Origin: an uncultured Candidatus Saccharibacteria bacterium
Lineage (GTDB): Bacteria; Patescibacteriota; Saccharimonadia; Saccharimonadales; UBA10212
Direction: 5' to 3'
NCBI GenBank assembly: GCA_965231085.1
Contig: OZ246413.1
Location: 91,991-155,990, forward strand
Length of the DNA stretch: 64,000 nucleotides
How positions within the stretch are numbered: the first letter of the stretch is position 1; each line of letters starts with the position of its first letter. The notes under the pieces were generated by a model, which was not told the DNA's origin, made no database searches, and saw nothing but the letters and a program-made list of their open reading frames with translations. Below are positions 1-64,000 of the stretch, piece after piece. The position numbers and the translations under genes were made by a program.

Positions 1-377
1 CTAGGCTTGATACAGCGGCTAATGCCAAGGCCAAAATGGTACTCGATCAGCTTAAGAATGGTGGCGACTTTGGGGCCATAGCTAAGGATGTGTCAGACGA
101 TGCAGCTTCTAGGGCTAATGCCGGAGACTACGGCGGAGCCATCACAAAAGACAACCCAAACATTGCTCCACAGGTTATCGATCAACTGTTCAAACTTCAA
201 CCTGGTCAGTACTCTGGCATAATTGACGCTGGCTCAACCTTGGAGATCGTAAAGGTTTATAAAAATGATGGCAACACAGTCAACGCTCAGCATATTTCTA
301 TCAACCTGCAAAACATATCGGTTCATATAAATGCTCTGAAAGCCAAAAGCCCAACAAAAACCTATGTTCATTTCTAG
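1..377 (+). CDS. Parvulin-type peptidyl-prolyl isomerase, C-terminal part (5' end outside the window)
   Basis: The frame is open to the window edge, so track ORF 36..377 only starts at an internal Met. LKNGGDFGAIAKDVSDD...AGDYGG resembles PpiC/parvulin rotamase domains. Confidence 0.6.
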   Translation, partial: RLDTAANAKAKMVLDQLKNGGDFGAIAKDVSDDAASRANAGDYGGAITKDNPNIAPQVIDQLFKLQPGQYSGIIDAGSTLEIVKVYKNDGNTVNAQHISINLQNISVHINALKAKSPTKTYVHF

Positions 378-435
378 ATAACCGCCAATTGCTTTTCTCC
401 CTGTAAATTGTTACTATTAACCCGTTCAAAACCAT

Positions 436-512
436 GGGCTCGTGGTGTAGAGGCCTAACATGCCTCCCTGTCACGGAGGAGATCGCCGGTTCGAATCCGG
501 TCGAGCCCGCCA
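436..512 (+). tRNA. tRNA-Asp (anticodon GUC), CCA encoded
   Basis: Cloverleaf folded by hand. Acceptor gggctcg/cgagccc, anticodon stem cctcc/ggagg with loop ctGTCac, T-arm gccgg-ttcgaat-ccggt. Confidence 0.93.
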
Positions 513-516
513 TGAA

Positions 517-546
517 AAGAGAGTCACTTCTTGTGGCTCTTTTTTC
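517..546 (+). terminator. Intrinsic terminator-like hairpin after tRNA-Asp
   Basis: Stem agagtcac/gtggctct (one G-U pair), loop ttctt, followed by tttttt. Confidence 0.55.
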
Positions 547-676
547 ATGCTGAGTTTTGGCCGGATACGAATCGCAAACCTGCGGTTCGGCGTACGAGAA
601 GCGCAGATCAAGATTCATGCTCGCTTGATATCTTGTCGAGCATCGCAGGAAGGATGAAAATCTTAGATTTTCAGAT

Positions 677-694
677 ATCCGGTCGAGCCCGCCA
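677..694 (+). repeat. Perfect 18-nt direct repeat of the tRNA-Asp 3' end (atccggtcgagcccgcca, also at 495..512)
   Basis: Exact match read in the sequence. It covers half the T-loop, the 3' T-stem, the acceptor 3' strand, the discriminator and CCA. Confidence 0.85.
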
Positions 695-704
695 AAGAAC
701 CATG

Positions 705-729
705 AAGCCGCCTTAAATAGGCGGTTTTT
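705..729 (+). terminator. Intrinsic terminator after the duplicated tRNA-Asp 3' end
   Basis: Stem aagccgcc/ggcggttt, loop ttaaata, T-run. Confidence 0.6.
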
Positions 730-750
730 GTTATACTTCTTTTCAGGTTT

Positions 751-826
751 GCCGATATAGCTCAGCTGGTAGAGCAGCACTTTCGTAAAGTGAAGGTCGG
801 CGGTTCGATTCCGCCTATCGGCTCCA
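751..826 (+). tRNA. tRNA-Thr (anticodon CGU), CCA encoded
   Basis: Acceptor gccgata/tatcggc, D-arm gctc-agctggta-gagc, anticodon loop ttCGTaa, T-arm ggcgg-ttcgatt-ccgcc. There is one G-A mismatch at the top of the anticodon stem. Confidence 0.88.
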
Positions 827-831
827 GGCGA

Positions 832-905
832 GCGAGTATAGTACATCGGTAGTATGTATCCTTCCCAAGGATGAGAGGCGGGTTCGACTCCCGCTACTCG
901 CACCA
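832..905 (+). tRNA. tRNA-Gly (anticodon CCC), CCA encoded
   Basis: Acceptor gcgagta/tactcgc, anticodon stem tatcc/ggatg with loop ttCCCaa, T-arm gcggg-ttcgact-cccgc. Confidence 0.9.
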
Positions 906-1012
906 TCATCGCAACAAACTAAGAGTTTGCCGTTACTGCTGCTATTCCCGCAGAGTATGTATTTTGCGCAAGTTCTAAATTTCAAAACAGGATATAATAA
1001 AGTCTAGGTTTT

Positions 1013-1369
1013 ATGGAATTACCAAAAAAATATTTGCACGATCGGTTAGTCCTAATACTGATAACTTTAATGGCCGCGCTTTTAACCATTGGCGTAGCTA
1101 CGGTGTTAGTTAGGTTTGATATATCAAAAAATCCAACGACCATAGTTGCCTGGCGACCTAATATCTCTGGTTCAAGTTATCAGAGCGGAAAACCGATAGA
1201 TATTTATAGCTTAGCTTTCTTTATGATCGTTATTTCAGTTAGTGCTGTGGCTTTAAGCGCTCGCCTATACAATCTGCGCCACTCACTGTCGGTATTTATA
1301 CTGGCCTCAACCAATTTCCTGCTACTACTATCAGCTATTGTGGCTAACGCGCTTATCTCTTTACAATAA
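1013..1369 (+). CDS. Small integral membrane protein, function unknown
   Basis: 118 aa with three or four hydrophobic segments. It ends 5 nt before the glycosyltransferase gene, so co-transcription is likely. Confidence 0.5.
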   Translation: MELPKKYLHDRLVLILITLMAALLTIGVATVLVRFDISKNPTTIVAWRPNISGSSYQSGKPIDIYSLAFFMIVISVSAVALSARLYNLRHSLSVFILASTNFLLLLSAIVANALISLQ

Positions 1370-1374
1370 AGCTT

Positions 1375-2976
1375 ATGCGTTCAATCGAAATACCCCAGCC
1401 AGAAGATAGAGATTGGCGTTATAAAGCCTTTGAAAAGCTACCAGGTGTAATGTCTTTACTGGTTCTTATGCTGCCTTTTATTTTGGGCTATATTAGCCCT
1501 CGAGCTGCGGCCTACTTTATAATTGCCTACTTGTTAACGTGGTTTATCTATATTATGGCAGTTGATTATCGGGCACTGCTTGGTTGGCGGACCATGAACA
1601 AATATAAAGTGCTGCCATGGCAAAAGCTTAACGCTGATCTAGAGACACTTAGTGTAAACACTAAAGCCCCCGCTTGGCATGCCCGCAACATCCAAAGAGT
1701 AGGGAAGAATCTAGGAGATAAGCGTGTAAAACCAAGCGAGATATACCAGGTTCTAATCATCGCGTTCTGGAAAGAGTCTAGAGACATTTTAGAGCCGACA
1801 GTTCAGTCGGTTTTAAGTTCAGATTACGATCGCAAGAAGATGATTTTATACCTTGCATACGAAGAGCGAGGTGGCCCAGAAGTTGAAAAGACAGCTCATG
1901 ATTTAATCCGCGATTACGGTGATAAATTCTTTTATGCCAAAGCTGTAAAACATACTCTTCTGGACCATGAAATCCCAGGCAAAGGGGCAAACATAACTTG
2001 TGCAGGCAAGGTTTTGGCCGCTGATATTAAGGCCAAGGGCATAGACCCGCTAAAAGTTATTGTTACCACCCTAGATTCCGACAACCGCCCCCATTCTCAG
2101 TACCTAGCTTCGCTTGCCTACACTTATTGCTCGACCGAGGACCCTCTACATGCTTCATATCAACCAATCCCAATGTTTTTAAACAACATTTGGGACGCCC
2201 CAGCGCCCATGAGAGTTATTGCGACAGGTAATTCTTTTTATAACATTATGCTGTCCACTAGACCGCACATGCTTCGCAACTTTGCATCTCATGCTCAACC
2301 ACTAGCCGCTTTAATTGATACTGATTTTTGGAGCGTCAGGACAGTAGTGGAAGATGGTCACCAGTTTTGGCGCACTTATTTCCGATACGATGGCCATCAC
2401 AATGTTTATCCAATATATATACCCATATACCAAGACGCGGTTTTAACAGACAGTTATAAATCAACAATTAAAGCTCAATTTTTGCAGGTCAGACGCTGGG
2501 CCTATGGTGCTTCAGACATTGCCTATGTTGCAAACCAAGGCTTTTTAAAGAAAAACAATATTCCAAAATACAAAGTTTTTGCTAAATTCTTCCGTTTACT
2601 ACAAAACCACGTTGGCTGGGCCACAATGCCTTTGGTCTTGCTGTTTTCTGCATATCCACCTCTGTTTTTGAATCCCCAAAGTTTTGTTGCAAATCAGCTG
2701 CCTCACTTTTCTAGTGCCTTCCAGACCATTGCCATGTCCGGATTAATAGCCAGTTTGCTAGTATCGCTTAAAACTCTACCGCCAAGACCAGAGAGATATA
2801 AACGACACCGTACGATCTGGATGGTTATCCAGTGGGTATATTTCCCAATCACAGCGATAATATTTGGTTCTTTTGCAGCTATTAGCTCTCAGACCAAACT
2901 ATTGCTTGGCCACTACATGGGAACGTTTGATACTACTGACAAAGTAATAAAGAGCGAGAGATCAGCTGTAGTCTAG
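1375..2976 (+). CDS. Membrane-bound family-2 glycosyltransferase (processive, cellulose/chitin-synthase-like)
   Basis: 533 aa with N- and C-terminal hydrophobic helices. The LDSDNRP acidic motif and QVRRW (QxxRW) are typical of processive GT2 enzymes. Confidence 0.75.
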   Translation: MRSIEIPQPEDRDWRYKAFEKLPGVMSLLVLMLPFILGYISPRAAAYFIIAYLLTWFIYIMAVDYRALLGWRTMNKYKVLPWQKLNADLETLSVNTKAPAWHARNIQRVGKNLGDKRVKPSEIYQVLIIAFWKESRDILEPTVQSVLSSDYDRKKMILYLAYEERGGPEVEKTAHDLIRDYGDKFFYAKAVKHTLLDHEIPGKGANITCAGKVLAADIKAKGIDPLKVIVTTLDSDNRPHSQYLASLAYTYCSTEDPLHASYQPIPMFLNNIWDAPAPMRVIATGNSFYNIMLSTRPHMLRNFASHAQPLAALIDTDFWSVRTVVEDGHQFWRTYFRYDGHHNVYPIYIPIYQDAVLTDSYKSTIKAQFLQVRRWAYGASDIAYVANQGFLKKNNIPKYKVFAKFFRLLQNHVGWATMPLVLLFSAYPPLFLNPQSFVANQLPHFSSAFQTIAMSGLIASLLVSLKTLPPRPERYKRHRTIWMVIQWVYFPITAIIFGSFAAISSQTKLLLGHYMGTFDTTDKVIKSERSAVV

Positions 2977-2984
2977 ACTGATCG

Positions 2985-3404
2985 TTAGCGATTTGGCTGA
3001 ACCGAGGGGTGGTTAGCCATATATCTAAGCCAGGCCTGCCTATTGAATCGCTTCAAAACTTCACTAGCTGTCTTGCTAATCTCCTGAGCGTTTATAGGGC
3101 CTTTTGAAGCGTCTCTCAGTATTCTTTGAGTTACTGTGTCCGTTAGCTCCTGAGCGTCAAGGTAGGGGCTTACACGGTCTTTTAGACTATCAAGAATGTC
3201 GCTATATAGTTTTCCAGGCAAATACGGTTCAAGCTGGCCAGTATCTGTTTTTACAGATAAGGCGTTGGGCAGATAAGTAGCCTCGTAGGTCGTAAAGACG
3301 GCATTGCACTCCTGGCATCTGCGTCTTCGCCACACATTGTTACTGCGCCTCTGTAGACGGCTGTTTATTACCTCAGTATTAGCTTTGCAGTACACACAAA
3401 CCAT
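2985..3404 (-). CDS. NrdR-like zinc-ribbon regulator paralogue with a divergent ATP-cone
   Basis: The N-terminus CxxC...RRRRCQECNAVFTTYE matches the NrdR zinc ribbon (compare 62914..63414). The C-terminal ~90 aa is ATP-cone-like but divergent. Confidence 0.7.
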   Translation of the reverse strand: MVCVYCKANTEVINSRLQRRSNNVWRRRRCQECNAVFTTYEATYLPNALSVKTDTGQLEPYLPGKLYSDILDSLKDRVSPYLDAQELTDTVTQRILRDASKGPINAQEISKTASEVLKRFNRQAWLRYMANHPSVQPNR

Positions 3405-3420
3405 GACAATATATTGTCAT
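3403..3420. promoter_or_regulatory. Perfect 18-bp palindrome atgacaatatattgtcat with an NrdR-box-like core, overlapping the start codon of the NrdR-like gene
   Basis: The sequence equals its own reverse complement. The core CAATATATTG fits the CwAtATaTwG core of the published NrdR-box consensus. Confidence 0.45.
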
Positions 3421-3477
3421 AACGCTAGATAAAATGCTAGTGGATAACTATTTCTTATTGTGGGTAAGAAAACAAAA

Positions 3478-3500
3478 AACCCTGGTTACTAACCAGGGCC
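3478..3500 (-). terminator. Intrinsic terminator (minus strand) after the candidate small ORF
   Basis: Hairpin ccctggtt-acta-aaccaggg. On the minus strand it is followed by tttttt. Confidence 0.5.
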
Positions 3501-3531
3501 CCACCTCTATTTATCGGTTGTCCAGAGACGC

Positions 3532-3639
3532 TTATTTCTTATTTCGACGGATTCTGGAACTGGCCGATGTATCGCTTAGAATTTCTTCGTAAAAAAGTTT
3601 GAATTCTTCAAGCGGTTTGCCTGCTTGTTTAGCACTCAA
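3532..3639 (-). CDS. Candidate 35-aa small protein (MSAKQAGKPLEEFKLFYEEILSDTSASSRIRRNKK)
   Basis: Hand translation. TTG start 5 nt after gaggtga, with the terminator at 3478..3500 downstream. It is below the ORF-track length cut-off and I recognise no family. Confidence 0.25.
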   Translation of the reverse strand: MSAKQAGKPLEEFKLFYEEILSDTSASSRIRRNKK

Positions 3640-3713
3640 AACTCACCTCACTATTAACCAGAATAAGTTAACATGTATGACTTTTTACGTCAATGCCCGC
3701 TATAATGCTCTAG

Positions 3714-4808
3714 ATGCCAAAAAAACACTTCGAACAACTTATATCAACCGGTGAATACTCAAGAGTTGGAGCATTAGTAACTCGGGCAGGTGTAGTTCAG
3801 ACGCCTGTCTTTATGCCTGTTGGAACTCGAGGCACTGTTAAGGGCGTGGATGTTGAAATGGTTAAAACAACGGGGGCCTCAATTATCCTTGGCAACACCT
3901 ATCATTTACATATGCAACCAGGCGAAAAGCTCATAAAAATTGTCGGTGGTTTACACGAGTTTATGAACTGGCAGGGGCCCATACTCACGGATTCTGGCGG
4001 TTTCCAAGTTTTTTCACTTAGTAAAATAAGAAAAATAACAGAGGAGGGGGTTAAGTTCAAAGATCCCGTTAGCGGCGATAATGTTTTTATAAGTCCAGAA
4101 ATATCAATTCAAATACAGTTTGATCTCGGTTCGGACATCATTATGGCCTTTGATGATCTTACCGGCCTAGACGAACACGCCCGAAAGCGTACAAACGAGG
4201 CTCTAGAAAGAACTCATCGCTGGCTAGTCCGGTCAGTGGCAGAGTTCAAGCGTCTAACCAAAGATACTCCGGACAAAAACAGGCCGCTGTTATTTGGTAT
4301 CGTTCAGGGCGGACTTAGTAAAGAACTTCGTAAAAAAAGTCTGGAATTTGTGCAATCTCAGGATGTAGACGGGGTAGCCATAGGTGGCTTGGCAGTCGGC
4401 GAATCACGGAAGGAAATGCACGAAATGCTCGACTTTCTTGCACCACTTTATGATTATTCAAAGGTTCACTATCTTATGGGCGTTGGTGACCCCGTTGATT
4501 TTAGATATGCAATTGAACGCGGCATAGATATGACAGACTGTGTCATGCCGACACGTAACGCCCGTCATGGAACGGTTTGGGTTAGTGGTGATAAGAAGAT
4601 AAACCTAAAGAATCAAAAATTTGCCAGAGATACTAGCCCGATAGAAGAAGGCTGTGATTGTGCGACCTGCAACTCTGGCTATACAAAAGCATTTCTACGC
4701 CATCAGTTTAAGGTAAATGATCCGATAGCTGGCACACTTGCATCGCTACATAATCTCAGGTATCTTGCGCGAATCGCCGAAAGCTATAAAAAATCCGCTA
4801 ACAAGTAG
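3714..4808 (+). CDS. tgt: Queuine tRNA-ribosyltransferase
   Basis: 364 aa. GNTYHL, LTDSGGFQVFSL and the C-terminal CxCxxC zinc motif are typical of Tgt. Confidence 0.95.
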   Translation: MPKKHFEQLISTGEYSRVGALVTRAGVVQTPVFMPVGTRGTVKGVDVEMVKTTGASIILGNTYHLHMQPGEKLIKIVGGLHEFMNWQGPILTDSGGFQVFSLSKIRKITEEGVKFKDPVSGDNVFISPEISIQIQFDLGSDIIMAFDDLTGLDEHARKRTNEALERTHRWLVRSVAEFKRLTKDTPDKNRPLLFGIVQGGLSKELRKKSLEFVQSQDVDGVAIGGLAVGESRKEMHEMLDFLAPLYDYSKVHYLMGVGDPVDFRYAIERGIDMTDCVMPTRNARHGTVWVSGDKKINLKNQKFARDTSPIEEGCDCATCNSGYTKAFLRHQFKVNDPIAGTLASLHNLRYLARIAESYKKSANK

Positions 4809-4821
4809 CAGCGGTTTAGTT

Positions 4822-4898
4822 TGGTGGGCACGGAGGGACTTGAACCCCCGACATCCACAACGTCAATGTGGCGCTCTAGCCAACTGAGCTACGTGCCC
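4822..4898 (-). tRNA. tRNA-Val (anticodon GAC), CCA encoded
   Basis: The reverse complement folds as gggcacg...ccaca-ttGACgt-tgtgg...ggggg-ttcaagt-ccctc-cgtgccc-a-cca. Confidence 0.93.
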
Positions 4899-5173
4899 TT
4901 ATTTGAACAAGTTTATACTAACTTATCAGGGGTCAAATAGCAACCTTACCTTATATGGTATAAAAGGGGCAATACTTTTTACACAGCTGTGGAAAAAACA
5001 CGTAAAAAAGTACTAGCATTAAACAGCTAGTTTGTTTATATTAGTTCGTAGGTTGATTTTTGCCGAGATGTTAATGAAAACACGGCCTCAAGCATATTTG
5101 CGAGAATACTTGAGCCGTTTTTCATATCTGGGGACTTTTTAACTGATTGCCAAGCTGTTATGATGTAGCTCAT

Positions 5174-6421
5174 ATGGATGATAATCAACACGAGAATGAT
5201 CACAGGCGCCTTGGACAGGAATTAGATTTATTTGTATTTTCTGATCTTGTTGGTTCTGGTTTGCCACTATTTACACCGAGAGGTGTTGTTTTGCGTGATG
5301 AATTGGCTCGATATGCCAATGAGCTACGTGAAAAAGCAGGCTTTAAAAAGGTCTGGACACCCCACATTACTAAAACCGACCTATATAAGAAGTCTGGCCA
5401 CTGGGATAAGTTTGGTAAAGAACTTTTTTTGGTAAAAAGCCAGGAGACCAAAGACGAAATGGTTCTAAAGCCCATGAATTGCCCGCATCATACTCAAATA
5501 TATGCTTCTCGGCCCCGTAGCTACCGCGAATTGCCAATTAAATTCATTGAAACAACTACTGACTACCGGGATGAAAAATCAGGGGAACTTAATGGATTAT
5601 TTAGAGTTAGATCACTGACCCAAGATGATAGTCATGTCTTTTGCCGTCCTGACCAAATTGCCGAAGCAGTAGAATCACTAGTCACCGCGGTTCAGGAGTT
5701 TTATAAGACTATTGGTATGAGCCTAAAATGTCGCTTATCTTTTAGGGATGACGGGGAAGAATACTTAGGATCAGCTGAGTTATGGGAAAAAGCCCAGAAA
5801 ACCATAGAGGAATTGGCCAAAGCCAATAAGCTAGATTACTTTGTCGGTAAAGGTGATGCAGCCTTTTATGGTCCAAAGATCGACTTTCTGGCCATAGATA
5901 ATCTAGACAGAGAATGGCAAGTTGGCACGGTACAGCTAGACTTTGTGCAGCCAGAACGTTTTGGGCTAACTTATATCGATGAAGATGACAAAAAACAGAC
6001 TCCTGTAATGGTACATTCTGCAATTCTGGGCTCAATCGAAAGATTCCTAGGTGTCTATATTGAGCATACTGGTGGTAAATTCCCAGTTTGGCTGGCGCCA
6101 GAGCAATTAAGAATCATGACCATAAACAATGATCCATCCACTATCTCTCTGGCAAGCAAATTTTACGAATACGTTACGAGTATTGGTATAAGGGCGACTA
6201 TCGATGATTCAAATGAGACTTTAGGCAAAAAGATCAGACGCTCAGAAATGCAGAAGGTGCCGCATAAATTTGTTGTGGGGCCACAGGAAAGAGATGCAAT
6301 GAAAGAATTTCTTGAAACGGTGAATCCTAGCGACTGGGACAAATCACCGCCTGCTGAGTTCTTTGCCAAAATTAAGAAAGAAATTAATGAGCGCAGGGAT
6401 CAAAAAGATCTATATAAATAG
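5174..6421 (+). CDS. thrS: Threonyl-tRNA synthetase, catalytic plus anticodon-binding domains only
   Basis: HRRLGQELDLF marks the start of the class II core, and the rest aligns with ThrRS. The track start at 5147 is TTG, and the first ATG is at 5174, so the start is uncertain by 9 codons. There is no TGS or editing domain. Confidence 0.88.
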   Translation: MDDNQHENDHRRLGQELDLFVFSDLVGSGLPLFTPRGVVLRDELARYANELREKAGFKKVWTPHITKTDLYKKSGHWDKFGKELFLVKSQETKDEMVLKPMNCPHHTQIYASRPRSYRELPIKFIETTTDYRDEKSGELNGLFRVRSLTQDDSHVFCRPDQIAEAVESLVTAVQEFYKTIGMSLKCRLSFRDDGEEYLGSAELWEKAQKTIEELAKANKLDYFVGKGDAAFYGPKIDFLAIDNLDREWQVGTVQLDFVQPERFGLTYIDEDDKKQTPVMVHSAILGSIERFLGVYIEHTGGKFPVWLAPEQLRIMTINNDPSTISLASKFYEYVTSIGIRATIDDSNETLGKKIRRSEMQKVPHKFVVGPQERDAMKEFLETVNPSDWDKSPPAEFFAKIKKEINERRDQKDLYK

Positions 6422-6423
6422 AG

Positions 6424-6762
6424 ATGCAGCGAGTTGATGCGGATTTTAAAAACCGCGTATATGAAACAGTGTCCAAGATACCCAAAGGCAGGGTGGCGAC
6501 CTACGGGCAGATTGCAGCGCTAGCAGGGGCTGCTTGGGCAGCTTGGGAAGTTGGGCAGATAGCGCACAGCGGTCCAGATAACCTGCCATGGCAGAGAGTT
6601 GTCAATAAGAGCGGTGGCCTTGCCAGGGGCTACCCCGGAGGCCTAGAGGGCCACAAAAAGGCTCTACAAGCAGATAATATAGAAGTGGATGAAGATTTTA
6701 AGGTAAATATTGGCGAACTATTATGGCAACCAGTAAACAAAAACCAGAGCTCATTGTTATAG
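6424..6762 (+). CDS. Alkyltransferase-like (ATL/YbaZ-type) MGMT-family DNA-binding protein
   Basis: IPKGRVATYGQIA and LPWQRVVNKSG resemble the MGMT C-terminal domain. The active-site PCHR is replaced by PWQR, so there is no acceptor cysteine. Confidence 0.72.
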   Translation: MQRVDADFKNRVYETVSKIPKGRVATYGQIAALAGAAWAAWEVGQIAHSGPDNLPWQRVVNKSGGLARGYPGGLEGHKKALQADNIEVDEDFKVNIGELLWQPVNKNQSSLL

Positions 6763-7604
6763 TTGGTCCCACTGCTAGTGGTAAGTCGGAATTGGCCATG
6801 AGAATAGCCAGGCAGTTTAATGGAGAGATAATTTGTGCTGATTCACGGACGGTATATAGGAGAATGGATATTGGTACGGCCAAGCCTACTAAAAAAGACC
6901 AGGCTGAAATCCGGCATTGGGGACTAGACATTGCCGATATTAATGACGAATTTACTGTAAAGCAGTTCAAAGATTATGCTCTAAGCGCAATAACCGACAT
7001 AAAAAAAAGAGGCAAGCTGCCAATCTTGGTAGGCGGTACCGGCTTATATATAGACGCTGTGCTATTCAATTTTGAATTTCGGCCAAAAGCTGATTCTGAG
7101 ACACGCAAGACCTTAGAAGCAAAAACTGTATCTGAGTTGCAGCAACAAATCGGAGAACTTGGCTATGAAATGCCTACAAATAGCCAAAATAAGCGACATT
7201 TAATTAGAACAATAGAATCAGAGGGCGCTCGTGGTTATGCAGATATAGCTCCAAGAGCAGGTTCGCTGATAGTAGGTATCAACCCCGCTATGGAAATCCT
7301 GGAAGAAAGAATTAATCATCGAGCCAAGGAAATATTTGAGGCGGGAGTAATGCACGAGACAGAAGAATTGTTAAGAACATATGGTCGTGACTCTTTGCTA
7401 AAAACAGCAGGTATTATTTATACCATATGTTTAGATTTGATCGATGGAAAAATTGATTCACAAATTGCGCTCGATAGATTTAAGATTGCGGATCGGCAAT
7501 ATGCCAAAAGGCAGCTTACTTGGTTCAAACGAAACCCGTATATACTCTGGAATAGCGACATTGACCTAGCCGAACAAACCATAAAAAGCCTCTTGAACAA
7601 TTGA
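6723..7604 (+). CDS. miaA: tRNA dimethylallyltransferase
   Basis: P-loop GPTASGKS, ICADSRTVYRRMDIGTAKPT and LVGGTGLY match MiaA. It overlaps the upstream gene by 40 nt. Confidence 0.9.
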   Translation: MATSKQKPELIVIVGPTASGKSELAMRIARQFNGEIICADSRTVYRRMDIGTAKPTKKDQAEIRHWGLDIADINDEFTVKQFKDYALSAITDIKKRGKLPILVGGTGLYIDAVLFNFEFRPKADSETRKTLEAKTVSELQQQIGELGYEMPTNSQNKRHLIRTIESEGARGYADIAPRAGSLIVGINPAMEILEERINHRAKEIFEAGVMHETEELLRTYGRDSLLKTAGIIYTICLDLIDGKIDSQIALDRFKIADRQYAKRQLTWFKRNPYILWNSDIDLAEQTIKSLLNN

Positions 7605-7653
7605 GTTATCAGATACGCAACGAGTCTGATACAATAAATTAAAAGAGGTATAT

Positions 7654-8292
7654 ATGTTCGAGCAACTATTTGGATCAAAGACTCGCGTAAAGCTACTAAA
7701 TCTTTTTTATACTAATCCTAATCGTGCTTTTTATGTTCGGGAGATAACCAGAAAGGTGGATGAGCAAATCAACTCAGTTCGTCGAGAACTCTCCAACCTA
7801 CTGAGTATCGGGATAATAACATCGGATGCCAATAATAACCGACTATACTACGAGGTGAATCAAAAATACGAACATTATGACGCTCTATCTAAAATATTTG
7901 GTGGAGTCAGTGTTGAGCCTGTTGAAGAAAAGGGCTCAAAAGAAAAAACAACCAAAAACGCCACTGATAAACCAGCTGTTATTGCTCACGAACACCCAAT
8001 GGCTAAAGACTTCCGTTCTCTAGGCAGAGCCGAGCTAGTTATTTTTACCGGGCAGTTCACACGCGATGAATCTAGCGGCGTCGATATTTTAATCGTTGGA
8101 GATGTTAACCAGACAAAAACTGATAAGTTGATAAGCGATATAGAGAAGGCTGAAAATAAAGAGCTGAGATACACGGTTATGCCACTCGATACATATAACT
8201 ATCGTATCCAGATTAATGATCGATTTATTATCAACCTGCTTAACTCCAAGAAACAGGTTATAATTAATGCACAAGACCTTCAAGTTAAATAA
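7654..8292 (+). CDS. Winged-helix (ArsR-like) DNA-binding protein with an extra C-terminal domain
   Basis: The N-terminal ~80 aa (RVKLLNLFYTNPNRAFYVREITRKVDEQINSVRRELSNLLSIGII) form a wHTH pattern. They are related to the ORF at 57671..57958. Confidence 0.55.
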   Translation: MFEQLFGSKTRVKLLNLFYTNPNRAFYVREITRKVDEQINSVRRELSNLLSIGIITSDANNNRLYYEVNQKYEHYDALSKIFGGVSVEPVEEKGSKEKTTKNATDKPAVIAHEHPMAKDFRSLGRAELVIFTGQFTRDESSGVDILIVGDVNQTKTDKLISDIEKAENKELRYTVMPLDTYNYRIQINDRFIINLLNSKKQVIINAQDLQVK

Positions 8293-8307
8293 AAAGGAGT
8301 CAATTTA

Positions 8308-8937
8308 GTGGAAGTTCAGTTTTTTGGTGCCAATTGTATTAAGATAAACAGCAAAAAATTTAGTGTTGTTATCGACGACAACCTGTTAAAACTGGGCTTA
8401 AAGCCGATTACAAAAAAGGACGACATTAGCCTAAGGACCTCACAAGAATTAATCCCGGCTCCAGGCGAGGTGAAGTTTAGCGCAGATATGCCAGGCGAAT
8501 ACGAGATATCAGGGGCGATCATCCACGGCGTTGCAGCGCGGTCTCACATGGACGAAGAAGGTAAATCCTCAGCGACCATCTACACCATAGAAGCTGAGGA
8601 TACTAAAATTGCGGTAATAGGCCACATATATCCTGAACTTAGCGAGGAGCAGCTTGAGAGTATCGGTATGGTGGACGCGGCAATAGTCCCAGTTGGCGGT
8701 AATGGGTACACCCTCGACGGAGCAGGAGCTCTCAAGGTTATAAAGAAGATCGAGCCAAAAATTGTTATTCCAACTCATTTTGCCGACAAAGCTATAAACT
8801 ACGAAGTTCCACAGGCTGCACTAACAGATGCTCTAAAGGGTTTAGCCATGGAGCCGAGCGAAACAGTAGCTAAGCTCAAAGTAGCCCCGACGGAACTATC
8901 CGATAGCACCAAGCTAATTGTTTTAGAGAGGCAATAG
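8308..8937 (+). CDS. MBL-fold (UlaG/Lactamase_B_3-like) protein, apparently lacking the His motif
   Basis: GTG start 8 nt after aaggag. VQFFGANCIKI...VVIDD and VPVGGNGYTLDGAGA...PKIVIPTHF parallel the UPF0173-type hydrolase layout. Confidence 0.5.
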   Translation: MEVQFFGANCIKINSKKFSVVIDDNLLKLGLKPITKKDDISLRTSQELIPAPGEVKFSADMPGEYEISGAIIHGVAARSHMDEEGKSSATIYTIEAEDTKIAVIGHIYPELSEEQLESIGMVDAAIVPVGGNGYTLDGAGALKVIKKIEPKIVIPTHFADKAINYEVPQAALTDALKGLAMEPSETVAKLKVAPTELSDSTKLIVLERQ

Positions 8938-8949
8938 CCAGAGCGGACC

Positions 8950-8977
8950 AAAAAATAACCCCGGACTTTCGGGGTTA
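8950..8977 (-). terminator. Intrinsic terminator of rpmB
   Basis: Stem taacccc/ggggtta. A T-run follows on the minus strand. Confidence 0.6.
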
Positions 8978-9005
8978 CTCAGCTTATATCAAATAATCGG
9001 TTAAA

Positions 9006-9194
9006 TTAAAGAAGGCCTTTTTTCTTAAGACCACGAATGGCTTGGGTGCTAATTTTCATTCGAACCTTTTTGCCATCAATCGTTAATGTTTTGGTTTGCA
9101 GGTTTGGCTTCCACACTTTCTTAGTGTGGCGCATAGAAAAACTAACGTTATTACCGTATTGTTTGCCTTTTCCAGTTATTTCACATTTTTGCAT
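9006..9194 (-). CDS. rpmB: 50S ribosomal protein L28
   Basis: 62 aa. MQKCEITGKGKQYGNNVSFSMRHTKKVWKPNLQ is the L28 signature. Confidence 0.9.
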   Translation of the reverse strand: MQKCEITGKGKQYGNNVSFSMRHTKKVWKPNLQTKTLTIDGKKVRMKISTQAIRGLKKKGLL

Positions 9195-9281
9195 GACTAG
9201 TTCCTGTAAGTTTCAAGGTCTAATTCTACTGTCTTTAACAGATAAAGTCAACCGTATAAGAGCTCATGTATACTACTAGTT

Positions 9282-9929
9282 ATGAGCACTACACTTCAGC
9301 TTGCATTAATTTTGATCCCAATTTTACTCATCTCCATGTCTCTGCACGAAATGGTCCATGCCTATGTCAGTAATTGGCTAGGTGACGATACTGCAAGACT
9401 GATGGGTAGGGTATCAATCAATCCATTGGCCCACATGGATCCTTTTCTAACATTGGCCCTACCTTTATTATTGCTCTTAGCCAACAGCCCAGTGCTATTT
9501 GGGGCCGCCAAGCCGGTTCAGGTTAACTTTAATAGACTCAAATATGAAGAATTTGGTGGTGCAATCGTTGGGATGTCTGGCCCTTTAACTAATCTACTAA
9601 TTGCGATGGTCTTTGCGGCAATTTTTAATGTCATAGACCCAGCATATGGAACTGCGATATACCGAATTTTCCAGATAACGATCACCCTTAATGTCGGTTT
9701 ATTTGTCTTCAATAGCATTCCTTGGCCGCCCCTAGACGGGTCACGCCTGCTTTACGCTTTTGCGCCCAAAGGCTTACAAGAGCTAATGACTTCCATCGAG
9801 GCTTTAGGAGTAACCAGCATTCTACTACTATTTTTCATTTTTTACGCCGTTGGAGGACCAATTACTAATATTATGACAAACCTGATTCATTATCTTGCCC
9901 CAGGTCTGGTGATTTCTCTGGGTGTATAA
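9282..9929 (+). CDS. Site-2 protease family (M50) membrane metalloprotease
   Basis: HEMVHA zinc motif followed by GRVSINPLAHMDPF. The protein is multi-pass hydrophobic. Confidence 0.8.
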   Translation: MSTTLQLALILIPILLISMSLHEMVHAYVSNWLGDDTARLMGRVSINPLAHMDPFLTLALPLLLLLANSPVLFGAAKPVQVNFNRLKYEEFGGAIVGMSGPLTNLLIAMVFAAIFNVIDPAYGTAIYRIFQITITLNVGLFVFNSIPWPPLDGSRLLYAFAPKGLQELMTSIEALGVTSILLLFFIFYAVGGPITNIMTNLIHYLAPGLVISLGV

Positions 9930-10072
9930 TAAAAGCGGTCGGGAATAGCGTAATAAATTTTCTGAATATTAGAAAATCGGGAGCCCAATATTCGCCTCGA
10001 GCCGTGGCTTGAGCGTGAGAGCACCCACTTTGCATACCGCAGAGTAAATTTAGCGCTAAACCCGGCTCAAGT

Positions 10073-10101
10073 AAAAAGTCCTGACAAGTCCAGGACTTTT
10101 T
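10073..10101. terminator. Bidirectional hairpin next to the tRNA-Pro 3' end
   Basis: aaaaagtcctg-acaagtc-caggacttttt, with A/T runs on both sides. Confidence 0.6.
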
Positions 10102-10104
10102 ACT

Positions 10105-10180
10105 TGGTCGGGGTGACAGGACTTGAACCTGCGACCTCACGGCCCCCAGCCGTACGCGCTACCAGCTGCGCTACACCCCG
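10105..10180 (-). tRNA. tRNA-Pro (anticodon GGG), CCA encoded
   Basis: The reverse complement reads cggggtg-ta-gcgc...tacgg-ctGGGgg-ccgtg...gcagg-ttcaagt-cctgt-caccccg-a-cca. Confidence 0.92.
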
Positions 10181-10221
10181 ATAATTCTTCAGTTATCGCC
10201 TAAGTATTATAAGATAGAGAG

Positions 10222-11004
10222 ATGAAATCTCTAAAATTTGATCATAAACAAGCTACTCTTGTGAAGAGAGGTGAAAAGACAGCCACGTGGCGCGTTTTTG
10301 ACGATAAGGATCTGCGAGTTAACGATATTGTGTCTATTATTGACAAAGTTGACCCAGAAAAGCCCGAGACTTGGGTATCAATAGGGACGGCCACCATTAC
10401 TCAGGTCTTAGAGAAAAACCTAGAAAACGTTACTGAGCAGGATATGGTTGGTTACGGAGAATATAAAACAGAAAAAGAAATGATCAACACGTTTAGAAAG
10501 TACTACGGTAATTCGGTGAGTGGTTCTACTCCAGTAAAAATCATTTATTTTGACTTTGAGGCCGCTAAGCCCACCCAAGCTACCAATATAAGTCTGACTG
10601 ACGCCAAAATCTTTACCGACGGCGGCTCTCGTGGCAATCCTGGGCCTTCGGCCTGCGCTTATGTAATCTGTAATATGGACGATACTGTTGTAGAAAAGTC
10701 AGGAACCTATCTAGGCCTTTCTACTAATAACAGGGCCGAATATCAAGGTTTGAGGCAGGGATTGGAGCGAGCTAGGGACCTAGGGATTGAAAAGGTAAGA
10801 ATTTTCATGGACAGTCAGCTAGTTGTCAACCAGGCCAAAGGGCTCTATAAAGTGCGTAACGTAGATCTAATAGCAGTCCATCAAGAAATTTTGGCTTTGG
10901 CTAAATTATTTAAGTCCATTAGCTTCAACTATATTCCACGGGAACTGAACAAGATTGCTGATGCAGAGGTTAACCATATCCTTGATGAGCAAAATAGGGT
11001 ATAA
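10222..11004 (+). CDS. rnhA: ASCH-like N-terminal domain fused to RNase HI
   Basis: The C-terminal half (IFTDGGSRGNPGPSACAYVI...NNRAEYQGL...MDSQLVVNQ) is type 1 RNase H. The N-terminal ~110 aa look like an ASCH/PUA-like beta-barrel. Confidence 0.78.
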   Translation: MKSLKFDHKQATLVKRGEKTATWRVFDDKDLRVNDIVSIIDKVDPEKPETWVSIGTATITQVLEKNLENVTEQDMVGYGEYKTEKEMINTFRKYYGNSVSGSTPVKIIYFDFEAAKPTQATNISLTDAKIFTDGGSRGNPGPSACAYVICNMDDTVVEKSGTYLGLSTNNRAEYQGLRQGLERARDLGIEKVRIFMDSQLVVNQAKGLYKVRNVDLIAVHQEILALAKLFKSISFNYIPRELNKIADAEVNHILDEQNRV

Positions 11005-11013
11005 TATAGCTTG

Positions 11014-11364
11014 TGCCGGCTGATCAGTTGGTCGCCCACGCTGAAAGACGCGTGGGAGGAAAGTCCGGGCAGCATAGGGCATGGCAGTTGCTAACGGCAA
11101 CCGAGAGTAATCTTAGGGAAAGTGCCACAGAAACGACACAACCTATACGGCTGACGCCGTGTAAGGAAATGGTGAAACGAGTGGGGTAAAAGCCCACAGT
11201 TCTCTGCGGTGACGCATGAGAAGAGGTAAACCCTGCCTGCTGCAAGGAGACAGTGATTAAAAGTGACCCGCTAAAACTGTCGATTATCCGCTTGAGCTTA
11301 GTGGCAACATTAAGACTAGATAGATGACCAGCTAAAACAGAACCCGGCTTATGGTCGGCCGGCA
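11014..11364 (+). ncRNA. rnpB: RNase P RNA (bacterial type A)
   Basis: It contains gaggaaagtccgggc (CR-I) and acagaacccggcttat (CR-V). The P1 stem tgccggc...gccggca closes the molecule. Confidence 0.9.
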
Positions 11365-11368
11365 TATA

Positions 11369-11395
11369 AAATAACCCCTGAACAAGGGGTTATTT
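11369..11395. terminator. Bidirectional terminator shared by rnpB and rplT
   Basis: aaataacccct-gaaca-aggggttattt. Confidence 0.7.
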
Positions 11396-11739
11396 TATTT
11401 AACAGATTGTTTTACGATTGCTTCGAAAGCTTTTGGTTCTGAGACGGCAATCTCAGATAACACCTTGCGGTCAATATTGATGTTAGCTTTTTTCATTCCA
11501 GCGATAAGCAGACTGTAGGTTGTCCCGTTAAGTCTAGCGCTAGCATTAATACGTGCGTTCCATAGGGCTCTAAAGGTGCGTTTGCGGTTACGTCGGTCGC
11601 GGTAGGCAAATTGCAGGGAACGAGTCGCAGCCTGCTTGCCGCGCTTTACGCTCGAGCGGTTAGATTTAGTCATGCCTTTAGTGGCTTGGCGAATCTTGTT
11701 GTGTCTTGCGTGAGAAGCTGTTCCTCTTTTAACTCGCAT
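11395..11739 (-). CDS. rplT: 50S ribosomal protein L20
   Basis: MRVKRGTASHARHNKI...AYRDRRNRKRTFRALWNARINA. Confidence 0.95.
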   Translation of the reverse strand: MRVKRGTASHARHNKIRQATKGMTKSNRSSVKRGKQAATRSLQFAYRDRRNRKRTFRALWNARINASARLNGTTYSLLIAGMKKANINIDRKVLSEIAVSEPKAFEAIVKQSVK

Positions 11740-11740
11740 C

Positions 11741-11935
11741 TTAAACTCCTAGCTTTCGGCGGATATTTTTTACTTGTTTGCCTTCAATAACTTCAACACC
11801 AGCAAAACGTCGTTTCCTAGAAGCACTTTTCTTTTGAAGAAAGTGCCCACTAGTAGCGTGACGCCGTAGAAGCTTACCTTTTTTGGTAATGCGTATGCGC
11901 TTCTTTGTGCTGCTATGAGTTTTTAGCTTTGGCAT
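11741..11935 (-). CDS. rpmI: 50S ribosomal protein L35
   Basis: 64 aa, MPKLKTHSSTKKRIRITKKGKLLRRHA. Confidence 0.9.
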   Translation of the reverse strand: MPKLKTHSSTKKRIRITKKGKLLRRHATSGHFLQKKSASRKRRFAGVEVIEGKQVKNIRRKLGV

Positions 11936-12443
11936 TATTGTTCATCCTTATAACAAAACTTAATTGTCTACCGGCAAATTGTGGCTCTTGGTCAACAATT
12001 ATGTGCTCACCAAGCTCAGCTACAATTCTGTCGGCTAACTTGAAGCCCAACTCTTTGTGGGCTAATTCTCGTCCCCGATAGATTACAGCAATTTTCACTT
12101 TATGTCCAGTCTCTAAAAATCCAGTCACTTTGCGAAGCTTCACGTTGAGGTCATTGTCGCCTATCTTAAGCCCGACTCGCATTTGCTTCATATCAAGGGT
12201 TTTTGAATTCCTTCGACTCTTTTGAAGCTGCTTGGTTCGTTGATAATTATACTTACCCCAATCGACAATTTTGGCTACTGGCGGTGACGCCTCAGGGGAA
12301 ACCTCAACTAGATCCAGCTCAGCTTCCTGAGCGGCCTGCAAAGCTGCCGATCGACTTAATACCCCAAGCTGTCTGCCATCGGCACCGATCACCCTTAGCT
12401 CGCTGGCTCTGATTGCTTGGTTGACGTTCGGATCTTTGCTAAT
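11913..12443 (-). CDS. infC: Translation initiation factor IF-3, with a probable AUU start
   Basis: The track ORF begins at an internal GTG (12392). The frame continues upstream as ISKDPNVNQAIRASELR, beginning at ATT (12443..12441) 9 nt after aaggag (12453..12458, complement). Confidence 0.88.
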   Translation of the reverse strand: MSKDPNVNQAIRASELRVIGADGRQLGVLSRSAALQAAQEAELDLVEVSPEASPPVAKIVDWGKYNYQRTKQLQKSRRNSKTLDMKQMRVGLKIGDNDLNVKLRKVTGFLETGHKVKIAVIYRGRELAHKELGFKLADRIVAELGEHIIVDQEPQFAGRQLSFVIRMNNNAKAKNS

Positions 12444-12501
12444 TTCTTTATGCTCCTTAACTAATAATGTGTTGCTAATATATCAAAACAGGGGCCATTT
12501 C

Positions 12502-14022
12502 TCAAGTAATGCTCACTTGTTTTCTATATTGAAGCGCCTCAGCTGTATGTTTAGGTAGTATATTTATCTCATCATCTAAATCAGCTATTGTTCTTGCGAC
12601 TTTCACGGATCGAACGTAAGCTCTAGCTGAGAGTCCTAGTTTTCGAGAGGCCGTATCGAGAAGTTCTTTGGCCTCATTTGTTAGATTAGCTAGCTCCCTT
12701 ATCTCGGCATTATTCATAGATGAGTTAAAGCGGCTCTTACCAAATCGTTTAGCCTGAACAGCATATGCGGTGGCAACTCTTTGCTTTATTGGCTGGGACT
12801 CCTTTTTTCTAGGTTCATTGCCAAGTATTTTTGAGTGATCGATATCGTTAACAGCTAAATGAAGATCAATTCTATCTAAAATTGGGCCCGATATCTTCTT
12901 TTCATATCTGGCAATGTTAGCCGCTGAACAAGAGCAGGGCTTAGAGGTTCCATAATAACCGCAGGGGCATGGATTTTGTGTAGCAATGAGTATAAATTCG
13001 GCTGGATAGGTTGCTCTGTCTTTAACTCTTGATATGGTTACAGCTCCATCTTCCAAAGGTTGCCTAAGAGCTTCTAAGGCCGAGTGGGCAAACTCTGGCA
13101 GCTCATCTAGGAAGAGCACCCCTCTATGAGCCAGTGTGGCCTCACCGGGCTTAGGATTGGTGCCGCCACCAACCAGAGCGATGGTACTAGCGGTGTGATG
13201 CGGAGATCTAAATGGTCTTGCCCAGACAATATCACTGATATTGCTAGAACCTAGGCTATGAAGTTGCGTGACCTCAAGAACCTCCTCGTAACTTAAATCT
13301 GGCAATATTCCGCAAACAGCCTTTGCGAGCATGGTCTTACCCGTGCCAGGCGGTCCATACAGAAGAATGTTATGGTGCCCAGCAGCAGCGATCTCAAGAG
13401 CTCTTTTTGCAACCGGTTGATCCGATATCTCAGAAAAATCAACAATTTTATTATCCTGGGGCTGTCTTTTTGGTCTCGAGCTGAGGTTTATTTTTGGTTT
13501 AATTTCCATAACATCGGTTAGATCAAGGTAAACGTCACGAAGAGCACTAACTGGCTTCACTATTATGTCCGGCACTAGGAGTGCCTGCTCCTCGCTTTTT
13601 AGAGGTATGTAGAAGGTTCTATAGCCTAGTTTTTTGGCAGCCAAGATTCTGCCGATAATACCCCTAACAGGGTTGAGTGAGCCGTCTAGGCTAAGTTCGC
13701 CCAGGAACATTGTTCCGGAAATCTTATCTTCATTAATCTGTTTTGTTTTAAGAAGCAGGGCAACCGCCATGGCAAGATCCAGGCTAGTTGAATCTTTTGG
13801 TATATCGGCGGGTGATAAATTAATGACCACTCTCTTTTTAGGAAAAACCAGATTGGAATTTGCAAAGCTAGCTCTGAGCCTTTCTTTTGCCTCGTCAACG
13901 CTCTTTGAAGCATGGCCAATAACCAGTATGGAGGGCAGACCATTAGAGATATGGCATTCGATTTCTACAAGGGTTGGGTTTGTTCCAGAGACATCCACTA
14001 TGCTTTTTACAGCGCTTGTCAT
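12502..14022 (-). CDS. comM: YifB/ComM family Mg-chelatase-like AAA+ ATPase
   Basis: 506 aa with an N-terminal Lon-like domain, Walker A GPPGTGKT and a C-terminal ChlI-like region. Confidence 0.85.
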   Translation of the reverse strand: MTSAVKSIVDVSGTNPTLVEIECHISNGLPSILVIGHASKSVDEAKERLRASFANSNLVFPKKRVVINLSPADIPKDSTSLDLAMAVALLLKTKQINEDKISGTMFLGELSLDGSLNPVRGIIGRILAAKKLGYRTFYIPLKSEEQALLVPDIIVKPVSALRDVYLDLTDVMEIKPKINLSSRPKRQPQDNKIVDFSEISDQPVAKRALEIAAAGHHNILLYGPPGTGKTMLAKAVCGILPDLSYEEVLEVTQLHSLGSSNISDIVWARPFRSPHHTASTIALVGGGTNPKPGEATLAHRGVLFLDELPEFAHSALEALRQPLEDGAVTISRVKDRATYPAEFILIATQNPCPCGYYGTSKPCSCSAANIARYEKKISGPILDRIDLHLAVNDIDHSKILGNEPRKKESQPIKQRVATAYAVQAKRFGKSRFNSSMNNAEIRELANLTNEAKELLDTASRKLGLSARAYVRSVKVARTIADLDDEINILPKHTAEALQYRKQVSIT

Positions 14023-14054
14023 TACTCATAAATAATAAATCTAATTTATATAAA

Positions 14055-14175
14055 AATCACCCAACTATTTTTGAGCTGGGTGATTATTTGGGGAGGTTTG
14101 TTAGTTTGTTTTTATTTGTTCCTGGATGGAACAACGGCTTGCGAGAAGCCGTTGTTTCTAATCTGTTTTTGTTTT
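14055..14175 (+). ncRNA. Candidate small RNA: two strong hairpins and a U-rich tail
   Basis: Hairpin 1 is aatcaccca/tgggtgatt (14055..14085). Hairpin 2 has a 12-13 bp stem gaacaacggctt/aagccgttgttt (14128..14158) followed by T-rich sequence. There is no upstream + strand gene to terminate. The family is unknown. Confidence 0.25.
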
Positions 14176-14934
14176 TGAGCACTTTTTTTATTCAAGTGCT
14201 AACATCATCTTATAAACACTACTTTTTGGTGTCAACACGATTATGGCTAAAAGCTGTGTATAACTTAGCGCTTTGCGATTGCTTAGGTGAAGAGCTTATT
14301 GATAAAACTCATACAGCACGGGCTGCCTAAGCTCCAAGCAGCCCATAACTATCCATAAATTTGAGTCGAACCTCTAATAGTTATAAGCGGCAACCACTGC
14401 ATGGTTGAGACTTAATCATGCCACCATCAAGTTCGTTGGCAGCAAATCACGTCTATAGAGCGATTAAGCAAAATTTGTTGGCCAATGGAAGCTTCACGAT
14501 ATTGCTGGTGGTGCCAAGTCGAGACAATAAAGGCGCTCGCTCACAGAATTACAAAACCCCAAAAAATTATATTTGTTACTCAGCCACATGATGCTGGAAT
14601 AATTTCATAATTATTATAAAATCACTAAAAATACAGCAAATGTAATCACTACAACAGACTAGAAAATACAATAATACAACACCTATTTAATTTTATTAAC
14701 AGAGTATTGTTGTGCAAAATTAAGCACAAGAGGATTGACCTAGAGGGTCGTTTATGCTAGTCTTGATGATGTAAGGAAAAAACAAAAACTTACAATACAG
14801 CGTCGTCGGGGGAGGGGCGCATGGATAACGCTCTCTACTATAGGGAGCGGTCAGTCAAAGCCGAGAATACGGTAAGCGCTAAATAGTAATTACTTAAGGA
14901 GCGCATTTACCGTCTCGGCTCAAAGTTCTATAAT

Positions 14935-15285
14935 GTGCTAATGGTTCTTAATAGTCTCGGCTCAAAAAAGTTACCAGCCATTACCATGGCTGGTAGTTTT
15001 ATTGGTCTGATACTGCTTGTTTGCTACACAAACCCTTTGAAAAATATTGGTGCAATTTTTGCATTCTTTTTTTTATTGTTTACGTTTTTAGTTAGTTTTG
15101 GGTACATTCTGTTCGGTAGATCAGCCAGGCTGAGTCGAAGAGCAAAATCTAGGCTTGTAGTTACGTGTTTATTCCTGGTTCTCTGCTTAATGTTTAGCAG
15201 CACACACTCCCTAGCCGTTACCGATATACTAATTTTGCTTCTAACTGCGGCCGGCGTTCTTTTTTACCTTGGTCGTCGAAAATAA
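14935..15285 (+). CDS. Small multi-pass membrane protein, function unknown
   Basis: 116 aa with about four hydrophobic helices. The start is either GTG 14935 or ATG 14941. Confidence 0.45.
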   Translation: MLMVLNSLGSKKLPAITMAGSFIGLILLVCYTNPLKNIGAIFAFFFLLFTFLVSFGYILFGRSARLSRRAKSRLVVTCLFLVLCLMFSSTHSLAVTDILILLLTAAGVLFYLGRRK

Positions 15286-15335
15286 TAATCATTATCGCTA
15301 TTGGATACCTAGAGCCCTAAAGTATAATAATAAAC

Positions 15336-15740
15336 ATGAATCCTAACAGAGGAGAAAACCTACAGGTAAGTGTTCCTGCTGAATTACCGGCTGGCGCCGA
15401 GGTGGTCGATGGGGCAAAAAATGAAACACACTCTGTTACTCCAGAAAGCGCACCCTCTAAGCAAACGACAGCGCCATCCTTGCCAACTATTCCAACAGAT
15501 ATGCCGGTATCCCAAGCTCCTGTTATCCCTAGCGATGACAGTCAGGCTAGTGCGAGCGATGATCAGATTAATGCGGACAACCCCGACAGAATCGAGCGAC
15601 AATGGATAGATAAAGCAAAAGAGATTGTCTCCCAAACAAAGGACGATCCCTACAAGCAAAAGTCCGAAATGAGTAAGATCAAGGCTGAGTATATAAAAAC
15701 AAGATTTAATAAGGTCTTAAAGACAGAGTCAGAAGCATGA
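15336..15740 (+). CDS. Small acidic P/S/A-rich protein with a conserved-looking helical C-terminus, function unknown
   Basis: 134 aa. Its stop overlaps the next start (ATGA at 15737..15740), which suggests translational coupling with the ATPase. Confidence 0.5.
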   Translation: MNPNRGENLQVSVPAELPAGAEVVDGAKNETHSVTPESAPSKQTTAPSLPTIPTDMPVSQAPVIPSDDSQASASDDQINADNPDRIERQWIDKAKEIVSQTKDDPYKQKSEMSKIKAEYIKTRFNKVLKTESEA

Positions 15741-18649
15741 CACTTCTAATTATTTTTTTTGGCTTACTTTTCTTCATAGGAGTTGGGGCTTTTCTAGCTT
15801 TTATCTATCTTAGGAAACTATTTAGAGACCAAAAGAACTACGAGCGAGGGCTCAAGATGGTTCCGGTGCTAATTCATCTACCACCGCTTAGCGAAGATTC
15901 TGATTCAAAAGGGAGGGATGCTCGAGATATTGCTGACGAAAATATATCAAAAGCTCAAGTGTTGTACAGCATTCTTGCTAGCACCTTTCAGAAAGGCTTT
16001 AAGGCAAGATTTTATGGTCAGCGACACATAGGGCTGGAGGTTGTTGCCTCCAAAGGGGAAGTTAATTTTTATGCTGCTGTTCCAGTGCCACTTCTCAGCG
16101 TGGTCGAACAAGCAGTTGTTAGTGCCTACCCATCAGCAAGACTGGAAGAAGTGCCCGAGCACAACATTTTTAATCCAGTCGGTCGCATAGGGGGTACAGT
16201 GGGCGGCGAACTAACTCTAAAAGAGAGCTTTGCTTACCCAATATCGACATATCAAGATCTTAAAAGAGACACCATGCAGTCTTTATTGAATTCTCTGTCG
16301 ACCTTAACCAAAGATGACGGGGCAGGGATACAGATACTAATACGTGCTGCCGATAGTTCATGGAGAAAGAAGGCCGCAGAAGAGGTCAAAAAGAAGAAAG
16401 AGGGTAAAACAAAATCCAAGGGCTTTGATCTCTTGCTGTCCAACGCCGGTGATGTTTTTGGAGCATTAGTCAAACCGCCGGAGGCTAAGGACGAAACCAA
16501 AGCACCCCCTGAAGTATCATCTCTTGACCAATCAATCATCCAGGCCATAGAAGATAAGACTAAACAACCAGGCTATGAAGTTCTGATACGCGTGGTGGCT
16601 TCATCGAGTGTCACCCATCGAGCTCAAACAATACTTAACAACATGGTCGCTACCTTTTCTCTCTTTGATGCGCCAGGCCGAAACGGCTTTAAATTTCAAC
16701 CAGCTAAGGACGTAGAGTCATTTATAACGGCGTATATACTAAGATTCTTCCCACAGGAAAAGAATCTTAACATTCTTAACACCACGGAACTAGCGACATT
16801 GTTCCATTTTCCGGATCAAGAAAACATTCCAACCAGTCAGCTGGAACGTCAGGCGAGTAAACAGGTCGATGGGCCGCGCAATATGCCCGAAACCGGGCTC
16901 ATGCTGGGTTACAACGTGTTTAGGGGTGTTAAAAAAGCTATCAGGTTGGATCTCAATGATCGCAGAAGACACCTCTACATAGTCGGTCAGACCGGTACGG
17001 GTAAATCTGTTTTCATGGAGAACCTTGCTTTACAAGATATGTTGGACGGCAGAGGGTTTGCTTTTGTCGACCCTCACGGTGATACAGCCGAGAAGCTGCT
17101 TGCCATGGTGCCACAAGAAAGAACAGAAGATGTTATCTACTTCAGCCCAGCTGACATGGATTATCCCCTCGGGTTAAACTTATTCGAATTTAGTTCTCCT
17201 GATCAAAAAGATTTCTTGATACAAGAAACGATCAATATGCTTTATAAGTTGTATGATCCACAACATCAAGGGATAATGGGGCCGAGGTACGAACACCTTT
17301 TTCGTAATGCGGCGCTTGCCATCATGGCTGATCCAGAAGGCGGTACCTTCATTGATATTCCTAAGCTGTTCCGTGACCCCGCTTTTGTGGAACAAAAACT
17401 TAAGCATGTAACAGATCAAAACGTGTTAGAGTTCTGGCGCAAGGAAATGCCTCAAAGCCAGCGGTCGAATGAATTCGGCGAAGTAACCAGCTGGTTTGTC
17501 AGTAAATTCGGTGCCTTCTTATCTAACGAAATGATGCGCAATATCATTGGGCAGACAAAGAGCTCGTTTGATCTAAGAGATGTCATGGATAATAACAAAA
17601 TATTGCTTGTTAATCTTTCTAGGGGTAGAACGGGCGATTTAAACTCTAAGCTTCTGGGTATGATTTTCGTGATGAAGTTTCAGGCGGCAGCTATGAGCAG
17701 GGCCGATATGCCCGAAGAATACAGAAAAGATTTTTGTCTTTATGTGGATGAGTTTCAGAATTTCTCAACGGATTCGTTTGCCACTATTTTGAGCGAGGCA
17801 AGAAAGTATAGGCTTAATCTCATTGTTGCGAACCAATTCAGTACACAGCTAAGTGAAGAAATCAGAGATGCCGTCTTTGGTAATGTCGGTTCGATAGTCT
17901 CGTTTAGGGTAGGAACTAATGACGCTGAGTTCCTAGAGAAGCAGTTTGCGCCGGTTTTTGATATGGATGACTTACAGAGAATACCGAACGCCAACACCAT
18001 TGTAAGAATGTTAATTGGGGGAGTACCCGCTCAGCCTTTTAGTATGGCCACACTGCCTCCTCTGGGTAATCCGAACGCTCAGCTAGCGGACGCTCTTAAA
18101 CAACTGTCGGCAGCCAAATTTGGTAGGCCCAAGGCCCAGGTAGAAAAAGAGATCTTCGCTCGTCTAGAGACCAAAATCACTCAGCCACCAGGTATTGGTG
18201 GGGGGTTTGGAGCTTCAGCTAATCCATTCGCTCAAATACCGTCTTCAGCTGGCCAATGGCCAGCAAATTCGCAGTTTTCTGGCGCCGGGCTGGCTAGTCC
18301 GGCAGCAAGGCCCGCTAGTTCAATGCCAGCACCACCGATTATCCCTCAAAAAGCACCTCCTGGAGCTACAAGTTTCTTGGATGAGTGGCTTGCCAAAAGA
18401 AAAGGCGCTGTCCCAGGCGCTGCTTCAAGAGCGCCAACCGTTACTCCGAGCGCCCCTCCTCAATCTCCGCTTACCAGCTCTGTTTCACAAAGCCCCCAAA
18501 ACTTTACTCAGTCTCCTCAGCAATCGCCAGCTCCCACCCATCATGGTGAGCTAAAAATAAAGAGGGACATAGCTCCGGACTACCGTAACGACAGCGATTC
18601 TGACGTAGTTCGTATCGACCCCGATGGCAACCTTAGCTATAAACAGTAG
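15737..18649 (+). CDS. Membrane-anchored VirD4/TraD-like (type IV coupling protein family) ATPase with a long low-complexity tail
   Basis: 970 aa with an N-terminal TM helix and Walker A GQTGTGKS. The Walker B / TraG-D_C-like block is FCLYVDEFQNFSTDSFATILSEARKYRLNLIVANQ. The last ~190 aa are P/A/S/Q-rich. Confidence 0.72.
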   Translation: MTLLIIFFGLLFFIGVGAFLAFIYLRKLFRDQKNYERGLKMVPVLIHLPPLSEDSDSKGRDARDIADENISKAQVLYSILASTFQKGFKARFYGQRHIGLEVVASKGEVNFYAAVPVPLLSVVEQAVVSAYPSARLEEVPEHNIFNPVGRIGGTVGGELTLKESFAYPISTYQDLKRDTMQSLLNSLSTLTKDDGAGIQILIRAADSSWRKKAAEEVKKKKEGKTKSKGFDLLLSNAGDVFGALVKPPEAKDETKAPPEVSSLDQSIIQAIEDKTKQPGYEVLIRVVASSSVTHRAQTILNNMVATFSLFDAPGRNGFKFQPAKDVESFITAYILRFFPQEKNLNILNTTELATLFHFPDQENIPTSQLERQASKQVDGPRNMPETGLMLGYNVFRGVKKAIRLDLNDRRRHLYIVGQTGTGKSVFMENLALQDMLDGRGFAFVDPHGDTAEKLLAMVPQERTEDVIYFSPADMDYPLGLNLFEFSSPDQKDFLIQETINMLYKLYDPQHQGIMGPRYEHLFRNAALAIMADPEGGTFIDIPKLFRDPAFVEQKLKHVTDQNVLEFWRKEMPQSQRSNEFGEVTSWFVSKFGAFLSNEMMRNIIGQTKSSFDLRDVMDNNKILLVNLSRGRTGDLNSKLLGMIFVMKFQAAAMSRADMPEEYRKDFCLYVDEFQNFSTDSFATILSEARKYRLNLIVANQFSTQLSEEIRDAVFGNVGSIVSFRVGTNDAEFLEKQFAPVFDMDDLQRIPNANTIVRMLIGGVPAQPFSMATLPPLGNPNAQLADALKQLSAAKFGRPKAQVEKEIFARLETKITQPPGIGGGFGASANPFAQIPSSAGQWPANSQFSGAGLASPAARPASSMPAPPIIPQKAPPGATSFLDEWLAKRKGAVPGAASRAPTVTPSAPPQSPLTSSVSQSPQNFTQSPQQSPAPTHHGELKIKRDIAPDYRNDSDSDVVRIDPDGNLSYKQ

Positions 18650-18790
18650 GCCGCTAGACTATTTGTCTTTGGTACTTAACTTCGGTATAATTGTAGGTAT
18701 AAGGAGTGGGGCAAACGAACTATAGAAAGTTTTGCCCGCTTTTAATGTAAGTGGTAACTTATAAAAGCTAAAATGAGGGTAATTATCTAA

Positions 18791-20752
18791 GTGTCAAAAC
18801 CAAAAGATCAGTCGTATGACTCCAGTCAAATTCAGGTTCTAGAAGGTCTTGAGCCTGTCCGCAAAAGACCGGGAATGTACATCGGTAGCACAGGTTACGA
18901 CGGTTTGCATCACACCATAAAAGAGCTAGCTGATAACTCGATTGACGAAGTTATAGCTGGTTTTGCCACTGAGGTTAAAGTTATTATTCACGAGGACGGA
19001 AGTGCTAGTGTTGGTGATAACGGACGTGGTATCCCCGTAGACACACACCCTAAAACTGGAAAGAGCACCCTAGAAACAGTTTTAACTGTTCTGCATGCTG
19101 GCGGTAAGTTCGGTAGCGGAGGCTACAAAGTCAGTAGTGGTCTGCACGGTGTTGGCTCTAGTGTGGTTAATGCTTTATCAACCAAACTAATCGCAGAAGT
19201 CAAACGAGATGGCTACAAGTGGTCGCAGGAGTACGCCATAGGTGTGCCGCAGGGCGATATTAAAAAAGGCGACAAAAGCGACGAAACCGGTACAATCATT
19301 CGTTTCTATCCTGACGGCTCTATTTTTGAAACTACTACCTTTGACTATCAATGGGTAGTCAACTACCTAAGACATCAATCTTACCTAACAAAAGGCGTAA
19401 AAACTTCTGTAGTTGATGAGAGAACAGGCGAGTCTTATTCTTTCTACTTTGAAGGAGGAATACAGTCCTATGTTAGGCATCTAAACTATGGCAAAGAACC
19501 AGTCGATGATGACATTTTCTATGTAGAAAAAGAAGTCAAAGAAGCCATGGTTGAGATTTCTCTTCAGTACAATGATACTTTTTCAGAAACTGTTATGGCG
19601 TTCGCTAACAACGTGTTTAACCCTGATGGGGGGACACATCTAACAGGGTTTAAGACCTCCCTTACTCGGGTTATTAATGATTACGCTCGGAAATCTGGCC
19701 TACTCAAAGAAAAGGAAGAGAACTTATCGGGCGAGGACTGCAGAGAGGGCTTAACTGCTGTCATCCTGGTGAAAATCCCAGACCCACAGTTTGAAGGCCA
19801 AACAAAGAATAAGCTTGGCAACACTGAAGTAAGGGGTTATGTCGAGCAAGTAATGAACGAATGGTTCACTTATTATCTTGAAGAACACCCGAGTGTTGCT
19901 AGAAAAATTATTAACAAAGCCTTGCTTGCTGCCAGAGCCCGCAAAGCAGCCCGGGCAGCCCGGGACAACATAATCCGAAAGGGTGCTCTGGAAGGCGCCA
20001 GCTTACCGGGGAAATTAGCCGACTGTGCGACTAAGGATCGTTCTCAGGCCGAGCTATTTATCGTTGAGGGTCAATCAGCCGGTGGTAGCGCTAAGGATGG
20101 CCGCAATAGCTACTATCAAGCCATTCTGCCGTTAAGAGGTAAAGTTCTAAACGTTGAGAGAGCGCGTCTGGATAAGATGCTTGCCAACCAGGAAATCTTA
20201 AATCTTATTAAGGCTCTTGGGGTTGGCATCGAAGACCAATTTGATATGTCGGGCCTCAGATATGAAAGAATCATTATCATGACCGATGCCGACGTCGATG
20301 GGTCGCATATTCGTACTCTGTTAATGACGCTTTTGTTCCGCCATATGCGCCCAATACTAGAGGGCGGGCACGTATATGCTGCACAGCCACCACTATTCGC
20401 GATTACTTCTGGTAAGCAAAAAACCTATGCTTATACCGAGGAAGAGCGTGACGCCATTATCGATAAACTAATCAAAGACAGAACAGCAAAAGGAATTAAA
20501 ATTAATAAAAACGAAGATCGTATTAAGCAAGCAGGCGTCTCGATTAGTCGCTATAAGGGTCTTGGTGAAATGGATGCCGAACAATTATGGGACACAACCA
20601 TGAATCCGGAAAACAGAGTTTTAGTTCAAGTCAAAATAGACGATGCTGAAAAAGCTGACGCTATATTCTCCAAGTTAATGGGGACAGAGGTTGAAATGCG
20701 AAAGAACTTTATTCAGTCACGAGCAAAATTCGTAAAGGATTTGGATATTTAA
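18791..20752 (+). CDS. gyrB: DNA gyrase subunit B
   Basis: [17 protein letters not shown], the GHKL ATPase and Toprim motifs (EGDSAGGSAK-like [19 protein letters not shown]). GTG start. Confidence 0.97.
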
Positions 20753-20753
20753 A

Positions 20754-23303
20754 ATGGACGATAGAACAAAGCAGCACTTACCAACGGCCGATGACCACTC
20801 TAAGACGGTTCTGAATAGATCCGTCGAGAACGAGATGGAGACTAGCTACCTACAGTACTCAATGAGTGTTATTGTCGCTCGAGCCTTGCCGGATGTAAGA
20901 GACGGCTTAAAGCCAGTACACCGACGAATATTGTATGTAATGAATAGAAATGGCCTGACTAGCGGATCGAAACACACTAAGAGTGCCCAGATAGTTGGAG
21001 ATGTTATGGGTAAGTTCCACCCACACGGCGATACAGCTATTTATGATTCTATGGTGCGTTTAGCACAACCTTTTGCCACAAGATATCCGCTTGTCGACGG
21101 ACAAGGGAACTTCGGGTCAATGGACGGTGACCCACCAGCCGCTTATCGATACACAGAAGCCAGAATGACTAAAGCTAGCGAAGCCCTGCTTGATGATATC
21201 GAGAAAGAGACAGTACCATTCCGCGATAACTTTGATGGCTCACAACAGGAACCAGAAGTTTTACCGGCAAAATTACCAAACCTATTACTTAATGGGCAGG
21301 TTGGTATTGCCGTTGGTATGGCAACAAACATACCTCCGCATAACCTGAACGAGTTGGTTGATGCAACTATCGTTCAGATCGACAATCCCGAAGCGACTCT
21401 TGACGATCTTATGGAGCACGTTAAGGGACCTGACTTCCCAACGGGGGCCGTAGTTTATGGAAGGGAATCAATCAGAACGGCGTTTGCAACCGGAAGAGGC
21501 GGCGTTGTGGTGCGGGGTGTTGCCGATATCGAGGAGGCATCCAAGGGTCGCCACCGAATAGTTATAACCGAAATCCCATATGCGGTTAATAAAGCTGGTC
21601 TTGTAGAGAAGATAGCCGATCTAGTTCGTGACAAAAAGATTAGTGGCATTAGTGATATTAGAGACGAAAGTTCAAGAGGCTCTGTACGAATCGTTATCGA
21701 TCTCAAAAAAGACGCCTATCCTAAAAAACTCCTTAATCAGTTATACAAATTGACTCCTCTCCAGACTGCCTTTCACTACAACATGCTTGCTCTTATTGAT
21801 GGCATACAACCAAGGGTGCTGGGTCTGCAGGATATTATCGTTGAATATATCAAACACAGACAGCTTGTAGTGCGCAAACGAACTGAATATGAATTACGTA
21901 AAGCACAAGACCGCGCTCACGTATTAGAGGGCCTCAAAATAGCTCTAGACCATATTGACGAGGTCATAAAGACTATTCGTGCTAGCCAAACAAGCGAAGA
22001 AGCCCAAGAGAATCTAATAAAGCAGTTCAAATTATCAGAAATCCAAGCCAAGGCTATACTTGCTATGCAACTTCGAACCCTTGCTGGCCTCGAGCGTAAG
22101 AAAATTGAAGACGAACTTGCCGAACTAATGAAGTTAATCGAAACATTACAAAGCATCTTGGCTGATGAAAAAAAGATACTCAAGATAATTAAGGACGAAT
22201 TGCTTGAAATGAAGAAGCAATTTGGTGATGAGCGGCGTACAAAAATAGTCGCGCAAGAGCTAGGCAAGTTAAGCGATGAAGATTTAGTCCCAGACGAACA
22301 AGTAGTTGTAACTCTAACATCAGCTAACTATATCAAGCGAACATCAGTAGCCGATTACAAGAGACAGGGTCGTGGTGGCAAGGGCCGACGCGGAATGGCG
22401 ACTCGAGACGAAGATGTTATTGAACATGTAGTAAATTCTTCAACACACGACTATCTTTTGTTCTTCACAAACAAAGGAAGGGTCTTCAGGATCAAGACCT
22501 ATGAAGTCCCAGCAGTTGGCTTGAATGCGAAGGGCGTCGCGGTTGTCAATTTGCTACAACTACAGCCTGAGGAAATAGTTAGTTCAGTAATAAATATCGG
22601 CAAGGATGTTTCAGAAAAGCACTTACTTATGTGTACTAAAAAAGGGGTAGTCAAGAAAACTCCTTTTGAGCAGTATAAGAATGTGCGAACCTCTGGCCTT
22701 ATTGCAATTAAGTTAGACGAGGGCGACGAGTTAAAGTGGATCAGGTCCACTAGCGGCGAAAACGAAGTCATAATTTCAACCAGCCAGGGTCAGGCTATAC
22801 GCTTCCACGAGAAAGACGCTCGTCCGATGGGTCGCGCCTCCCGGGGCGTTAGGGGTATAAGACTTCGAGCCGGTGATCAGGTGATAGGCATGGACATAGT
22901 TGAGGAGAACTCGTCGATATTCGTTATAAGCGAATATGGTTACGGCAAGCGTACTAAGGTTAGTCAATTTACCCCTCACGCACGTGGTGGTGTTGGTATT
23001 CGATCGGCTGTTGTTAATGCCAAAACCGGTAAGCTCGTATCAGTTAAATCATTAAGCGGTGATGAAGGCCAGGAAGTGATTATCATATCAACCTCGGGGC
23101 AGACTATTAGGCTGGGCTTAAAGAATATTCCTGAACTTGGCCGAGCCACCCAGGGAGTTAGGATTATGAGGCTAAATGACGGCGACAGCGTAGCCTCATT
23201 GGCCCTTGTAGATAAGCAGCAAGAGAGCGAAGAGTCCGATGATCCAGAAGGGTTGGACGCAAGCACCGAACCCGAGCAATCTAGTGAGCCAGAAAAAGCC
23301 TAA
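20754..23303 (+). CDS. gyrA: DNA gyrase subunit A
   Basis: [20 protein letters not shown], the [10 protein letters not shown] active-site Tyr region and a C-terminal beta-pinwheel with an acidic tail. Confidence 0.97.
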
Positions 23304-23312
23304 AATAAACGA

Positions 23313-23342
23313 TTGACACTACTGTAATCATTGGGGTATATT
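23313..23342 (+). promoter_or_regulatory. Putative sigma70-type promoter of the 16S rRNA gene
   Basis: TTGACA (23313..23318), an 18-nt spacer, then TATATT (23337..23342), about 110 nt upstream of the 16S 5' end. Confidence 0.4.
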
Positions 23343-23452
23343 GAATGAAGATTTTTTGGGGTCTAGTTTAATGTGCTCTCAAAAATGTCCATTGAAAATT
23401 GAATAGTGCAAATCAACGTCAGTTCGAAAATCTGAAGTTAATATCAGATTCT

Positions 23453-25013
<1,561 letters not shown>

Positions 25014-25294
25014 AGGGAGAAACTAGCATTAAGGCAGAGCAATCTACTTAAGAGCTAGGTCGATCTCGATAAGTTTTACCAGTACTGAAAACTTATTTTC
25101 CCCGCACTTACGATGCAGTAAAGTTCCTACCGGACTTTAACTGTTATCAAACAAAGTCTCTAGTAAATAGATTTTGTCAAAGCTGCAGTCACAATAACGT
25201 TAGTTATTGTCTGTATCGTAAGTGCGGGGCGGGAAACAGTACTAACAATCATTGGCTGACGTTGAGATGCACTATTCAGAGTTCAATAAAAGAC

Positions 25295-25324
25295 ACCCGT
25301 CTAGGTATAGGCGGGTTGTTTTTT
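25295..25324 (+). terminator. Terminator-like hairpin between the 16S gene and tRNA-Ile
   Basis: 9-bp stem acccgtcta/tataggcgggt (one G-U pair), loop ggta, then tgttttttat. Confidence 0.45.
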
Positions 25325-25371
25325 ATAGGGGTATTGAGGTACAATAACTCCGTTACAAATCCCAATAACAG

Positions 25372-25448
25372 GGGGCTATAGCTCAGCTGGTTAGAGCGCG
25401 TCACTGATAATGACGAGGTCTGTGGTTCGAGTCCACATAGCCCCACCA
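25372..25448 (+). tRNA. tRNA-Ile (anticodon GAU), CCA encoded
   Basis: ggggcta...cgtca-ctGATaa-tgacg...tgtgg-ttcgagt-ccaca-tagcccc-a-cca. Confidence 0.95.
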
Positions 25449-25468
25449 CGTGCTAAGATTTAAATTAC

Positions 25469-25545
25469 GGGGACATAGCTCAGCTGGCTAGAGCACCTGC
25501 TTTGCAAGCAGGGGGTCCGGGGTTCGAATCCCCGTGTCTCCACCA
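25469..25545 (+). tRNA. tRNA-Ala (anticodon UGC), CCA encoded
   Basis: ggggaca...cctgc-ttTGCaa-gcagg...cgggg-ttcgaat-ccccg-tgtctcc-a-cca. The G3-U70 identity pair is present. Confidence 0.95.
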
Positions 25546-25578
25546 TCATGGTAATGGTTATCATTACCGAATATCTAA

Positions 25579-25607
25579 AACGACCTCTATAGACGCGGTC
25601 GTTTTTT
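25579..25607 (+). terminator. Intrinsic terminator after tRNA-Ala
   Basis: Stem aacgacc/ggtcgtt, an 11-nt loop, then tttttt. Confidence 0.6.
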
Positions 25608-25671
25608 GTTTGTCCGGACATCTACCTAATACATCTGTTGGCACGGGGTTCGTTCCCGCTTCGTGTCTTTT

Positions 25672-26235
25672 CTACGAGAAGATTTTATGGAGCTCGGCTG
25701 TCGTTAAGCCACAATCTGAAGCCGTTTTGGCTATCAAGGCCAGAATGGACGCGACATCTTTTACTGCGCCTAATCCCGACTTCACTTTATCTATGAACTT
25801 ACGCTCCTTTGACCCTGGGTTGAAGGAGTTCTGCTTTGTGGCAAGTATGTCGGTTATGTCGACTATGAGTGTTTGAGTAACAGCAACCTCTTGGGTTACA
25901 GTGACTTGGTTTGTGGGCGAGTGCGATGGTGCGTAATGCGGTTCTTTTTCCTTCAAGTAAGAAGCTCCAAGCCACGCAACTAAACCACTGGCCGAAGTTT
26001 TTAGGTCGATTGTGCTAGCGGTTCTTTCTTGAGGGTTGTAGTTCTGTATATACGGAAGAAATCTATTTAGATCTTCCTGCAACAGGCTCGATAGGCTGGA
26101 AACTATATGTTCGTATTGCGTAACCGGACCGTTATATATCCGATCCGAGGCACTGGGCTCTCCAAGCCCGTATAGCAAACCCCGAAGTTCTTCATATAAG
26201 GCATTTACTTTACTGTAGATTGCTTCTTCTTCCAT
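25672..26235 (-). CDS. Hypothetical protein (187 aa) inside the rRNA spacer, antisense to the rRNA genes
   Basis: An intact ORF for which I recognise no family. It is predicted to be helical. Confidence 0.5.
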   Translation of the reverse strand: MEEEAIYSKVNALYEELRGLLYGLGEPSASDRIYNGPVTQYEHIVSSLSSLLQEDLNRFLPYIQNYNPQERTASTIDLKTSASGLVAWLGASYLKEKEPHYAPSHSPTNQVTVTQEVAVTQTLIVDITDILATKQNSFNPGSKERKFIDKVKSGLGAVKDVASILALIAKTASDCGLTTAELHKIFS

Positions 26236-26269
26236 TTCTTATATTATATAGCCTTTCAATTAATAGTCA

Positions 26270-26617
26270 TCATCGTGTAAGGCTTGGCCTTAAGACATAT
26301 CTTCCGTGCCCGACTCTTAGGTACTTCGAGTTCGGCCCCATGGAGTTGGCGCTCAGGCACTGCTTGATGGTGCCCCAGACGATCGGATGACCTAGTCTCT
26401 GCTCGCAGGCCAGGTGAATCTCCTTGGCCCTCATGGCTCCGACGGAGCCAGAGAGTACCTCGTACACGGTCTGATAGATCTCGCCAGGGCGGGGCTTTAC
26501 GGCTGCCGGCTTGATCTCTGAGCTGGTCTTGGCCAGTAGACCAGACACTCGTTTCGTGCTATCTTGAATCTCAAGTTCTACTCGAGGGTTCGAAAGTGCC
26601 CCCATTAGTTCCACCAT
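26270..26617 (-). CDS. Small winged-helix (HARE-HTH-like) DNA-binding protein, G+C-rich
   Basis: 115 aa. EIYQTVYEVL...MRAKEIHLACEQRLGHPIVWGTIKQCL...YLRVGHGRYVL resembles wHTH domains that end in RVGRGxYxL. Hand-counted G+C is 58-63 percent in the lines covering 26341..26520. Confidence 0.5.
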   Translation of the reverse strand: MVELMGALSNPRVELEIQDSTKRVSGLLAKTSSEIKPAAVKPRPGEIYQTVYEVLSGSVGAMRAKEIHLACEQRLGHPIVWGTIKQCLSANSMGPNSKYLRVGHGRYVLRPSLTR

Positions 26618-27009
26618 AAAAAGGACTTCTCAAAACGAAGTCTTTTTTAGTTTTAGGCCTACCTTATGCTAAAAGATGAATTACTTAGGGGCTAAATCGT
26701 AGAGTTTTTGACATTAGTTTTAGCTTTACAACCCCTGTTAATCTTGCTAAGATTACAGCTGAAGTTTGAGTGCGGCCAGTCGGCCAGTTGAGGGAAAATC
26801 ACAACGGCTAGTCCTCTGGGCTTACTCAAACACTCTTTTGCCAACAATCTATTGATTATCGGTGGAGTGAGTTAGCTTGCAACCTTAACAATTAATCGCA
26901 AAACATGAGAAAGCAAATGACAGACAGCGAATTGGTGAAAACCAATAGCTAGTCAATTGCACAATTAACCGACTCTAGTAAGTCTTTAGATTTACTAGGG
27001 TTGATATCG

Positions 27010-30366
<3,357 letters not shown>

Positions 30367-30646
30367 GAACCAGAATATGTACGCCCGTTAAACGGTGTGC
30401 GTTTTCTGGGAAGAGTGCATTGACTAGCTTTTGGTGATCATCTATACTCACTTAACAACAGTTAAAAGAGATAGTTGGCTCACAAAGTTGTTTGCTTAAC
30501 AACATGTAGTGCGATTAAACACGTGCATTTGGTTGCCGATGCAGCCAAGCCTTCCCCCATCGGGATGAGTAGCCCGACAAAATGTATTCCATTTTGCCGG
30601 CGCGATGAGAAAACCCCCGAAGGGGCTTCTCATAAGGCTTTGCCGC

Positions 30647-30760
30647 ATCGGTGCCCATGGCGCTGGGGAAACACCTGTTACCATTCCGAACACAGCAGTT
30701 AAGCCCAGCAGCGGTTACAATACTTGGGTTTTAGCCCTGGGAAAATAGCACGGTGCCGAA
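30647..30760 (+). rRNA. rrf: 5S ribosomal RNA
   Basis: Helix I pairs tcggtgcc with ggtgccga. The internal ccattccgaacacagcagttaagc matches the conserved 5S loop B/C region. Confidence 0.85.
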
Positions 30761-30769
30761 TTATAGTGA

Positions 30770-30795
30770 AGCCCTCCGATAAGGAGGGCTTTTCT
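30770..30795 (+). terminator. Intrinsic terminator after the 5S gene
   Basis: agccctcc-gataa-ggagggct followed by tttt. Confidence 0.65.
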
Positions 30796-31021
30796 CTTAT
30801 TATCAAGATTTTATTACGCGATTATTTACAGCAGGCTGTGGATAAACATAAACATAATTGTAATGTAAACAACAGTTAGAATAAATAATTAACTCAGCAT
30901 ACAATCCTCTCCTTACACCCCCTATATAGGATTAATTGACATATAACGTTATAAAAAAGTCTACAAAATATAGATAAATTAAACCGGACAACTAACTCCT
31001 TAAAAGTCACGGTTTTTCTCC

Positions 31022-31050
31022 TTGACTCTGTCACGCTAAATAACCATAAT
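31022..31050 (+). promoter_or_regulatory. Putative sigma70 promoter of giant gene 1
   Basis: TTGACT (31022..31027), a 17-nt spacer, then CATAAT (31045..31050). The same hexamers and spacing recur upstream of giant gene 2. Confidence 0.55.
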
Positions 31051-31087
31051 TGGTATCAGGAAAACGAACAAAAAATTTATAAAACAA

Positions 31088-34000
31088 ATGGCACGCCAAA
31101 AAACAAAAATTTGCCTTTCGTGTAACCAGCTTTTTCGAGGTAGGCTGGATGCAAGAACCTGTTCGGAGCGGTGCCGTAAGCGTTTACAGAGAGCAAAGCT
31201 GCTAGTTGAACAAGAAGCTTCTGCAATTAAATCAGCTACTACGAATATAATTTCTGAGGTTGAGAATAAACTAACACCTTTCGCAACTGAGGAGGGGTTT
31301 GTCGGTGAATCACAGACTATAGCTACCACCCCATCACCTCAGTCGACTACTCAGCCGGCTATAGCTCAGTCACCGGTGATGCAGTCCCAGCCATCTGTGC
31401 AGCAACCTAGTGTTAACCCAGTTTCTCAGGCGCAAATACCAAGTGAGCCGATTTCTAGTTCTGTTACAACACCAACCCCTCAAACATTAATAGCGCCAAG
31501 CCCTATTCCAGTTGCGCAGCCACCAAAGGTAGAAACAGAACCGTTAGCGGTCTCATCTAGCCCGGTTGTTATCCCTCCGAGTCTAGAAAGCCCCCCCAAG
31601 GAGCCAACAACTCCATCCTCTGCGGTGCTCACTAAAAATGCCGAAGACTCCTTGGAGTTTATCCCTGCACAGACTGCCTCAGTTAGTTCACCGCTAGATG
31701 TTGCTACCCCGACAATCTTTGGCAATACCTATAGCCCTACAGCTACTCCTCGGACAGTAGAGGTTGCTCCACTAGGGCAAGGCGCACCTGCCCGACCTAA
31801 CTTGTCGAGCCCAATTCGCCCCTCCTCAATCCTCCCACCAGAGGCACCAAAGCCTCCTAAACCTCGGATGCCTAAGATCAACTTTCCATCTTGGGCTAAG
31901 ATGGCCATTGCTTCGACTGTGGTAATTTCGGCAGTAGCTATCGGTACATATCTCTTGGGCAACCAAAATGCCCAAACTAAAGTAAGTAACCAAACCACCA
32001 CCAATGCAGTTGCAGGGCAAGATGTTTTACCCTCAGGCTCTAACGTAACAAGCCTACACTTCAATAAAGCCGTCACCATAGATCAAGGGGCCAGCTTTAC
32101 TGCAACAGGCCCGTCAACATTTAAAAATCTAGCTAATTCGGCAGACGCATTTAATGTTCAAGCAGCCGATGGCACTAATCTGATAGCCGTTAATACTATT
32201 ACCGGTCTTGTAACTATAAACGGTATTCAAGGTTCGGGTGCATTGCTGACCAGTATTAACGCATCCAATATTACTAGCGGGACCCTGTCTAATTCACGGT
32301 TAGCTAGCAATGTAACACTGCTTGGTAATACCTTTAACGGGGCTAGCCAACTAGTCCAACTCAATTCGTCAGGGGCTATACCGGTGTTGGATGGTGCAAA
32401 CTTAACAAATGTTAATGCTCTCAGCCTACAAGGCAACGGTGCTAGCTACTACACCAACGCCAGCAATATAATTTCCGGGACGCTCAGTGACGTTCGATTA
32501 AGCACAAATGTAACACTGCTAGGCAATACCTTTAACGGAGCGGATCAACTAGTTAAATTAAACGGAATCGGCGGATTACCAGCTCTGAATGGTAGTCTGT
32601 TAACTAACCTGGACGCTTCTAACGTAAGCCTCGGAACTCTTAGTGATAGCCGTTTAAGCGCAAATGTCGCTCTACTTAATGGCACCGGCCCTCAAACTTT
32701 TACAGGTAGTAATAAGTTTACTGGCCCGACAGTATTCCAGACACTAACTAATGCTACTAATGCCTTCCAGTTGCAAAACCAGGCAGGGAACAACAACCTC
32801 ATAGTAGGCGACACCATAAACACTCGAGTTGGTATAGGCGTTGCAGCACCAAACTACACACTTGATGTTAACGGTGATGCCAACCTGGCCAACGGCCAAG
32901 CTTATCGTATTAACGGCGTAGCTGTTTGTACTAACGTTGGCTGTAACCCAAGTGGTGGGTCTAGCAGTTATGTCCAGGTTCAAGCCTCAACTCCTGGGTC
33001 TGCACAAACTGGTAATTCAAACATTACTGGCACAGCTATAGCTGGGTCGTTCTCGGGCTCTGGTTTAGGCTTAACCAACTTGGATGCTTCTCAGGTTGCT
33101 GCGGGTACCCTTAATGACTTGCGTTTGTCGGCCAATGTAACTCTTCAGGGCAATAACTTCAACGGCGCTAGCCAGCTGGTTCAAACAACTGCTTTAAGCT
33201 ATCTACCAGCGCTCAATGGCTCGCTACTCACCAACTTAAACGCTAGCAACATAGCTACGGGCACAATAGGTGACGCCCGGTTATCTGCTAATGTTGGATT
33301 ACTAAACGGTAACCAAACATACAGCGGCAACAATACTTTCTCTGGTAGCAATACCTTCAATAATGTAATTGTGGCCCCTGGCATTCAAACTACTAATACT
33401 GGCCACATAATAAACGTTGCATTCACCGGCACAGCCAGCGGCGCTTTGACCTATAACTTTGACGTAGCAGCTACCCCCGGAACCTATACTATCTGTACCT
33501 CCGTGGGCAACTGTTCTGGCGTAGGCGGAGGAGTTACCACCAGCGGCGGCACAATTAATAAAATTGCCAAGTTCAGCGGTTCACAGACTCTAGCTGACTC
33601 AATAATTACAGATAATGGCACGACAGTCACAATAGCTGGTAACCTCGCCGCCAACACAATTACCCAAAACGGCAATACTGTCTGTGACGTTGGCGGCAAC
33701 TGTGCCGGTGTTGGCGGGCAGGTGGGCACCTTCGGTACACCTACTGCCGGTACGATTGCATTGTTCCACGGCTCGGCCACTATAGAGAACTCAATTCTTA
33801 CTCAGTCTGCCGGTACCGTAACTGCGGGCGGTAACTTTAACGTAACTGGCAATTATCAAGTAAACGGTGTGCAGATAACTAGCGCTGTTTTGAGTAACGA
33901 TGCCAACATAGCTAAATTAAACGGCAACCAGACGTTTACTGGTAACCAAACATTCACTGGCACAGTGTTAATCCAGCCAGCCGTTGATAGCACTAGTATA

Positions 34001-37000
34001 TCGGTTATCCAGAATCACGCCGGAAACAGTAACCTATTTATTGCTGATACCAGCAATACCAGAATTGGTATAGGCAAATTGCCAGCCTACACGCTTGATG
34101 TAAACGGAGATATTAATGTGTCTACCGGCGGTTCTTACCGTATTAACGGTACTGCCATTTGTGGACCATCAACTACTTGTGCACCAAGCTCCGGCAGCAC
34201 TTCCTACATCCAAAACTCTGTAGCTCAGCAGACTAGCGCTAACTTTAACATCCAGTCTACAGCTACTGGATCGGTAGTGGGCGTATTGCAAGGTAAGAGC
34301 GGGCAGACAGCCGATCTTCTGCAAGTTAAGGATGGTTCGGCCAATACAGTATTATCAGTAGGTAACCAAGGCCAAACAATCTTTAAAGATAGTTCCGCCG
34401 GCTCGGCTACCTTCTTCCAGGTCCAAAATTCCTCCAGCGTATCTTTGCTTACGGCTAATACTACAACCGGTCAAATCTTACTGCCTAACGCAACTTTAGC
34501 CAGTACTGCACTATTGATTGGCGGCGACGCAAATCTGTACCGCTCAACTGCCTCTACTCTAAAGACTGATGGGAATGCGATAGTAGCCGGCGCAACAACC
34601 TCACTGGGCATATTGAACGCTAATGCTACGGGTAAAACAGCAATTACTATTGCGGACTCTGGTGCTCAAAACTCCGGCCTTACCATTGGGGGCGATACCA
34701 ACCTGTATCGCAGCGCTGCTGGTATACTCTCGTCAGACGCATCGAGCTTAAGACTTCAGTCCGGCACCAATACTCTCTACCTTGGATCTAATGGCTCGCA
34801 TATCTTGGGCGACCCATCCAATACTACTTTAGCCTTCGGAGGAAGCCTATATATTCAGAATGCCGCAGAGAGTGTGACCTATGGCAAATGGAACGCTACC
34901 GGGCTAGCCTTAGGTGGTAATGTTGCTGCAACTTCACAGCTGATGCTTGTATCCGATGCAGGCACAGCCGCCAGTGGTATAAAATTTGGCTCAACGGGCG
35001 ATACCAGCGTCTATAGAACAGCCGCTGGCTCACTGGCCGTTCAGGGCACCTCAAACTCCTCTACAGGCTTCCAAGTACTCAACTCAACAGGTACAGCCGT
35101 CCTGGCAGCCGATACCACCAACCAACAAATTAATGTAACTAACCTCCAATCCACTGGCTCCATTAGCCTACAAAACTCCCAAGGCGCCTCAATCCAACTA
35201 AGAACCGTATCTTCCTCCTCAACCGGCCTAACAGTCTCAGGCAATGAACTAACTGACAAAACTAGATCTACATCTACCCAAGGCGATGGCCGCCAAGCCC
35301 CAGACAGTAGCACGGGGGTGTGGGAAGGGACGACGAACTTAGCACCACTAGGTGGTGCAGAGAGCGCTATCTCACAATATTATCTAAACAACCAGAGTAT
35401 GACCATATCCAGAACCAGTGAAGTCGCTAAGTTTGGCACATATTCATTTAAAGCAGTTGGCAATGGTTCTGGTACTCAGTCTGTTGAGTGGCGAGGCGAT
35501 AATGTAGGCACGAGAGTAGCAGTTACGGCTGGTCAAACCTATACCATGTCCTTATGGGAGAAATCTTTGGCTAGCTATGCGAAAACACCAATACTCAATG
35601 TTGTTTACTACGATAACGGCGGTTCGATTATCCAAAACACTAATACCAGTGTTACTGTGCCCAGTCCTACAAGCTGGACTAGAGTTTCGTATACTACAAC
35701 AGCTCCAGCCAACGCCGTTAGCGTACGTCTAATATGGACCGTTCAAACCGTTGGAGCAGTAGGGGAAACATATTACTTTGATGGCGTACAATTCGAAAAT
35801 AAAGCTTACGCCACCCCTTATGTAGAGACAAATTTAGCTACGGCCAGCCGAACCGCGGCTGTTGTGACTGCACCTTCTGCTAATCTGAATACCACACAGG
35901 GTTGGGTTGCTGTAAGGTTCCGAGCAGGAGTGCCAAGTGGTATATCTGGCGGAAATGGAATTATCTCTTGGCGAGCTGACTCCAGCAACTATATTGACCT
36001 TTATTACAATGCTACATCTGGAACGAAGTGGAACGCTCGTCGGTCGGCAAGCAGCGGAACGATTAATGACGTTAATATTAGTAACTCCATTGCTGTTGGT
36101 GATCTAGAAACTGTTGTCTTTGCCTGGACTTCAACCCAGCTTATGCTAAGTGTTAATGGCTCTGCCTTTACAACCGCCTCGGATACGGCAATACCTTCTG
36201 GAATGCCAGCTACATTCAAGATAGGGCAGGGCGATGGCGGTGTTGGCAATCTTGACGGCGACATACTATGGATGGCTAGCGGCACTGGCACTCTAGCCAA
36301 CGCCGATGCTACAACTCTAAACGCCTACGGTAGTTCTGACCCAACACTATCAGGACTTGCATCACTAAACTCTGGTGCATCTTCCCCAGCTTTTGCTTGG
36401 GACGGAGTAGATACCAAATACTCTGGGACAAATGCTAGCTATGTTAACCAGTCTGGCATTGCAATTGATGATGTTAGCCTGACTCACTCGGCCAATGGCT
36501 CGTTAACACTGCAGGGTGCAGTAAACTCCACCACTGGTTTCCAGATACAGAACTCCTCAGCTACAGCACTTCTTACAGCAGACACCACAAACATGAGAAT
36601 ATCTGTTGGATCTATTGGTACAGCTACTGGGCAACTGTTTGTGGGCGGTAGACTGGCCGCAAGCAATACAAGTAGCGTTGCATACACGGGAGCTTATGCC
36701 CTCACAGGGCAGGGCAGTTATATATATGCGGTTGGGGGAAGTACGCTAAAAGTTTTGGACGCTTCTAGTCTTGCAATTGTAGGTTCCGTATCTACTAGTA
36801 CTGGTCCCCAAGCGGTTGCGGTAAGCGGTAAGTACGCCTACGTTGGAACAGGCAGCGGAGGAGGTAATAAATTTGAAGTTTATGATATTAGCAATCCATC
36901 AACACCAGTTAGTAAAGCATCAATCAGTACATCCCTTAGCTCTATCCTGGATATTAAGGTGCAGGGTAACTATGCGTACGCCGTCAGTCAGTCTGCAGCT

Positions 37001-39763
37001 ACAATGCAAGTTTTCAACATTAGCAATCCATCAAATCCGGTGTCTGTAGCAACATACACAACAGCAAGTTCAAACTTGCTGAAGATAAACATTCTGGGCA
37101 AATATGCATACATCGCTGGGTACAATACTAATAAGCTAGAAGTGGTTGATATATCTAATCCATCCTCACCAGTAAGTGCTGGTAACTTTACATTAAGCAC
37201 AGGTATTCCATATGGTTTAGCAGTACAAGGAAGGTACGCTTACATTGACGGAGGAACGGCCTTCCAGGTAGTAGATGTGTCCAACCCAGCTAGTATGAGC
37301 AGTGTTGCAACAACCACATCAGGGTCCAACCCGCTAGCCTTATATGCTCAAGGCAGATACGTTTATGCCGTTGATTACACGGACGCTTTAATAAAAGTTT
37401 ATGATGTCTCAACTCCGTCAGCCCCAACAGCTCAGGGCACAATTAGCACTGGTGCAAGTTCTGGGCCAAATTCGCTCTATGTACAAGGACGCTATGCCTA
37501 TGTAGCTAATAATGGAGGCAACACGGTGCAGGCTTACGACTTAGGTGGGGCATACGTACAGCAACTCGAAGCGGGCGGGGTAGAAGCAAGCACAATCCAG
37601 GTTGATAGTAGCCTTAAGGTTAACGGTGACACTAACATGCAAGGGGGGCTGAGTGTAGGCCAGAATCTACAGGTTAGTGGTAATATTGGCGCTAGTGGTG
37701 CAGCCTTGTTCCAGAATTCCACTAATTCAACCACTGCTTTCCAGATACAAAGTTCTACAACTACCTCTCTATTCAATGCAGACACGGCAGGCATGAACAT
37801 AACTCTAAATGGGGCCAATAATGCAGAAATTGGAAGTTGGGCAACTAACGCTAACTCCTTACCAGCAGCCCGAGAGCACGTAGCTACTGTTACCGCCAAC
37901 GGATATGTTTATGTGATGGGTGGTTGGTTAAGTGGCGCGCAATCCACCGTCTACTACGCCAAACTTAATACTGATGGCTCAACCGGTGCCTGGACGACCA
38001 GCTCTAACCCACTACCTTTAGCAAGAGCTAGGGCTCAGGCAACTGCGTACAACGGCTATGCCTATGTGCTAGGAGGATATGACGGTTCTTCTGCTGTAGC
38101 TACCGTCTACTACGCCAAACTAAACAGCGACGGTTCTACCGGCAGCTGGGCGACTAACACCAACGCTCTGCCAGCGGTTCGAACCTATGGTAGCGCAGTT
38201 GCCTATAACGGATTTATCTATATGGTTGGCGGTGATAACGGAACTGTAACCGGCCAATCCACCGTCTACTACGCCAAACTTAATGCTGATGGCTCAACCG
38301 GTGCCTGGACGACCAGCGCTAACCCGATAACCTCAGCTCGTATGGGGCACTCCTCGGTGGTTGCCAATGGTTACCTTTATGTACTAGGCGGAACTACTGG
38401 AGCCGACAACGCCATTACTAACACTGTTTATTATTCTAAGTTGAATAGCGATGGTTCAAATGGTTCTTGGAGTAGCACTAACACTATGCCAGCCAGCCGA
38501 GGTTATGGGGCGGCGGCTACAGTTAATGGGTACGTTTACTACCTGACTGGTTTTGACACCGGGAGTAATCCTAACTCTGGTATCTACTACGCCAGACTTA
38601 ATTCTGACGGCTCAACTGGCTCCTGGTCAACGTCGGCCAATTCTGCTACAACGGCTCTTGGAGCCTACCCAGGGGCAGCAGTCTCGAACGGCTACATCTA
38701 TCTGATCGGTGGTCGGGCCGGGTCTACTCAAGCTACCGTCTACTATACCTCTACCTCCCGTATCAAAGTGGGCGGATCGCTTGATCTGGTTGGCCTTGGC
38801 GGGCAAAATCTAAACGAAGGGAACACAGGCGGCTCAATAACGGCGGGGAACATAGCAGCCGTAGGATCGTTGCAGGTGCAAGGGGCTGCCAGCTTTGCAC
38901 AGGCCTTAAGTGTTAACGGAAGTATTAACGTGGCTGGCAGTGCGCTGTTCCAAAATGCGGCAAACTCAACTACCGCCTTCCAGATACTTAATGCTGCCGG
39001 AACCAGTATCCTAACAGTGGACACCTCTACAAGCGGTGGGGTCATAACCCTTGGCTCAGCCAGCTCTACCCCAGTTATATTAGTGCTTGGTAATAAGAAT
39101 ACTTCAGGCGACCCAACCTGTACTGACGGGGCAGTTTACTACAACTCTAATTCCACGCAAATTCGGGGATGTGTAAATGGCGCCTACAATAACATAGGCG
39201 GAGACAATGTAGTTACAGCCATCCCAACTACAAATCTATATGATGGTAGGAAAGTAAAGCTTCGAGCTGGCTCATCGCCTTATGATTTCGTTAGCTTGAC
39301 ATACGATGCTACCTACGGGAAATGGGTTTCGGATGAATCAGTAGCTATCGATACACCACAACAGCAAACAGCGACAGGGGCGCCAGGCGATACATCAATA
39401 TCGTATAGCGTTTTCTGGAAACCATACATAGATGCCGGATTAATCCCGCAGTTAAGGATGACCGGTCTTACGAATCACGATGCGACATCCACAAGCTCAG
39501 AATTAGGTTGGACGGCTCGACATGTTAGCGATTATGACTATGCTGCATCCGTACCAGATGATCTCACGACTATCATGACAACGTACGAGCAGCGCGCCCA
39601 AACAACTGCAAATAAATACGTTGGCATGAACATAAATTGGACAACGGTAACAAAACCAGCAACGCCAAAGGATATATTGTTAGTGAATATTTATGCGGGA
39701 GCCTCAGCTGGCGGGACACTATCCTATAGGGCTACGATATCGATACGTTGGGTTAGCCAATAG
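31088..39763 (+). CDS. Giant surface protein 1 (2891 aa). Domain order: cytoplasmic C4 zinc ribbon, P-rich linker, TM anchor, tail-fibre-like stalk, CBM4/9-like, LamG-like, 7 LVIVD repeats, 6 Kelch repeats, C-terminal tip
   Basis: A single uninterrupted ORF. The motifs were read from the translation (see findings). Confidence 0.85.
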   Translation: MARQKTKICLSCNQLFRGRLDARTCSERCRKRLQRAKLLVEQEASAIKSATTNIISEVENKLTPFATEEGFVGESQTIATTPSPQSTTQPAIAQSPVMQSQPSVQQPSVNPVSQAQIPSEPISSSVTTPTPQTLIAPSPIPVAQPPKVETEPLAVSSSPVVIPPSLESPPKEPTTPSSAVLTKNAEDSLEFIPAQTASVSSPLDVATPTIFGNTYSPTATPRTVEVAPLGQGAPARPNLSSPIRPSSILPPEAPKPPKPRMPKINFPSWAKMAIASTVVISAVAIGTYLLGNQNAQTKVSNQTTTNAVAGQDVLPSGSNVTSLHFNKAVTIDQGASFTATGPSTFKNLANSADAFNVQAADGTNLIAVNTITGLVTINGIQGSGALLTSINASNITSGTLSNSRLASNVTLLGNTFNGASQLVQLNSSGAIPVLDGANLTNVNALSLQGNGASYYTNASNIISGTLSDVRLSTNVTLLGNTFNGADQLVKLNGIGGLPALNGSLLTNLDASNVSLGTLSDSRLSANVALLNGTGPQTFTGSNKFTGPTVFQTLTNATNAFQLQNQAGNNNLIVGDTINTRVGIGVAAPNYTLDVNGDANLANGQAYRINGVAVCTNVGCNPSGGSSSYVQVQASTPGSAQTGNSNITGTAIAGSFSGSGLGLTNLDASQVAAGTLNDLRLSANVTLQGNNFNGASQLVQTTALSYLPALNGSLLTNLNASNIATGTIGDARLSANVGLLNGNQTYSGNNTFSGSNTFNNVIVAPGIQTTNTGHIINVAFTGTASGALTYNFDVAATPGTYTICTSVGNCSGVGGGVTTSGGTINKIAKFSGSQTLADSIITDNGTTVTIAGNLAANTITQNGNTVCDVGGNCAGVGGQVGTFGTPTAGTIALFHGSATIENSILTQSAGTVTAGGNFNVTGNYQVNGVQITSAVLSNDANIAKLNGNQTFTGNQTFTGTVLIQPAVDSTSISVIQNHAGNSNLFIADTSNTRIGIGKLPAYTLDVNGDINVSTGGSYRINGTAICGPSTTCAPSSGSTSYIQNSVAQQTSANFNIQSTATGSVVGVLQGKSGQTADLLQVKDGSANTVLSVGNQGQTIFKDSSAGSATFFQVQNSSSVSLLTANTTTGQILLPNATLASTALLIGGDANLYRSTASTLKTDGNAIVAGATTSLGILNANATGKTAITIADSGAQNSGLTIGGDTNLYRSAAGILSSDASSLRLQSGTNTLYLGSNGSHILGDPSNTTLAFGGSLYIQNAAESVTYGKWNATGLALGGNVAATSQLMLVSDAGTAASGIKFGSTGDTSVYRTAAGSLAVQGTSNSSTGFQVLNSTGTAVLAADTTNQQINVTNLQSTGSISLQNSQGASIQLRTVSSSSTGLTVSGNELTDKTRSTSTQGDGRQAPDSSTGVWEGTTNLAPLGGAESAISQYYLNNQSMTISRTSEVAKFGTYSFKAVGNGSGTQSVEWRGDNVGTRVAVTAGQTYTMSLWEKSLASYAKTPILNVVYYDNGGSIIQNTNTSVTVPSPTSWTRVSYTTTAPANAVSVRLIWTVQTVGAVGETYYFDGVQFENKAYATPYVETNLATASRTAAVVTAPSANLNTTQGWVAVRFRAGVPSGISGGNGIISWRADSSNYIDLYYNATSGTKWNARRSASSGTINDVNISNSIAVGDLETVVFAWTSTQLMLSVNGSAFTTASDTAIPSGMPATFKIGQGDGGVGNLDGDILWMASGTGTLANADATTLNAYGSSDPTLSGLASLNSGASSPAFAWDGVDTKYSGTNASYVNQSGIAIDDVSLTHSANGSLTLQGAVNSTTGFQIQNSSATALLTADTTNMRISVGSIGTATGQLFVGGRLAASNTSSVAYTGAYALTGQGSYIYAVGGSTLKVLDASSLAIVGSVSTSTGPQAVAVSGKYAYVGTGSGGGNKFEVYDISNPSTPVSKASISTSLSSILDIKVQGNYAYAVSQSAATMQVFNISNPSNPVSVATYTTASSNLLKINILGKYAYIAGYNTNKLEVVDISNPSSPVSAGNFTLSTGIPYGLAVQGRYAYIDGGTAFQVVDVSNPASMSSVATTTSGSNPLALYAQGRYVYAVDYTDALIKVYDVSTPSAPTAQGTISTGASSGPNSLYVQGRYAYVANNGGNTVQAYDLGGAYVQQLEAGGVEASTIQVDSSLKVNGDTNMQGGLSVGQNLQVSGNIGASGAALFQNSTNSTTAFQIQSSTTTSLFNADTAGMNITLNGANNAEIGSWATNANSLPAAREHVATVTANGYVYVMGGWLSGAQSTVYYAKLNTDGSTGAWTTSSNPLPLARARAQATAYNGYAYVLGGYDGSSAVATVYYAKLNSDGSTGSWATNTNALPAVRTYGSAVAYNGFIYMVGGDNGTVTGQSTVYYAKLNADGSTGAWTTSANPITSARMGHSSVVANGYLYVLGGTTGADNAITNTVYYSKLNSDGSNGSWSSTNTMPASRGYGAAATVNGYVYYLTGFDTGSNPNSGIYYARLNSDGSTGSWSTSANSATTALGAYPGAAVSNGYIYLIGGRAGSTQATVYYTSTSRIKVGGSLDLVGLGGQNLNEGNTGGSITAGNIAAVGSLQVQGAASFAQALSVNGSINVAGSALFQNAANSTTAFQILNAAGTSILTVDTSTSGGVITLGSASSTPVILVLGNKNTSGDPTCTDGAVYYNSNSTQIRGCVNGAYNNIGGDNVVTAIPTTNLYDGRKVKLRAGSSPYDFVSLTYDATYGKWVSDESVAIDTPQQQTATGAPGDTSISYSVFWKPYIDAGLIPQLRMTGLTNHDATSTSSELGWTARHVSDYDYAASVPDDLTTIMTTYEQRAQTTANKYVGMNINWTTVTKPATPKDILLVNIYAGASAGGTLSYRATISIRWVSQ
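35096..35337 (+). repeat. 242-nt tract identical, apart from one synonymous mismatch, to 44347..44588 in the paralogous gene
   Basis: Base-by-base comparison. The only difference is G35317 versus A44568. The flanks drop to roughly two-thirds identity. Confidence 0.95.
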
Positions 39764-39970
39764 AATCTATTAGGCAATAAGTAGTACAGCACAAAAACAA
39801 CTAACTGTGGATAACCATAAGCGTGATTGTGCAGGATACAACGCATAGAACAAACAAATAGTTCGAACGAAGTGTTTAGCATCAAAATACCTAACACCTT
39901 AAACTGGTAATACGTGTTATAACTTACACAACAATAAATTAACTAAAATAAGTGAGACTATGTGAGACAA

Positions 39971-40006
39971 AGTGAGACAAAAAACACCTTACGTGTCTCA
40001 CTTTTT
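39971..40006 (+). terminator. Terminator-like hairpin between the two giant genes
   Basis: Stem agtgagac/gtctcact with a 16-nt loop, then ttttt. It lies immediately upstream of the -35 box of gene 2. Confidence 0.45.
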
Positions 40007-40010
40007 CTCC

Positions 40011-40039
40011 TTGACTATGATTACATCTGTAACCATAAT
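40011..40039 (+). promoter_or_regulatory. Putative sigma70 promoter of giant gene 2
   Basis: TTGACT (40011..40016), a 17-nt spacer, then CATAAT (40034..40039). Confidence 0.55.
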
Positions 40040-40089
40040 TAGTGTTAGTTAATCGAACAAAAAAATTAACAAAAACAAATAAACAAAAA

Positions 40090-43000
40090 ATGGCTCGCCA
40101 AAAAATAAATACCTGTGTTTCCTGTAATCGGCTTTTTAAGGGCCGGTTAGATGCACGTACTTGTTCCGGAGCTTGCCGCAAACGTATCCAGAGAACAAGG
40201 CTAGCAGCCGAGCGCGAGGCTCTTGCATTAAAAAAAACGGTCGAAGATATTGTTGCGGCTGTTGAAGATAGAGTAATACCGTTTGCAACCGAAGAGGGGT
40301 TCGTTGGTGAGTCTGCTCTACCAGCTACCAGCTTACCAGCGCAATCTGTTTCATCTCGACCGATTGAACCTACTAGTGTTACACCAGTTCAGACTGCCTC
40401 CAACCCAGTTGTTAATCTGCCCCAGGCTAATATCCAGGAAACAACTCCGCCCAAAAGTCCGGTAATAGAGCAAATAGTTATGCCGCCGCAGCAACAAATA
40501 CCAACTCCTGCGGCCATTACCTCAAATTCGCAGCCAGCCACAGAAGAAACCCTAGAATATCCCCCGCACAGTTTTTTACCGGCTACCCCTGGAACCACTT
40601 TTCAGCCTACGGTTTCCAGCCCAGCTCCAGATATAACCTCTGGCTCAAGGGTTGAGCCAAACCTAGCAGTTAGCCAGCCAAGATATAATTCTAGTTCTGA
40701 CTTACCACAAGGCCCAGACTCATCCTTTTATCAAGCTTCGGCTCAACCAGGTATTTCGCCATCTAATCTATTATCATCTGAAAATCAGTCGAGATCTCAG
40801 GGGGCTAGGTTTGGTATCCCAGTTTGGGCTAGGATGGCCATTGTATCAACTCTATTAGTTTCCACTGTTGCCATTGGCACCTACTTACTAGGGAACCAAT
40901 CAGCACAAAATAAACTTAATAACCAAGCAAGCACTAGCACCACTGTTGCTGGCCAGGACGCGTTGCCCTCAGGCAGTAATGTTGAGAGTTTGCACTTTAA
41001 CAAAGCCTTAACTATCGACCAAGGAGCGAGCCTTACGACCACAGGAACTGCAACGTTTAAAAATCTGACTAATTCTAGCGATGCATTCAATGTGCAAAAG
41101 GCAGACGGCACTAAGTTAATCACCGTCAATACGGACACCGGAGTGGTAACAATTGCAGGTCTTCAGGGCTCAGGCACAGACCTAACTAACTTAAATGCCT
41201 CCAAACTTACTACCGGTACAGTTTCTGATGCTCGGTTAAGCACCAACGTAGCTTTATTAAATGGCACAGGCCCACAAACATTTACTGGAGACAACAGATT
41301 TGGCGGTGCAGCCTCGGTTCAGGGGGCCACAACATTAAATAACACGCTTACCGTTAACGGAAGTTCAGCATTTTTGAGCAGCTTACTATTAAAAAATGCC
41401 TCTGATTCTACTACTGCCTTCCAAATTCAGAATTCTGCTGGCACGAGCAACCTATTTGTAGCCGACACAACGAATACCAGAGTGGCTATTGGTCAGTCTG
41501 CAGCTGCCTATACCTTAGATGTTAACGGGAACGTAAATGTTACTGCTGGTAATACTTTTAAAATAGCTGGCACAGATATATGTTCGGCGTCTGGATGTAC
41601 GAGCGCCTCTAACTCAAACTACTACATACAGAACAGTACAGTTGTTCAGTCGGCTAACTTCGCTATACAGAGCTCTGCTGCTAGTAGCGTCGCAGCGGTA
41701 ATAAAAGGTGCAGTCAGCCAAACAGCTGATTTGTTACAGATTAAAGATGCCAATAACAACAGTTTGCTGACAGTTGGCCCTAGCGGCAGTACTTTAATTC
41801 AGACTCCAACTAACTCCACTACCGCCTTTCAAGTCCTCAACAACAACGGTACCTCACATTTAATAGTGGCTGACACCCTTAATGCTAGAGTAGCCATCGC
41901 CCAGCCAACTGCCAACTACGCCCTAGATGTAGGAGGCGACATTAATTCCACCACGGGTATACGAGTTGGTGGCAACCTGGTCTGCGATACGGTAAGTTGT
42001 ACTCCAGCTCCAGGTTCTGGCAGCTACATCCAAAATACTACTTCACTACAAACAGGCAACTTTGCTATACAGTCTGACTTAAATTCTCACATAGTCGCTA
42101 AGTTCAGAGGCGCCAGCGGCCAGAGCGCCGATTTAATCCAGGCTATCTCCGGCGACGGGGGTAGTACGGTTCTGAGTGTTGGGGCAACAGGGAATACGGT
42201 CTTTAGAACTGCCAGCGGCTTTGACTCAGCTACAGCATTTCAGGTGCAAAATGCGGCAGCTTCCCCAGTGTTCGGCGTTGATACGGTCAGCGGCAGGGTT
42301 GGCATAGGAACCAACGCACCAAATACATCCTTGCAAATAACTAATTTTTCGGATGCCAAGATTAGACTTCAAGGTTCAGCCTACGATACGCTTGTTTTCA
42401 ACAATGGAGCAACCGAAGAAGCTTACCTGAATTATGATATTGCCGGGACAACAGTAAACTTGTGGACTAACAATCGTAATCTTAGCATACTGCCAACTGG
42501 AACGGGCAAGGTAAGTATTGCCGGGACTCCTGCTAACAGCGTCTTAACAGTCGGTACTAATACTACCGCGGCCACAGGGGGCATATATTTTGGGACGGAT
42601 ACGAATCTCTATCGTTCCGCAGCTAGTACCTTATTTACAGACGGTGGGTTAACGGTAAATGGTACTCTACAAACTAAGAGCGATCTTACGGTTAGACAGG
42701 GCAATTCAACTCAACAACTGGTCATTGGTGCTGTAGGACCTTCTGGCCAGTCTGGTCTGTGGCTCCAGAACGGTGAGGCTGGCAGTAACCTTTATCGTTC
42801 TGCTGCGGGGGCTCTTAAGACCGATGGTGCTCTCACCGCCGTTGGGAATATTCAGGCAGCACGGTTTGAGGCAACTAGTTCCAGCTCCGACATGTTTCTT
42901 GTGCAGAGCGCAGACAGTGGCTCTAGATTACTGCTTTCAGCAAGAGTTAGTGGAGGAGCTGCCAATATGTTCTCTGCTAGAGTCAATGGCCAGCTGCTCT

Positions 43001-46000
43001 GGGGAGATGGGACAGCGGCCCAAGATACTAATCTTTACCGCTCGGGTTCAAACGCGCTAACGACCGACGGCGCGCTTACCGTTGCGGGCCGCATAACCGG
43101 CAGCAGCGACCTAATACTATCCGGTAACCCAGCTGGCGGTAAGTTCTTGCAGCTTACTGGCAGTAACTCTACTATGGGCGGTGGTGCTGGCGGTGGTATA
43201 AATATTGCTTACAGTGCTGCCGCTGGCGGGGTTGGCACAATAGACAGACCTATACTCATAGCTGATTCAATCGCCAGCAGCGTTTCGGTGCCAAATCGTT
43301 ATGCAATATATGAATCCAATATCACGGTGGGTTCGGGCGGGTCGCTAACCAATAACTATGGTTTATATATGGAAAACCAAACCGCTGGTACCAATAACTA
43401 CGGTATTTACTTACAGGGTGCCAGCACGGCTACTGTCCAACTGGCTTCCGATGCCGGCACAGCTGCCAGCGGTATTAGTTTTGGCTCGGCTGCTGATACT
43501 AATCTTTATAGATCAGCGGCAGATACTCTAAAAACCAGTGATAGTTTCATAGTTGGCACTAACTTTACAGCCAATGGCACGGTACTAGTTCAAAATGCAT
43601 CTAATTCCACTACTTCCTTCCAAGTGCAGAATGCTGCCGGCTCACCAATCTTGAATGTAGACACTACAAACAAGCGGGTTGGCGTTGGTCTAGCAGCCCC
43701 GCTTGCGCCCCTACACGTTCTCAACGGTACGGCCGGTGCTACGTTTACGCCCGTAACAGATGAAACAATTGTGCTTCAAAGAAATCAGAATACCAATGAC
43801 AACGCGGTGCTTACACTAATTTCTGGTTCAGTAGGCGAAACCATAATACGCCTAACCAGTGCTGGCAATACGGAGTCAGGTAAAATTGGCTACAACAACA
43901 ATACGAGGACTTTATATTTCTTTACTAACGGCAGCCAAAAACTATCTCTCGATACCAACGGCACAATAGCTCTTACTGGCGGACAAACCAAAGATATAAC
44001 AACGGCTTCTGCCGGGACTTCAGCAGCCTTAGTCTTTGCCCCGGGTGACAGTACTACAAACTCTGGCACTGGTTCATCACTAACTTTGCGAGGTTCAAAC
44101 CAAACTGGTACTACTTCCGTTGGCGGCAATCTTGTCTTGCAGGGCGGAACAGGCACTTCTACCAATGGTCAAGTTCAGCTTGGTACCGCTAATACCAGCG
44201 CCATATCATTAGGTGCAAGCGGAATATTGACCACGAACAATGGTTCACTAACAGTTACACAGAACCTAACAGCTAACGGCACCGTTCTAGCCAAAAACGC
44301 CACCGACTCCTCTACCGCCTTCCAAATCCAAAACAGCAACGGAACCGCCGTCCTGGCAGCCGATACCACCAACCAACAAATTAATGTAACTAACCTCCAA
44401 TCCACTGGCTCCATTAGCCTACAAAACTCCCAAGGCGCCTCAATCCAACTAAGAACCGTATCTTCCTCCTCAACCGGCCTAACAGTCTCAGGCAATGAAC
44501 TAACTGACAAAACTAGATCTACATCTACCCAAGGCGATGGCCGCCAAGCCCCAGACAGTAGCACGGGAGTGTGGGAAGGGACGACGAATTTAATTACCAA
44601 TGGTGGACTGGAGACGGATCTTACAAACTGGAGTGGACAATCAAATGTTACGCTGGCGCGCACCACTGCAATTAGCAAGTTTGGAACTGCCTCAGCCCAG
44701 GCTTCCACCACTAATGGTGGTGCTCAGAACGCAGTTCTTCTAACATCAACCAAGCCTGGGAGCAATGGGACGATGATATGGTCTTTCTGGGCTAAAACAT
44801 CGAGTGGAACAGGTTCTATAAACGTGGGCGCGTTGTCTGACAACGTGAGTTCTTTGACTGCGCTGGATGGATTATCCATAAACACTGCTTGGCAGCGTTA
44901 TCGTTTTTCATTCACTTTTACCAACGCAGCATCACCAAACATTAATCCATACATAGCTCTGGCTACTACGGGGATCAACTACTACTTTGACGGCATGCAG
45001 ATCGAGCAAAAAGCCTACGCTACACCTTATGTAGAAACTAACGGCGGTACTGCTAGCCGCAGCGCCGCAGCTGTTCAAGCTCCTGTGGCGGTTACAAACG
45101 CTACCCAGGGCTGGGTGGCAGTAAGGTTTAGAGCTGAATGGTCAGCCGATCCAGGCAGCACTGGCTATGAGTTGTTCGGATGGGCTGACAATAATACACA
45201 TTACTACAGTCTGTTTTATGGTACTGGCAATGGTAACAATCTTAATTTTGTCCGAGCTAACGGGTCGGGTGGGGCTAACGCCGACAAGGTCCAGCAGTCA
45301 TTTACACCGACCGTAGGCGGCTTAGTTACAGCAGTCGCCCGTTGGGACAGCGGCAATGTTTACCTTAGTGTAAATGGTGGAGCATTTGCTTCAGTTGCCG
45401 GAGCACACATTCCGACTTTGGCTGCATCCACCTTCTATATAGGTGGAGGTAGTGCGACAAATATTGGTCAAGCAGATGGCGAAACCCTGTGGTTCGCTTC
45501 CGGCACCGGCACCCTAACAAATTCTGATGCCACAACTCTCAATGCCTATGGCAATTCTGACCCAACAATTGCTGGTTTAACTTCTCTAAACTCTGGTGCT
45601 GCTACGCCGAGCTTTGCTTGGAGCGGAGTAGATGCTAAGTATTCTGGCACAAACGCTAGCTATGTTAGCCAATCGGGTATCTCTCTGGACGACACTACTC
45701 TATACCGCAGTAGCGCAAACACTCTTGCTAGTAATAACAATTTTCTACTACAGTCGAGTACCAACAGTGCGACTGCTTTTGTAGTGCAGGACGCCAATAG
45801 CAGTAGCTACCTAACCATAGATACGTCCGGGAGCAACATCTACCTTGGGGCTTATACGCCCGCAACGATTCAAATTGGTATAGCAAGCGGAAATGCTAGC
45901 GCTCAGACAATAAATATTGGCAATAATTCAACAGCTAGCTCATCGACAACTATTAATATCGGCTCAACGATTGGCACTAGCCCGTTAACCTTGCAGGGTG

Positions 46001-46710
46001 GCAGCACTGGTACGAAAATAAAATCTACATCTACCACCGCCTTTGTTATACAGAAAGCTGATGCCACAGGGACCATATTTACCGCCGATACCTCAACAGG
46101 CGCCATAACCGTGGCTGGTACTCTAACGGCATCAAACGGGCTAACCATCAGTAGCGGTAGCTTAGTAACTAGCAGTACGGGCATATATGTTAGTGCTTTG
46201 CCAGGCTCTCCGGTGGACGGCCAAGAAGTTTACTATAAGGCTGATGCAACAAACGGAGTTATCTGGCACTTGAGATATAACGCAGGATCAGCAAGTACCT
46301 ATAAATGGGAATATCTAGGCGGCGCTCCACTTTCATCTTATGTAGCTACTAGCGAAGGGACCACTTCCACTACCTATGCTGCGTTGCCCACAGCCGGACC
46401 GTCGATTACAGTGCCAAATGAAGGCGATTATTGGATCGAAATAAGCGCTCGCTTAAGTCGCAACGGTTCGGGAGTAAACGAAGCAGGCTATATGTCCTAC
46501 GATATTGGAGGCACAGGAGCGGCTGATGTGGATGCTATAGGAGCTAACTTCACCTTGGGTTCTACTGGCGTTACGACCACCGACTCACGATCAAAACTAA
46601 AAACAGCCATAGCAGCGAGCACAGCTATAACTGGCAAATATCGAGTAACCGGCGGCAATGGAGGTTTCGATGAAAGAACGATGCGAATAACTCCCGTAAG
46701 GATAAAATAA
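40090..46710 (+). CDS. Giant surface protein 2 (2206 aa from ATG 40090). N-terminal architecture as in protein 1, with a longer stalk, CBM4/9-like and LamG-like modules and a different distal part
   Basis: The track start at 40042 is a GTG only 3 nt after the predicted -10 box. ATG 40090 gives MARQK..., which is collinear with protein 1. Confidence 0.85.
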   Translation: MARQKINTCVSCNRLFKGRLDARTCSGACRKRIQRTRLAAEREALALKKTVEDIVAAVEDRVIPFATEEGFVGESALPATSLPAQSVSSRPIEPTSVTPVQTASNPVVNLPQANIQETTPPKSPVIEQIVMPPQQQIPTPAAITSNSQPATEETLEYPPHSFLPATPGTTFQPTVSSPAPDITSGSRVEPNLAVSQPRYNSSSDLPQGPDSSFYQASAQPGISPSNLLSSENQSRSQGARFGIPVWARMAIVSTLLVSTVAIGTYLLGNQSAQNKLNNQASTSTTVAGQDALPSGSNVESLHFNKALTIDQGASLTTTGTATFKNLTNSSDAFNVQKADGTKLITVNTDTGVVTIAGLQGSGTDLTNLNASKLTTGTVSDARLSTNVALLNGTGPQTFTGDNRFGGAASVQGATTLNNTLTVNGSSAFLSSLLLKNASDSTTAFQIQNSAGTSNLFVADTTNTRVAIGQSAAAYTLDVNGNVNVTAGNTFKIAGTDICSASGCTSASNSNYYIQNSTVVQSANFAIQSSAASSVAAVIKGAVSQTADLLQIKDANNNSLLTVGPSGSTLIQTPTNSTTAFQVLNNNGTSHLIVADTLNARVAIAQPTANYALDVGGDINSTTGIRVGGNLVCDTVSCTPAPGSGSYIQNTTSLQTGNFAIQSDLNSHIVAKFRGASGQSADLIQAISGDGGSTVLSVGATGNTVFRTASGFDSATAFQVQNAAASPVFGVDTVSGRVGIGTNAPNTSLQITNFSDAKIRLQGSAYDTLVFNNGATEEAYLNYDIAGTTVNLWTNNRNLSILPTGTGKVSIAGTPANSVLTVGTNTTAATGGIYFGTDTNLYRSAASTLFTDGGLTVNGTLQTKSDLTVRQGNSTQQLVIGAVGPSGQSGLWLQNGEAGSNLYRSAAGALKTDGALTAVGNIQAARFEATSSSSDMFLVQSADSGSRLLLSARVSGGAANMFSARVNGQLLWGDGTAAQDTNLYRSGSNALTTDGALTVAGRITGSSDLILSGNPAGGKFLQLTGSNSTMGGGAGGGINIAYSAAAGGVGTIDRPILIADSIASSVSVPNRYAIYESNITVGSGGSLTNNYGLYMENQTAGTNNYGIYLQGASTATVQLASDAGTAASGISFGSAADTNLYRSAADTLKTSDSFIVGTNFTANGTVLVQNASNSTTSFQVQNAAGSPILNVDTTNKRVGVGLAAPLAPLHVLNGTAGATFTPVTDETIVLQRNQNTNDNAVLTLISGSVGETIIRLTSAGNTESGKIGYNNNTRTLYFFTNGSQKLSLDTNGTIALTGGQTKDITTASAGTSAALVFAPGDSTTNSGTGSSLTLRGSNQTGTTSVGGNLVLQGGTGTSTNGQVQLGTANTSAISLGASGILTTNNGSLTVTQNLTANGTVLAKNATDSSTAFQIQNSNGTAVLAADTTNQQINVTNLQSTGSISLQNSQGASIQLRTVSSSSTGLTVSGNELTDKTRSTSTQGDGRQAPDSSTGVWEGTTNLITNGGLETDLTNWSGQSNVTLARTTAISKFGTASAQASTTNGGAQNAVLLTSTKPGSNGTMIWSFWAKTSSGTGSINVGALSDNVSSLTALDGLSINTAWQRYRFSFTFTNAASPNINPYIALATTGINYYFDGMQIEQKAYATPYVETNGGTASRSAAAVQAPVAVTNATQGWVAVRFRAEWSADPGSTGYELFGWADNNTHYYSLFYGTGNGNNLNFVRANGSGGANADKVQQSFTPTVGGLVTAVARWDSGNVYLSVNGGAFASVAGAHIPTLAASTFYIGGGSATNIGQADGETLWFASGTGTLTNSDATTLNAYGNSDPTIAGLTSLNSGAATPSFAWSGVDAKYSGTNASYVSQSGISLDDTTLYRSSANTLASNNNFLLQSSTNSATAFVVQDANSSSYLTIDTSGSNIYLGAYTPATIQIGIASGNASAQTINIGNNSTASSSTTINIGSTIGTSPLTLQGGSTGTKIKSTSTTAFVIQKADATGTIFTADTSTGAITVAGTLTASNGLTISSGSLVTSSTGIYVSALPGSPVDGQEVYYKADATNGVIWHLRYNAGSASTYKWEYLGGAPLSSYVATSEGTTSTTYAALPTAGPSITVPNEGDYWIEISARLSRNGSGVNEAGYMSYDIGGTGAADVDAIGANFTLGSTGVTTTDSRSKLKTAIAASTAITGKYRVTGGNGGFDERTMRITPVRIK
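44347..44588 (+). repeat. Partner copy of the 242-nt near-identical tract (see 35096..35337)
   Basis: Base-by-base comparison. Confidence 0.95.
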
Positions 46711-46766
46711 TTGACATAAGCGGGTCAAAGTGTTAACATAAGCATAGTTTCGAGAAAAAAGAGGGT

Positions 46767-46792
46767 TTGCCCCTAAAAAGGGCAACTTTTTT
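46767..46792 (+). terminator. Weak intrinsic terminator after giant gene 2
   Basis: Stem ttgccc/gggcaa, a 7-nt loop, then tttttt. Confidence 0.45.
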
Positions 46793-46899
46793 AAATCTCG
46801 GGATCCCGCACCTTTTCGTTGAGCTTTGTAATCTGATTACAGACTACTCCGCCCAGAAAAGGTAAGGGACAAGGTAATTAATAATAGGAGTTAAGAACA

Positions 46900-47103
46900 A
46901 TGCCAGGAACTAAAGATGGTGGCCGAAAAGCCGCTGCAACCAACAAGGCAAAGTACGGAAAAGACTTTTACGCACGCATCGGACAGATGGGCGGAAAGTT
47001 AGGAAAAACTGGTGGATTCTACGCCAATCGTGAACTAGCTCGTGAAGCTGGTCGACGTGGCGGCCGAATTAGCCGACGTACATCTACCAAGAAAGCTGCT
47101 TAA
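46900..47103 (+). CDS. KGG-repeat general stress protein (YciG/GsiB-like)
   Basis: 67 aa with repeated GG(R/K)K...GGK...GGR motifs and KYGKDFYARIGQMGG. SD aggag lies upstream. Confidence 0.72.
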   Translation: MPGTKDGGRKAAATNKAKYGKDFYARIGQMGGKLGKTGGFYANRELAREAGRRGGRISRRTSTKKAA

Positions 47104-47123
47104 ATAGCTTTCTGGTGGAACAG

Positions 47124-47157
47124 AAGTCGCTTGATAAAAATTATCAAGCGACTTTTT
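47124..47157. terminator. Bidirectional terminator between convergent genes
   Basis: 13-bp perfect stem aagtcgcttgata/tatcaagcgactt, loop aaaat, T-run. The 3' arm overlaps the stop codon of the minus-strand gene. Confidence 0.7.
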
Positions 47158-47635
47158 GTTTTCTATAAGCTCTCGTAAAACGGTCGGGGGTAACAGCCCA
47201 GGTTTTGTGGCAGTTAAAGCATTCATAATTCTCCGAGCTAGTCTGCAGTACCCGTAGGCCACAATTAGGGCAGGCGCTGCGACGATGTAGCCAGTCGCGG
47301 TAAGAATCTAGGCAATGCTGAATATGCTCCTGGGTTATCTGTACCTTGTACTTTCTGCCTATTTTAGCTGCGAGTGCCCATGCCTCAGCCTCTAGTTTAA
47401 GTAGCTCTATATCGCTACTGTAGTTTTTGTGCTTTAGTTCGGCATGGGCAAGCTCGTGCAGCACGCAAAACTGCAGCTCCTTTAAGGTTCGATGGGGGTT
47501 GTAGGTAATAGTATTGTGGCCCGGCGACCAGTGATCCTGGTCTCCCACCTTAAAACCATAGGCAGGGAAGTCAGACTTTAACTGGCCTATAAATTCCTTA
47601 ACCCTGCTGCTGTTGGATGAAATCGAAACACCCAT
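47144..47635 (-). CDS. HExxH metallopeptidase-like protein (ImmA/IrrE- or SprT-like) with a C-terminal CxxC...CxxC zinc ribbon
   Basis: HELAHAELKH motif and CPNCG...CFNCHK. SD ggagg lies 9 nt upstream of ATG 47635. Confidence 0.55.
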   Translation of the reverse strand: MGVSISSNSSRVKEFIGQLKSDFPAYGFKVGDQDHWSPGHNTITYNPHRTLKELQFCVLHELAHAELKHKNYSSDIELLKLEAEAWALAAKIGRKYKVQITQEHIQHCLDSYRDWLHRRSACPNCGLRVLQTSSENYECFNCHKTWAVTPDRFTRAYRKQKVA

Positions 47636-48422
47636 AAATCACGGCCTCCTCGGACCGCTTGGCTTTAATTACTGGCGGCATTTTTATCATATTATTCTCA
47701 TATTTCCTCAACTCGTGAGTTAGAAAGTGGCCAAACTTTTCATAGTGGGCGCCAACTCCACCCCCGATAATGATAACTGCGGGGGAGAGTGTTGCAACCA
47801 ACACATCAATACCCTTAGCCAGACCCTTAACATACTTGTGCCAGTAGTAATCATCGTCAATTTGGCTGGCTAACTTGCCAGTTTGTTCTTTAATGGCCCG
47901 GCCCGAAGCAAAGTCTTCCCATTTCTGCAACTTGCCATCGTGCTCTAGAACCATTTGGCCTGGTTCAGAATCAGCAAAAGCAGTGTCAATTATACCGTTT
48001 ATGATAATTCCGTCACCTATTCCTGTGCTTATAGTTAAATATAAAACCCTACTATACTTTTTAAGAACTAAAAGAGCTTCGCTTAGCCCAGCCAGATTAG
48101 CATCATTCTCAATATATACTTTCGCATTTGGCAAGACAGACTCTAAATCTGCTTTTATCGGAATATTTTCCCAGGCGAGGTTGCCAAACTCTCGAACCAC
48201 ACCTTTTTTTCTATCTATGAGGCCAGGCATGGCGCAACATACAGCGTCAATTTTTGTATCCGCAGTAATCTTGTTAATACCAAGCTTAAGTTCACTCAAA
48301 AAACCGGGATAATCTTTTGGGGTCTCAAAGCGTTCCGTCCTAATAATTTTGCCGTCTTTATCAAAAACAGCTAATAGTGTTTTGCTACCCCCAACATCAA
48401 TCCCTAAGTATGAGCTATGCAT
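47598..48422 (-). CDS. ROK-family sugar kinase (glucokinase-like)
   Basis: GIDVGGSKT, ENDANLAGL and GTGIG-like STGIGDG motifs. ATG 48422 is preferred because ggagg lies 5 nt upstream; the track start at 48437 is TTG. Confidence 0.8.
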   Translation of the reverse strand: MHSSYLGIDVGGSKTLLAVFDKDGKIIRTERFETPKDYPGFLSELKLGINKITADTKIDAVCCAMPGLIDRKKGVVREFGNLAWENIPIKADLESVLPNAKVYIENDANLAGLSEALLVLKKYSRVLYLTISTGIGDGIIINGIIDTAFADSEPGQMVLEHDGKLQKWEDFASGRAIKEQTGKLASQIDDDYYWHKYVKGLAKGIDVLVATLSPAVIIIGGGVGAHYEKFGHFLTHELRKYENNMIKMPPVIKAKRSEEAVIYGCFDFIQQQQG

Positions 48423-48784
48423 CACAGCCTCCAACAACTGGGCAAAGCCCAGTTTGCTGATGCTGTTTTTGGAGCATTACTTCGTTGCTGGCTCCTGTTC
48501 TCGCTTCGCTGTACGAATATGTACAGCTCGCTGCGGTTCTCGCCAGCGCCTTGTACTGCATCCAAATGCAAAGCTCATCCCTCATGGGTGTATTTTATCA
48601 TGCGAGCTAGTTATAGATTTGGCAAAAGAACGGACCTACCTATCTGTTGACTTAAGGAGTGAAACTCCTTACAATAATATCAATCCTAAAAGGCAGTTGA
48701 CGCCTGCAGTGCTTAAGTAATTTAGCACCTAAGCTTAGTCTGACCTTATGGAAATACATTCGAAGGAGGCCTTGAAAAAGCCAA

Positions 48785-49843
48785 ATGACAAAAAATAATA
48801 TAACAATGGACGATTTACTCGCAACTAGCCCAGCTAGAGTAAAAGCTGGAGACGTTGTTGAGGGCACTATTACTAGTGTCAAAAAACACGAGGTTTGGGT
48901 GGATATGGGAGCGAACGGTGTTGGAGTTATCTTCCGCCGAGAAGCAGGTCCAGGTGCTATGCAAGAGGGGGAGGCGATTACAGCAAGTGTTGTTGACCCT
49001 GAGCTAGACGAAGGCTATGCGCTTCTATCAATGAAGCGAGCCGTAAAAGATAAGGGTTGGGGCGAACTACAAAGACAATTTGAAGAGCAGGAAGTGGTAG
49101 AAGTTAGCCCGTATGATGCTAACCGCGGTGGACTACTTGTAGAGCTGGAAGGAATCCGTGGTTTCTTACCTGTTAGTCAATTAGCAGCCGAACACTACCC
49201 TAGAGTATCTGACTCTGACAAAGATCAGATCCTTAGTAAGCTAAACGCGTTAATAGGACAAACCCTAAGAGTAAGAATCCTAGACGTTAGCCGCAAAGAC
49301 AACAAGCTTATTTTCTCCGAAAAAGAAGCGGTCCGCGGCGATATGGCTGGACGACTTGAGAAGCTGAAAGTTGGAGACGAAGTTGAAGGTACTGTGACCG
49401 GAGTCATTGACTTTGGTGCATTCGTAAATGTAGATGGTATTGAAGGGTTAGTGCACATTTCTGAAATTTCATGGGAGAGAGTGGAAGACCCTAAGAAATA
49501 CGTTAAGGTTGGCGATGTTATCAAAGCCAAGATTATCGCAATAGACAAGGATCGCCTGAGCTTATCTATTAAGCAGATGAGTGACGACCCATGGCTAAGC
49601 GAAGTTAAGAAATTCAAAAAGGGTGAAATAGTAGAGGGTAAAATTACCCGCATCACACCTTTTGGTGCGTTTGTGCAGCTTAGCCCAGCAGTTGAAGCCC
49701 TAGTGCATGTATCCGAAATGAGCGATGACGAAGGTATTGACCCAGAGGCTATCTTTAAACTCAACGAAAAGAAGAAATTCAAGGTTATCGACGTTGATAC
49801 CGATAACAGAAAAATTGCCCTGTCCCTAAAAGACGTTAAGTAA
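48785..49843 (+). CDS. rpsA: 30S ribosomal protein S1 (short form with four S1 domains)
   Basis: Four repeats of the G-x-V-x-G-x-V...GAFV...G(L/F)(V/L)H(I/V)SE pattern. A candidate promoter (TTGACT-17-TACAAT) lies at about 48648..48676. Confidence 0.85.
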   Translation: MTKNNITMDDLLATSPARVKAGDVVEGTITSVKKHEVWVDMGANGVGVIFRREAGPGAMQEGEAITASVVDPELDEGYALLSMKRAVKDKGWGELQRQFEEQEVVEVSPYDANRGGLLVELEGIRGFLPVSQLAAEHYPRVSDSDKDQILSKLNALIGQTLRVRILDVSRKDNKLIFSEKEAVRGDMAGRLEKLKVGDEVEGTVTGVIDFGAFVNVDGIEGLVHISEISWERVEDPKKYVKVGDVIKAKIIAIDKDRLSLSIKQMSDDPWLSEVKKFKKGEIVEGKITRITPFGAFVQLSPAVEALVHVSEMSDDEGIDPEAIFKLNEKKKFKVIDVDTDNRKIALSLKDVK

Positions 49844-49867
49844 AATGTGCAAGAAAGGAGTTAATTT

Positions 49868-51628
49868 ATGGCCAAGATTATCGAAATCGACGAGCTCGTT
49901 ACAGTTGGCAAATTGGCCGAACTCCTTAGCTTGCCAGTTACCCAGATAATAGCTGAACTATTTAAAAACGGTGTTATGGCCACCGTTAATGAAAAAATAG
50001 ACTTTGATACAGCTCAAATTATAGTGGGCGAGCTTGGTTTGGAGGTTGAACTTGCCAAAAAACAACATGAAGCCGCTCCAGTGAGGGTGAAAAAAGAGGT
50101 TAGCGACAAGGCCGAGGCTCGCCCGCCGGTTGTTGCAATGATGGGGCACGTTGACCACGGCAAAACCAGCTTACTGGATGCTATCCGAGGCACCGAAGAC
50201 GTTAAAGGCGAGGCAGGGGGTATCACACAGCACCTCAGCGCCTACCAGATTGAGCATGGCGGTAAGCACATCACATTTCTGGATACTCCAGGCCACGAGG
50301 CTTTTGCGGCCCTTCGGGAGCATGGTGCCAGATTAACCGACCTTGTAATTATTGTTATAGCTGCTGATGACGGTATAAAACCCCAAACTCTAGAAGCCAT
50401 TAGATTTGCCAGACAAGCAGGGGTGAAGATGATAGTGGCTGCTAACAAAATGGATAAACCTGGCGCTGACATCAATAGACTTAAACAACAGCTGTCAGAA
50501 AACGGTCTAATGCCCGAAGACTGGGGTGGCGACACTATAATTATGCCGGTTTCGGCTAAAACCAAGGCAGGTATTAACGAACTTCTGGATATGGTTATAC
50601 TAGTTGCCGAAGTTGAAGAACTTAAGGCCGACTACGCTGGTCCAGCTAGTGGCTTAGTTATTGAATCACACATGGAGCAGGGTATGGGCCCAGTAGCTGA
50701 GATGATGGTAGAGCAAGGCACTCTAAAAACGGGCGATTATATAGTAATTGGCGATACTTATGGCAAAGTAAAAACATTGCGAACAACAGATAATAAAACA
50801 ATTAATTCGGCTGGGCCATCTACCCCAGTTATAATCTCGGGGCTCAAAGCCTTGCCAGACTTTGGCGAGGAATTTAGTATTGTAGCAAGCGAAAAGCTGG
50901 CCAAGGCTCAATCTAGCCAGACAGCTCAAAACGCCAAAGACACTAGCGGCGGCGGCTCTACCAGCAGCTCGGAGTTCTTGCGGATCATCAGCAGGGCCAA
51001 TAAGCTAACAGAGCTAAACATTGTAGTTAAGGCCGATGTGCAGGGCTCATTAACATCGGTGATAGATAGTCTAAAAACATTAGATACTGATGAAGTCGCC
51101 GTTAAGGTAGTAAGTTCTGGAGTGGGGATTATAAGCGAGAATGATATACATACAGCCCACACGGCGGGTGCCATTATTTATGGCTTTCATGTAGATTTAC
51201 CAACTAGCATTAAGCGGCTAGCTAACAGAGATAAAGTGCCTATAAGACTATACACCGTTATCTATGAGTTAATAGATGATGTTAAAAAAGAGCTAGAGGC
51301 TCTACTAGCACCTGAAGTTATTGAAGAAGAACAGGGCGAGCTAGCTGTTCGCGGGGTGTTTAAGATCACCAAAACCGAAGTTATCTGTGGTGGCGAAGTA
51401 CTAAAAGGCAAATTGGTTGCACCAAGCTTAGCCAAGATATATAGAGACAAAGTATTAATCGCTGAAGAAGTCGAAATTGTTAAGCTGCAGCGTGGCCCAC
51501 AAGAAGTAAAAGAGGTTTTGGCTGGCGAAATGTGCGGCCTGAGCTTCAGGACCGAAAAGCGGGTTGAGGTGCAAGAAGGCGATCGTATACATCTGTTTAC
51601 TCGCGAAACAAAAAAACGCAGCTTGTAG
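49868..51628 (+). CDS. infB: Translation initiation factor IF-2 (short N-terminus)
   Basis: GTPase motifs GHVDHGKTS, DTPGH and NKMD, and IF-2 domains to the C-terminus. Strong SD aaggag. Confidence 0.95.
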   Translation: MAKIIEIDELVTVGKLAELLSLPVTQIIAELFKNGVMATVNEKIDFDTAQIIVGELGLEVELAKKQHEAAPVRVKKEVSDKAEARPPVVAMMGHVDHGKTSLLDAIRGTEDVKGEAGGITQHLSAYQIEHGGKHITFLDTPGHEAFAALREHGARLTDLVIIVIAADDGIKPQTLEAIRFARQAGVKMIVAANKMDKPGADINRLKQQLSENGLMPEDWGGDTIIMPVSAKTKAGINELLDMVILVAEVEELKADYAGPASGLVIESHMEQGMGPVAEMMVEQGTLKTGDYIVIGDTYGKVKTLRTTDNKTINSAGPSTPVIISGLKALPDFGEEFSIVASEKLAKAQSSQTAQNAKDTSGGGSTSSSEFLRIISRANKLTELNIVVKADVQGSLTSVIDSLKTLDTDEVAVKVVSSGVGIISENDIHTAHTAGAIIYGFHVDLPTSIKRLANRDKVPIRLYTVIYELIDDVKKELEALLAPEVIEEEQGELAVRGVFKITKTEVICGGEVLKGKLVAPSLAKIYRDKVLIAEEVEIVKLQRGPQEVKEVLAGEMCGLSFRTEKRVEVQEGDRIHLFTRETKKRSL

Positions 51629-51742
51629 GATCAATTTACCTGTGCATAACTCCGGCGAAACAGCTTGCGTTTATACTAGGACGATGTTAATTTAAACTAC
51701 AGATAGATGTAATAATAAACAGTAAATAAGGCGTCAATATTA

Positions 51743-53389
51743 ATGGCTGAGATAATAGCTAACACGGGCGATAGTCAATTGATCGAGTACAGTAATGGGC
51801 AGAATCATTTGTATGATATAGATCCATCTACGGGTAAAAAGACTCATGTTGGCGAAGAACAGTATCTAAAAGATTGGGGTCATGATCCAAGTGTTCGTGA
51901 AAGTTCCACAGTCGCTAAGGAAACGGTAACTGAAGACACAATGGCAAAACCAGAAGAAACATTTGAGTCGACAGCTGAGACCGAGAAGTCCAAGGATGTT
52001 TATGATGAGTTCGCCGAGGCAGCCCGCCAAGGTTATGAAAAAGGTTTCAAAGAGTGGCTGCAGGATAAGCAGAAAAAGGAAATTGCTGCCTGGACAACCT
52101 TTGTTCGCCCAGCAGGTGAAGCTGCTCTAAGCGGCCTAGACCAAATTTTTAATGGCCGCGAGAATTTGCGATGGATGATGCAAAATGAGCATGGTCGTAG
52201 TATCGTTACTAACTTTATGAATAGCCCCGCAGGCAAAGAAGCCATGACTGCCGCCTCCTCTGCTTACGGTTCAGAGGTAGATGGCATGAAACAAGATGCC
52301 GAACTTTACACCTCTAGACGCGGCGAAGCACAGCCAACGGATGATGATATACGTAAATATGTACTTGATAAATTAGATAGAGAGAATCTGCAAGCTTCAG
52401 AATCACAGGCAGCCGCTGCAGCCGAGCAGGTGCCCCCTACGGACGATGAAACCGCAGCCGCTGGCTCAACATCAGACGATGCTGCGGTCACTGAACCGGC
52501 CAGTCAGGCGGGTCAAGCTGGTGAGGCTGAGCAAGACACCGTTGCTAGCGAGGCAACAGGACTAACGTCAGCAGTAACAGCTAGCGAAGCAGGGGATCTA
52601 GAATCTGCAGCCAGCCAAGACGATGTTACTGAAACTATGCCCAAGGACAATGTGACAGAAGATAGCGCAGGAGAGGCAAGTGACCAGAGCAAAAGACTAG
52701 CGCTAATACAAAAATGGAACCGGGAAGACGAAGACTTTTTTGGCGAAAATGGCCCTCGCAACCAAGACAGTACAGAGCAGGGTGCAGAAAAAGGATCTAG
52801 GTTCAAACGAGCCATGGATAAAGCTCGCGAAAAAGCTAGAAAAGGGCTATTAGTTGCCCCAGTTATGTGGCAAACCAGAACCACAAAAGAAGTACGCGAA
52901 GCAGCAGAGAAAGAAGACAAGAAAAAACGCAATAAATGGTTAGTCGCCGGTGCCGCTGCTATTGTTGCCGGCGGGGCAGCCTACCTGATTGATCGGTATC
53001 TATTTGGCGGCGCACATCATAATATTATAGATGTTAATACCTTCCACCCAGATTCGTTTAAGGGCCCAACAGGGGCTGATGCTACGCACAATATGCTTCA
53101 TGTTTTTGAGAGAAACGGGTATACGGTTAGCGGTATAGACGATCCTGCAAAAATAGCAAAACTTAACCATTTATTGCAGCAAAACGGCATTGATATAGCA
53201 TCTGGTATGAAAAAGGGACCAAACGGCCTAGAGCAGAATCTAGTACATTGGCCAAACCCAGGTGAACAGACCGTAAATGCTGGGGCCTCTGACCTCCAGG
53301 GTCTACCAAGAGTGGTTGATTCGACTGTGCCAATGTTTGAAAAGGCTGCCGAACTAGCCAAACAAGTTGGCATAGAGATTAGCAAATAA
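51743..53389 (+). CDS. Acidic A/E/T-rich protein with one TM helix near residue 400, function unknown
   Basis: 548 aa with a hydrophobic segment WLVAGAAAIVAGGAAYLI. I recognise no family. Confidence 0.5.
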   Translation: MAEIIANTGDSQLIEYSNGQNHLYDIDPSTGKKTHVGEEQYLKDWGHDPSVRESSTVAKETVTEDTMAKPEETFESTAETEKSKDVYDEFAEAARQGYEKGFKEWLQDKQKKEIAAWTTFVRPAGEAALSGLDQIFNGRENLRWMMQNEHGRSIVTNFMNSPAGKEAMTAASSAYGSEVDGMKQDAELYTSRRGEAQPTDDDIRKYVLDKLDRENLQASESQAAAAAEQVPPTDDETAAAGSTSDDAAVTEPASQAGQAGEAEQDTVASEATGLTSAVTASEAGDLESAASQDDVTETMPKDNVTEDSAGEASDQSKRLALIQKWNREDEDFFGENGPRNQDSTEQGAEKGSRFKRAMDKAREKARKGLLVAPVMWQTRTTKEVREAAEKEDKKKRNKWLVAGAAAIVAGGAAYLIDRYLFGGAHHNIIDVNTFHPDSFKGPTGADATHNMLHVFERNGYTVSGIDDPAKIAKLNHLLQQNGIDIASGMKKGPNGLEQNLVHWPNPGEQTVNAGASDLQGLPRVVDSTVPMFEKAAELAKQVGIEISK

Positions 53390-53413
53390 AGTTCATAAGG
53401 GGAGGGCGATATA

Positions 53414-53731
53414 ATGCAACCAACAACAGATATAGACAGCCTACTGGCAGAACTAGGCCTAGCCTCGATGAACGAGGCAAACAAAGAAAAGTTTTTAGAT
53501 ATGTTTACTGAAACACTACAGCTTCGGATAGGGATGCGCCTAGAGGAGAGCTTAGGTGACGATAAACTCCAAGAGTTCGAAAACATGGTAGATAGTGGCG
53601 AGGACGACAAGCTTAGTGACTGGCTTGAGACCAACGTGCCCGGGTATCAAGGGCTGGTTCAGCAGGAGATGGAAAGCCTAAAAGCGGAGTATAAAGAACA
53701 GGCACCAACGATTTTAGCAAATCAGCAGTAA
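53414..53731 (+). CDS. Small helical acidic protein, paralogue A
   Basis: 105 aa. It shares LLxELGLxxxxxxxKxKxLxxxxETLxLRxGMRLxExxxDxQLxEFE...WLETNxPxY...LKAExKxQAPxI with the next ORF. Confidence 0.5.
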   Translation: MQPTTDIDSLLAELGLASMNEANKEKFLDMFTETLQLRIGMRLEESLGDDKLQEFENMVDSGEDDKLSDWLETNVPGYQGLVQQEMESLKAEYKEQAPTILANQQ

Positions 53732-53779
53732 AAGTTTACGCACAAGAGTGCTATTATATTGTTATAAACAGGGGCAGAT

Positions 53780-54166
53780 ATGTTCAAGTTAGACGATGAT
53801 TTATTACAGGAGTTAGGCCTGGGGGCATTACCAGCAACTGAAAAAAATAAAATGCTGGCTCATATATATGAGACGCTCGAACTTAGAGTTGGTATGCGTC
53901 TGGCTGAGCAAATGACCGATGCTCAGCTTGATGAGTTTGAAGGTTTTATAGACAGAAATGACGAAGCCGGAGCGCTAAAATGGCTGGAAACTAATTTTCC
54001 GGATTATAAAAAAGTAGTAGCCGAAGAACTAGACAAGCTAAAGGCAGAAATTAAAACCCAGGCTCCAATGATAGTTCAGGCTACTATGGCTGATCTTAGC
54101 ACTCAAAATCAAACACCACCGCCAGCGGCACCCGCACAACCAAATCAGCAAGCTCCTAGCTGGTAA
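53780..54166 (+). CDS. Small helical acidic protein, paralogue B
   Basis: 128 aa, collinear with 53414..53731, plus a P/A/Q-rich tail. Confidence 0.5.
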   Translation: MFKLDDDLLQELGLGALPATEKNKMLAHIYETLELRVGMRLAEQMTDAQLDEFEGFIDRNDEAGALKWLETNFPDYKKVVAEELDKLKAEIKTQAPMIVQATMADLSTQNQTPPPAAPAQPNQQAPSW

Positions 54167-54178
54167 TTAAAACAAGTT

Positions 54179-55060
54179 TCATCTGGCGTAGCCCCTAATA
54201 AAGTCGGCTCCGCTCATTGTTTTGCCGCTGGGGCCAATTAACTCTTGTATCTCAAGATAACTATTGTTGCAGGGTCTTACTAATTGCCCATCGTCTGTAG
54301 ATTGTGCGACTCTAGCTTTAGTAACTATGACCTTATGACCAAATAGTTCGGTAGCACTTCTAGGGTAGCCCAAGTAGGCCCGAACTTCCCGCTCCAAAAT
54401 ATCAGCTGGCTTTGACCAGTCAATTAGACCCGCTTCTTTTGTGAGCAGCTTGGTATAAGTTGCTTTTGAATTGTCTTGGTCGGTCGGCTTTAGAGAGCCA
54501 CTGATTATAGCCGACAGGTTGCTGGCCAATAGAGTAGCCCCAAGGGTAGCTAATTTTTCGTATAACTCAGGCCGTGTTTCGTTACCAGCCAAAGCGACCT
54601 TCTTTTGTAGATAAACCGGGCCAGCATCCATTGCAGCCGTAAGTTTCATTAATGAAATAGCTGTATCTTTATCTCCGTTTATGATGACAGCCTCAATCGG
54701 TGCCGGACCTCTGTATCTGGGAAGCTCCGATGGGTGTAGATTAATAATACCGCCTGGGAAAATGTCTATAAAACTCTGAGGTATTATTTTGCCATAGGCA
54801 ACCAGAACTCCGTGGGAGGGTTCTAAATTTTTGATGTCGCTGGCTATGTTAGCAAGTTTGTCCGGTTGAAAAAGTCGTAGGTTGTTTTTCTCAGCTATTT
54901 TTTTAACCTTAGGTGGCATACTTTTTTGGCCGCGACCTACTTTTGAGTCTGGTTTAGTAATCACGGCAACTATATTAAAACCAGCCTCAATAAGCGCTTC
55001 TAGGCTTTTGGCGCTAAAGTCCTCAGTCCCGAAAAATACCAGCTTGTTTGACTTGCTCAT
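54179..55060 (-). CDS. fmt: Methionyl-tRNA formyltransferase
   Basis: LVFFGT..F, NLHPSELPRYRGPAPI and a C-terminal Fmt domain. Confidence 0.9.
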   Translation of the reverse strand: MSKSNKLVFFGTEDFSAKSLEALIEAGFNIVAVITKPDSKVGRGQKSMPPKVKKIAEKNNLRLFQPDKLANIASDIKNLEPSHGVLVAYGKIIPQSFIDIFPGGIINLHPSELPRYRGPAPIEAVIINGDKDTAISLMKLTAAMDAGPVYLQKKVALAGNETRPELYEKLATLGATLLASNLSAIISGSLKPTDQDNSKATYTKLLTKEAGLIDWSKPADILEREVRAYLGYPRSATELFGHKVIVTKARVAQSTDDGQLVRPCNNSYLEIQELIGPSGKTMSGADFIRGYAR

Positions 55061-55598
55061 AGTCTAAGTTCTCGAGTTTCCCAGACTCAGTTAATTTATA
55101 AAAAGCATCCTTTATATCCTTGATATGATCAACAAAAACTATTCCGTTGGTATGATCTATCTCGTGTTGGAAGACTCTAGCTAAAAACCCCTCGGCTTTT
55201 ACGCGAACTTCGCGGCCATTTTGATCAAGAGCACGAACTCTAACTTTGGTATGGCGAGGCACTTTGCCATAGATATCTTTAACACTTAAACAGCCTTCGT
55301 AATCGGATTCTATTTCACCTTCAAACTTAACGATCTCAGGGTTTATAAAAATACTGAACGTTTTATCATTTTTGTCATCAAAATCATTACGTACAATAAC
55401 TAATTTCAGTGGTTTATCTATTTGAATAGCAGCAAGGGCAACACCTAGTTCGTGCTTTCGGCTGTCTTCCCAGTCAAGAGTAGCTAGTTCCATGTCGGTA
55501 ATAATTTGTTTAATTTCATCAGTAACTAGCCCAATTTTCTTAGACTTTTCGCGTAGGTGCTTGTTAGGCAGGCTTATTATTAAATTCCGTTTTGACAT
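55023..55598 (-). CDS. def: Peptide deformylase
   Basis: GVALAAIQI, EGCLSV and QHEIDH motifs. It overlaps fmt by 38 nt. Confidence 0.9.
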   Translation of the reverse strand: MSKRNLIISLPNKHLREKSKKIGLVTDEIKQIITDMELATLDWEDSRKHELGVALAAIQIDKPLKLVIVRNDFDDKNDKTFSIFINPEIVKFEGEIESDYEGCLSVKDIYGKVPRHTKVRVRALDQNGREVRVKAEGFLARVFQHEIDHTNGIVFVDHIKDIKDAFYKLTESGKLENLDYEQVKQAGIFRD

Positions 55599-55630
55599 GT
55601 GAATAGTATAACTTACCTCTGTTAATAAGC

Positions 55631-57565
55631 CTATAATAAATTGGCAGGGTCCAAATCAACGCGCCAATCGCTGGGTATTAGATTTTTAATCTGCAATAGA
55701 TCGGCTCGGTTTTTACTCTTAACAACAACTTGATAGTAGTAGTACTGACCTCGTCTGGCGTAAAAGGCTGGAGCTGGGCCAATAATCTCAACCGATAGTC
55801 TTAAGCGCTGCATTTCTAGCACTATTTTGTTAGCGGCTGCTGAGCACGCCGCCTCGGACGTTTTTCGGCACACCGCCTGAAGGAGGTAACTGAAAGGGGG
55901 GAATCGGTATTTTTTTCTATCAGCCAAGCAGTAGCTGTAAAACTTATCGTAATCTCGGTCCACGGCTGATTTGATAATAATACTAGAAGGTTCGTATGTT
56001 TGAACAATTACCTTACTCAATCCATGGCCTCTACCAACACGCCCTATTACCTGGTAAAGAAGCTGAAAGGTTCTTTCCTCGCTCGAGAAGTCAGGTAGGC
56101 CCATTGAACTTTCGGCTGCAACTATACCAACTAAGCCAAGTTTTGGTAGGTCCAGGCCCTTCGCTACCACCTGGGTGCCAACTAGAATGTTAATTTTTCC
56201 AGTTACGATCTCATCATACCTTTCGTCTAATCGCTCGCCGACGTTGTTATCGCCGTCGAACCTTTTGATTACGTGGTTTGGGAAGAGCCTTTTTACCTCA
56301 TCAGCTAGAGCTTGAGAACCAATTGAACGATAAATAAGATCGACATTGTTGCAAGTAGGACATGATTTTGGTGATTCGGCCCGGTAATTACAGATGTGGC
56401 AACGAACCTCGTGTTTGTCGGAGTGGTATATCAGGGGTATATCACAGTTTGGGCACAAGTATTGCCAGCCACAATTGGTGCAAAGAATTAACCTAGATGA
56501 TCCACGCCGGTTTAGATAAATAATAACCTGTTTTTTAGATGATAAGCATTTACCAATCTCACTAACCAACTGTTTAGACAAATGTTGGCTGACTGTAAAA
56601 TTTTGTCGATTTTTTAGATCAACCATCTCTATTGATACGGATTCTTTTTTGGAAATATCTTGTCTCATTTTAACCACCGCATCGTGAGAATTAGCCAAGT
56701 AATAGTCCTCGATTGAAGGTGTGGCACTACCAAGAACTACACGGGATTTAGTAAGCACGCCTAGTTGCGATGCAACCCTTGTTGTTTGATAACGCGGACT
56801 TTGCTCTTGCTTGTAGGCTGGTTCGTGAGCCTCATCTAGGATAACCAGACCGATATCTTTTAGAGGACTAAATAGCGCAGATCTGGCACCAATAATCACC
56901 AAAGGTTGTGTCGAGTTTATAATTTCAAGCCAAAGTCTTTTTCTTTTGGAAGCAGAAAGTTGTGAGTGCAAGACTATAACTTTGTGGTTAATATGAGATT
57001 CAAAGACCATAGCTAGTTGGGTGGTGAGAGTTATTTCTGGGGTCAAAACTATAACCGACTTATTACTAGCCAGCACTTTTTTAGCAAGCTCAACATAGAC
57101 CCTGGTTTTTCCGCTACCGGTTTCGCCGTGCAGCAAGACAGTTGTGCTGAGCTTGCCCTCTATTTCTTTTATGGCCTTCTTTTGGCTAGGCAGTAATTCA
57201 GGGTGCCACTCAATCTGATCCATGGCCCGAGCCATTGCATCGGTAGCTAATTTCCTAATCATTGGTTTTGAAGGAGTAAACAGGGCGAGTGATTCAGCCA
57301 AAGAACATTGGTAATATTGGCTCATCCAACTTGCAAGATTAAAACAATAATCAGGCAAAGGCGAGTCGCTAACAATATTTTTTATTGGCTTAACGACAAA
57401 CCTCGGTTTTTTATTAACAAGCTTAGTTACGAAACCAGTGATGGTTCGATTGCGCAGCTCAACGGTAACCGCGCAGCGCAAGGCAATATTTTCCTCAGAG
57501 GAATATGTTAAGGGCTTATCTGAATGATATCGGCTGTCAGCTGGCATTACCTCAAAGTAGTTCAT
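55631..57565 (-). CDS. priA: Primosomal protein N' (replication restart helicase)
   Basis: Walker A GETGSGKT, DEAH box (LDEAHE) and the Cys-rich zinc insertion CxxC...CxxC...CxxC. Confidence 0.9.
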   Translation of the reverse strand: MNYFEVMPADSRYHSDKPLTYSSEENIALRCAVTVELRNRTITGFVTKLVNKKPRFVVKPIKNIVSDSPLPDYCFNLASWMSQYYQCSLAESLALFTPSKPMIRKLATDAMARAMDQIEWHPELLPSQKKAIKEIEGKLSTTVLLHGETGSGKTRVYVELAKKVLASNKSVIVLTPEITLTTQLAMVFESHINHKVIVLHSQLSASKRKRLWLEIINSTQPLVIIGARSALFSPLKDIGLVILDEAHEPAYKQEQSPRYQTTRVASQLGVLTKSRVVLGSATPSIEDYYLANSHDAVVKMRQDISKKESVSIEMVDLKNRQNFTVSQHLSKQLVSEIGKCLSSKKQVIIYLNRRGSSRLILCTNCGWQYLCPNCDIPLIYHSDKHEVRCHICNYRAESPKSCPTCNNVDLIYRSIGSQALADEVKRLFPNHVIKRFDGDNNVGERLDERYDEIVTGKINILVGTQVVAKGLDLPKLGLVGIVAAESSMGLPDFSSEERTFQLLYQVIGRVGRGHGLSKVIVQTYEPSSIIIKSAVDRDYDKFYSYCLADRKKYRFPPFSYLLQAVCRKTSEAACSAAANKIVLEMQRLRLSVEIIGPAPAFYARRGQYYYYQVVVKSKNRADLLQIKNLIPSDWRVDLDPANLL

Positions 57566-57670
57566 CTAAGACCTAGTATAGCGGCTAATTAAAATTATGG
57601 TGTTGCAAAGAAGTTAACAGTTGCGTTATACTTTACGTTGTCTGAATAACAATGAAGGCGGAGATTAAAA

Positions 57671-57958
57671 GTGTTAGATACGTTCATAACATCTAGGGTT
57701 AGGCGCAAGATAATTGTTGTCTATGCAAAATATCCTGACTTCAAGACCCACGTTAGGGGCCTTGCTAAACTTATAAAAGAAGATGCGGGTAATATCCAGC
57801 GCGAGCTAAAAAGACTAGAAAAGATTGGCTTTTTAATATCCGAAAAGCAGAGCAATACCAAAATTTATTACACGAACAAAAATTTTCCAATTTTTAAAGA
57901 ACTACAGAGTATTGTCTTAAAAAGCCAGCGGGCTACACAAAAAAGACCTAAGCTCTAA
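57671..57958 (+). CDS. Small winged-helix DNA-binding protein
   Basis: 95 aa with a wHTH pattern related to the N-terminus of 7654..8292. GTG start. Confidence 0.5.
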   Translation: MLDTFITSRVRRKIIVVYAKYPDFKTHVRGLAKLIKEDAGNIQRELKRLEKIGFLISEKQSNTKIYYTNKNFPIFKELQSIVLKSQRATQKRPKL

Positions 57959-58010
57959 CTCAAGAAGTTAACCCTTTTAAAAACCTTATAAATAAGATAG
58001 AATAACACCG

Positions 58011-58223
58011 ATGATACAAGTAACAAGAAAAGATTCAAAAGAATCAGTCGAAAACCTACTGCGCCGTTTTAGCCGTAAGGTTGTTCAGTCTGGTGTTCTA
58101 GCTACTGCTAAAGAAATCCAAACTTTTGAAAAACCAATCAGTAAACGAGATCGCCGAGTGAAGGCCATAATTCGCAACGAGCGAAAAGCCGCGAAAATAA
58201 AAAAGCTTAAATTAGGACGGTAA
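58011..58223 (+). CDS. rpsU: 30S ribosomal protein S21
   Basis: 70 aa and basic. ESVENLLRRFSRKVVQSGVL...KRDRR resembles S21. Confidence 0.8.
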   Translation: MIQVTRKDSKESVENLLRRFSRKVVQSGVLATAKEIQTFEKPISKRDRRVKAIIRNERKAAKIKKLKLGR

Positions 58224-58228
58224 TCACT

Positions 58229-58678
58229 ATGCTAGATCAAATAGAGCGAGACCTAAAGGCCGCGCTGCTTTCTGGTGACAAAGAAAAAGTAGAGATTTTA
58301 AAAGGCATAAAAAATGCTTTGGTCTACGAGGCTGTTGCCCTAAACGCCCGCGAAACAGGCTTAAGCGATGAACAAATACAGAAAGTTTTGATGCGTGAGG
58401 CTAAAAAGCGGGCTGAAGCCGCTGAGCTTTATAAATCAGTCAGCGAGATGGAGCGAGCTAATAAAGAGATAGCCGAGAAAGCAGTTATCGATAGCTATTT
58501 ACCTAAACAAGTTGGTGAAGAAGAACTAAAAAACTTTATTCTCTCGGAAGTTTCGAAACTTGATAACCCTCAATCTTCAGATATGGGTAAGGTCATTGGT
58601 GCGACCAGACAGAAGTTTGGTGCGACAGCCGATGGGAGTACCATAGCCCGACTTGTAAAAGAGGCTTTGAATAAATAG
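58229..58678 (+). CDS. GatB/YqeY domain protein
   Basis: LKAALLSGDKEKVEILKGIKNAL...SYLPKQ...MGKVIG is typical of YqeY. Confidence 0.8.
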   Translation: MLDQIERDLKAALLSGDKEKVEILKGIKNALVYEAVALNARETGLSDEQIQKVLMREAKKRAEAAELYKSVSEMERANKEIAEKAVIDSYLPKQVGEEELKNFILSEVSKLDNPQSSDMGKVIGATRQKFGATADGSTIARLVKEALNK

Positions 58679-59215
58679 ATGATTATCGTTATGGGGGCGG
58701 TTGGGTCAGGCAAAAGCGAACAAACAAAAAGACTCGCTAATAAACTGCATTGCCCAAGAGTCTCAACTAGTCAACTTCTAAGAGATAATTTAACTCCAGA
58801 ACTTGAGGCCAAAATGATGGCCGGGGAGCTGGTTGATGATCAAAGAGTAATTGAATTATTGGGAGCCGAACTAGAGAGACTGAATGCCGATCATACCGAG
58901 CTTTTGTTGGACGGCGCTCCAAGATCGATAACCCAAGCTCAGTGGATGCTAGATAAAATCAACTCAGGCAAAATTATGCTTACAGCCATTATTAAGCTAG
59001 ATGTCTCCAAAAAAGTTGTTCTTGAGCGGCTATCTAAAAGAGCCAGACAAGACGACAAAGAAGAAGTGATTATTAAACGTCTTGCCGCGTATGAATCGAT
59101 AACCAACCCAGTGGTAGATTTTTTTAGGCACAATGGTGTTTTGGTCCACGAAATCGATGGTGAAGTAACTCCCGATGAAGTCGAAAAAGAAATAGCCAAA
59201 GTTCTAGGAATATAA
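58679..59215 (+). CDS. adk: Adenylate kinase (short form, no zinc lid)
   Basis: P-loop GAVGSGKS, LDGAPRSITQA (DGFPR-like), and RQDDKEEVIIKRLAAYESITNPVVDFF. Confidence 0.78.
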   Translation: MIIVMGAVGSGKSEQTKRLANKLHCPRVSTSQLLRDNLTPELEAKMMAGELVDDQRVIELLGAELERLNADHTELLLDGAPRSITQAQWMLDKINSGKIMLTAIIKLDVSKKVVLERLSKRARQDDKEEVIIKRLAAYESITNPVVDFFRHNGVLVHEIDGEVTPDEVEKEIAKVLGI

Positions 59216-59218
59216 ATT

Positions 59219-59971
59219 ATGAAGCCTAAAACAAAGGACGAAATTGAACTGATGCGTGAGGGTGGCAAAAGATTAGCCAAAATTCTTAACCAACTATCAA
59301 CAGAAGTTAAACCGGGGGTCAAGCCACGGGAAATATCAAAAAAAGCCGCCCAATTGATCCACGATAATGGCCTAACTGCTGTTTTACTAGGCTACCAAGG
59401 GTTCGGTGATGTAATGTGCATTTCAGTAAACGACGCGATTGTTCACGGTCTGCCCAGCAAAAGGCCCTTTGTCGAAGGCGATTTAGTAAAACTCGATATG
59501 ACTGTTGGCTACAAAGGCATGATAGTCGATGCCGCCACAACTATATTTGTGGGTGATCCATTAAAAATGCCAAATGACGTAAAAAGATTGATGGAGGGCA
59601 CAAAAAAATCATTGGAGGCTGCAATATCGGCAATTAAGGGAGATGGTACTCGTGTTGGAGATATTGCCGCAGCTGCTCAGAATGTGCTGGACAAATACAA
59701 GCTTGGAATAATTCGCGATTTAGTTGGGCACGGTGTTGGCCATAGTATTCATGAGTTGCCCAACATCCCAAATTATGGAACAGCCGGAACTGGGTCAGTT
59801 CTGCATGAGGGCGACACTATTGCGGTTGAGCCCATGGCTTCTTTAGGCGATTGGAGAATCAAAGTAGGTAAAGATAATTGGACCATAAGTATGGTTGACG
59901 GTTCACTTGGTGCCCATTTTGAACACACGATTTTAATTACAGATAAGAGTTGCGAAATCCTAACGGCTTAA
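59219..59971 (+). CDS. map: Type I methionine aminopeptidase
   Basis: HGLPS, DMTVGYKGMIVDAA, GHGVGHSIHE and the EPM...HFEHT metal ligands. Confidence 0.93.
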   Translation: MKPKTKDEIELMREGGKRLAKILNQLSTEVKPGVKPREISKKAAQLIHDNGLTAVLLGYQGFGDVMCISVNDAIVHGLPSKRPFVEGDLVKLDMTVGYKGMIVDAATTIFVGDPLKMPNDVKRLMEGTKKSLEAAISAIKGDGTRVGDIAAAAQNVLDKYKLGIIRDLVGHGVGHSIHELPNIPNYGTAGTGSVLHEGDTIAVEPMASLGDWRIKVGKDNWTISMVDGSLGAHFEHTILITDKSCEILTA

Positions 59972-60057
59972 TGCAGGCATAATTGCAAGTTGACTCTATT
60001 TAATTTATTTATCATTAGCGTTATACTTACGGCAGTAAGTATAATAAACACAAATAG

Positions 60058-61296
60058 ATGACAGAAGACAGATTAAGCTACTTTATCGGGCTAGATATCG
60101 GCACAACTGCTACCAGGTGTGTTGTTGGCGAATTAGCCCACGAGGCAACCTATCCTAAGATTATTGGTTTCTCATCAGCCGAGAATACCGGCATGCGAAA
60201 AGGAAATATTGCTAGGGGTGAGGAAGTTCTGCAATCAATCATCCAGGCTGTAAGTGAGGCTGAGCGTATGAGTGGCAGAGATATTAAGTCAGCCACAGTC
60301 AATATTAACGGCGCTCATGTACAAGGACTTAATTCAAAAGGTGTTATTGCAATTAGCAGCCCAGACCGTCAGATAACAGCCGATGATCGTATGCGAGTTG
60401 AAGAAGCAGCAACGATTGTCCAACTACCTCCCAACAAAGAGATTATTCAGGTCTTTGCAAAGAACTATCATCTTGATGGTCAAGACAATATTAAAGATCC
60501 AGTTGGCATGCATGGCATAAGGCTAGAGGTTGATACCCATATCATTCTTGCCTCGACACCGGCTGTCAAAAGTCTCGAACAGGTGTTAGCTAAGGCTGAG
60601 CTGGGAGCAAGTCACAAAACGGTTAGTAGTTTAGCCGCCGCCGAGGCTACTCTCGACAGGAAGCAAAAAGAATCCGGGGTCGCAGTACTTGATATTGGCG
60701 CGGCTACAACAAATCTCATCGTAATCGAAGATGGGGAGGTTGAGCATGTGGCCGTTATTCCAATGGGCGGGAATCACATAACTAATGACCTAGCAATTGG
60801 GCTTAAAACAGATCTGGACATAGCCGAAGAAGTAAAGGTAAGACATGCCTCACTTGCTAAAAACTCCACAGGACAAGTTAGTGTAGTCAAAGATGGTGAA
60901 ACTCATAAATTCGACAAAGAAATGATGAGAATTATTGCCGAGGCCAGAGTTGAAGAAATACTGGAGTATGTTGATAAAGAGTTTAAAAAAATTCATCGTT
61001 CTCGAAAACTCCCTGGAGGGGTAGTCTTGACTGGCGGAACCGCCAAGCTTCCAGGGTTGGTGGAGTTCACTAAAAATGAGCTGGAGCTGCCGGCGCGGAT
61101 TGGCACATGGAAACATATAGAAAAAGTAGTCGATGGCATGGACGATAATATATTTGCCCCAGCTGTTGGCCTGATGCTGCTTGATATGTATCTTGGCCCC
61201 AGCCAAAACGTTAGCTACGTTGATGGCGCCACAGGGCTATTCTCATCCGTTAATTTGTCATTGAACAATATAATTGGTCGATTCAAGAAGCGCTAA
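60058..61296 (+). CDS. ftsA: Cell division protein FtsA
   Basis: Actin-fold motifs GLDIGTT, LDIGAATT and VLTGGTAKLPGL. Confidence 0.9.
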   Translation: MTEDRLSYFIGLDIGTTATRCVVGELAHEATYPKIIGFSSAENTGMRKGNIARGEEVLQSIIQAVSEAERMSGRDIKSATVNINGAHVQGLNSKGVIAISSPDRQITADDRMRVEEAATIVQLPPNKEIIQVFAKNYHLDGQDNIKDPVGMHGIRLEVDTHIILASTPAVKSLEQVLAKAELGASHKTVSSLAAAEATLDRKQKESGVAVLDIGAATTNLIVIEDGEVEHVAVIPMGGNHITNDLAIGLKTDLDIAEEVKVRHASLAKNSTGQVSVVKDGETHKFDKEMMRIIAEARVEEILEYVDKEFKKIHRSRKLPGGVVLTGGTAKLPGLVEFTKNELELPARIGTWKHIEKVVDGMDDNIFAPAVGLMLLDMYLGPSQNVSYVDGATGLFSSVNLSLNNIIGRFKKR

Positions 61297-61419
61297 TCAC
61301 GCTATCACCAAGACTTATTCAACCACGATTTTACCAATTTTCTTTCGAGTATTAATTGCATTCAATATTAAATGATGATTATAATGAGTGCATAAATTTT
61401 AAGTGGAGTACTAAAGCTT

Positions 61420-62766
61420 ATGCCTCAGGTGGAACCAGCCATCGAAACGTTCGCTAGAATAAAGGTTATTGGTGTTGGTGGAGCAGGCGGTGCTGCAGTC
61501 AATAGAATGGTGGAAGCTGGCATAACAGGGGTAGACTTTGTTGCAGTCAATACTGACGCTCAAGCTTTACATCATTCAAAGGCTAACCACAAAATACATA
61601 TTGGCAAAGATACTACCAGGGGTCTAGGTTCTGGAGCTGATCCTGAGCTTGGCCAAAAAGCGGCCGAAGAATCAAAGGAAGAAATCGAAGAAGCCGTAAA
61701 AGGGGCCGATATGGTCTTTGTAACTCTTGGGGCCGGCGGGGGTACAGGTAGTGGCGCTGGCCACATAGTAGCTAAGGCTGCTTCTGACTCAGGAGCTTTA
61801 GTTGTAGGCTTTGCTACCAAGCCTTTTGCGTTTGAGGGCGAGAAGCGTCGCCGAAACGCCGAAACTGCTATTGAGAAACTTCGAAAAAATGTCGATACAC
61901 TTATTATTATTCCAAACGACCGGCTGCTCCAGACAATTGACCGCCGGACTCCCTTAATTGAGGCCTTTAAAGTTGCTGATGACGTTCTTAGACAAGGCGT
62001 GCAGGGTATATCTGATCTAATAACTGTTCACGGATTAGTCAACCTAGACTTTGCCGACGTTAAGACAGTTATGAGCAACGCCGGCTCAGCACTTATGGGT
62101 ATTGGCCGAGCCAGTGGTGAAAACCGAGCCGTTGAAGCTGCACAACAAGCCATCTCCTCACCGTTGCTTGAAGTTACTATCGATGGAGCAAGAGGCATAT
62201 TGTTCAACGTCATTGGCGGCAATGATATGTCGATGCACGAAATTAATGCTGTCGCCGAAACTATTACCACTGCGGCTGATCCTGATGCCAATATTATCTT
62301 TGGTGCAAGCATCAACACAGAGTTAGAGGGTGAAATAATCGTTACAGTGGTGGCAACCGGTTTCGATGCTTCTTACTATGCAAGCCGCGATAAAAAGACA
62401 GCCGAGCTGATTAAACAGGCTACCGAAGAGCCATCGATAGCACCAAAGGTTGATCAAAATATTGACGCCAAAACTATGGAAGCTTTGAATATGGATATCC
62501 CGGAGGTTCCCGAGACAAGTGCCCATGACTTCCATAACGAGGAGACGCCAAATATCTGGGCTCTCTCGGACGATGGCAACGGGCCGGCACACGAAGATCA
62601 TCAGGAAGAAGAGTTCGACAAACCATCATTCCTACGACGCTTAACGGGTCGATCGCAGCATCGCTACCAATCAGACGACACAACTAGCAATGATAAGACC
62701 GAAACAACCTCCGAAAACGATAAAGAACAAGATAATACACCAAAAGATTCTAAAGGCAAGGCCTAG
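61420..62766 (+). CDS. ftsZ: Cell division protein FtsZ (with a long acidic C-terminal linker)
   Basis: [21 protein letters not shown] and NLDFADV motifs. Confidence 0.97.
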
Positions 62767-62849
62767 TTAACAGATAAGAAATCTTGTGATTAATACACCA
62801 GAAAATGCTTGCGCTTGCACTACATCCGGGGCTAATATAGGTAGTACGA

Positions 62850-62865
62850 ACACTATATGTAGTGA
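62850..62865. promoter_or_regulatory. Candidate NrdR box upstream of nrdR-nrdJ
   Basis: acactatatgtagtga matches 14 of 16 positions of the consensus acaCwAtATaTwGtgt as I remember it. Confidence 0.45.
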
Positions 62866-62913
62866 TTGTACGTTAAGTAAAATTGCTTGTTTTAGGCTAC
62901 AATAGGGTCATAA

Positions 62914-63414
62914 ATGAAGTGCCACCACTGTCAATCAGTTGAAAATAAGGTAATAGAGTCTCGCGATGTTGCTGACGGCGAGGCTATTCGTCGACGCCGC
63001 CAGTGTCTGGACTGTGGCTACAGGTGGACTACTTATGAAAGACTGGAACGACCAAGTTTGGTTGTAGTCAAGCGCGATGGAACCCGACAGCTTTTTAGTA
63101 GAGAAAAACTACTAGAAGGTTTGCAGCACGCCTGTGAAAAAACATCAGTGACCAACCTGCAACTAGAAAGTTTTGTTGCCGGTATTGAACGCGAGCTTTA
63201 TGGACGTGGCGAACCGGAGGTTTCTAGTACCGATATAGGCGAGCTGATCATGGCCGGATTGCCAAAGCTTAGCGAAGTAGCTTATGTGCGTTTTGCAAGT
63301 GTCTATAGAAAGTTCAAAGACATTTCTAGTTTTGAGCGTGAACTATCGCGAATAAGAGAAGAAAAAACGACTACTAAAGACGATCCAAAACCAAAAAAAC
63401 AAGCTAGAAAATAA
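62914..63414 (+). CDS. nrdR: Transcriptional repressor NrdR
   Basis: MKCHHCQS...RRRRQCLDCGYRWTTYER zinc ribbon plus an ATP-cone (VVKRDGTRQLFSREKL...VAYVRFASVY). Confidence 0.92.
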   Translation: MKCHHCQSVENKVIESRDVADGEAIRRRRQCLDCGYRWTTYERLERPSLVVVKRDGTRQLFSREKLLEGLQHACEKTSVTNLQLESFVAGIERELYGRGEPEVSSTDIGELIMAGLPKLSEVAYVRFASVYRKFKDISSFERELSRIREEKTTTKDDPKPKKQARK

Positions 63415-63581
63415 AATACAAGAAAAAAACAAGAGGCTTGGATGTTGCTTTGGGCACTTTTTAGACTTACTATAAAAAGCGTCTAGAGGAGCAAGGGGTG
63501 GTGCTTTTATCTAAAAAGTACCTCGCGAGCTTTAAGATAAAAACAACAAAATAAAACAACAAATATAAGAGAGGGATGTAT

Positions 63582-64000
63582 ATGGCGGAAGCTACCAAAA
63601 CTAGGGTTCAAAGACTCTTCACGAAGCCTAAGACCAAGGCTTATGACTCACTGAAATGGGTCAAAAGAGATTCACTAATTGCTAATCCAATGACCGGTAA
63701 AGCGGTCTTTGAGCAAAAGGATATAGAATTTCCGGAAGGCTGGTCGCTTAACGCTATTAATATTGTGGCTCAGAAATATTTTTGTGGCACACCCGGCACC
63801 GATAGCCGAGAATCATCTCTTAAACAATTGATCGACCGAGTGGTTGATACCATAACGCGCCAGGGTAGCCAAGAGGGATACTTTACCAGTGATGCTGAAG
63901 CCGAAGATTTCCGAGAGGAGCTAAAATACATCCTAGCTACTCAACGAGCGGCTTTTAACTCGCCGGTTTGGTTTAATATTGGCGCGCCAGAGCGTTCTCA
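63582..64000 (+). CDS. nrdJ: Ribonucleotide reductase, probably class II (B12-dependent), N-terminal part; 3' end outside the window
   Basis: Hand translation from ATG 63582 gives MAEATKTRVQRLF...WSLNAINIVAQKYF...AAFNSPVWFNIGAPERS with no stop before the window end. It is absent from the ORF track because the frame is open-ended. Confidence 0.75.
   Translation, partial: MAEATKTRVQRLFTKPKTKAYDSLKWVKRDSLIANPMTGKAVFEQKDIEFPEGWSLNAINIVAQKYFCGTPGTDSRESSLKQLIDRVVDTITRQGSQEGYFTSDAEAEDFREELKYILATQRAAFNSPVWFNIGAPERS

Follow-up and report, generated by a model that had tools for sequence, protein, structure and literature searches.

To our knowledge, NrdR is regarded as a single, universal repressor specific to ribonucleotide reductase (RNR) genes, acting as an ATP/dATP-driven tetramer on two boxes. 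Canonical NrdR, represented by the model TIGR00244, by the S. coelicolor and E. coli proteins and by PDB entries 7P37, 9FXK and 9FVR, consists of a four-cysteine Zn-ribbon followed by a domain with the ATP-cone fold; the PDB also holds a Soj-NrdR model from another organism (9a6n). DNA is recognized by Asp15, Arg17, Arg26, Arg28 and Arg37 (PMC12176259), and ATP/dATP binding in S. coelicolor NrdR was shown experimentally to need K50, R51, E56 and K62 (PMC9110341). On the DNA side, each NrdR box is a 16-bp partial palindrome with six highly conserved positions, namely C4, A6, A8, T9, T11 and G13 (PMC13584703). Canonical NrdR does not bind single boxes and needs two of them, separated by spacers of 14-17 or 24-27 bp (PMC13584703; PMC12051234). 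Here, we analyze a Saccharibacteria locus at which an NrdR-like gene, distinct from canonical nrdR, carries a single box-like palindrome on its own start codon.

A divergent paralogue beside canonical NrdR

The window, i.e. the whole 64-kb stretch of Saccharibacteria DNA under analysis, encodes two NrdR-type proteins, as a sequence-only reading of it had proposed. Canonical nrdR (62914..63414, + strand, 166 aa) lies upstream of a class II RNR gene that begins at 63584, the nrdJ next to which that reading had placed it, and its product passes all three models used here, with 73.4 bits for Zn_ribbon_NrdR, 67.5 bits for ATP-cone and 185.5 bits for TIGR00244. The second gene (2985..3404, − strand) is adjacent to no RNR gene and encodes a 139-aa protein, with a Zn-ribbon followed by an ATP-cone-fold domain whose ligand residues are non-conserved. 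This protein scores 46.4 bits with Pfam Zn_ribbon_NrdR (PF22811; cut-off 27.2), 17.4 bits with Pfam ATP-cone, below the cut-off of 25.8, and 55.7 bits with NCBIfam TIGR00244, below the equivalog cut-off of 124.65. The zinc ribbon and the divergent, ATP-cone-like C-terminus attributed to the paralogue from the letters are both recovered. In the NCBI annotation of a near-identical genome (99% identity), the product is reduced to 116 aa by an internal GTG start and lacks the first CxxC; such truncated calls are a systematic mis-annotation, which the 139-aa ORF corrects.

Orthologues of the paralogue share only 35-61% protein identity with one another, whereas the top 120 canonical Saccharibacteria NrdRs are at least 76% identical to the window's canonical copy; a fast-diverging form therefore coexists with a highly conserved canonical one. 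As far as sampled, the paralogue constitutes an NrdR-derived family restricted to Saccharibacteria (Saccharimonadales), of which no description was found in the literature searched.

Comparison of 75 family members reveals which parts of the NrdR scaffold have been retained. The Zn ligands C3, C6, C31 and C34 and the residues of the Zn-ribbon dimer interface, R27, R29 and E42, are invariant (75/75). Three of the five DNA-recognition residues are replaced, with D15N in all 75 members, R26W in 73 and R37 changed to V, I or L in 69, whereas R17 and R28 are kept. Of the 148 top family representatives, 136 carry an N..W signature, against E..R in 120/120 canonical Saccharibacteria NrdRs. What the family shares with canonical NrdR beyond the general architecture is hence the dimer interface, R17 and R28, together with the NrdR-box core in the DNA site described below.

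For the C-terminal domain, three lines of comparison show that the ATP-cone fold is retained. Over positions 1-134 of its 138, the family profile matches PDB NrdR with E = 6e-21, the AlphaFold2 (AF2) model of the paralogue (pLDDT 87) displays a beta-hairpin and four helices in this domain, and the top Foldseek matches are NrdR and RNR ATP-cones, with an rmsd of 2-4 Å over about 90-100 residues. The nucleotide-binding residues follow a different course: 10 of the 75 members carry K at the K50 position and 17 carry R, R51 has been lost, 36 members retain E56 and 43 retain K62, and H replaces Y128 in 67. Non-conservation of K50, R51, E56 and K62, along with Y128H and the D15N, R26W and R37V/I/L replacements, sets the family apart from canonical NrdR, and the nucleotide sensing ascribed to the paralogue from the sequence alone is not borne out at the family level. 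Counterparts of K50, E56 and K62 (three of the four) are present in the protein of the window itself, which might thus still bind a nucleotide. Degenerate, non-binding ATP-cones are found in some RNRs, for example as the second cone of P. aeruginosa NrdA; like such cones, the paralogue family keeps the fold and loses the ligand residues, but unlike them its cone sits in a transcription-factor scaffold, where it may serve in oligomerisation, bind another ligand or have no function.

A single box-like palindrome on the start codon

The proposed operator of the paralogue gene is a perfect 18-bp palindrome, ATGACAATATATTGTCAT, located at 3403..3420, i.e. at -16..+2 relative to the A of the ATG. 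It is its own reverse complement and ends with the AT of the start codon. Across orthologues, the family consensus reads ATGWCAAYATRTWGWCAT. Even with up to 3 mismatches allowed, the palindrome matches only once in the 64-kb window, for an average of 0.02 in shuffles. Its 10-bp core CWATATATWG shows no enrichment there (11 matches with 1 mismatch vs 9.3 expected), and so would not be significant by itself. What argues against chance is conservation: a block of the form TTWTCCACTnG-N2-TTTT-N4-AGCG-N2-ATGWCAAYATRTWGWCATGGT, with fixed spacing, is present at 75 of 78 orthologous Saccharibacteria loci, and many of its positions are invariant (74/74 loci).

The site also appears to be dedicated to this one promoter. 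A search of 1.39 Mb of Saccharibacteria DNA with up to 2 mismatches returned 76 matches, all 76 at the paralogue promoter and none at an RNR operon or at canonical nrdR; with a position weight matrix, the self sites scored 19-30 bits and no other site reached 10 bits. Further targets were found neither in the flanks of 77 orthologous loci nor in 736 kb of additional Saccharibacteria contigs; others may exist elsewhere in the genome, of which about 64 kb was scanned for the organism itself. The link to the neighbouring GT2-like and tgt genes suggested by the sequence-only reading is not supported, as no related site occurs at their promoters or elsewhere in the 1.39 Mb. Convergent synteny with these neighbours is conserved at 73/77 loci, which is no evidence of a functional link because the genomes are highly syntenic.

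The resemblance to an NrdR box, which had been noticed in the core, extends to all diagnostic positions. In the frame TGWCAAYATRTWGWCA, the palindrome matches six of the six conserved positions, and these are invariant in 73-74 of 74 loci; its consensus core, CAATATGTTG, is that of the functional box 2 of E. coli nrdDG. Like a canonical box pair, the site has C4, A6, A8, T9, T11 and G13, an AT-rich centre and an overlap with the core promoter. Unlike the pair, made of 16-bp boxes with a 15-16 bp linker, it is single, its symmetry reaches 18 bp with an invariant outer ATG/CAT, its flanks are TGW/WCA rather than ACA/TGT, and it lies at the promoter of the paralogue itself instead of at an RNR operon.

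The window offers a direct comparison, as a canonical pair (62817..62865, + strand) precedes the canonical nrdR-nrdJ genes, with box 1 GCACTACATCCGGGGC at 62817-62832, a 17-bp linker containing TAATAT, and box 2 ACACTATATGTAGTGA at 62850-62865. In the same clade, the canonical boxes that precede nrdR also come in pairs and read ACACTAYATATAGTGA. The flanks of the palindrome differ systematically from these boxes at positions 1, 2, 5, 12 and 15 (2/15 and 5/12 being symmetric), and the palindrome matrix gives canonical Saccharibacteria boxes less than 10 bits. At the paralogue promoter, a second box (at least 5 of 6 positions) was found at 0/74 loci with a spacer of 14-17 bp on either side, and at no more than 1/74 loci for each spacer of 24-27 bp. 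Box-like codons, TGTATATATTGT (C-I-Y-C), found in many orthologues, were considered as a second box and rejected, since their spacing is wrong (19 bp centre to centre) and they are absent from the window.

Promoter elements and upstream DnaA-box-like sequences

On the strand of the gene, a proposed extended -10 element (3411..3419, − strand) is formed by TG at 3419-3418 and CAATAT at 3416-3411, the latter ending 6 nt before the A of the ATG (3404). TG, C-12, A-11, A-10, A-8 and T-7 are invariant at 74/74 loci, giving the family form TGnCAAYAT. CAAYAT agrees with TATAAT at 3 of 6 positions, there is no recognisable -35, and a sigma-70 consensus scan called no promoter at the paralogue. Comparable short-leader promoters are seen in the same genomes, and from their sequences extended -10 leaderless promoters appear common in Saccharibacteria. 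No purine-rich Shine-Dalgarno (SD) sequence lies between the palindrome and the ATG, in agreement with the initial reading, and, with an in-frame TGA at -15..-13, translation cannot begin further upstream. Given the position of TGnCAAYAT, 6 nt before the ATG, the mRNA would probably be leaderless if the -10 is correctly assigned.

Further upstream, the conserved block contains the spacer elements AGCG (-22..-19, 3426-3423) and TTTT (-30..-27, 3434-3431), which together span 3423..3434 (− strand). An intrinsic terminator of the upstream small gene, with a 12-bp stem and a T-run, follows at 3476..3502 (− strand) and sets the paralogue apart as a separate unit of transcription; T-runs occur at the corresponding place in orthologous loci. 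The small gene itself, directly upstream of the paralogue, is a 35-aa ORF (..LEEFKLFYEEI..RIRR..; 3532..3639, − strand) with a TTG start and an SD. It is conserved at 64/73 loci, has no Pfam match, and its exact sequence is absent from the protein collection searched; it may or may not belong to the paralogue system. At four loci (L003, L038, L043 and L044), 100-nt leaders were considered as a possible riboswitch, which was rejected as they gave no Rfam match. The same element was found in at least 120 metagenome contigs, beside unrelated genes and in both orientations, and is thus a dispersed structured repeat inserted at these loci.

Between the spacer elements and the terminator lie two DnaA-box-like 9-mers in the same orientation: a proximal one, TTATCCACT, at 3439..3447 (− strand, -43..-35), and a distal one, TTACCCACA, 20 nt upstream at 3459..3467 (− strand, -63..-55). 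The proximal form TTWTCCACT agrees with the DnaA-box consensus TTWTNCACA at 8/9 positions, each of them in at least 64/74 loci, and differs at position 9, with T where the consensus has A. The distal box fits TTATCCACA at 7/9 positions or more in 53/74 loci, vs 5% of background windows. In the 1.39 Mb, TTWTCCACW occurs exactly 150 times, of which 66 are at paralogue promoters, 13 are in six dnaA-upstream regions and 71 are elsewhere. The six regions come from L110 and five more genomes; one of them, L203, is probably that of the window's own organism. Each of the six holds 2-3 exact copies, i.e. 13 in about 1.8 kb vs about 33 per Mb expected, and in several of them two or three boxes, the TTWTCCACT variant included, lie on the same strand at 21-bp intervals.

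The paralogue promoter therefore resembles the dnaA promoter/oriC-proximal arrays of Saccharibacteria in its 9-mer TTWTCCACW, in strand orientation and in a spacing of about 21 bp, but it has two boxes only and lies tens of kb from dnaA. The dnaA gene is absent from the window and from the first 77 loci, and in the two chromosome-level records the paralogue is located 30-70 kb away from the end of the record. Because the 9-mers share their motif with the arrays upstream of dnaA, DnaA is predicted to bind them. TTWTCCAC was also considered as a general -35-like element and rejected: the window has 5 matches vs 2.6 expected, and other copies stand in unrelated contexts. DnaA is known to bind the E. 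coli nrdA promoter (PMC12176259). The predicted arrangement is reminiscent of E. coli nrdAB, where DnaA binding and NrdR-box-mediated repression are combined at one promoter, except that the gene controlled here is a regulator paralogue rather than an RNR and that the promoter, of extended -10 type, would be leaderless.

Proposed regulation and its alternatives

Taken together, a promoter bearing one NrdR-type palindrome and two DnaA boxes suggests a self-limiting regulator linked to replication. The explanation towards which we lean, with some caution, is that the paralogue is a self-repressing NrdR derivative, probably dimeric, acting on a single extended box with DnaA input. The gene would be transcribed as a separate unit from the extended -10 promoter TG-n-CAAYAT, with transcription beginning at the A of the ATG and a leaderless mRNA as the product. 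The Zn-ribbon dimer of the paralogue itself is the most likely binder of the palindrome; positioned on -16..+2, it would cover both the -10 and the start site, hence negative autoregulation. Non-conservation of the ATP/dATP ligand residues makes it probable that the protein lacks the canonical nucleotide-driven tetramer switch, which would fit one box rather than two. The phased DnaA boxes, centred near -59 and -39, would add an input from the replication initiator, either activating or repressing. The sequence-only reading had envisaged autoregulation, or control by NrdR, at or near the transcription start; the conserved NrdR-box-like element on the probable start is as it predicted, while from sequence we infer the binder, and likewise the start itself, the oligomeric state, the effect of DnaA and any downstream target. 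Two results that could have overturned that reading came out in its favour, as the palindrome does stand before the orthologues (75 of 78) and the C-terminal domain does have the ATP-cone fold. A search for co-evolution between protein and operator, based on mutual information between operator variants and Zn-ribbon residues, found no specific co-variation and is uninformative because phylogeny dominated the signal.

The palindrome could instead be an ordinary NrdR box through which canonical NrdR represses the paralogue gene, the paralogue then being a member of the RNR regulon and not its own regulator. The six matched positions and the consensus core shared with E. coli nrdDG box 2 favour this reading, as do the ability of NrdRs from distant phyla to bind one another's boxes (PMC13584703) and the common regulation by NrdR of its own gene (PMC9110341). 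It remains a doubtful alternative, since canonical NrdR needs a pair, which the permitted spacings revealed at almost none of the 74 loci, the flanks depart from the boxes of the clade, which the palindrome matrix scores poorly, and the palindrome strictly accompanies the paralogue gene. This same exclusive association with an NrdR-family gene, and the match at every diagnostic box position, make it improbable that an unrelated transcription factor binds the palindrome, perhaps along with TTWTCCACTnG, TTTT and AGCG, and that the likeness to an NrdR box is a coincidence; such a factor would nevertheless account for the conserved AGCG and T-tract blocks, which are otherwise unexplained, and the tie of either NrdR protein to the site is one of sequence.

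Two further readings dispense with a DNA-binding regulator. Much of the palindrome could be held in place by the TG/-10 elements on its left side and by the start codon on its right, in which case its symmetry would be a by-product of an extended -10, an initiation region and the AUG of a leaderless mRNA; the apparent frequency of leaderless or short-leader promoters in these genomes lends this some weight. We nonetheless give it little chance of being right. Between the -10 and the start, T-5, G-3 and C-1 are nearly invariant and mirror the -10 half, whereas in the same genomes the promoters of the neighbouring GT2-like operon show no conservation over the equivalent interval; A-16 is conserved in 73/74 loci; and at 12 loci, where 22-180 nt have been inserted between the palindrome and the real start codon, the 18-mer and the CATGGT at its end are still kept although this ATG no longer serves as the start. 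The latter observation indicates that the signal works at the level of DNA and promoter rather than of translation, and it also weighs against a hairpin in the 5' UTR that would sequester the AUG. Were transcription to start upstream, a 7-bp stem including the AU of the AUG could form, but no upstream promoter is apparent, the stem would be AU-rich with a 4-nt loop, the variable positions lack covariation (Fisher p = 0.14 and 0.74), and pair 6/13 is an A-A mismatch at 17/75 sites. With covariation absent and mismatches this frequent, we rejected the hairpin, whose likelihood is very slight.

Against the self-repressing derivative, it may be objected that a regulator with no detectable site besides its own promoter lacks a visible output. 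A more speculative extension, and a rather unlikely one, is that the paralogue, devoid of ATP/dATP sensing and dimeric on one extended box, is under DnaA control in a replication-cycle circuit of these ultra-small CPR bacteria and delivers its output not by binding operators at other genes but via protein-protein contacts, for example in mixed oligomers with canonical NrdR through the ATP-cone surfaces or with the replication/segregation machinery, thereby modulating dNTP supply or initiation.

The paralogue family would break several rules of NrdR biology, as a second, fast-evolving lineage that exists beside canonical NrdR with altered DNA-reading residues, non-conserved nucleotide residues and a single extended box as operator. 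If confirmed, this would mean that evolution has recruited the NrdR scaffold to another regulatory role, and a comparison of the N15/W26 and D15/R26 forms would be a natural experiment in DNA reading by the Zn-ribbon pair. As a by-product, the analysis provides, for Saccharibacteria, a likely consensus of the DnaA box and an array upstream of dnaA. These bacteria have genomes of about 0.7-1 Mb with very few regulators, so that each conserved regulator is likely to be important, and the predicted DnaA boxes would tie this one to the control of replication.

The paralogue and its family

The 139-aa ORF of the paralogue (2985..3404, minus strand; N-terminus MVCVYC) scored 46.4 bits against the Pfam Zn_ribbon_NrdR profile (cut-off 27.2), and stayed below the cut-offs of Pfam ATP-cone (17.4 against 25.8 bits) and of the NCBIfam NrdR equivalog (55.7 against 124.65 bits). 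The canonical NrdR (62914..63414, plus strand), found in the usual ftsZ-nrdR-nrdJ order, exceeded the cut-offs of all three models, and the alignment between the two proteins is confined to the Zn-ribbon, with 36% identity over 55 aa. The ORF, the domain scores and this identity bear out the sequence-only reading of a second, divergent NrdR-like gene in addition to canonical nrdR. The paralogue belongs to the NrdR superfamily, yet it fails the equivalog test and lacks several defining features.

A word-indexed search returned 39 relatives, every one of 132-159 aa and named, where a name is given, after Saccharimonadales (one Babeliales) or as 'NrdR' by automatic pipelines. Scanning one genome per GTDB species gave 77 orthologous loci, almost all from Saccharibacteria MAGs (one is labelled Babeliales), whose proteins share only 35-61% identity with that of the window; with E <= 1e-30 as the limit, a full HMM search against 1.84 billion cluster representatives yielded 198 clusters (50% identity). 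In the public NCBI annotation, a nearly identical genome (669-kb contig, 99% identity) has the product listed as 116 aa from an internal GTG, so that the first of the two CxxC motifs is missing from the Zn-ribbon; the lack of an SD before the true ATG is presumably the reason. Several representatives of the family have spurious extra N-terminal stretches of 25-75 aa. Full-text searches found no literature combining NrdR and Saccharibacteria, titles and abstracts yielded none on an NrdR paralogue (the frequent term 'NrdR2' is a construct name), and the NrdR papers PMC12051234 and PMC12176259 do not mention paralogues.

Positions 1-134 of the 138 in the family profile align to the NrdR structures of E. 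coli (E = 6e-21) and S. coelicolor (5e-15), the AlphaFold2 model (pLDDT 87) consists of a three-stranded ribbon, a β-hairpin and four helices, and Foldseek retrieves NrdR first, then RNR ATP-cones. The C-terminal domain, previously described as ATP-cone-like, is therefore indeed an ATP-cone by fold. For numbering, we used what we take to be the S. coelicolor NrdR sequence. It agrees with every residue/number pair in PMC9110341 and PMC12176259, and the residues reported there were mapped onto 75 family members. The Zn ligands (C3, C6, C31, C34) and the dimer interface of the Zn-ribbon (R27, R29, E42) are invariant. Among the DNA-recognition residues, R17 and R28 are kept; D15 is replaced by N (75/75), R26 by W (73/75) and R37 by V, I or L (69/75). 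The nucleotide-binding residues, whose retention had been proposed as a check, are not conserved: position 50 is K in 10 and R in 17 of the 75 members, R51 is lost, and E56 and K62 persist in 36 and 43, respectively. The flipping residue Y128 is H in 67/75. The N..W signature is present in 136 of the top 148 family representatives; canonical Saccharibacteria NrdRs have E..R (120/120).

A palindrome embedded in a conserved promoter region

As first described, the perfect 18-bp palindrome ATGACAATATATTGTCAT (3403..3420) lies on the start codon of the paralogue, its final two bases being the AT of an ATG that has no SD. A start further upstream is excluded by a TGA in frame at -15..-13 (numbering the start-codon A as +1). 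The window holds no second copy, even allowing three mismatches, and shows no enrichment of the 10-bp core alone; mismatch and matrix scans of 1.39 Mb of Saccharibacteria DNA found no occurrence outside the paralogue promoters. Upstream of the orthologues, where its absence would have spoken against a regulatory role, the palindrome is present in 75 of 78 loci (the 77 and the window), in most of them abutting the ATG as in the window. It is perfect at 16 sites, and the others retain 6-8 complementary pairs of 9.

When 74 distinct upstream sequences are aligned by their palindromes, they have in common a block without gaps, with conserved segments at -43..-33 (TTWTCCACTnG), -30..-27 (TTTT), -22..-19 (AGCG) and -16..+5 (ATGWCAAYATRTWGWCATGGT). 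T-15, G-14, C-12, A-11, A-10, A-8, T-7, G-3, T+2 and G+3 are invariant in 74/74, and thus, given the low identity of the proteins, the promoter DNA is more strongly constrained than the gene. A TG at -15/-14, one base, and CAAYAT at -12..-7 make up an extended -10 form, which retains the critical A (hexamer position 2) and T (position 6) and agrees with TATAAT at only 3/6 positions; there is no -35, and the promoter was not called by a consensus scan. The hexamer ends 6 nt 5' of the A of the ATG, so that the predicted promoter has the geometry of a leaderless mRNA. At the same loci, the GT2-like operon lacks an SD, and its -10 boxes, of the TAAAAT or TACAAT type, are placed 7-15 nt 5' of the start; short leaders, or none, thus look like the norm here. 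Between -10 and ATG, the sequence of those promoters is not conserved. At the paralogue, there is hardly any variation at T-5, G-3 and C-1, the symmetric counterparts of A-10, C-12 and G-14, an extra constraint that we take, from the sequence pattern, as the signature of a putative symmetric protein-binding site over the -10 and the start point.

Such a palindrome could also be read as an RNA stem. Its variable symmetric positions are independent (Fisher tests: pair 4/15, p = 0.14; pair 8/11, p = 0.74) and pair 6/13 is A-A at 17 sites, which argues against a stem; this is the behaviour expected of two half-sites. A role tied to the start codon is similarly disfavoured, since the full 18-mer and GGT are kept in 12 loci where the gene really begins (with MKC, MNC or MIC) 22-180 nt 3' of the palindrome: conservation of the palindrome is independent of the start codon. 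Insertions of 90-180 nt lie just after +5, between palindrome and gene start, in L007, L013, L016, L024 and L030 (orthologous loci), and are long imperfect hairpins of short repeated units. This 5' end looks like a hot spot for insertions, each of them followed by the gain of a new start codon.

In several species, a highly conserved structured element of ~85 nt, TTATGAGACACC-CTTCGG-GGTTTCTCATCGCGCCGG-(variable hairpin)-CGGGCTGCTCTTCCCGAG, with visible compensatory changes, sits between the conserved promoter and the start codon. Copies were located in L003 (3888-4000), L038 (1364-1467), L043 (3904-4000), L044 (3888-4000) and L120, and also in L083-L202. The element occurs in at least 120 metagenome contigs, in both orientations, also after tRNAs, and beside unrelated genes (typA, lepA-like, ruvB, recF, murC and others). 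It has no Rfam match and looks like a dispersed MITE- or REP-like Saccharibacteria repeat with an SD-like 3' end.

A strong terminator from the same consensus scan (3502..3476, minus strand) ends the upstream small gene, making the paralogue a separate transcription unit. This small ORF (3532..3639, minus strand) has a same-strand counterpart directly 5' of the paralogue in 64 of 73 loci; it encodes 35-42 aa (..LExFKLFYEEI...K...NRIRRxR) from a TTG or GTG with SD. It has no Pfam match, its window copy is absent from a 15-billion-protein collection, and it was probably overlooked by gene callers. On the other side, a gene pair (1013..2976, plus strand) encoding membrane proteins of 118 and 533 aa, the latter scoring below threshold for GT2 (24.1 against 27 bits) and matching no NCBIfam model, is convergent with the paralogue in 68-73 of 77 loci (73 for the convergent order). 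The promoters of the pair carry no palindrome-related site and synteny is high across the region, hence the suggested link to the GT2 and tgt neighbours was not supported and we infer no functional connection. A complete rRNA operon (16S, two tRNAs, 23S, 5S; 23452..30761) lies ~20 kb from the paralogue, which is probably why many orthologue MAG contigs end 25-30 kb from the orthologue.

Two classes of putative operator

Six positions are highly conserved in NrdR boxes (C4, A6, A8, T9, T11, G13), and isolated boxes are not bound by NrdR, pairs requiring a 15-16 bp linker (PMC13584703); linkers of 14-17 or 24-27 bp are also reported (PMC12051234). In the frame TGWCAAYATRTWGWCA, the palindrome satisfies all six positions, and its family-consensus core CAATATGTTG is identical to that of a functional site, box 2 of E. 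coli nrdDG. A second box (at least 5/6 matches) was found at 14-17 bp on either side in 0/74 loci, and at 24-27 bp in at most 1/74 per spacer.

The canonical sites of the clade, compared in the window (62817..62865, 5' of nrdR) and five fetched nrdR loci (L078-L082), are paired: box 1 (gCACTAcAt.tGGGG), a 17-bp linker whose TAATAT is a probable -10, and box 2 (ACACTAYATATAGTGA). Among the 14-17 bp linkers reported in other phyla, this length ranks with the longest. The palindrome differs from these boxes by G·C for C·G at 2/15, A·T for T·A at 5/12 and two additional conserved outer bases, and its matrix gives <10 bits at every other site in the 1.39 Mb, canonical boxes included; these genomes thus harbor two well-separated classes of putative operator. 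Between nrdR and nrdJ, we also observed a long hairpin (63443..63494, with a second helix to ~63552), shared with L078, L080, L081 and L082 (GTTGCyTTGGGC...hairpin...CGTCTAGrGGAGCA; seven compensatory pairs across five sequences). No Rfam family matches the hairpin at the gathering threshold. It could serve the class II RNR gene as a structured leader.

Canonical NrdR forms dimers via its ribbons and tetramers via nucleotide-loaded ATP-cones (PMC12176259). Having kept the ribbon interface with a degenerate cone, the paralogue would be expected to sit as a dimer on one box, and the changes in its base-reading residues are in keeping with those in the palindrome flanks. A dimeric paralogue would explain at once why there is a single box, why the symmetry is extended and which residues are kept or changed.

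DnaA-box-like sequences and a possible link to DnaA

Apart from its T at position 9, the proximal 9-mer TTWTCCACT resembles a DnaA box (TTWTNCACA) in information profile. A looser distal copy, TTaYCCACA, lies 20-22 nt further upstream on the same strand and matches TTATCCACA at 7/9 positions or more in 53/74 loci, against 5% of background windows. For comparison, we assembled six dnaA loci, one on a contig that carried dnaA by chance (L110) and five fetched via homologues (L203-L207; L207 is from the same MAG as the orthologous locus L014). L203 is probably the organism of the window, as DnaA, the paralogue and canonical NrdR are all on one 669,327-bp contig. In all six, a box array lies between yidC/rnpA (rpmH where called) and dnaA (1180-1330 in L110, about 960-1130 in L203-L207). 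Four have aAcCCACA, TTWTCCACT/G and, 21 bp on, TTrTCCACA on a single strand, two have just one box of this kind, and at least one reverse box ccTGTGGAAAA is kept in 6/6. An unannotated ORF of 83-107 aa without Pfam match overlaps the dnaA end and abuts dnaN in all five gene-called loci.

Across the 1.39 Mb, TTWTCCACW has 150 exact matches, of which 66 lie at paralogue promoters, 13 within the six intervals 5' of dnaA (~1.8 kb in total) and 71 elsewhere, where ~45 would be expected. From these patterns, we conclude that the upstream 9-mers are predicted DnaA boxes that would wire the paralogue promoter to DnaA. Centred near -39 and -59, they lie close to where activators typically bind at promoters without a -35, but DnaA may either activate or repress here. 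The arrangement recalls the E. coli nrdAB promoter, which combines DnaA with an NrdR-type box and where DnaA binding has been noted (PMC12176259). Elsewhere, L191 920-990 combines a canonical NrdR box that is near-perfect, ACACAACATATAGTGT, and, ~24 nt upstream of it, a DnaA box, TTTTCCACA; this is possibly another promoter with DnaA and NrdR sites. The interest of the paralogue would rise if the model of a dimeric, nucleotide-independent and DnaA-linked regulator is true.

Follow-up and report, generated by a model that had tools for sequence, protein, structure and literature searches.

What does an ATPase that resembles the coupling protein of a conjugation system do when it is encoded among housekeeping genes in the chromosome of a Saccharibacterium? 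This question is raised by a three-gene operon in a 64,000-nucleotide stretch of DNA, referred to here as the window, from an uncultured Candidatus Saccharibacteria bacterium.

The operon and its surroundings

The operon comprises three open reading frames (ORFs) on the + strand, at 14935-15285 (116 aa), 15336-15740 (134 aa) and 15737-18649 (970 aa). The ATPase gene, the last of these, opens with an ATG at 15737-15739 that forms an overlapping ATGA with the TGA stop (15738-15740) of the 134-aa gene, and gyrB starts downstream, at 18791. Program-derived coordinates and translations confirmed the ORFs as described by the first-pass annotation, together with their ATGA overlap, the Walker motifs and the tail rich in P, A, S and Q. 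Immediately 5' of the operon lies a promoter-like site (TTTACC, 17-nt spacer, TATAAT; 14906..14934, + strand; 10/12 match), which serves as a lead only, as such sites are no more numerous in this region than in shuffled sequence.

The first gene (14935..15285, + strand) encodes a small, basic membrane protein with four hydrophobic segments and a pI of 10.7. The ATG at 14941 is probably its true start, which would make the protein 114 aa long and not the listed 116 aa, because the promoter-like site ends at 14934 and the homologs are 114-115 aa long. HMM homologs were found in 35 related Saccharimonadia loci, mostly upstream of the ATPase gene on the same strand, and ~5.5 kb away in three. The second gene (15336..15740, + strand) encodes the 134-aa protein (pI 4.8), which combines an acidic, proline-rich and disordered N-terminal half (pI 4.1 over the first 88 residues) with a conserved basic helical C-terminal module of ~46 aa (pI 9.3). 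A homolog lies just 5' of the ATPase gene in 36 related Saccharimonadia loci, at gaps of -35 to +271 nt. The three genes are therefore conserved together within Saccharimonadia, but their co-conservation ends there, the two small ones being detectable only in Saccharimonadia.

When the remaining large ORFs of the 64-kb window were scanned with Pfam, no VirB4, VirB6, relaxase or pilin family was matched, in agreement with the earlier reading that secretion genes are absent from the window. The families matched were housekeeping ones only, namely TGT, ProS-type synthetase, MiaA, YifB/ComM, IF3/L35/L20 and GyrB/A, together with S1, IF2, PriA, Fmt, Def, Adk, Map, FtsA and FtsZ; a few ORFs, such as that at 40042-46710, had no Pfam match at all.

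Domain architecture and family of the ATPase

The 970-aa protein (15737..18649, + strand) begins with a transmembrane anchor (residues 1-25; 15737..15811, + strand; hydropathy 2.59), followed by the basic stretch RKLFRDQKNYERGLK. An AF2 model of the protein (pLDDT 90.9) places an N-terminal helix at residues 2-39, with pLDDT above 90. The basic flank after this helix suggests, by the positive-inside rule, that the bulk of the ATPase is cytoplasmic. The ~350-aa region that follows, left unassigned by the first-pass annotation, is in fact the Pfam domain DUF8128: the match (PF26449) is precomputed for the exact protein and for its homologs, where the P-loop ATPase follows the domain directly. 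This alpha/beta domain (about residues 40-385; 15854..16891, + strand) is confidently modelled apart from a loop at residues 223-261.

Walker A of the ATPase core is GQTGTGKS (residues 417-424; 16985..17008, + strand), which aligns with Walker A of TrwB; G417, G420, G422 and K423 do not vary in any of 150 sequences. An all-alpha insertion in the core (residues 488-604; 17198..17548, + strand) is positioned in the model like the all-alpha domain of TrwB, with its predicted helices (488-506, 516-530, 538-555, 561-574, 578-596 and 598-604) forming a bundle between core strands. The Walker B block LYVDEFQN (residues 668-675; 17738..17761, + strand), with YVDEF at 669-673, aligns with the Walker B region of TrwB and belongs to the segment FCLYVDEFQNFSTDSFATILSEARKYRLNLIVANQ, which spans residues 666-700 and also holds ARKY (688-691) and Q700 on the 3' side. 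D671, E672, R689, K690 and Q700 are again invariant across the 150 sequences. The protein ends in a low-complexity tail (residues 811-970; 18167..18646, + strand) that is present in most Saccharimonadia members, with conserved islands, and is absent from the other Patescibacteria members, which are 780-860 aa long. P, A, S and Q make up 48-49% of the final 160-190 residues, and pLDDT in the tail falls below 50 in model 1. Within it lies FLDEWL (residues 880-885; 18374..18391, + strand), a candidate docking site without variation among 44 close homologs; 28 of 38 Saccharimonadia proteins carry the pattern FLD[ED]W[LM].

On the evidence of sequence and predicted structure, the ATPase is a relative of the TraD/TraG/VirD4-type coupling proteins and not a HerA or FtsK protein. 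This agrees with the coupling-protein-like identity first given to it. The closest solved structures by sequence are TrwB (E 2e-8) and DotL, and Foldseek searches with the AF2 model gave TM-scores of 0.60-0.64 to TrwB and also matched Cag-beta and DotL. Among 44 diverse family members, TrwB_AAD_bind was matched in 41, TraG-D_C in 35 and T4SS-DNA_transf in 21. The window ATPase itself stays below the curated cut-off on every coupling-protein profile (PF02534, PF10412, PF12696, TIGR03743 and others), for example TraG-D_C (19.1 vs 22), TrwB_AAD_bind (11.4 vs 20.5) and SXT_TraD (37.7 vs 366). Family members from other Patescibacteria classes exceed these cut-offs, as P0150 does for TrwB_AAD_bind (32.1 vs 20.5), and precomputed PF10412 and PF02534 matches are listed for such members. 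The core features of a coupling-protein ATPase are present, with Walker A, Walker B and an Arg/Lys and a Gln after the Walker B strand, and the all-alpha insertion is predicted by the AF2 model and indicated by the TrwB_AAD_bind matches of relatives. The two-helix N-terminal membrane domain with a short external loop is not found in the ATPase, which has the single helix at residues 1-25.

One proposal could be a chromosome translocase of the FtsK/SpoIIIE type that acts at division, given the P/Q-rich region and the neighbouring genes, which are gyrB/gyrA here and dnaX, ribonucleotide reductase and a Xer-like tyrosine recombinase in other classes. Moreover, the structure-based annotation of Wang et al. 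puts the core of SEML1_0142, the syntenic ATPase of Southlakia epibionticum, in an FtsK P-loop domain (ECOD e2iutB2). However, the window ATPase reaches only 15.4 bits on Pfam FtsK_SpoIIIE (PF01580; cut-off 24), no alpha or gamma domains were found, and the neighbours vary by class and are generic housekeeping genes. S. epibionticum also has a canonical and essential FtsK (SEML1_0096) with 4TM, alpha, beta and gamma domains. We consider this role, already disfavoured, very improbable.

We give equally little credence to a HerA-type helicase or defence ATPase whose partner gene would lie at another place. The Pfam profile DUF87 (HerA central domain) scores 28.1 bits, above its cut-off of 23.2, PADLOC returns weak HerA matches as well as mad8 at 1e-15, and HerA structures are among the Foldseek matches. 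Yet the DUF87 match is confined to the Walker A region (residues 402-496), the NCBIfam and PADLOC scores for HerA lie far below family level, and HerA is outranked by TrwB and DotL in sequence and by TrwB in TM-score. There is no NurA or other defence partner nearby in the window, and the ATPase is encoded by an essential, vertically inherited core gene, unlike the genes of defence islands.

VirB4 was also tried and rejected. The protein has no PF03135 (CagE_TrbE_VirB) match and scores 13.7 on AAA_10 (cut-off 27.5), and hhalign against a plasmid VirB4-like protein aligned just the Walker A region, with a probability of 2.9%. VirB4 (TrwK of R388) shares the two-part layout of a large N-terminal domain and a C-terminal ATPase and gave the top Foldseek E-values against the PDB (2.8e-14, ~900 aligned columns), but the TM-score is only ~0.3 and the identity ~10%.

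Inheritance, distribution and essentiality in relatives

The ATPase had been viewed as a stand-alone oddity of one epibiont, and this view has to be abandoned. The ATPase has more than 6,398 scored homologs and matches 21,808 representative clusters; its family, which counts more than 21,000 clusters at 50% identity, is present in no fewer than 599 species genomes from many Patescibacteria classes, so that its occurrence is no matter of chance. More than 100 relatives show 69-87% identity, the protein is conserved from end to end, and synteny with yifB and gyrBA is kept across Saccharimonadia. The window protein is thus the Saccharimonadia ortholog of a Patescibacteria-wide type IV coupling protein (T4CP) subfamily, and across Patescibacteria its gene belongs to the core and is inherited vertically. 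The finding of homologs on Bacillus plasmids and phages might suggest that an integrated conjugative element or a prophage left the gene behind in this chromosome. Such an origin, already disfavoured, is extremely unlikely, given the same housekeeping flanks across Saccharimonadia, the full-length conservation, a GC content that matches the flanks, a locus with no integrase and no repeat context, and the essentiality of the syntenic gene in a relative.

In S. epibionticum ML1, the order of yifB, a small membrane protein gene, a ~139-aa protein gene, a ~1,000-aa ATPase gene and gyrB/gyrA is the same, and SEML1_0142 is annotated as 'TraM recognition domain-containing protein'. Synteny, length and annotation indicate that SEML1_0140-0142 are the likely orthologs of the window operon. 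In the close relative L027, gene lengths are identical or near-identical (exact for the ATPase, L35 and IF3), and the ATPase is 53% identical to that of the window. ML1 and many relatives differ from the window in carrying two extra genes (DUF5353-like and DUF11) between the ATPase gene and gyrB. In the Tn-seq study (Wang et al. 2023, Cell; PMC10633639), SEML1_0140 is scored NE/GD/GD, a growth defect (Tables S1 and S2), the 139-aa gene SEML1_0141 has 0 insertions and is essential (GD/ES/ES), and SEML1_0142 is class I essential (ES/ES/ES). The ATPase ortholog is therefore essential in S. epibionticum, the only species tested. SEML1_0140-0142 are not mentioned in the passages of the Wang et al. 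2023 text that were searched.

No secretion genes recur near the ATPase gene in 42 other Patescibacteria loci. The orphan status first noted thus stands only as far as gene position is concerned. VirB4 has been published for 2,417 of 3,035 Patescibacteria genomes (PMC10633639, PMC12102498), against 2,918 of 3,035 with coupling-protein homologs in published counts. Orphan coupling-protein homologs in Patescibacteria are themselves not new here; they were published in 2025, when only 148 of 5,713 were reported near virB4. In S. epibionticum, a type IV secretion cluster adjoins dnaA (PMC10633639, PMC12102498), and this cluster, SEML1_0006-0019, is essential and is said to have no recognizable coupling protein (PMC10633639). 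A second coupling-protein-like paralog, SEML1_0293 (TrwB_AAD_bind and TraG-D_C), is similar in size, has its ATPase from near residue 400 and is also encoded apart from the secretion cluster; the paralog is absent from the window. It is dispensable (NE/NE/NE) in Wang et al. 2023 (Cell), and PMC12102498 probably refers to it as the 't4cp homologue ... not essential'.

These data bear on a possible, if less probable, alternative, in which the ATPase, a relative of coupling proteins, has been exapted for another essential envelope process that is specific to Patescibacteria and independent of type IV secretion. Such a process might be connected with type IV pili, with taking up material from the host or with surface-protein export, and the small proteins would be dedicated partners. 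In nearly all genomes the ATPase gene lies apart from the secretion genes, and the excess of 2,918 over 2,417 means that some genomes may have the ATPase without a channel. In the Tn-seq data, SEML1_0142 shares class I (called earlier) with the majority of type IV pilus genes, and the majority of secretion-cluster genes fall in class II; the phenotypes therefore do not fully coincide. This alternative was also explicitly left open by Quinonero-Coronel et al. On the other hand, incomplete metagenome-assembled genomes may account for part of the difference in counts, and a secretion cluster reported to lack its own coupling protein argues against it.

A proposed role and comparison with known systems

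Outside Patescibacteria, full-length homologs were found mainly on plasmids of Bacillus and related genera and in Bacillus phages. They include the B. subtilis MH-1 plasmid protein WP_121549396, phage G gp156, SPO1 gp27.4, the SP8 'VirD4 component-like' protein, 0305phi8-36 orf201 and phrog_5156. The family profile aligned with the B. subtilis plasmid protein, N-domain included (hhalign E 5.9e-46), and with phage G gp156 (E 1.5e-48), and the window ATPase matched phrog_5156 over residues 76-809 (E 1.3e-88); the DUF8128 domain is homologous to the N-domains of gp156 and the plasmid protein. The plasmid homolog stands at the head of a cluster with Replic_Relax, TcpC, TcpE and a VirB4-like AAA_10 ATPase, gp156 adjoins the VirB4-like gp155 with the TrbL/VirB6-like gp153 nearby, and the SPO1 and SP8 homologs adjoin a Replic_Relax protein. 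Plasmid and phage homologs thus occupy the coupling-protein position of conjugation-type clusters, and Pathria 2012 described the phage module as an operon for DNA translocation that includes a coupling ATPase (PMC3357382). All inspected contexts of full-length homologs outside Patescibacteria (two Bacillus plasmids and phage G) place the gene beside VirB4-type and transfer genes, and the SP8 homolog adjoins a relaxase-like gene only; both points weigh against exaptation.

[quoted passage not shown] It would form a membrane-attached ring, recruit substrates at the expense of ATP and pass them on to the type IV secretion channel (VirB4, VirB6, VirB3, VirB8-like and pilins), which in Saccharibacteria would be encoded elsewhere and have no coupling protein of its own. 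The translationally coupled 134-aa protein may act as a bound adaptor or regulator and the small four-helix protein as a membrane partner, while FLDEWL could be a docking-type motif in the disordered tail of most Saccharimonadia. Because no relaxase is present, the cargo is more likely a protein or a non-conjugative nucleic acid; the classical substrate is missing, which counts against a secretion-linked role. So do the lack of secretion genes near the ATPase gene in the window, and of recurrent ones in the 42 other loci, the larger number of genomes with coupling-protein homologs than with VirB4, the Tn-seq class that differs from that of most secretion-cluster genes, and the sub-threshold scores of the window ATPase on the coupling-protein profiles. 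DNA uptake or export and effector transfer to the host, the roles suggested in the first-pass annotation, are candidate functions.

The plasmid and phage homologs share with the window ATPase the DUF8128 and ATPase domains and a full-length fold match (BFVD TM 0.51-0.63), but identity is only 21-24%, and they have neither an N-terminal membrane helix (PMC3357382) nor a P/A/S/Q tail. They reside on mobile elements beside a relaxase-like protein, and those of the plasmids and phage G also lie beside VirB4-, VirB6-, VirB3- or VirB8-like genes. The 0305phi8-36 module is dispensable in the laboratory, whereas the syntenic ATPase of S. epibionticum is essential. Compared with the canonical coupling proteins TrwB (R388), VirD4, TraD, DotL and Cag-beta, the window ATPase has one helix and the ~350-aa DUF8128 in place of a two-helix membrane domain, and its gene is chromosomal, vertically inherited and essential in a relative, with no relaxase and no adjoining secretion genes. 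It resembles them in being membrane-anchored and in having a RecA-like core with Walker A/B, the ARK motif, the conserved Gln and the all-alpha insertion; some of them likewise have a partner-docking C-terminal tail (TraD-TraM) or small bound partners (Cag-beta-CagZ, DotL-adaptors).

The operon and its surroundings

The ATPase of 970 aa is encoded by the third gene (15737-18649, + strand) of an operon that also comprises ORFs for a 116-aa membrane protein with four hydrophobic segments (14935-15285, +) and for a 134-aa protein (15336-15740, +), whose TGA overlaps the ATG of the ATPase gene. Residues 1-25 of the ATPase form a single hydrophobic N-terminal helix, the Walker A motif GQTGTGKS occupies residues 417-424 and the block FCLYVDEFQNFSTDSFATILSEARKYRLNLIVANQ residues 666-700, and the protein ends in a tail of 160-190 residues with a P/A/S/Q content of 48-49%. 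The three ORFs, the ATG/TGA overlap, the helix, the motifs and the P/A/S/Q-rich tail all agree with the first-pass annotation. The 134-aa protein (pI 4.8) is acidic and proline-rich over residues 1-88 and basic over the final 46.

Because a promoter-like site ends at 14934 and the homologs of the membrane protein are 114-115 aa long, the true start of this protein is probably the ATG at 14941. TATAAT boxes are found at 14926-14934, directly 5' of the listed membrane-protein start, and at 15322-15327, where 8 nt separate the box from the ATG of the 134-aa gene. Neither start is preceded by an evident Shine-Dalgarno-like sequence, and the transcripts may be leaderless or have a very short leader.

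Directly 3' of the operon lie gyrB and then gyrA; its 5' side holds the infC-rpmI-rplT cluster and a yifB/comM-like gene in divergent orientation. In Pfam scans, the other large ORFs of the window matched housekeeping families only, and none matched a secretion, relaxase or pilin family; the absence of secretion genes asserted from the sequence alone holds among the large ORFs scanned. The ~900 bp between yifB/comM and the operon (14023-14934) contain no convincing ORF and gave no Rfam match, with terminator-like hairpins on both strands at 14055-14158; the corresponding gap is ~1 kb at the related locus L001 and ~2.8 kb in Southlakia epibionticum.

Several other features of the window were also recorded. 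A bacterial class A RNase P RNA lies at 11016-11366 (+, 254 bits), and since it occupies the same stretch, the 113-aa ORF at 11024-11365 on the opposite strand is almost certainly spurious. The 23S rRNA match at 27010-30367 (+) spans 3,358 nt against a model of 2,925 positions, implying ~430 nt of insertions, and a 163-aa ORF without a Pfam match lies within it (28985-29476, -); rRNA insertions and introns are common in Patescibacteria. The spacer between tRNA-Ala and the 23S rRNA (25546-27009) is unusually long, ~1.46 kb, and holds two minus-strand ORFs without Pfam matches (25672-26235, 187 aa; 26270-26617, 115 aa). Further downstream, a giant ORF of 2,891 aa with LVIVD and Kelch beta-propeller repeats (31088-39763, +) is followed in tandem by a second of 2,222 aa without a Pfam match (40042-46710, +); both may encode surface or host-interaction proteins.

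Family assignment and predicted fold of the ATPase

Queried alone, the window protein gave only weak profile matches, namely DUF87 (28 bits), TraG-D_C (19 bits, under the cut-off) and SXT_TraD (38 bits, with the cut-off at 366). The top sequence matches among solved structures were the coupling proteins TrwB and DotL, and the TrwB match rose to E 2e-8 when the family profile served as query. The ~350-residue region that the first-pass annotation had left unassigned corresponds to PF26449 (DUF8128), which is precomputed for all family members. Among 44 diverse members from outside Saccharimonadia, TrwB_AAD_bind was matched by 41, TraG-D_C by 35 and T4SS-DNA_transf by 21.

More than 6,398 homologs were scored, and the ATPase matched 21,808 representative clusters at E <= 1e-3 and 5,715 at E <= 1e-30. 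Distant members from Parcubacteria, Doudnabacteria, Uhrbacteria, Azambacteria and others match over their full length down to ~33% identity; they are 780-860 aa long and have no tail. A scan of one genome per species revealed at least 599 carriers, those listed including Saccharimonadia and Staskawicz-, Davies-, Berkel-, Woese-, Uhr-, Falkow-, Curtiss-, Peregrini-, Portnoy- and Levyibacteria. Taken together, we consider it secure that the window ATPase is a DUF8128-type member of the coupling-protein lineage, inherited vertically in Patescibacteria, and that it belongs to a catalogued, functionally uncharacterised family. An FtsK replacement was discarded, as Pfam FtsK_SpoIIIE scored under its cut-off and a canonical essential FtsK is present in the relative S. 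epibionticum. A HerA or defence role was likewise rejected, the matches being confined to the Walker A region with no partner gene, and a mobile-element remnant was dismissed on synteny, conservation and composition.

The original reading of an orphan VirD4/TraD-like ATPase is partly borne out, as to lineage, by the TrwB and DotL matches. Orphan coupling-protein homologs as a phenomenon are already published, and the novelty is modest in this respect: a 2025 survey of 3,035 Patescibacteria genomes counted 5,713 VirD4-type homologs, distributed over 2,918 genomes and with only 148 of the homologs near virB4, and found VirB4 in 2,417 genomes (Quinonero-Coronel et al. 2025, PMC12102498).

Forty-four close homologs did not suffice for a usable structural model (pLDDT 50), and 150 diverse sequences gave a confident one of residues 1-830, with a pLDDT of 90.9 and a pTM of 0.77. 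The predicted fold comprises the N-terminal helix, a DUF8128 domain of alpha/beta type (~40-385) in which one loop is disordered (residues 223-261), a beta-hairpin and a RecA-like core that carries an inserted helical bundle (residues 488-604). Foldseek against the PDB matched TrwB across the ATPase domain with a TM-score of 0.60-0.64 at 17% identity, and further Cag-beta, DotL and HerA. Full-length VirB4 (TrwK) gave the best E-values at a TM-score of only ~0.3; the likeness of the N-domain to that of VirB4 suggested by Foldseek found no support in sequence-profile comparison.

Conservation in Patescibacteria and relatives in Bacillus phages and plasmids

Within Saccharimonadia, HMM searches found homologs of the 134-aa protein just 5' of the ATPase in 36 related loci (gap -35 to +271 nt) and of the membrane protein in 35, in most of them 5' of the ATPase. 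By position, a same-strand ORF of 90-200 aa ends within 150 nt of the ATPase start in 34 of the 37 loci with sufficient upstream sequence; yifB lies 5' in 26 loci and gyrB 3' in 32. At loci of other Patescibacteria classes no homolog of either small protein was detectable; co-conservation of the three genes was seen within Saccharimonadia. In those classes, 24 of 37 loci have a same-strand 90-200-aa ORF directly upstream, and three recurrent clusters of such ORFs combine a low-complexity N-terminal half with a conserved helical C-terminal end of ~50 residues. Because profile comparisons between the clusters were not significant, a common origin of these upstream ORFs is unproven. Remote-homology comparison of the 134-aa protein with them gave nothing significant either, a 'DDPY' motif being the only thing it has in common with one cluster. 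Neither small protein matched Pfam, NCBIfam, PHROGs or PADLOC. The larger neighbours of the ATPase in other classes are housekeeping genes (dnaX, ribonucleotide reductase, tyrosine recombinase, CorA, CysS), with no recurring secretion component among them. The ATPase tail is present in most Saccharimonadia members and absent from other classes, and a motif FLD[ED]W[LM] occurs in it in 28 of 38 proteins. Two genomes outside Saccharimonadia encode two full-length DUF8128-type paralogs, in tandem or a few kb apart (locus L044, 1128-6163; locus L056, 5956-8328 and 10187-13408).

Beyond Patescibacteria, full-length matches in a viral structure library were gp156 of Bacillus phage G (E 1.9e-46, TM 0.51) and a phage JL protein (TM 0.63). 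The window protein also matched phrog_5156 (E 1.3e-88, residues 76-809), 38 Bacillus phage records contained homologs by tblastn, SPO1 gp27.4 among them, and gp156 aligned to the family profile over 668 columns (E 1.5e-48), the DUF8128 domain covered. In phage G, gp156 neighbours the TrbL/VirB6-like gp153 and the VirB4-like ATPase gp155, and a Replic_Relax-type relative of SPO1 gp27.3 is encoded near it; in phage SP8 the homolog is followed by a Replic_Relax protein. The equivalents in phage 0305phi8-36 have been named a 'DNA translocation operon', which encodes VirB6-like and MreB-like proteins besides a relaxase (orf200) and a coupling ATPase similar to SPO1 gp27.4 (orf201), whose N-domain is unusual and has no membrane helices (Pathria et al. 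2012, PMC3357382). An actin-like (ALP/MreB-like) protein is also encoded in phage modules with the homolog, at 3836-4855 of the SP8 locus (L086) and as orf207 of 0305phi8-36 (PMC3357382).

Full-length homologs were further found in 18 plasmid records, nearly all from Bacillus and related genera. On a B. subtilis MH-1 plasmid, the 886-aa homolog (hhalign E 5.9e-46, 653 columns) heads a transfer cluster. Next come Replic_Relax and a pair of small genes, then TcpC, a further small gene and TcpE, after which lie an AAA_10 VirB4-like ATPase of 848 aa and a gene of 784 aa with the annotation conjugal transfer protein; gene order is the same on a B. amyloliquefaciens plasmid, with a PrgI-family protein. 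This order parallels ICEBs1 and Tn916, in both of which the coupling protein is the first gene. In view of these phage and plasmid contexts, DUF8128-type ATPases outside Patescibacteria hold the coupling-protein slot of monoderm transfer systems. The Bacillus plasmids fall outside the pLS20 family, pLS20 itself encoding a VirD4 of the canonical two-helix type, and comparison of both Saccharibacterial small proteins with the small proteins of these plasmid and phage clusters, TcpE and PrgI included, gave nothing significant. A 395-aa ATPase-domain-only protein on an alphaproteobacterial Sulfitobacter plasmid (NZ_CP081110.1; locus L091, 6992-8179) is 38% identical to window residues 379-769; it is surrounded by transposases and gave no functional clue. 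Similar ATPase-domain-only matches occur in Streptomyces, Embleya and Bradyrhizobium replicons.

Essentiality and a proposed role

[quoted passage not shown] In S. epibionticum, the secretion cluster SEML1_0006-0019 is described as essential and as lacking a recognizable coupling protein or relaxase (Wang et al. 2023, PMC10633639). Table S1 of that study lists SEML1_0142 (1,019 aa, annotated 'TraM recognition domain-containing protein') with Tn-seq calls of ES/ES/ES (ES, essential; GD, growth defect; NE, non-essential) and marks it as both core and Patescibacteria-enriched; the data place this gene, in which 11 insertions were tolerated, among only 61 class I essential genes; the preceding SEML1_0141 and SEML1_0140 are called GD/ES/ES, with 0 insertions, and NE/GD/GD. 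We infer that SEML1_0142 is the ortholog of the window ATPase gene because gene order and annotation are identical. This is further supported by L027, the locus of a close relative, in which gene lengths are identical or near-identical and the ATPase shares 53% identity with the window protein. The same table calls another coupling-protein-like gene, SEML1_0293 (TrwB_AAD_bind), NE/NE/NE (PMC10633639). It is likely the homolog of strain ML1 reported in the 2025 survey as far from virB4 and non-essential, for which exaptation 'cannot be ruled out' (PMC12102498). These data indicate that Saccharibacteria have two coupling-protein paralogs, of which the DUF8128-type one, that of the window, is essential.

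The most economical functional reading, on sequence and gene context, is that the DUF8128-type ATPase would serve as the coupling ATPase of the Patescibacteria type IV secretion system, encoded apart from it. Four points argue for this: in the published VirB4 phylogeny the Patescibacteria system falls inside the conjugation systems of monoderms, the closest outside relatives of the ATPase hold the coupling-protein slot in monoderm systems, the Saccharibacterial cluster has no coupling protein, and cluster and ATPase are both essential in S. epibionticum. Three observations count against it: the ATPase gene is unlinked to secretion genes, ATPase genomes outnumber VirB4 genomes, and the essentiality of the ATPase is called earlier. 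An essential role independent of the secretion system is a serious rival. Extending the coupling-ATPase reading, we propose only tentatively, and consider it rather unlikely in full, that the ATPase and its two small partners are the missing essential motor of a relaxase-free secretion system, detached from it and fixed as a core chromosomal gene, which drives the traffic of the epibiont lifestyle, either import of host macromolecules or export of effectors into the host. A 2026 preprint reported host RNA uptake by a Patescibacterium, by an unresolved route, possibly via secretion-system pili, which makes nucleic-acid import one testable possibility for the cargo.

The findings bear on the exchange of material between host and epibiont in Patescibacteria, a host-dependent group that accounts for a large part of bacterial diversity. 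The DUF8128-type ATPase offers a concrete candidate for the energising, substrate-selecting component of their secretion system, and genetics is now tractable in S. epibionticum. What appears new is that the two paralogs are separable and the DUF8128-type one essential, that the family is tied to the coupling ATPases found on Bacillus plasmids and in Bacillus phages, and that the ATPase now has two small proteins as candidate partners and a defined, conserved motif in its tail. As for the partners, the four-helix protein might act in the membrane alongside the ATPase, and the 134-aa protein may be a bound adaptor or regulator of it, comparable to CagZ with Cag-beta and to the adaptors of DotL.

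Follow-up and report, generated by a model that had tools for sequence, protein, structure and literature searches.

What is the function of a sequence motif that punctuates two giant ORFs, or does it recur there without relation to the modules that it separates? We addressed this question in a 64-kb window (the whole stretch of DNA analysed) from an uncultured Saccharibacteria (CPR) bacterium, Saccharimonadales. Both ORFs, termed P1 and P2, are chromosomal genes located beside an rRNA operon and housekeeping genes, and they are not part of a prophage. The ORFs and their N-terminal features are as follows.

31088..39763, + strand: P1 giant ORF, 2891 aa
31112..31174, + strand: P1 CxxC...CxxxC zinc-ribbon-like motif, aa 9-29, read from the translation
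31901..31969, + strand: P1 predicted transmembrane helix, aa ~272-294, Kyte-Doolittle scan
40042..46710, + strand: P2 giant ORF, 2222 aa counted from GTG
40834..40902, + strand: P2 predicted transmembrane helix, aa ~265-287, Kyte-Doolittle scan

The true start of P2 is likely the ATG at 40090, giving 2206 aa, as this is the length of library protein P0030, which scores the same as P2 across the compared region. P1 starts with the Cys4 zinc-ribbon-like motif, followed by a P/S/T-rich linker, the transmembrane helix and eight motif-headed modules that include CBM/LamG-like, LVIVD, Kelch and tip modules; P2 has an N-terminus of the same type, again with eight motif-headed modules after it. The zinc-ribbon-like motif of P1, presumed to be cytoplasmic, has no match in Pfam, and such a feature recurs in 27 of the 151 family proteins scanned. 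By Kyte-Doolittle scan, 125 of these 151 carry a hydrophobic anchor or signal at the N-terminus, and basic residues N-terminal of the predicted helix suggest an N-in, C-out orientation of P1. The domain search of P1 and P2 identified no S74 chaperone domain, and neither ORF has a PHROG match.

An HMM seeded from regex matches yielded eight strong motif copies per giant ORF, 16 in total, with i-Evalues of 3e-12 to 5e-23 and every other match at 0.006 or worse. Copy starts determined by HMM are the first residues listed below, with P2-2 starting at aa 447 and P2-7 at aa 1899/1902.

32108..32242, + strand: motif copy P1-1, aa 341-385; HMM, shuffle test, cross-validation
32723..32860, + strand: motif copy P1-2, aa 546-591; then capping-loop-like stretch RVGIGVAAPNYTL
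33959..34096, + strand: motif copy P1-3, aa 958-1003; heads a 135-aa shaft module, capping-loop-like stretch next
34373..34507, + strand: motif copy P1-4, aa 1096-1140; heads an NLYRSAA-repeat-rich segment
35027..35161, + strand: motif copy P1-5, aa 1314-1358; heads a CBM_4_9-like + Laminin_G_3-like module
36497..36631, + strand: motif copy P1-6, aa 1804-1848; followed by the LVIVD propeller module (36632-37696)
37697..37831, + strand: motif copy P1-7, aa 2204-2248; followed by the Kelch propeller module (37832-38935)
38936..39070, + strand: motif copy P1-8, aa 2617-2661; heads the C-terminal tip module
41044..41178, + strand: motif copy P2-1, aa 335-379; HMM, shuffle test, cross-validation
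41377..41514, + strand: motif copy P2-2, aa 446-491; heads a 135-aa shaft module; pLDDT 84-95 (AF2 model 2)
41785..41922, + strand: motif copy P2-3, aa 582-627; heads the second 135-aa shaft module
42190..42330, + strand: motif copy P2-4, aa 717-763; then capping-loop-like stretch RVGIGTNAPNTSL
42856..42933, + strand: weak, degenerate possible ninth P2 copy, aa 939-964; i-E 0.0057 and 0.0013
43576..43710, + strand: motif copy P2-5, aa 1179-1223; then capping-loop-like stretch RVGVGLAAPLAPL
44278..44412, + strand: motif copy P2-6, aa 1413-1457; heads a CBM/LamG-like module (44413-45735)
45736..45870, + strand: motif copy P2-7, aa 1899-1943; HMM, cross-validation
46000..46137, + strand: motif copy P2-8, aa 1987-2032; heads the C-terminal tip

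A P1-only HMM recovered exactly the eight P2 copies plus the one weak ninth (aa 939-964, i-E 1.3e-3), and a P2-only HMM exactly the eight P1 copies, which removes the circularity of the regex-seeded search. Real copies score 42-67 bits, compared with a best score of 5.8 bits in 400 composition-matched shuffles, and scanning the window in all six frames turned up the 16 copies in P1 and P2 and no others. The count of eight per protein given in an earlier note on this DNA is therefore borne out by HMM, cross-validation and six-frame scan alike. All example peptides quoted there are present in the translations, and the interval that it assigned to the motif extends from the Phe of the first copy through the end of the last. 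Its estimate of ~25 aa was too short, as the conserved unit spans ~45 aa (G-x-x-L-F-[QK]-N-x-T-[ND]-S-T-T-A-F-Q-[IV]-Q-N-A-A-G-x-x-L-[LF]-x-[VA]-D-T-T-N-x-R-[VI]-G-I-G), with four predicted beta strands and no conservation found upstream of the motif start.

Polar positions within this unit, S11, Q18, N19, D29 and T30, are conserved at 78-88% (S 0.83, Q 0.88, N 0.78, D 0.87, T 0.87). Conservation of polar residues this strong is unusual and, together with an N-S-T tripeptide in about half of the copies, might point to a functional site repeated along the fibre. The [ND]-S-T-T stretch could serve as a glycosylation sequon, or the motif could be a site of processing or a rung that binds ligands or ions. 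However, 37% of copies carry Asp at position 10, which would abolish a sequon, and searches of Pfam, NCBIfam, PHROGs and PDB sequences gave no match linking the motif to an enzyme or binding family. Ladders of conserved Asn, Gln and Thr are common in beta-helices for structural reasons alone. We consider a functional site of this kind very improbable.

A wider search with the 16-copy profile, as proposed in the earlier note, uncovered a large Saccharibacteria family along with a few phage ORFs: a cut-off of E<=1e-3 admits 3,284 representative proteins, of which 240 also pass E<=1e-30. Top matches are giants of 2-6.4 kaa with 4-24 copies each, related genomic loci belong nearly throughout to Saccharibacteria, and on IMG/VR contigs (L003, L004, L006, L007) phage tail-fibre-like ORFs carry the motif as a single copy. 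This unannotated motif is common to thousands of related giant proteins. Copies are spaced irregularly, from 30 to >800 aa, with modes near 135, 200 and 410 aa. Clustering of 1,256 inter-motif segments at >=70% reciprocal coverage resulted in 485 clusters, of which 110 have at least two members. Module types comprise 135-aa shafts, Kelch, LVIVD, FG-GAP and tips, with weaker matches to CBM_4_9-like, Laminin_G_3-like and SO2946-like C-terminal domains, and each large module family has 10-30 different neighbours both upstream and downstream.

Motif copies coincide with the borders of these modules. Unrelated modules of P1 and P2 align with one another over their first 30-45 residues only, i.e. 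over the motif. In a BLAST comparison of 151 family proteins, 28% of homology-block starts lie no more than 10 aa from the start of a motif, as do 5.5% of random positions, and 26% of block ends lie at a motif end, compared with 5.3% at random. This roughly fivefold enrichment is partly inflated by construction, because alignments run on through whatever is conserved in all members. Irrespective of neighbours, the N-terminal half of the motif is ~0.48 identical. Identity of the C-terminal half increases from 0.35 to 0.41 for copies that share the downstream module family, compared with 0.36 when the upstream family is shared. The motif also divides tandem modules of the same type, such as the 135-aa modules at P2 447, 582 and 717. 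The claim that it precedes each change of module type stands insofar as it heads heterogeneous modules, but fails for the CBM_4_9-like and Laminin_G_3-like domains, which share one inter-motif segment with no motif between them. Its description as a generic inter-module adaptor is backed by boundary enrichment, module permutation and the motif-only alignment of unrelated modules. These data support the conclusion that the motif is a discrete conserved island heading heterogeneous modules, both here and across a large family.

Such borders could be maintained at the level of DNA, if the motif were kept mainly as a recombination site for homologous or microhomology-mediated swaps of whole modules between paralogues and alleles. 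The window contains a single tract that appears consistent with this:

35096..35340, + strand: near-identical tract, P1 copy, 245 nt, 2 mismatches to the P2 copy
44347..44591, + strand: near-identical tract, P2 copy, 245 nt, 2 mismatches to the P1 copy

Previously described as 242 nt, this tract is real and begins in the second, C-terminal half of the motif copies at P1_1314 and P2_1413. Identity at third codon positions is 1.0 within it and about 0.1-0.5 in the flanks, which we interpret as recent gene conversion on the basis of the sequence. Some near-identical tracts in related loci (L014, L015, L050) likewise begin or stop in a motif, and in family proteins the blocks of homology are bounded by motifs. 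The conversion tract, however, ends outside any motif, the P1 copy stopping at the start of the CBM-like domain. Apart from the conversion pair, motif copies share exact identity of <=13 nt, with a median of 7 nt that equals the control segments, and RecA-dependent exchange usually needs roughly 20-30 nt, so that the shared identity falls far short. Of 20 boundary pairs that delimit near-identical tracts near motifs, in the window or in related loci, ~5 fall inside a motif, no clear enrichment given that the motif occupies roughly 15-18% of these giant genes. Conservation moreover acts at the protein level, with the same polar residues kept across proteins <50% identical overall. The suggestion that the motif is a substrate for module shuffling is not upheld by these breakpoints and identities, and we regard its retention as a recombination site as unlikely.

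To examine the fold, a motif-module-motif construct was modelled by AF2 as a single chain (model 2, mean pLDDT 83.5). Motif residues reach pLDDT 84-95 and are predicted to form the strands AFQI, NLFVAD, RVAI and LDV, which in the model run on unbroken from preceding strands. A separate neck domain, as envisaged earlier, is not what the model displays, since the motif lies within an uninterrupted run of strands; even so, it stays closely linked to the borders of modules. Set against the refuting case named in the earlier note, this outcome is mixed. In the Foldseek search of the PDB, the first ten ranks all belong to Bdellovibrio MAT fibres (Bd1334, Bd3182, Bd2439), with Bd2133 at ranks 15 and 27. 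Local matches to MAT cover 42-51 residues at rmsd 1.8-3.1 A and probability 0.96-0.99, the best E-value of 8.8e-3 not being significant, and TM-scores of the PDB matches are low because the monomer model is extended. BFVD gave 19 matches at E<=1e-3. Most of the annotated ones, next ranks included, are tail-fibre proteins or proteins with an S74 'intramolecular chaperone', with E-values down to 1.4e-5. A capping loop fitting the MAT/S74 consensus V-G-G/N-pi-x-x-P-x-x-x-L (PMC10769870) is present after 4 of the 16 copies in P1 and P2 and after 24% of copies across the family.

A single chain that reaches high local confidence without partner chains would also suit monomeric, beads-on-a-string adhesins, in which the motif is a small autonomous beta-meander linker domain between beads and the likeness to trimeric fibres merely local. 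Propellers of the Kelch, LVIVD and FG-GAP types are normally monomeric domains and are found here in series, and three Kelch or LVIVD propellers per shaft level would be bulky, which makes a monomer conceivable. The motif+module profile also weakly matches the CAP/CARP beta-helix (1K8F; whole-sequence E 2.9e-4, domain i-Evalue 0.018). On the other hand, the top structural matches are consistently intertwined trimeric fibres, and the capping-loop motif and phage tail-fibre homologues indicate trimeric relatives. Residues 91-119 of model 2, although of good pLDDT, have no DSSP strand partner, and their partners would lie on other chains. A monomeric arrangement thus seems rather doubtful.

We favour, as the probable explanation, that P1 and P2 are envelope-anchored modular surface fibres of the S74/MAT structural kind, and that each module has the TAFQ motif as its conserved N-terminal leader. 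The approximately four short beta strands of the motif would carry on the beta-rich shaft from the preceding module. Behind them would come either a shaft module of the capping-loop/beta-helix type (VGIGxxxPxxxL) or, directly, a globular domain for binding (Kelch, LVIVD, FG-GAP, CBM-like or tip). With a universal N-terminal half (NSTTAFQ[IV]QN) and a C-terminal half that co-varies with the module downstream, the motif would act as a standard structural joint, such that any module could be placed after any other with the fibre staying in register. A joint of this type could account for the very large, freely permuted module repertoire. We infer a trimeric state, this register-keeping role and an adhesive function, the likely purpose of the fibres being recognition of and adherence to host bacteria or their glycans.

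The closest known counterparts are the 'mosaic adhesive trimer' (MAT) fibres of Bdellovibrio bacteriovorus (Bd3182, Bd2133, Bd1334, Bd2439; Caulton et al. 2024, PMC10769870). Like these, P1 and P2 are predicted to be surface-displayed fibres of a bacterium living on other bacteria, with beta-helical shaft domains of ~100-135 aa (fold predicted for P1/P2) carrying VGxG..P...L capping loops and with interchangeable ('chimeric') binding domains. An LxVD..RVGIG..P.YxLDVxGD stretch is common to the Bdellovibrionales loci and the motif region, whereas the strict TAFQ motif is found in 0 of the 4 Bdellovibrionales loci examined. MAT fibres comprise ~1,000 aa and vary at the tip alone, whereas P1 and P2 reach 2-3 kaa (up to 6.4 kaa in the family), and as many as 24 modules follow one another, internal propellers among them. 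P1 and P2 also differ in being without an S74 chaperone domain, and a trimeric state is putative for them; their own N-terminus is zinc-ribbon-like with a predicted transmembrane helix.

S74-type phage fibres and tailspike stalks, such as T5 pb1 (4UW8) and K1F endosialidase (3GW6), both with an intramolecular chaperone, share the predicted shaft fold (BFVD matches), the capping-loop motif and, in phage tail-fibre-like ORFs, single TAFQ copies. In contrast, P1 and P2 are chromosomal, outside any prophage and devoid of S74 domain or PHROG match, and they harbor many motif copies per protein, compared with a single one in the phage ORFs examined (L006, L007). Giant repetitive adhesins (RTX, Big-domain) are very large, anchored by their N-terminus or to the cell wall and serially modular, with ligand-binding domains along or ending the stalk. 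P1 and P2 resemble them in size, predicted N-terminal anchoring and serial modularity. Stalks of those adhesins consist of tandem Ig-like domains with no separate conserved joint motif, whereas modules of P1 and P2 are heterogeneous, each placed behind the same 45-aa leader.

The TAFQ motif had been described, from the sequence alone, as occurring eight times in each of the two giant proteins, here termed P1 and P2. An HMM seeded with regular-expression matches and run on both proteins recovered eight strong copies per protein, their i-Evalues lying between 3e-12 and 5e-23, with all remaining matches scoring 0.006 or worse. To guard against circularity, separate HMMs were built from the P1 copies and from the P2 copies only. 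The P1-derived model retrieved all eight P2 copies and, beyond them, just a weak ninth match at aa 939–964; the P2-derived model retrieved the eight P1 copies and nothing else. Real copies score 42–67 bits versus at most 5.8 bits in 400 shuffles of the two extracellular regions, and a six-frame scan of the 64-kb window yielded no copies beyond the 16. The weak match, a possible degenerate ninth P2 copy (window positions 42856–42933, ARFEATSSSSDMFLVQSADSGSRLL), has i-Evalues of 1e-3 to 6e-3.

The conserved unit spans ~45 aa, rather than the ~25 aa first proposed. Its family consensus, derived from 1,183 copies, reads G-x-x-L-F-[QK]-N-x-T-[ND]-S-T-T-A-F-Q-[IV]-Q-N-A-A-G-x-x-L-[LF]-x-[VA]-D-T-T-N-x-R-[VI]-G-I-G, with S11, A14, F15, Q18, N19, G22, D29 and T30 as top-conserved positions (76–88% each). 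The motif is a discrete island, since no residue in the 25 positions upstream of it exceeds 30% conservation. No model or chain covering the 45 aa was found in Pfam-A, NCBIfam, PHROGs or PDB sequences; against the latter, the motif profile returned an NHL match only, at chance level (E=1.1).

The profile of all 16 copies, whose use in a wide search the earlier note had suggested, was scored against 1.84 billion representative proteins and matched 3,284 at E<=1e-3; the count falls to 1,073 at E<=1e-10 and to 240 at E<=1e-30. The best 150 matches are 651–6,397 aa long and carry 4–24 matched stretches each. A scan of GTDB species genomes, using a pattern taken from the adjoining 135-aa module, returned 74 loci, 58 of which contain the strict motif. 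Titles of these 58 give Saccharibacteria, Saccharimonadales, Saccharimonadia or Patescibacteria as the taxon or are taxon-less (“bacterium”, “uncultured bacterium”), with two exceptions: a 6.5-kb contig labelled Verrucomicrobiia and a contig labelled Gammaproteobacteria with a Saccharibacteria-like 23S. The strict motif was not found in four Bdellovibrionales, two Kaiserbacteria and two Bacteroidota loci or in the Magasanikibacteriota, Victivallales and Proteobacteria loci of the same scan, where the common stretch is confined to the downstream ...LxxxD..RVGIG..P.YxLDVxGD. In IMG/VR, a degenerate DNA pattern for TTAFQ[IV]QN matched 7 contigs; three matches are due to chance or out of context and four contigs hold a single genuine copy each, located in a tail-fibre-like protein in the two whose ORFs were read (L006 and L007). 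A full-text search of open-access papers and bioRxiv found none on this motif or on tail-fibre-like giant proteins in Saccharibacteria. The motif is genuine and far from random, and the large, unannotated family that it defines has its centre in Saccharibacteria.

In the window, which is part of a bacterial chromosome, P1 and P2 are encoded next to each other, downstream of an rRNA operon:

23452–25011, 16S rRNA, operon upstream of P1
27010–30367, 23S rRNA, same operon
30647–30761, 5S rRNA, same operon
31088–39763, + strand, P1, 2891 aa, directly after the operon
31112–31174, + strand, Cys4 zinc-ribbon-like motif of P1, presumed cytoplasmic N-terminus
40042–46710, + strand, P2, 2222 aa from the mechanical ORF
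40114–40176, + strand, Cys4 zinc-ribbon-like motif of P2, presumed cytoplasmic N-terminus

Besides this operon, the neighbourhood comprises the housekeeping genes gyrB, gyrA, ribosomal protein S1, IF-2 and a ROK kinase, and a prophage origin of the locus was therefore rejected. The nearest homologues of P1 and P2 come from Saccharibacteria and Patescibacteria, and the 16S of the window shares 92.8% identity with that of L046, a Saccharimonadales MAG. The 23S match covers 3,358 nt compared with a 2,925-nt model, implying ~430 nt of insertions; an ORF inside this gene (28985–29476, – strand) has no Pfam match. The mechanical P2 ORF begins at GTG 40042. An ATG at 40090 is probably the real start, because it gives an N-terminus (MARQK...) parallel to that of P1 and a length equal to that of the library protein P0030 (2206 aa).

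Each N-terminus consists of a CxxC...CxxxC motif, a ~230-aa P/S/T-rich linker and one hydrophobic helix, an architecture that would anchor both proteins N-in, C-out and place over 1,900 residues on the outside of the cell. The Cys4 motif, which recurs in 27 of 151 family representatives, is unusual for a surface fibre at its presumed cytoplasmic end; no Pfam family matched the N-terminal region including it. In the window and two further Saccharibacteria loci, giant motif-bearing genes lie directly 3' of the rRNA operon, past the 5S; in a third such locus they lie near the 16S (window 30647–31088; L055 ~9062–9880; L060 ~1617–2108; L046 ~5965–8096). As the adjacent gene in L046 and L055 also has the zinc-ribbon-type N-terminus of P1 and P2, this synteny appears conserved. 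The syntenic giant genes of all three loci are divergent, fragmentary or frameshifted, and orthologous breakpoints could not be mapped. The L055 contig (CAWJLN010000001.1), with seven motif copies and a giant gene split over several frames, is titled “uncultured Gammaproteobacteria bacterium”; its 23S is 83–93% identical to that of the window, and the contig or its MAG probably belongs to Saccharibacteria and is wrongly labelled or binned.

Two other repeats recur in both proteins. D-T-N-L-Y-R-S-A-A-x-T-L-K-T-D-G occurs at least nine times over P1 and P2, often shortly ahead of a TAFQ copy, and ~50-aa tandem repeats are of the type L-T-x-L-N-A-S-N-I-x-S-G-T-L-S-D-x-R-L-S-x-N-V-x-L-L-G:

~34570–35050, D-T-N-L-Y-R-S-A-A motif, P1 aa ~1160–1320
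~42590–43580 and ~45690, D-T-N-L-Y-R-S-A-A motif, P2 aa ~850–1180 and ~1885
~32243–32722 and ~33035–33310, ~50-aa repeats, P1 aa 386–545 and ~650–740
P2 aa 380–445, ~50-aa repeats

How the motif relates to module boundaries was assessed by comparing the segments between copies. Unrelated segments of P1 and P2 align with one another over their first 30–45 residues only, that is, over the motif, whereas homologous modules align at full length, as seen for the 135-aa module (three full copies) and a CBM/LamG-like module (52.6% identity over 490 aa). The reading set against the adaptor idea in the earlier note was that of one strand in a continuous beta-helix repeat, with no relation to domain boundaries. 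A periodic strand of this kind was rejected on the grounds of irregular spacing, which across the family ranges from 30 to more than 800 aa (modes at ~135, ~200 and ~410 aa). Cutting 150 proteins at their motifs produced 1,256 segments in 485 clusters (at least 70% reciprocal coverage), 110 of which are not singletons. Largest among them are those of the 135-aa shaft module (146 copies, 71 proteins), of CBM_4_9-like (82), Kelch (82), LVIVD (39), CBM plus LamG-like pair (22) and FG-GAP (9) modules, and of a C-terminal module with weak similarity to Phage_cement_2 (66); each large module family has 10–30 different neighbours both upstream and downstream. In an all-against-all BLAST, 28.5% of distinct homology-block starts are no more than 10 aa away from the start of a motif (5.5% for random positions) and 26.0% of block ends lie 30–50 aa past one (5.3%). 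Although such enrichment is partly expected of any universally conserved element, homology usually stops at the motif.

Identity of the C-terminal half of the motif is 0.41 between copies sharing the downstream module family compared with 0.35 otherwise, and a shared upstream family makes no difference (0.36). For the N-terminal half, identity stays at ~0.48 whatever the neighbours. This downstream-only covariation assigns the motif to the module following it, its N-terminal half being universal. The proposal that a copy precedes every change of module type holds in part: the motif does head heterogeneous modules, but it also separates identical tandem ones, and the transition from CBM-like to LamG-like takes place without it. 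Among the modules of P1, LVIVD (101.9 bits, cut-off 20.2) and Kelch_KLHDC2_KLHL20_DRC7 (75.5 bits, cut-off 50; PDB Kelch matches down to E=3e-17) exceed their Pfam gathering cut-offs. The module following copies P1_1314 and P2_1413 (named by aa start) stays below them with both CBM_4_9 (24.3 bits, E=4.4e-5, cut-off 25.9) and Laminin_G_3 (20.8 bits, cut-off 27.6).

Single-chain AF2 predictions were obtained for two P2 regions. The model of aa 436–775 (340 aa, 18 sequences) was poor (pLDDT 65) and gave only suggestive Foldseek matches. A motif–module–motif model (aa 446–627, 22-sequence alignment) reached a mean pLDDT of 83.5, with 84–95 and 88–93 for the two motif copies and a weaker stretch (59–79) from a two-Cys loop to about residue 100. 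Each copy forms strands at AFQ[IV], xL[FI]VAD and RVAI, then LDV, and the second directly follows the strands DLLQ, SLLTV and TLI in the part of the module before it. With its strands running straight on from these, the motif is predicted to prolong a beta-rich shaft, which speaks against the separate, conserved neck element considered before.

All top ten Foldseek matches of this model in the PDB are Bdellovibrio mosaic adhesive trimer (MAT) fibres, none at E<=1e-3: Bd1334 (E=8.8e-3), Bd3182 (51 columns, rmsd 3.1 Å, probability 0.98–0.99) and Bd2439 (42 columns, rmsd 1.8 Å, 31% identity) are among them, and phage HylP fibres and tailspikes rank next. In BFVD, 19 viral models match at E<=1e-3, and most of those there or ranking just below that carry an annotation are S74 “intramolecular chaperone auto-processing” or tail-fibre proteins. 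The C-terminal Peptidase_S74 chaperone is confined to the S74 subgroup, NS74 MATs lacking it, and neither P1 nor P2 has a Pfam match to it at E<=0.1. Two adjoining fibre genes of a homologous locus in a Bdellovibrionales MAG (L061 6770–14881; 1256 and 1443 aa), packed with GNVGIGTTxPxxxLDV capping-loop repeats, terminate in an S74-like chaperone; their PDB matches are 6F45, a T4-like long tail fibre, and 7DC3 (MyRF). They resemble textbook fibres of the MAT or S74 type and offer a useful outgroup.

In MATs, a capping loop of consensus V-G-G/N-pi-x-x-P-x-x-x-L marks the edges of intertwined trimeric beta-helix domains of ~100–135 aa (PMC10769870). By regular expression, the loop comes directly after four of the 16 copies here (P1_546, P1_958, P2_717, P2_1179), with two more variants lacking the Pro, and after 272 of 1,128 copies (24%) family-wide. 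It never precedes a Kelch or FG-GAP propeller and precedes LVIVD in 1 of 39 cases, which shows that the TAFQ element is separable from the loop. The profile of motif plus module (A5) weakly matches the CAP/CARP beta-helix 1K8F (whole-sequence E=2.9e-4, domain i-E 0.018) over 44 residues comprising motif strands and capping loop; we read this as common beta-helix rung periodicity and not as CAP/CARP membership.

The earlier note had also seen in the motif a plausible substrate for module shuffling, pointing to a near-identical tract that starts inside one copy. This tract was confirmed (35096–35340 versus 44347–44591; 245 nt, two mismatches) and starts within the second half of P1_1314 and P2_1413. 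Third-codon identity is 1.0 inside it compared with ~0.1–0.5 around it, and the tract therefore marks a recent gene conversion. An antisense ORF inside P2 that overlaps it (44175–44711, – strand, 178 aa) is most likely spurious. Excluding the conversion pair, the 16 copies share exact DNA of at most 13 nt, with a median of 7 nt that equals that of control segments; 13 nt of exact identity is too short for ordinary homologous recombination. In a small sample of 19 near-identical tracts (at least 90% identity, at least 80 nt) from the window and related loci, 10 lie near motifs, and ~5 of 20 of their boundary pairs fall inside the motif (offsets of 0, 22, 35 and 41 aa), the remaining boundaries being 24–260 aa away. 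Since the motif already covers roughly 15–18% of these genes, enrichment of tract boundaries in it is not clear. Over evolutionary time, exchange of modules at motif boundaries is evident. The motif itself looks to be conserved for structural reasons, and a mechanistic role of motif DNA is unproven.

The motif is best read as the leader of each module, a standard structural joint of modular fibres that are anchored in the envelope and have relatives in S74-type phage tail fibres and the MATs of Bdellovibrio; P1 and P2 may likewise be trimeric and serve adhesion. The 45-aa profile provides a simple sequence handle on an unannotated family of at least 3,284 representative proteins, many of 2–6 kaa, and lets them be parsed automatically into modules. 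As Pfam, NCBIfam and PHROGs lack the motif, many CPR genomes would be better annotated with a new family model. If these are MAT-like fibres, the modules that each one contains could be tested as predictors of host or glycan specificity, and the motif would set natural boundaries for module expression, swapping and engineering.

To our knowledge, host recognition and attachment by CPR/Patescibacteria epibionts are largely unknown. In the literature consulted, type IV pili and unspecified protein adhesins are given as their main means of adhesion (PMC10633639, PMC11623550). A bolder and quite tentative possibility is that the TAFQ motif acts as a universal plug-and-socket joint, with which Saccharibacteria combinatorially assemble host-recognition fibres from well over a hundred binding modules; the module content of the giant genes would then encode epibiont host range. 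MAT tips have been swapped in evolution (PMC10769870), and the plug-and-socket arrangement would be a cellular, multi-module counterpart of this and of phage tail-fibre swapping. P1 and P2 differ from their MAT and S74-type relatives in their internal propellers and apparently at the N-terminus, where MATs have an invariant anchoring domain and P1 and P2 a zinc-ribbon-like motif and TM helix. Unlike S74-type fibres they have no S74 chaperone domain, and whereas MAT fibres vary at the tip only, P1 and P2 string many modules in series.

Follow-up and report, generated by a model that had tools for sequence, protein, structure and literature searches.

A near-identical 242 nt tract at the neck of two diverged tandem genes for giant surface proteins in a Saccharibacteria-type bacterium, a probable footprint of ectopic gene conversion

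Two tandem genes and the tract they share

The DNA analysed here is a stretch of 64,000 nucleotides (64 kb), referred to as the window. The locus is chromosomal. It lies beside an rRNA operon and gyrBA and is surrounded by housekeeping genes, not by a prophage. Two tandem genes encode giant proteins, and a promoter-like site is found upstream of each:

31022..31050, + strand: promoter-like site upstream of gene 1, TTGACT-17-CATAAT
31088..39763, + strand: gene 1, 2891 amino acids
40011..40039, + strand: promoter-like site upstream of gene 2, TTGACT-17-CATAAT, identical to the gene 1 site
40090..46710, + strand: gene 2, 2206 amino acids from ATG 40090

A 44 nt repeat (30987-31030 and 39976-40019) is present upstream of both genes, at the promoter-like sites. 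The -10 element of the second site ends at 40039, and ATG 40090 is therefore a likelier start for gene 2 than the listed GTG at 40042. From the N-terminus to the C-terminus, the gene 1 product has a Cys-rich motif, a Pro-rich linker, a hydrophobic and probably membrane-spanning segment, a repetitive stalk, a neck and a module consisting of a carbohydrate-binding-module (CBM)-like and a LamG-like part. These are followed by LVIVD repeats, Kelch repeats and a C-terminal region. The gene 2 product has the same type of N-terminal anchor, a different stalk, a neck with a CBM-like + LamG-like module, and a short C-terminal region. The module had been termed distal in an earlier note on this DNA. In gene 1 this is incorrect: the module is internal, and about 1,040 amino acids, including the LVIVD and Kelch repeats, come after it. 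A search with the N-terminal anchor gave weak, short matches only, and exact-sequence look-ups of both proteins, including both start codons of gene 2, returned no record.

The two genes share a tract of 242 nt, of which 241 bases are identical:

35096..35337, + strand: tract copy 1, gene 1 amino acids 1337-1417; last stalk rungs and conserved neck LTVSGNELTDKTRSTSTQGDGRQAPDSSTGVWEGTTN; dS 0.016, dN 0
44347..44588, + strand: tract copy 2, gene 2 amino acids 1420-1500, numbered from ATG 40090

The copies are offset by 9251 nt, and each begins at codon phase 0 of its own open reading frame. Mismatches at 35095 and 35338 delimit copy 1. The sole difference within the tract, G35317 versus A44568, is synonymous: it affects a third codon position, and both codons, GGG and GGA, specify Gly. 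The coordinates, length, offset and single synonymous mismatch given in the earlier note are thus reproduced exactly. The tract has a G+C content of 0.52, compared with 0.48 for the genes, and makes up about 3% of each gene.

No other near-identical repeat was found in the window. In a blastn comparison of gene 1 with gene 2, the tract is the only high-scoring segment pair above 78% identity. In a codon-aligned sliding window, nucleotide identity is 0.996 over the tract versus a background of 0.35-0.55, and the module flanks of the tract are at about 0.45-0.55. The longest identical run is 221 nt, compared with a maximum of 29 nt in 5000 column shuffles (GENECONV-type run test on a 1575 nt codon alignment). 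Chance would produce such a run with a probability of about 1e-62 given the background identity of 0.51; even with identity set to 0.80, the probability is about 1e-19. Sliding-window identity and dS, together with the run test, were also a check for several comparably identical tracts; one island only was found, and its flanks are diverged. The N-terminal regions had been estimated as two-thirds identical. This holds for their conserved parts (0.67 for amino acids 1-75 and 0.66 for amino acids 266-415) but not for the Pro-rich linker (0.40), the N-terminal region overall (0.56) or the flanks within the module.

Synonymous sites show the same island. By the NG86 method, the flanks have dS values of 1.67 and 2.63, versus 0.016 for the tract. 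Conserved blocks that are 75-80% identical in protein have a dS of 1.15 or are saturated. Where residues are identical, the same codon is used in 25-65% of cases in the conserved protein blocks versus 100% in the tract.

The neck and the head module

The tract corresponds to a conserved neck (…SGNELTD…QGDGR…GVWEGTTN) that opens a module of about 500 amino acids, CBM4/9-like and then LamG-like. The limits of the module parts are as follows:

35312..36400, + strand: gene 1 CBM-like + LamG-like module; approximate limits, from alignment with gene 2
44563..45024, + strand: gene 2 CBM4/9/22/16-like jelly-roll domain, model residues 92-245; begins within the last 26 nt of the tract
45052..45624, + strand: gene 2 LamG/concanavalin-A-like domain, model residues 255-445; from AF2 and Foldseek

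An AF2 model of the gene 2 module has a mean pLDDT of 79.6, with domain cores at about 90 and the neck modelled at low confidence. In Foldseek searches the CBM part matches CBM4-2, CBM22 and CBM16 at a TM score of about 0.7 and an E value of 1e-7, and the LamG part matches laminin LG, neurexin and pentraxin at E values of 4e-5 to 3e-4. Phage tail fibres are also matched. Pfam searches of the window modules themselves gave no match to CBM_4_9 (PF02018) or Laminin_G_3 (PF13385), even at E = 1. Homologues at 35-44% identity do match Pfam, e.g. P0003 to CBM_4_9 at E 3.5e-11, and PF02018 or PF13385 is precomputed on many of the homologue matches. The module is accordingly modelled as a jelly-roll CBM fold followed by a LamG/ConA-like fold, with predicted sugar binding. 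The tract ends at GVWEGTTN, where the CBM4/9-like jelly roll starts according to the AF2 model, Foldseek and the Pfam match of P0003. This supports the placement of the tract at the junction of stalk and head in the earlier note.

The heads of the two genes, at about amino acids 1410-1760 of gene 1 and about 1495-1850 of gene 2, are highly diverged: their CBM parts share less than 0.34 protein identity, and their LamG parts share 0.50. They are no nearer to each other than to heads from other genomes, and the gene 2 head is not among the six nearest heads of gene 1 in the CBM part.

Homologous modules are found in up to 11 tandem copies in giant open reading frames of Saccharimonadales-type contigs, and also on high-GC type IV pilins and on phage distal-tail proteins. 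The same neck motif thus opens the module behind very different anchors. One Saccharimonadales genome (L001) displays a separate island of 304 nt at 99% identity between its modules 2 and 3. Relative to the Trp codon of WEGTTN, it extends from -243 to +60, and the tract in the window from -225 to +16. The CBM flanks of the L001 island are 0.43-0.47 identical, and further L001 pairs have necks that are 0.8-0.9 identical beside heads that are about 0.4 identical. Among 55 L001 module pairs, the neck is the most conserved block, with a protein identity of 0.83-0.93. Necks are conserved less strictly in DNA than in protein in other loci: for the L007 neck, identity is 75% at the protein level and 68% in DNA, and for the two L003 necks it is about 98% at the protein level and 77-83% in DNA. 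In a set of 48 modules, the neck and the module ends alone have a higher synonymous identity within loci than between loci (ratio 1.10-1.13), a small excess that is partly driven by L001. The corresponding ratio for the CBM and LamG cores is 0.83-1.01.

Most other multi-module genes, about a dozen, have no tract at least 90% identical over at least 80 nt, and no identity island was seen when the two modules of the phage protein P0001 (L002) were compared without gaps. The searches found neither the tract nor a close relative of this genome in any collection. A 110 amino acid tract peptide had no match among 5.8 billion proteins, tract-containing queries found no close relative in genome, metagenome or viral contigs, phage genomes yielded no blastn match to the tract, and no near-identical contig was found in public collections. 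Four metagenome contigs with related modules (L017, L030, L037 and L039) stop about 20-250 nt from the neck, which repeat-induced assembly breaks might explain. No inference is drawn from these ends, because the search patterns sit in the neck and short contigs must end nearby.

Origin of the tract

The tract was very probably left by a short ectopic gene conversion (221-242 nt) that took place recently between anciently diverged tandem paralogues. A dS of 0.016 in the tract, versus 1.1 or saturation in blocks that retain 75-80% protein identity, points to recent conversion and not to protein constraint. The proposal of recent gene conversion in the earlier note is thus strongly supported, by the 99.6% island, by its dS and by the synonymously saturated background. 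The event would have been a non-reciprocal homologous exchange between genes for giant membrane-anchored surface fibres, probably carried out by homologous recombination of the host, an organism that is probably of the Saccharimonadales type (Patescibacteria). Its position may follow a conservation of the neck that was already in place. No protein segment of the module is more conserved than the neck, and DNA similarity there may therefore be enough for strand invasion; the drop in similarity to about 45-50% on either side would halt extension of the heteroduplex. Both copies could also have received the sequence from a third paralogue that lies outside the window, elsewhere in the genome. Most multi-module relatives do not have such a tract, so that conversion at necks appears to be sporadic and not constant. 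Conserved necks look like preferred sites of homologous exchange. Recent duplication of the whole module was also considered and is ruled out, as the flanks are saturated at synonymous sites.

An origin of the tract in assembly or polishing, through consensus collapse or chimeric joining, is very unlikely, although repeats as long as a read are a well-known difficulty for short-read assemblies. On topology a misjoin cannot create the tract, because a layout of the type A-R-B-R-C, with a single intervening segment, has one linear path. The copies differ at one base and were therefore resolved separately. In addition, the flanks, at about 50% identity, are too diverged for reads to cross-map and homogenise the tract alone, and the equivalent island is present in an unrelated assembly (L001). 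Highly improbable, too, is a selective constraint on the nucleotide sequence itself, such as an RNA structure, an internal promoter or a binding site. The tract does lie at a conserved position of the family and is slightly richer in G+C than the genes. Against such a constraint, the RNA fold is no better than that of shuffled sequences (z = +0.34; in 129 of 200 shuffles the fold is equally good or better), the + strand of the tract has no promoter-like or terminator-like site, Rfam shows no match in the tract, and synonymous sites have diverged freely in the homologous necks of relatives.

CPR bacteria are rich in diversity-generating retroelements (DGRs), and the two copies might be regarded as the template repeat and the variable repeat of such an element. 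The single difference, A in copy 2 and G in copy 1, is in the direction expected of a DGR. Yet only one of 77 adenines differs, and a DGR needs many differences confined to template adenines. Each copy lies in frame well inside a large gene, not at the C-terminus of a target with a C-type-lectin fold. Pfam scans revealed no reverse transcriptase among the tested open reading frames of at least 150 amino acids in the window, a set without those antisense to or overlapping annotated genes and tRNA genes; the only match with an 'RVT' name is an RNase H/ASCH protein at 10222-11004. A DGR origin can be given almost no weight.

A different question is whether selection or frequent conversion preserves homology at the neck as a junction through which stalks can exchange CBM/LamG heads. 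Swapping would then vary cell binding, like the exchange of pilin or tail-fibre cassettes, and the tract would be a working part of a shuffling system and not a by-product. Several observations are in keeping with this: an independent genome, L001, has its island at the matching place in the module, other L001 necks are far more similar than the heads beside them, the heads of the window genes are not mutual nearest relatives in the CBM part, one neck motif serves giant stalks, type IV pilins and phage distal-tail proteins alike, and a crossover within the tract yields in-frame chimeras. Against it, no swapped allele, deletion or duplication was seen, and identity is limited to the neck; had a head been transferred recently, identity should extend over it. 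Each gene is full length and has a promoter-like site of its own, the window has no recombinase or other dedicated machinery, and about a dozen related multi-module genes are without a near-identical tract. Conservation of the neck protein also accounts for conversion landing there, with no need for selection for shuffling. Programmed cassette variation of the pilE/pilS type is not indicated, as donor cassettes of a silent, promoterless or truncated kind are absent and the N-termini are homologous. A maintained junction is considered unlikely, although less so than an assembly artefact, a constraint on the nucleotide sequence or a DGR. For the cassette-swap junction suggested in the earlier note, the L001 island, the head distances and the in-frame chimeras speak in its favour, and the complete genes with promoter-like sites, the neck-only identity and the relatives without a tract speak against it; programmed swapping remains undemonstrated.

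Gene conversion, the preferred explanation, has consequences for the locus. The 242 bp direct repeat would now be a substrate for deletion or duplication of the intervening 9,251 bp. Deletion is computed to leave an in-frame stalk-1/head-2 gene of 2123 codons, and duplication to add a 2974-codon stalk-2/head-1 gene. Such in-frame deletions, or duplications resulting in three genes, are thus predicted from the direct repeat.

As a conversion footprint the tract is ordinary, of a textbook type; its importance comes from its position. It marks the neck of a widely reused, predicted sugar-binding head module on giant surface proteins, and the lineage concerned lives attached to other bacteria. Should exchange take place preferentially at necks, reassortment of heads could be one route to altered attachment specificity. 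Perhaps the neck (SGNEITD…QGDGR…GIWEGTTN) is a portable block of homology in Saccharibacteria-type episymbionts, with conversion keeping necks alike and crossovers reassorting heads. This broader idea is speculative and somewhat less likely again than a maintained junction. If true, it would represent a recombinational system that changes which glycans of the host surface the cell binds, built from a head module common to high-GC pilins and phage distal-tail proteins. For annotators and assemblers there is also a caution, in that such genes contain internal repeats of read length.

Comparison with known systems

Modular type IV pilins with lectin-type C-terminal modules are found in Streptococcus sanguinis (PilB; PMC8179133) and in Nanosynbacter lyticus TM7x (PilX1 and PilX2; PMC11623550). 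A beta-jelly-roll, lectin-like domain has been reported for TM7x PilX1, and glycan-dependent host binding has been proposed (PMC11623550). Pilin-like homologues of the window module, of about 540 amino acids, display a prepilin N_methyl domain and then a CBM_4_9 + LamG module that starts with SGNEITD…WEGTTN. These pilin-like proteins resemble the window proteins in the module and in its start motif, and TM7x PilX1 may be similar in its reported lectin-like domain. The window genes differ in having no N_methyl motif and in their length of 2200-2900 amino acids. One pilin, P0006 (locus L041, the same as L023), is on a contig of 65% G+C and thus is not demonstrably from Saccharibacteria.

Antigenic variation by cassettes with conserved flanks is known from Neisseria pilE/pilS, Borrelia vlsE and Anaplasma msp2. 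In these systems, as at the neck, conserved segments that provide homology adjoin variable, ligand-exposed ones. The window genes differ in being complete, with promoter-like sites and no silent cassettes, and neither variant alleles nor a dedicated recombination signal were found.

Mosaic tail-fibre and receptor-binding genes of phages recombine at conserved shaft/head boundaries. The likeness to the window proteins lies in the fibrous stalk, the jelly-roll, predicted sugar-binding head, the conserved neck and the highly diverged heads. Two phage proteins carry the homologous module. P0018 is encoded directly after a tape-measure gene, and P0001, on a contig with an SU10 adaptor, matches a PHROG minor tail protein. 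In contrast, the window proteins are encoded by chromosomal genes and have an N-terminal anchor with a hydrophobic segment.

Ectopic (interlocus) conversion between bacterial paralogues has been described for tufA/tufB in Salmonella, for the opa genes of Neisseria and for the MgPa repeats of Mycoplasma. The window shares with these a short island that includes synonymous sites, diverged paralogues, direct repeats a few kilobases apart and exchange where homology suffices. It differs from them in its host, an uncultivated bacterium of the Saccharibacteria type in which recombination has been little studied, and in that a single small patch, situated at a domain boundary, has been homogenised.

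An island of identity between tandem giant genes

The window is chromosomal. It contains an rRNA operon, an RNase P RNA, seven tRNA genes, and gyrB/gyrA, infB, rpsA, fmt, def, priA, ftsA and ftsZ. Two tandem paralogous giant genes share a near-identical segment, here termed the tract. The features concerned are:

23452–30761, rRNA operon, directly upstream of the giant genes
30987–31050 and 39976–40039, upstream regions of gene 1 and gene 2
31022–31050 and 40011–40039, promoter-like sites before gene 1 and gene 2
31088–39763, gene 1 (2891 aa)
31088–32332 and 40090–41268, N-terminal anchors of gene 1 and gene 2
35096–35337, tract copy 1, in gene 1
40042/40090–46710, gene 2
44347–44588, tract copy 2, in gene 2, same strand as copy 1

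Each copy is 242 nt in length and starts at codon phase 0 of its long open reading frame. Direct comparison of the copies bears out the coordinates, the 9,251-nt offset and the single synonymous mismatch described in the earlier note; this difference is at 35317/44568, the third base of a Gly codon (GGG vs GGA). Mismatches at 35095 and 35338 set the edges, and the length is 221 nt if the internal mismatch is a real end. A whole-window repeat search (64 kb) found no other near-identical repeat, and blastn of gene 1 against gene 2 gave, besides the tract, just three short HSPs of 75–78% identity; there is one such tract and not several comparable ones. The sliding-window identity and dS profile that had been proposed displays one sharp island; when the homologous ∼525-codon region of both genes is aligned by codon, background nucleotide identity is 0.35–0.55. 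Two protein blocks, near KAYATPYVETN and GTGTLTN…KYSGTNASYV, are 70–80% identical between the genes; identical residues use the same codon in 25–65% of cases in these blocks vs 100% in the tract.

dS and dN between gene 1 and gene 2 by region (NG86 estimates)
Region; dS; dN
Upstream flank of tract; 1.67; 0.52
Tract; 0.016; 0
Downstream module; 2.63; 0.61
Conserved block ATPYVETN; saturated; 0.31
Conserved block GTGTL…KYSGTNASYV; 1.15; 0.20

The longest identical run, 221 nt, compares with a maximum of 29 in 5000 column shuffles, and an analytic bound puts the chance of such a run at ∼1e-19 even with identity assumed to be 0.8. The identity of the tract is far above chance and above protein constraint. 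A 178-aa antisense open reading frame (44175–44711, minus strand) overlaps copy 2; it shows no sign of being a gene and is probably an accident of composition.

The contrast in dS and the 221-nt run argue strongly for recent gene conversion, which the earlier note had proposed and which is the best-supported reading. The simplest account is a non-reciprocal homologous exchange between the tandem paralogues, which would have been seeded at the sole segment where protein constraint holds DNA similarity high and bounded on either side by divergence. A nucleotide-level function could also keep the tract identical, but its RNA fold has z = +0.34, and the tract displays no Rfam match and no promoter or terminator match on the + strand. 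In addition, the corresponding segments of relatives, termed necks, vary freely at synonymous sites: the two necks of homologous locus L003 are ∼98% identical in protein and 77–83% in DNA, and that of L007, nearest to the window tract, is 75% identical to it in protein and 68% in DNA. If the copies were repeats of a diversity-generating retroelement, differences should involve adenines, but of 77 adenines a single one differs, the two copies lie in the middle of genes, and Pfam scans of the window open reading frames of at least 150 aa that were tested revealed no reverse transcriptase. An assembly artefact is difficult to reconcile with an A-R-B-R-C layout that permits one linear path, with copies distinguished by one base and with flanks too diverged to permit cross-mapping; the same pattern is present in an unrelated assembly, L001, a locus of Ca. 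Saccharimonadales MAG JBEKOJ010000001.

An open reading frame at 10222–11004 joins an ASCH domain to one of RNase H type. Pfam names the latter RVT_3 'reverse transcriptase-like', and it could be mistaken for a reverse transcriptase.

Gene architecture and the neck-head module

An identical promoter-like site, TTGACT-17-CATAAT, precedes each gene, and the upstream regions have a common 44-nt block that is 77% identical. These similarities suggest that the duplication took in the regulatory region. The position of the second site favours ATG 40090 over GTG 40042 as the start of gene 2. The N-terminal anchor common to both genes has three parts: a Cys-rich motif region (MARQK..C.SCN.LF.GRLDARTCS..CRKR.QR), ∼200 aa of Pro-rich linker and a hydrophobic segment. 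Their nucleotide identities are 0.67, 0.40 and 0.66, respectively. The motif (C..C…C…C) is possibly a zinc ribbon. The anchor has no Pfam match, and a protein search gave just weak, short matches, one from Ca. Saccharibacteria. The stalks that follow are repetitive and differ between the genes; each leads to one copy of a ∼500-aa module, beyond which gene 1 has LVIVD and Kelch repeats. Four Kelch-type repeats (…TVYYAKLN.DGSTG.W…) are found at 37940–38655. Over 83 nt, identity reaches 92% between repeats 1 and 3 (37940–38022 vs 38255–38337), against 61–67% for the others, which looks like a second, smaller, intragenic homogenization.

The 23S rRNA match in the upstream operon (27010–30367) is 3358 nt against a 2925-position model and thus has ∼430 nt of insertions. 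An antisense open reading frame within it (28985–29476) and a minus-strand one (25672–26235) in the 1.46 kb tRNA-Ala to 23S spacer (25546–27009) have no Pfam match. No intron family was found at the Rfam threshold in the 23S region or spacer.

The repeating unit was derived by aligning the two window modules with 11 tandem modules of a >6211-aa open reading frame in L001. Its parts, in order, are:

Stalk motif, DSTxAFQIQNxxGTSNL.VADT
Neck, LTVSGNE(I/L)TDxxRxxxTQGDGRxxPDSSxG(I/V)WE(G/A)TTNL
Variable domain
YxDGxQxEQKxxATPYVETN
Second variable domain
GTGTLTNxDA…GNTDP

The tract spans the final stalk rungs and the entire neck, its last residues being …GVWEGTTN. As modelled with AlphaFold2 (mean pLDDT 79.6), the gene-2 module has the following parts:

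Residues 1–55, short beta rungs
Residues 55–90 (window 44452–44559), neck, low confidence, pLDDT 45–60
Residues 92–245, jelly roll
Residues 255–445, second beta-sandwich

Within the family, conservation is highest at the neck (SGNELTD..R….QGDGR..PDSS), the very part in which the model is least confident. Perhaps its folding depends on oligomerization or on contact with a partner.

In Foldseek the jelly roll resembles CBM4-2, CBM22 and CBM16 (TM ∼0.7, E down to 1e-7), the second domain resembles laminin LG, neurexin and pentraxin folds, and the module's matches include phage tail fibres. Pfam does not detect CBM or LamG domains in the window proteins, but finds CBM_4_9 in the homologous protein P0003 (E 3.5e-11), and many other homologues have precomputed PF02018 or PF13385 matches. 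The fold and the homologue domains support the original assignment of the modules as CBM plus LamG-type, with sugar binding only predicted.

Necks as possible sites of exchange

The L001 open reading frame (158–18793) runs off the locus at its 5′ end, and its neck-CBM-LamG modules, of 470–700 aa, are mosaics with conserved necks and ends and heads ∼40% identical. Modules 2 and 3 have in common a stretch of 304 nt that is 99% identical; counted from the Trp codon of WEGTTN it extends from −243 to +60, and the window tract from −225 to +16. CBM identity between these modules is just 0.43–0.47, a drop resembling that of the window genes. Pairs 5/7 and 4/6 have necks 0.77–0.90 identical and adjoining heads of ∼0.35–0.5. 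Modules 5 and 7 also have in common a second tract (440 nt, 96.8%), which takes in their final part and the beginning of the neck that follows. When the 55 pairs of L001 modules are compared, protein conservation peaks at the neck (0.83–0.93), which has a raised same-codon fraction.

A further 38 loci came from a second metagenome scan; ∼13 of these are multi-module giant open reading frames of 0.48–0.52 G+C. Among 48 non-redundant modules, within-locus synonymous identity is 10–13% above between-locus identity at the neck and module ends; in the CBM and LamG cores the within/between ratio is 0.83–1.01, with no excess. In no locus other than L001 do modules share a stretch of ≥80 nt at ≥90% identity. 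From these comparisons, exchange appears to be preferentially at necks, yet sporadic, and most neck conservation is ordinary protein constraint.

The heads of gene 1 and gene 2 differ from each other as much as from those of other genomes; the six nearest CBMs of each gene do not include that of the other, and the LamG parts of the two genes are 0.50 identical. The genes are thus old mosaics with a freshly homogenized neck. The earlier note raised a junction for swapping heads. The neck position of the tract and its recurrence in one other genome give modest support to necks as exchange points, support that does not extend to a maintained shuffling device. A dedicated cassette-swapping system is a less likely reading with no direct support: the window has no silent cassettes and no recombinase, no swap was observed, and identity stops short of any head. 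The 242-bp direct repeat, perfect but for one base, is in the same phase in both genes. By computation, a crossover between copies would delete 9,251 bp and leave an uninterrupted 2123-codon stalk-1/head-2 open reading frame, and unequal exchange would add a 2974-codon stalk-2/head-1 gene.

Settings of the module and comparison with known systems

No close relative of the window genome is present in any collection searched. The L001 MAG is the sole relative among GTDB representative genomes, the named protein matches P0002 and P0058 are from 'Candidatus Saccharibacteria bacterium', and the closest metagenome loci have a similar G+C (0.48–0.52). These three results point to an organism that is probably of Saccharimonadales/Saccharibacteria type. 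A profile search for the module found 56 proteins. The same neck starts the module in stalk proteins (P0002), in ∼540-aa proteins with a prepilin N_methyl domain (P0003, P0005, P0006 and others) and in phage tail proteins. P0018 (locus L042, 10001–12727) directly follows a tape-measure-like gene of 1302 aa, within a block of capsid, tube and tail genes. P0001 (L002, 3099–5639) has two modules and a PHROG minor tail protein match; its contig, of 64% G+C, also carries an SU10 adaptor gene. The type IV pilin-like P0006 (L041 8001–9605; L041 = L023) adjoins a Mu-type transposase on a 65% G+C contig. All three have the SGNEITD…WE(G/A)TTN start and are on contigs of 64–65% G+C; a Saccharibacteria origin of the pilin and phage versions is thus not demonstrable, and the module occurs both in bacteria or phages of high GC and in giant proteins of the low-GC Saccharibacteria type.

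In TM7x, minor pilins are reported to have a lectin-like beta-jelly-roll, with glycan-dependent binding to the host proposed (PMC11623550), and epibiotic growth is reported to require adhesins that have glycan-binding domains (PMC10633639). These reports make binding of host glycans by the heads described here plausible but unproven. The tract itself adds one more case of a familiar process, from a lineage about which little is known.
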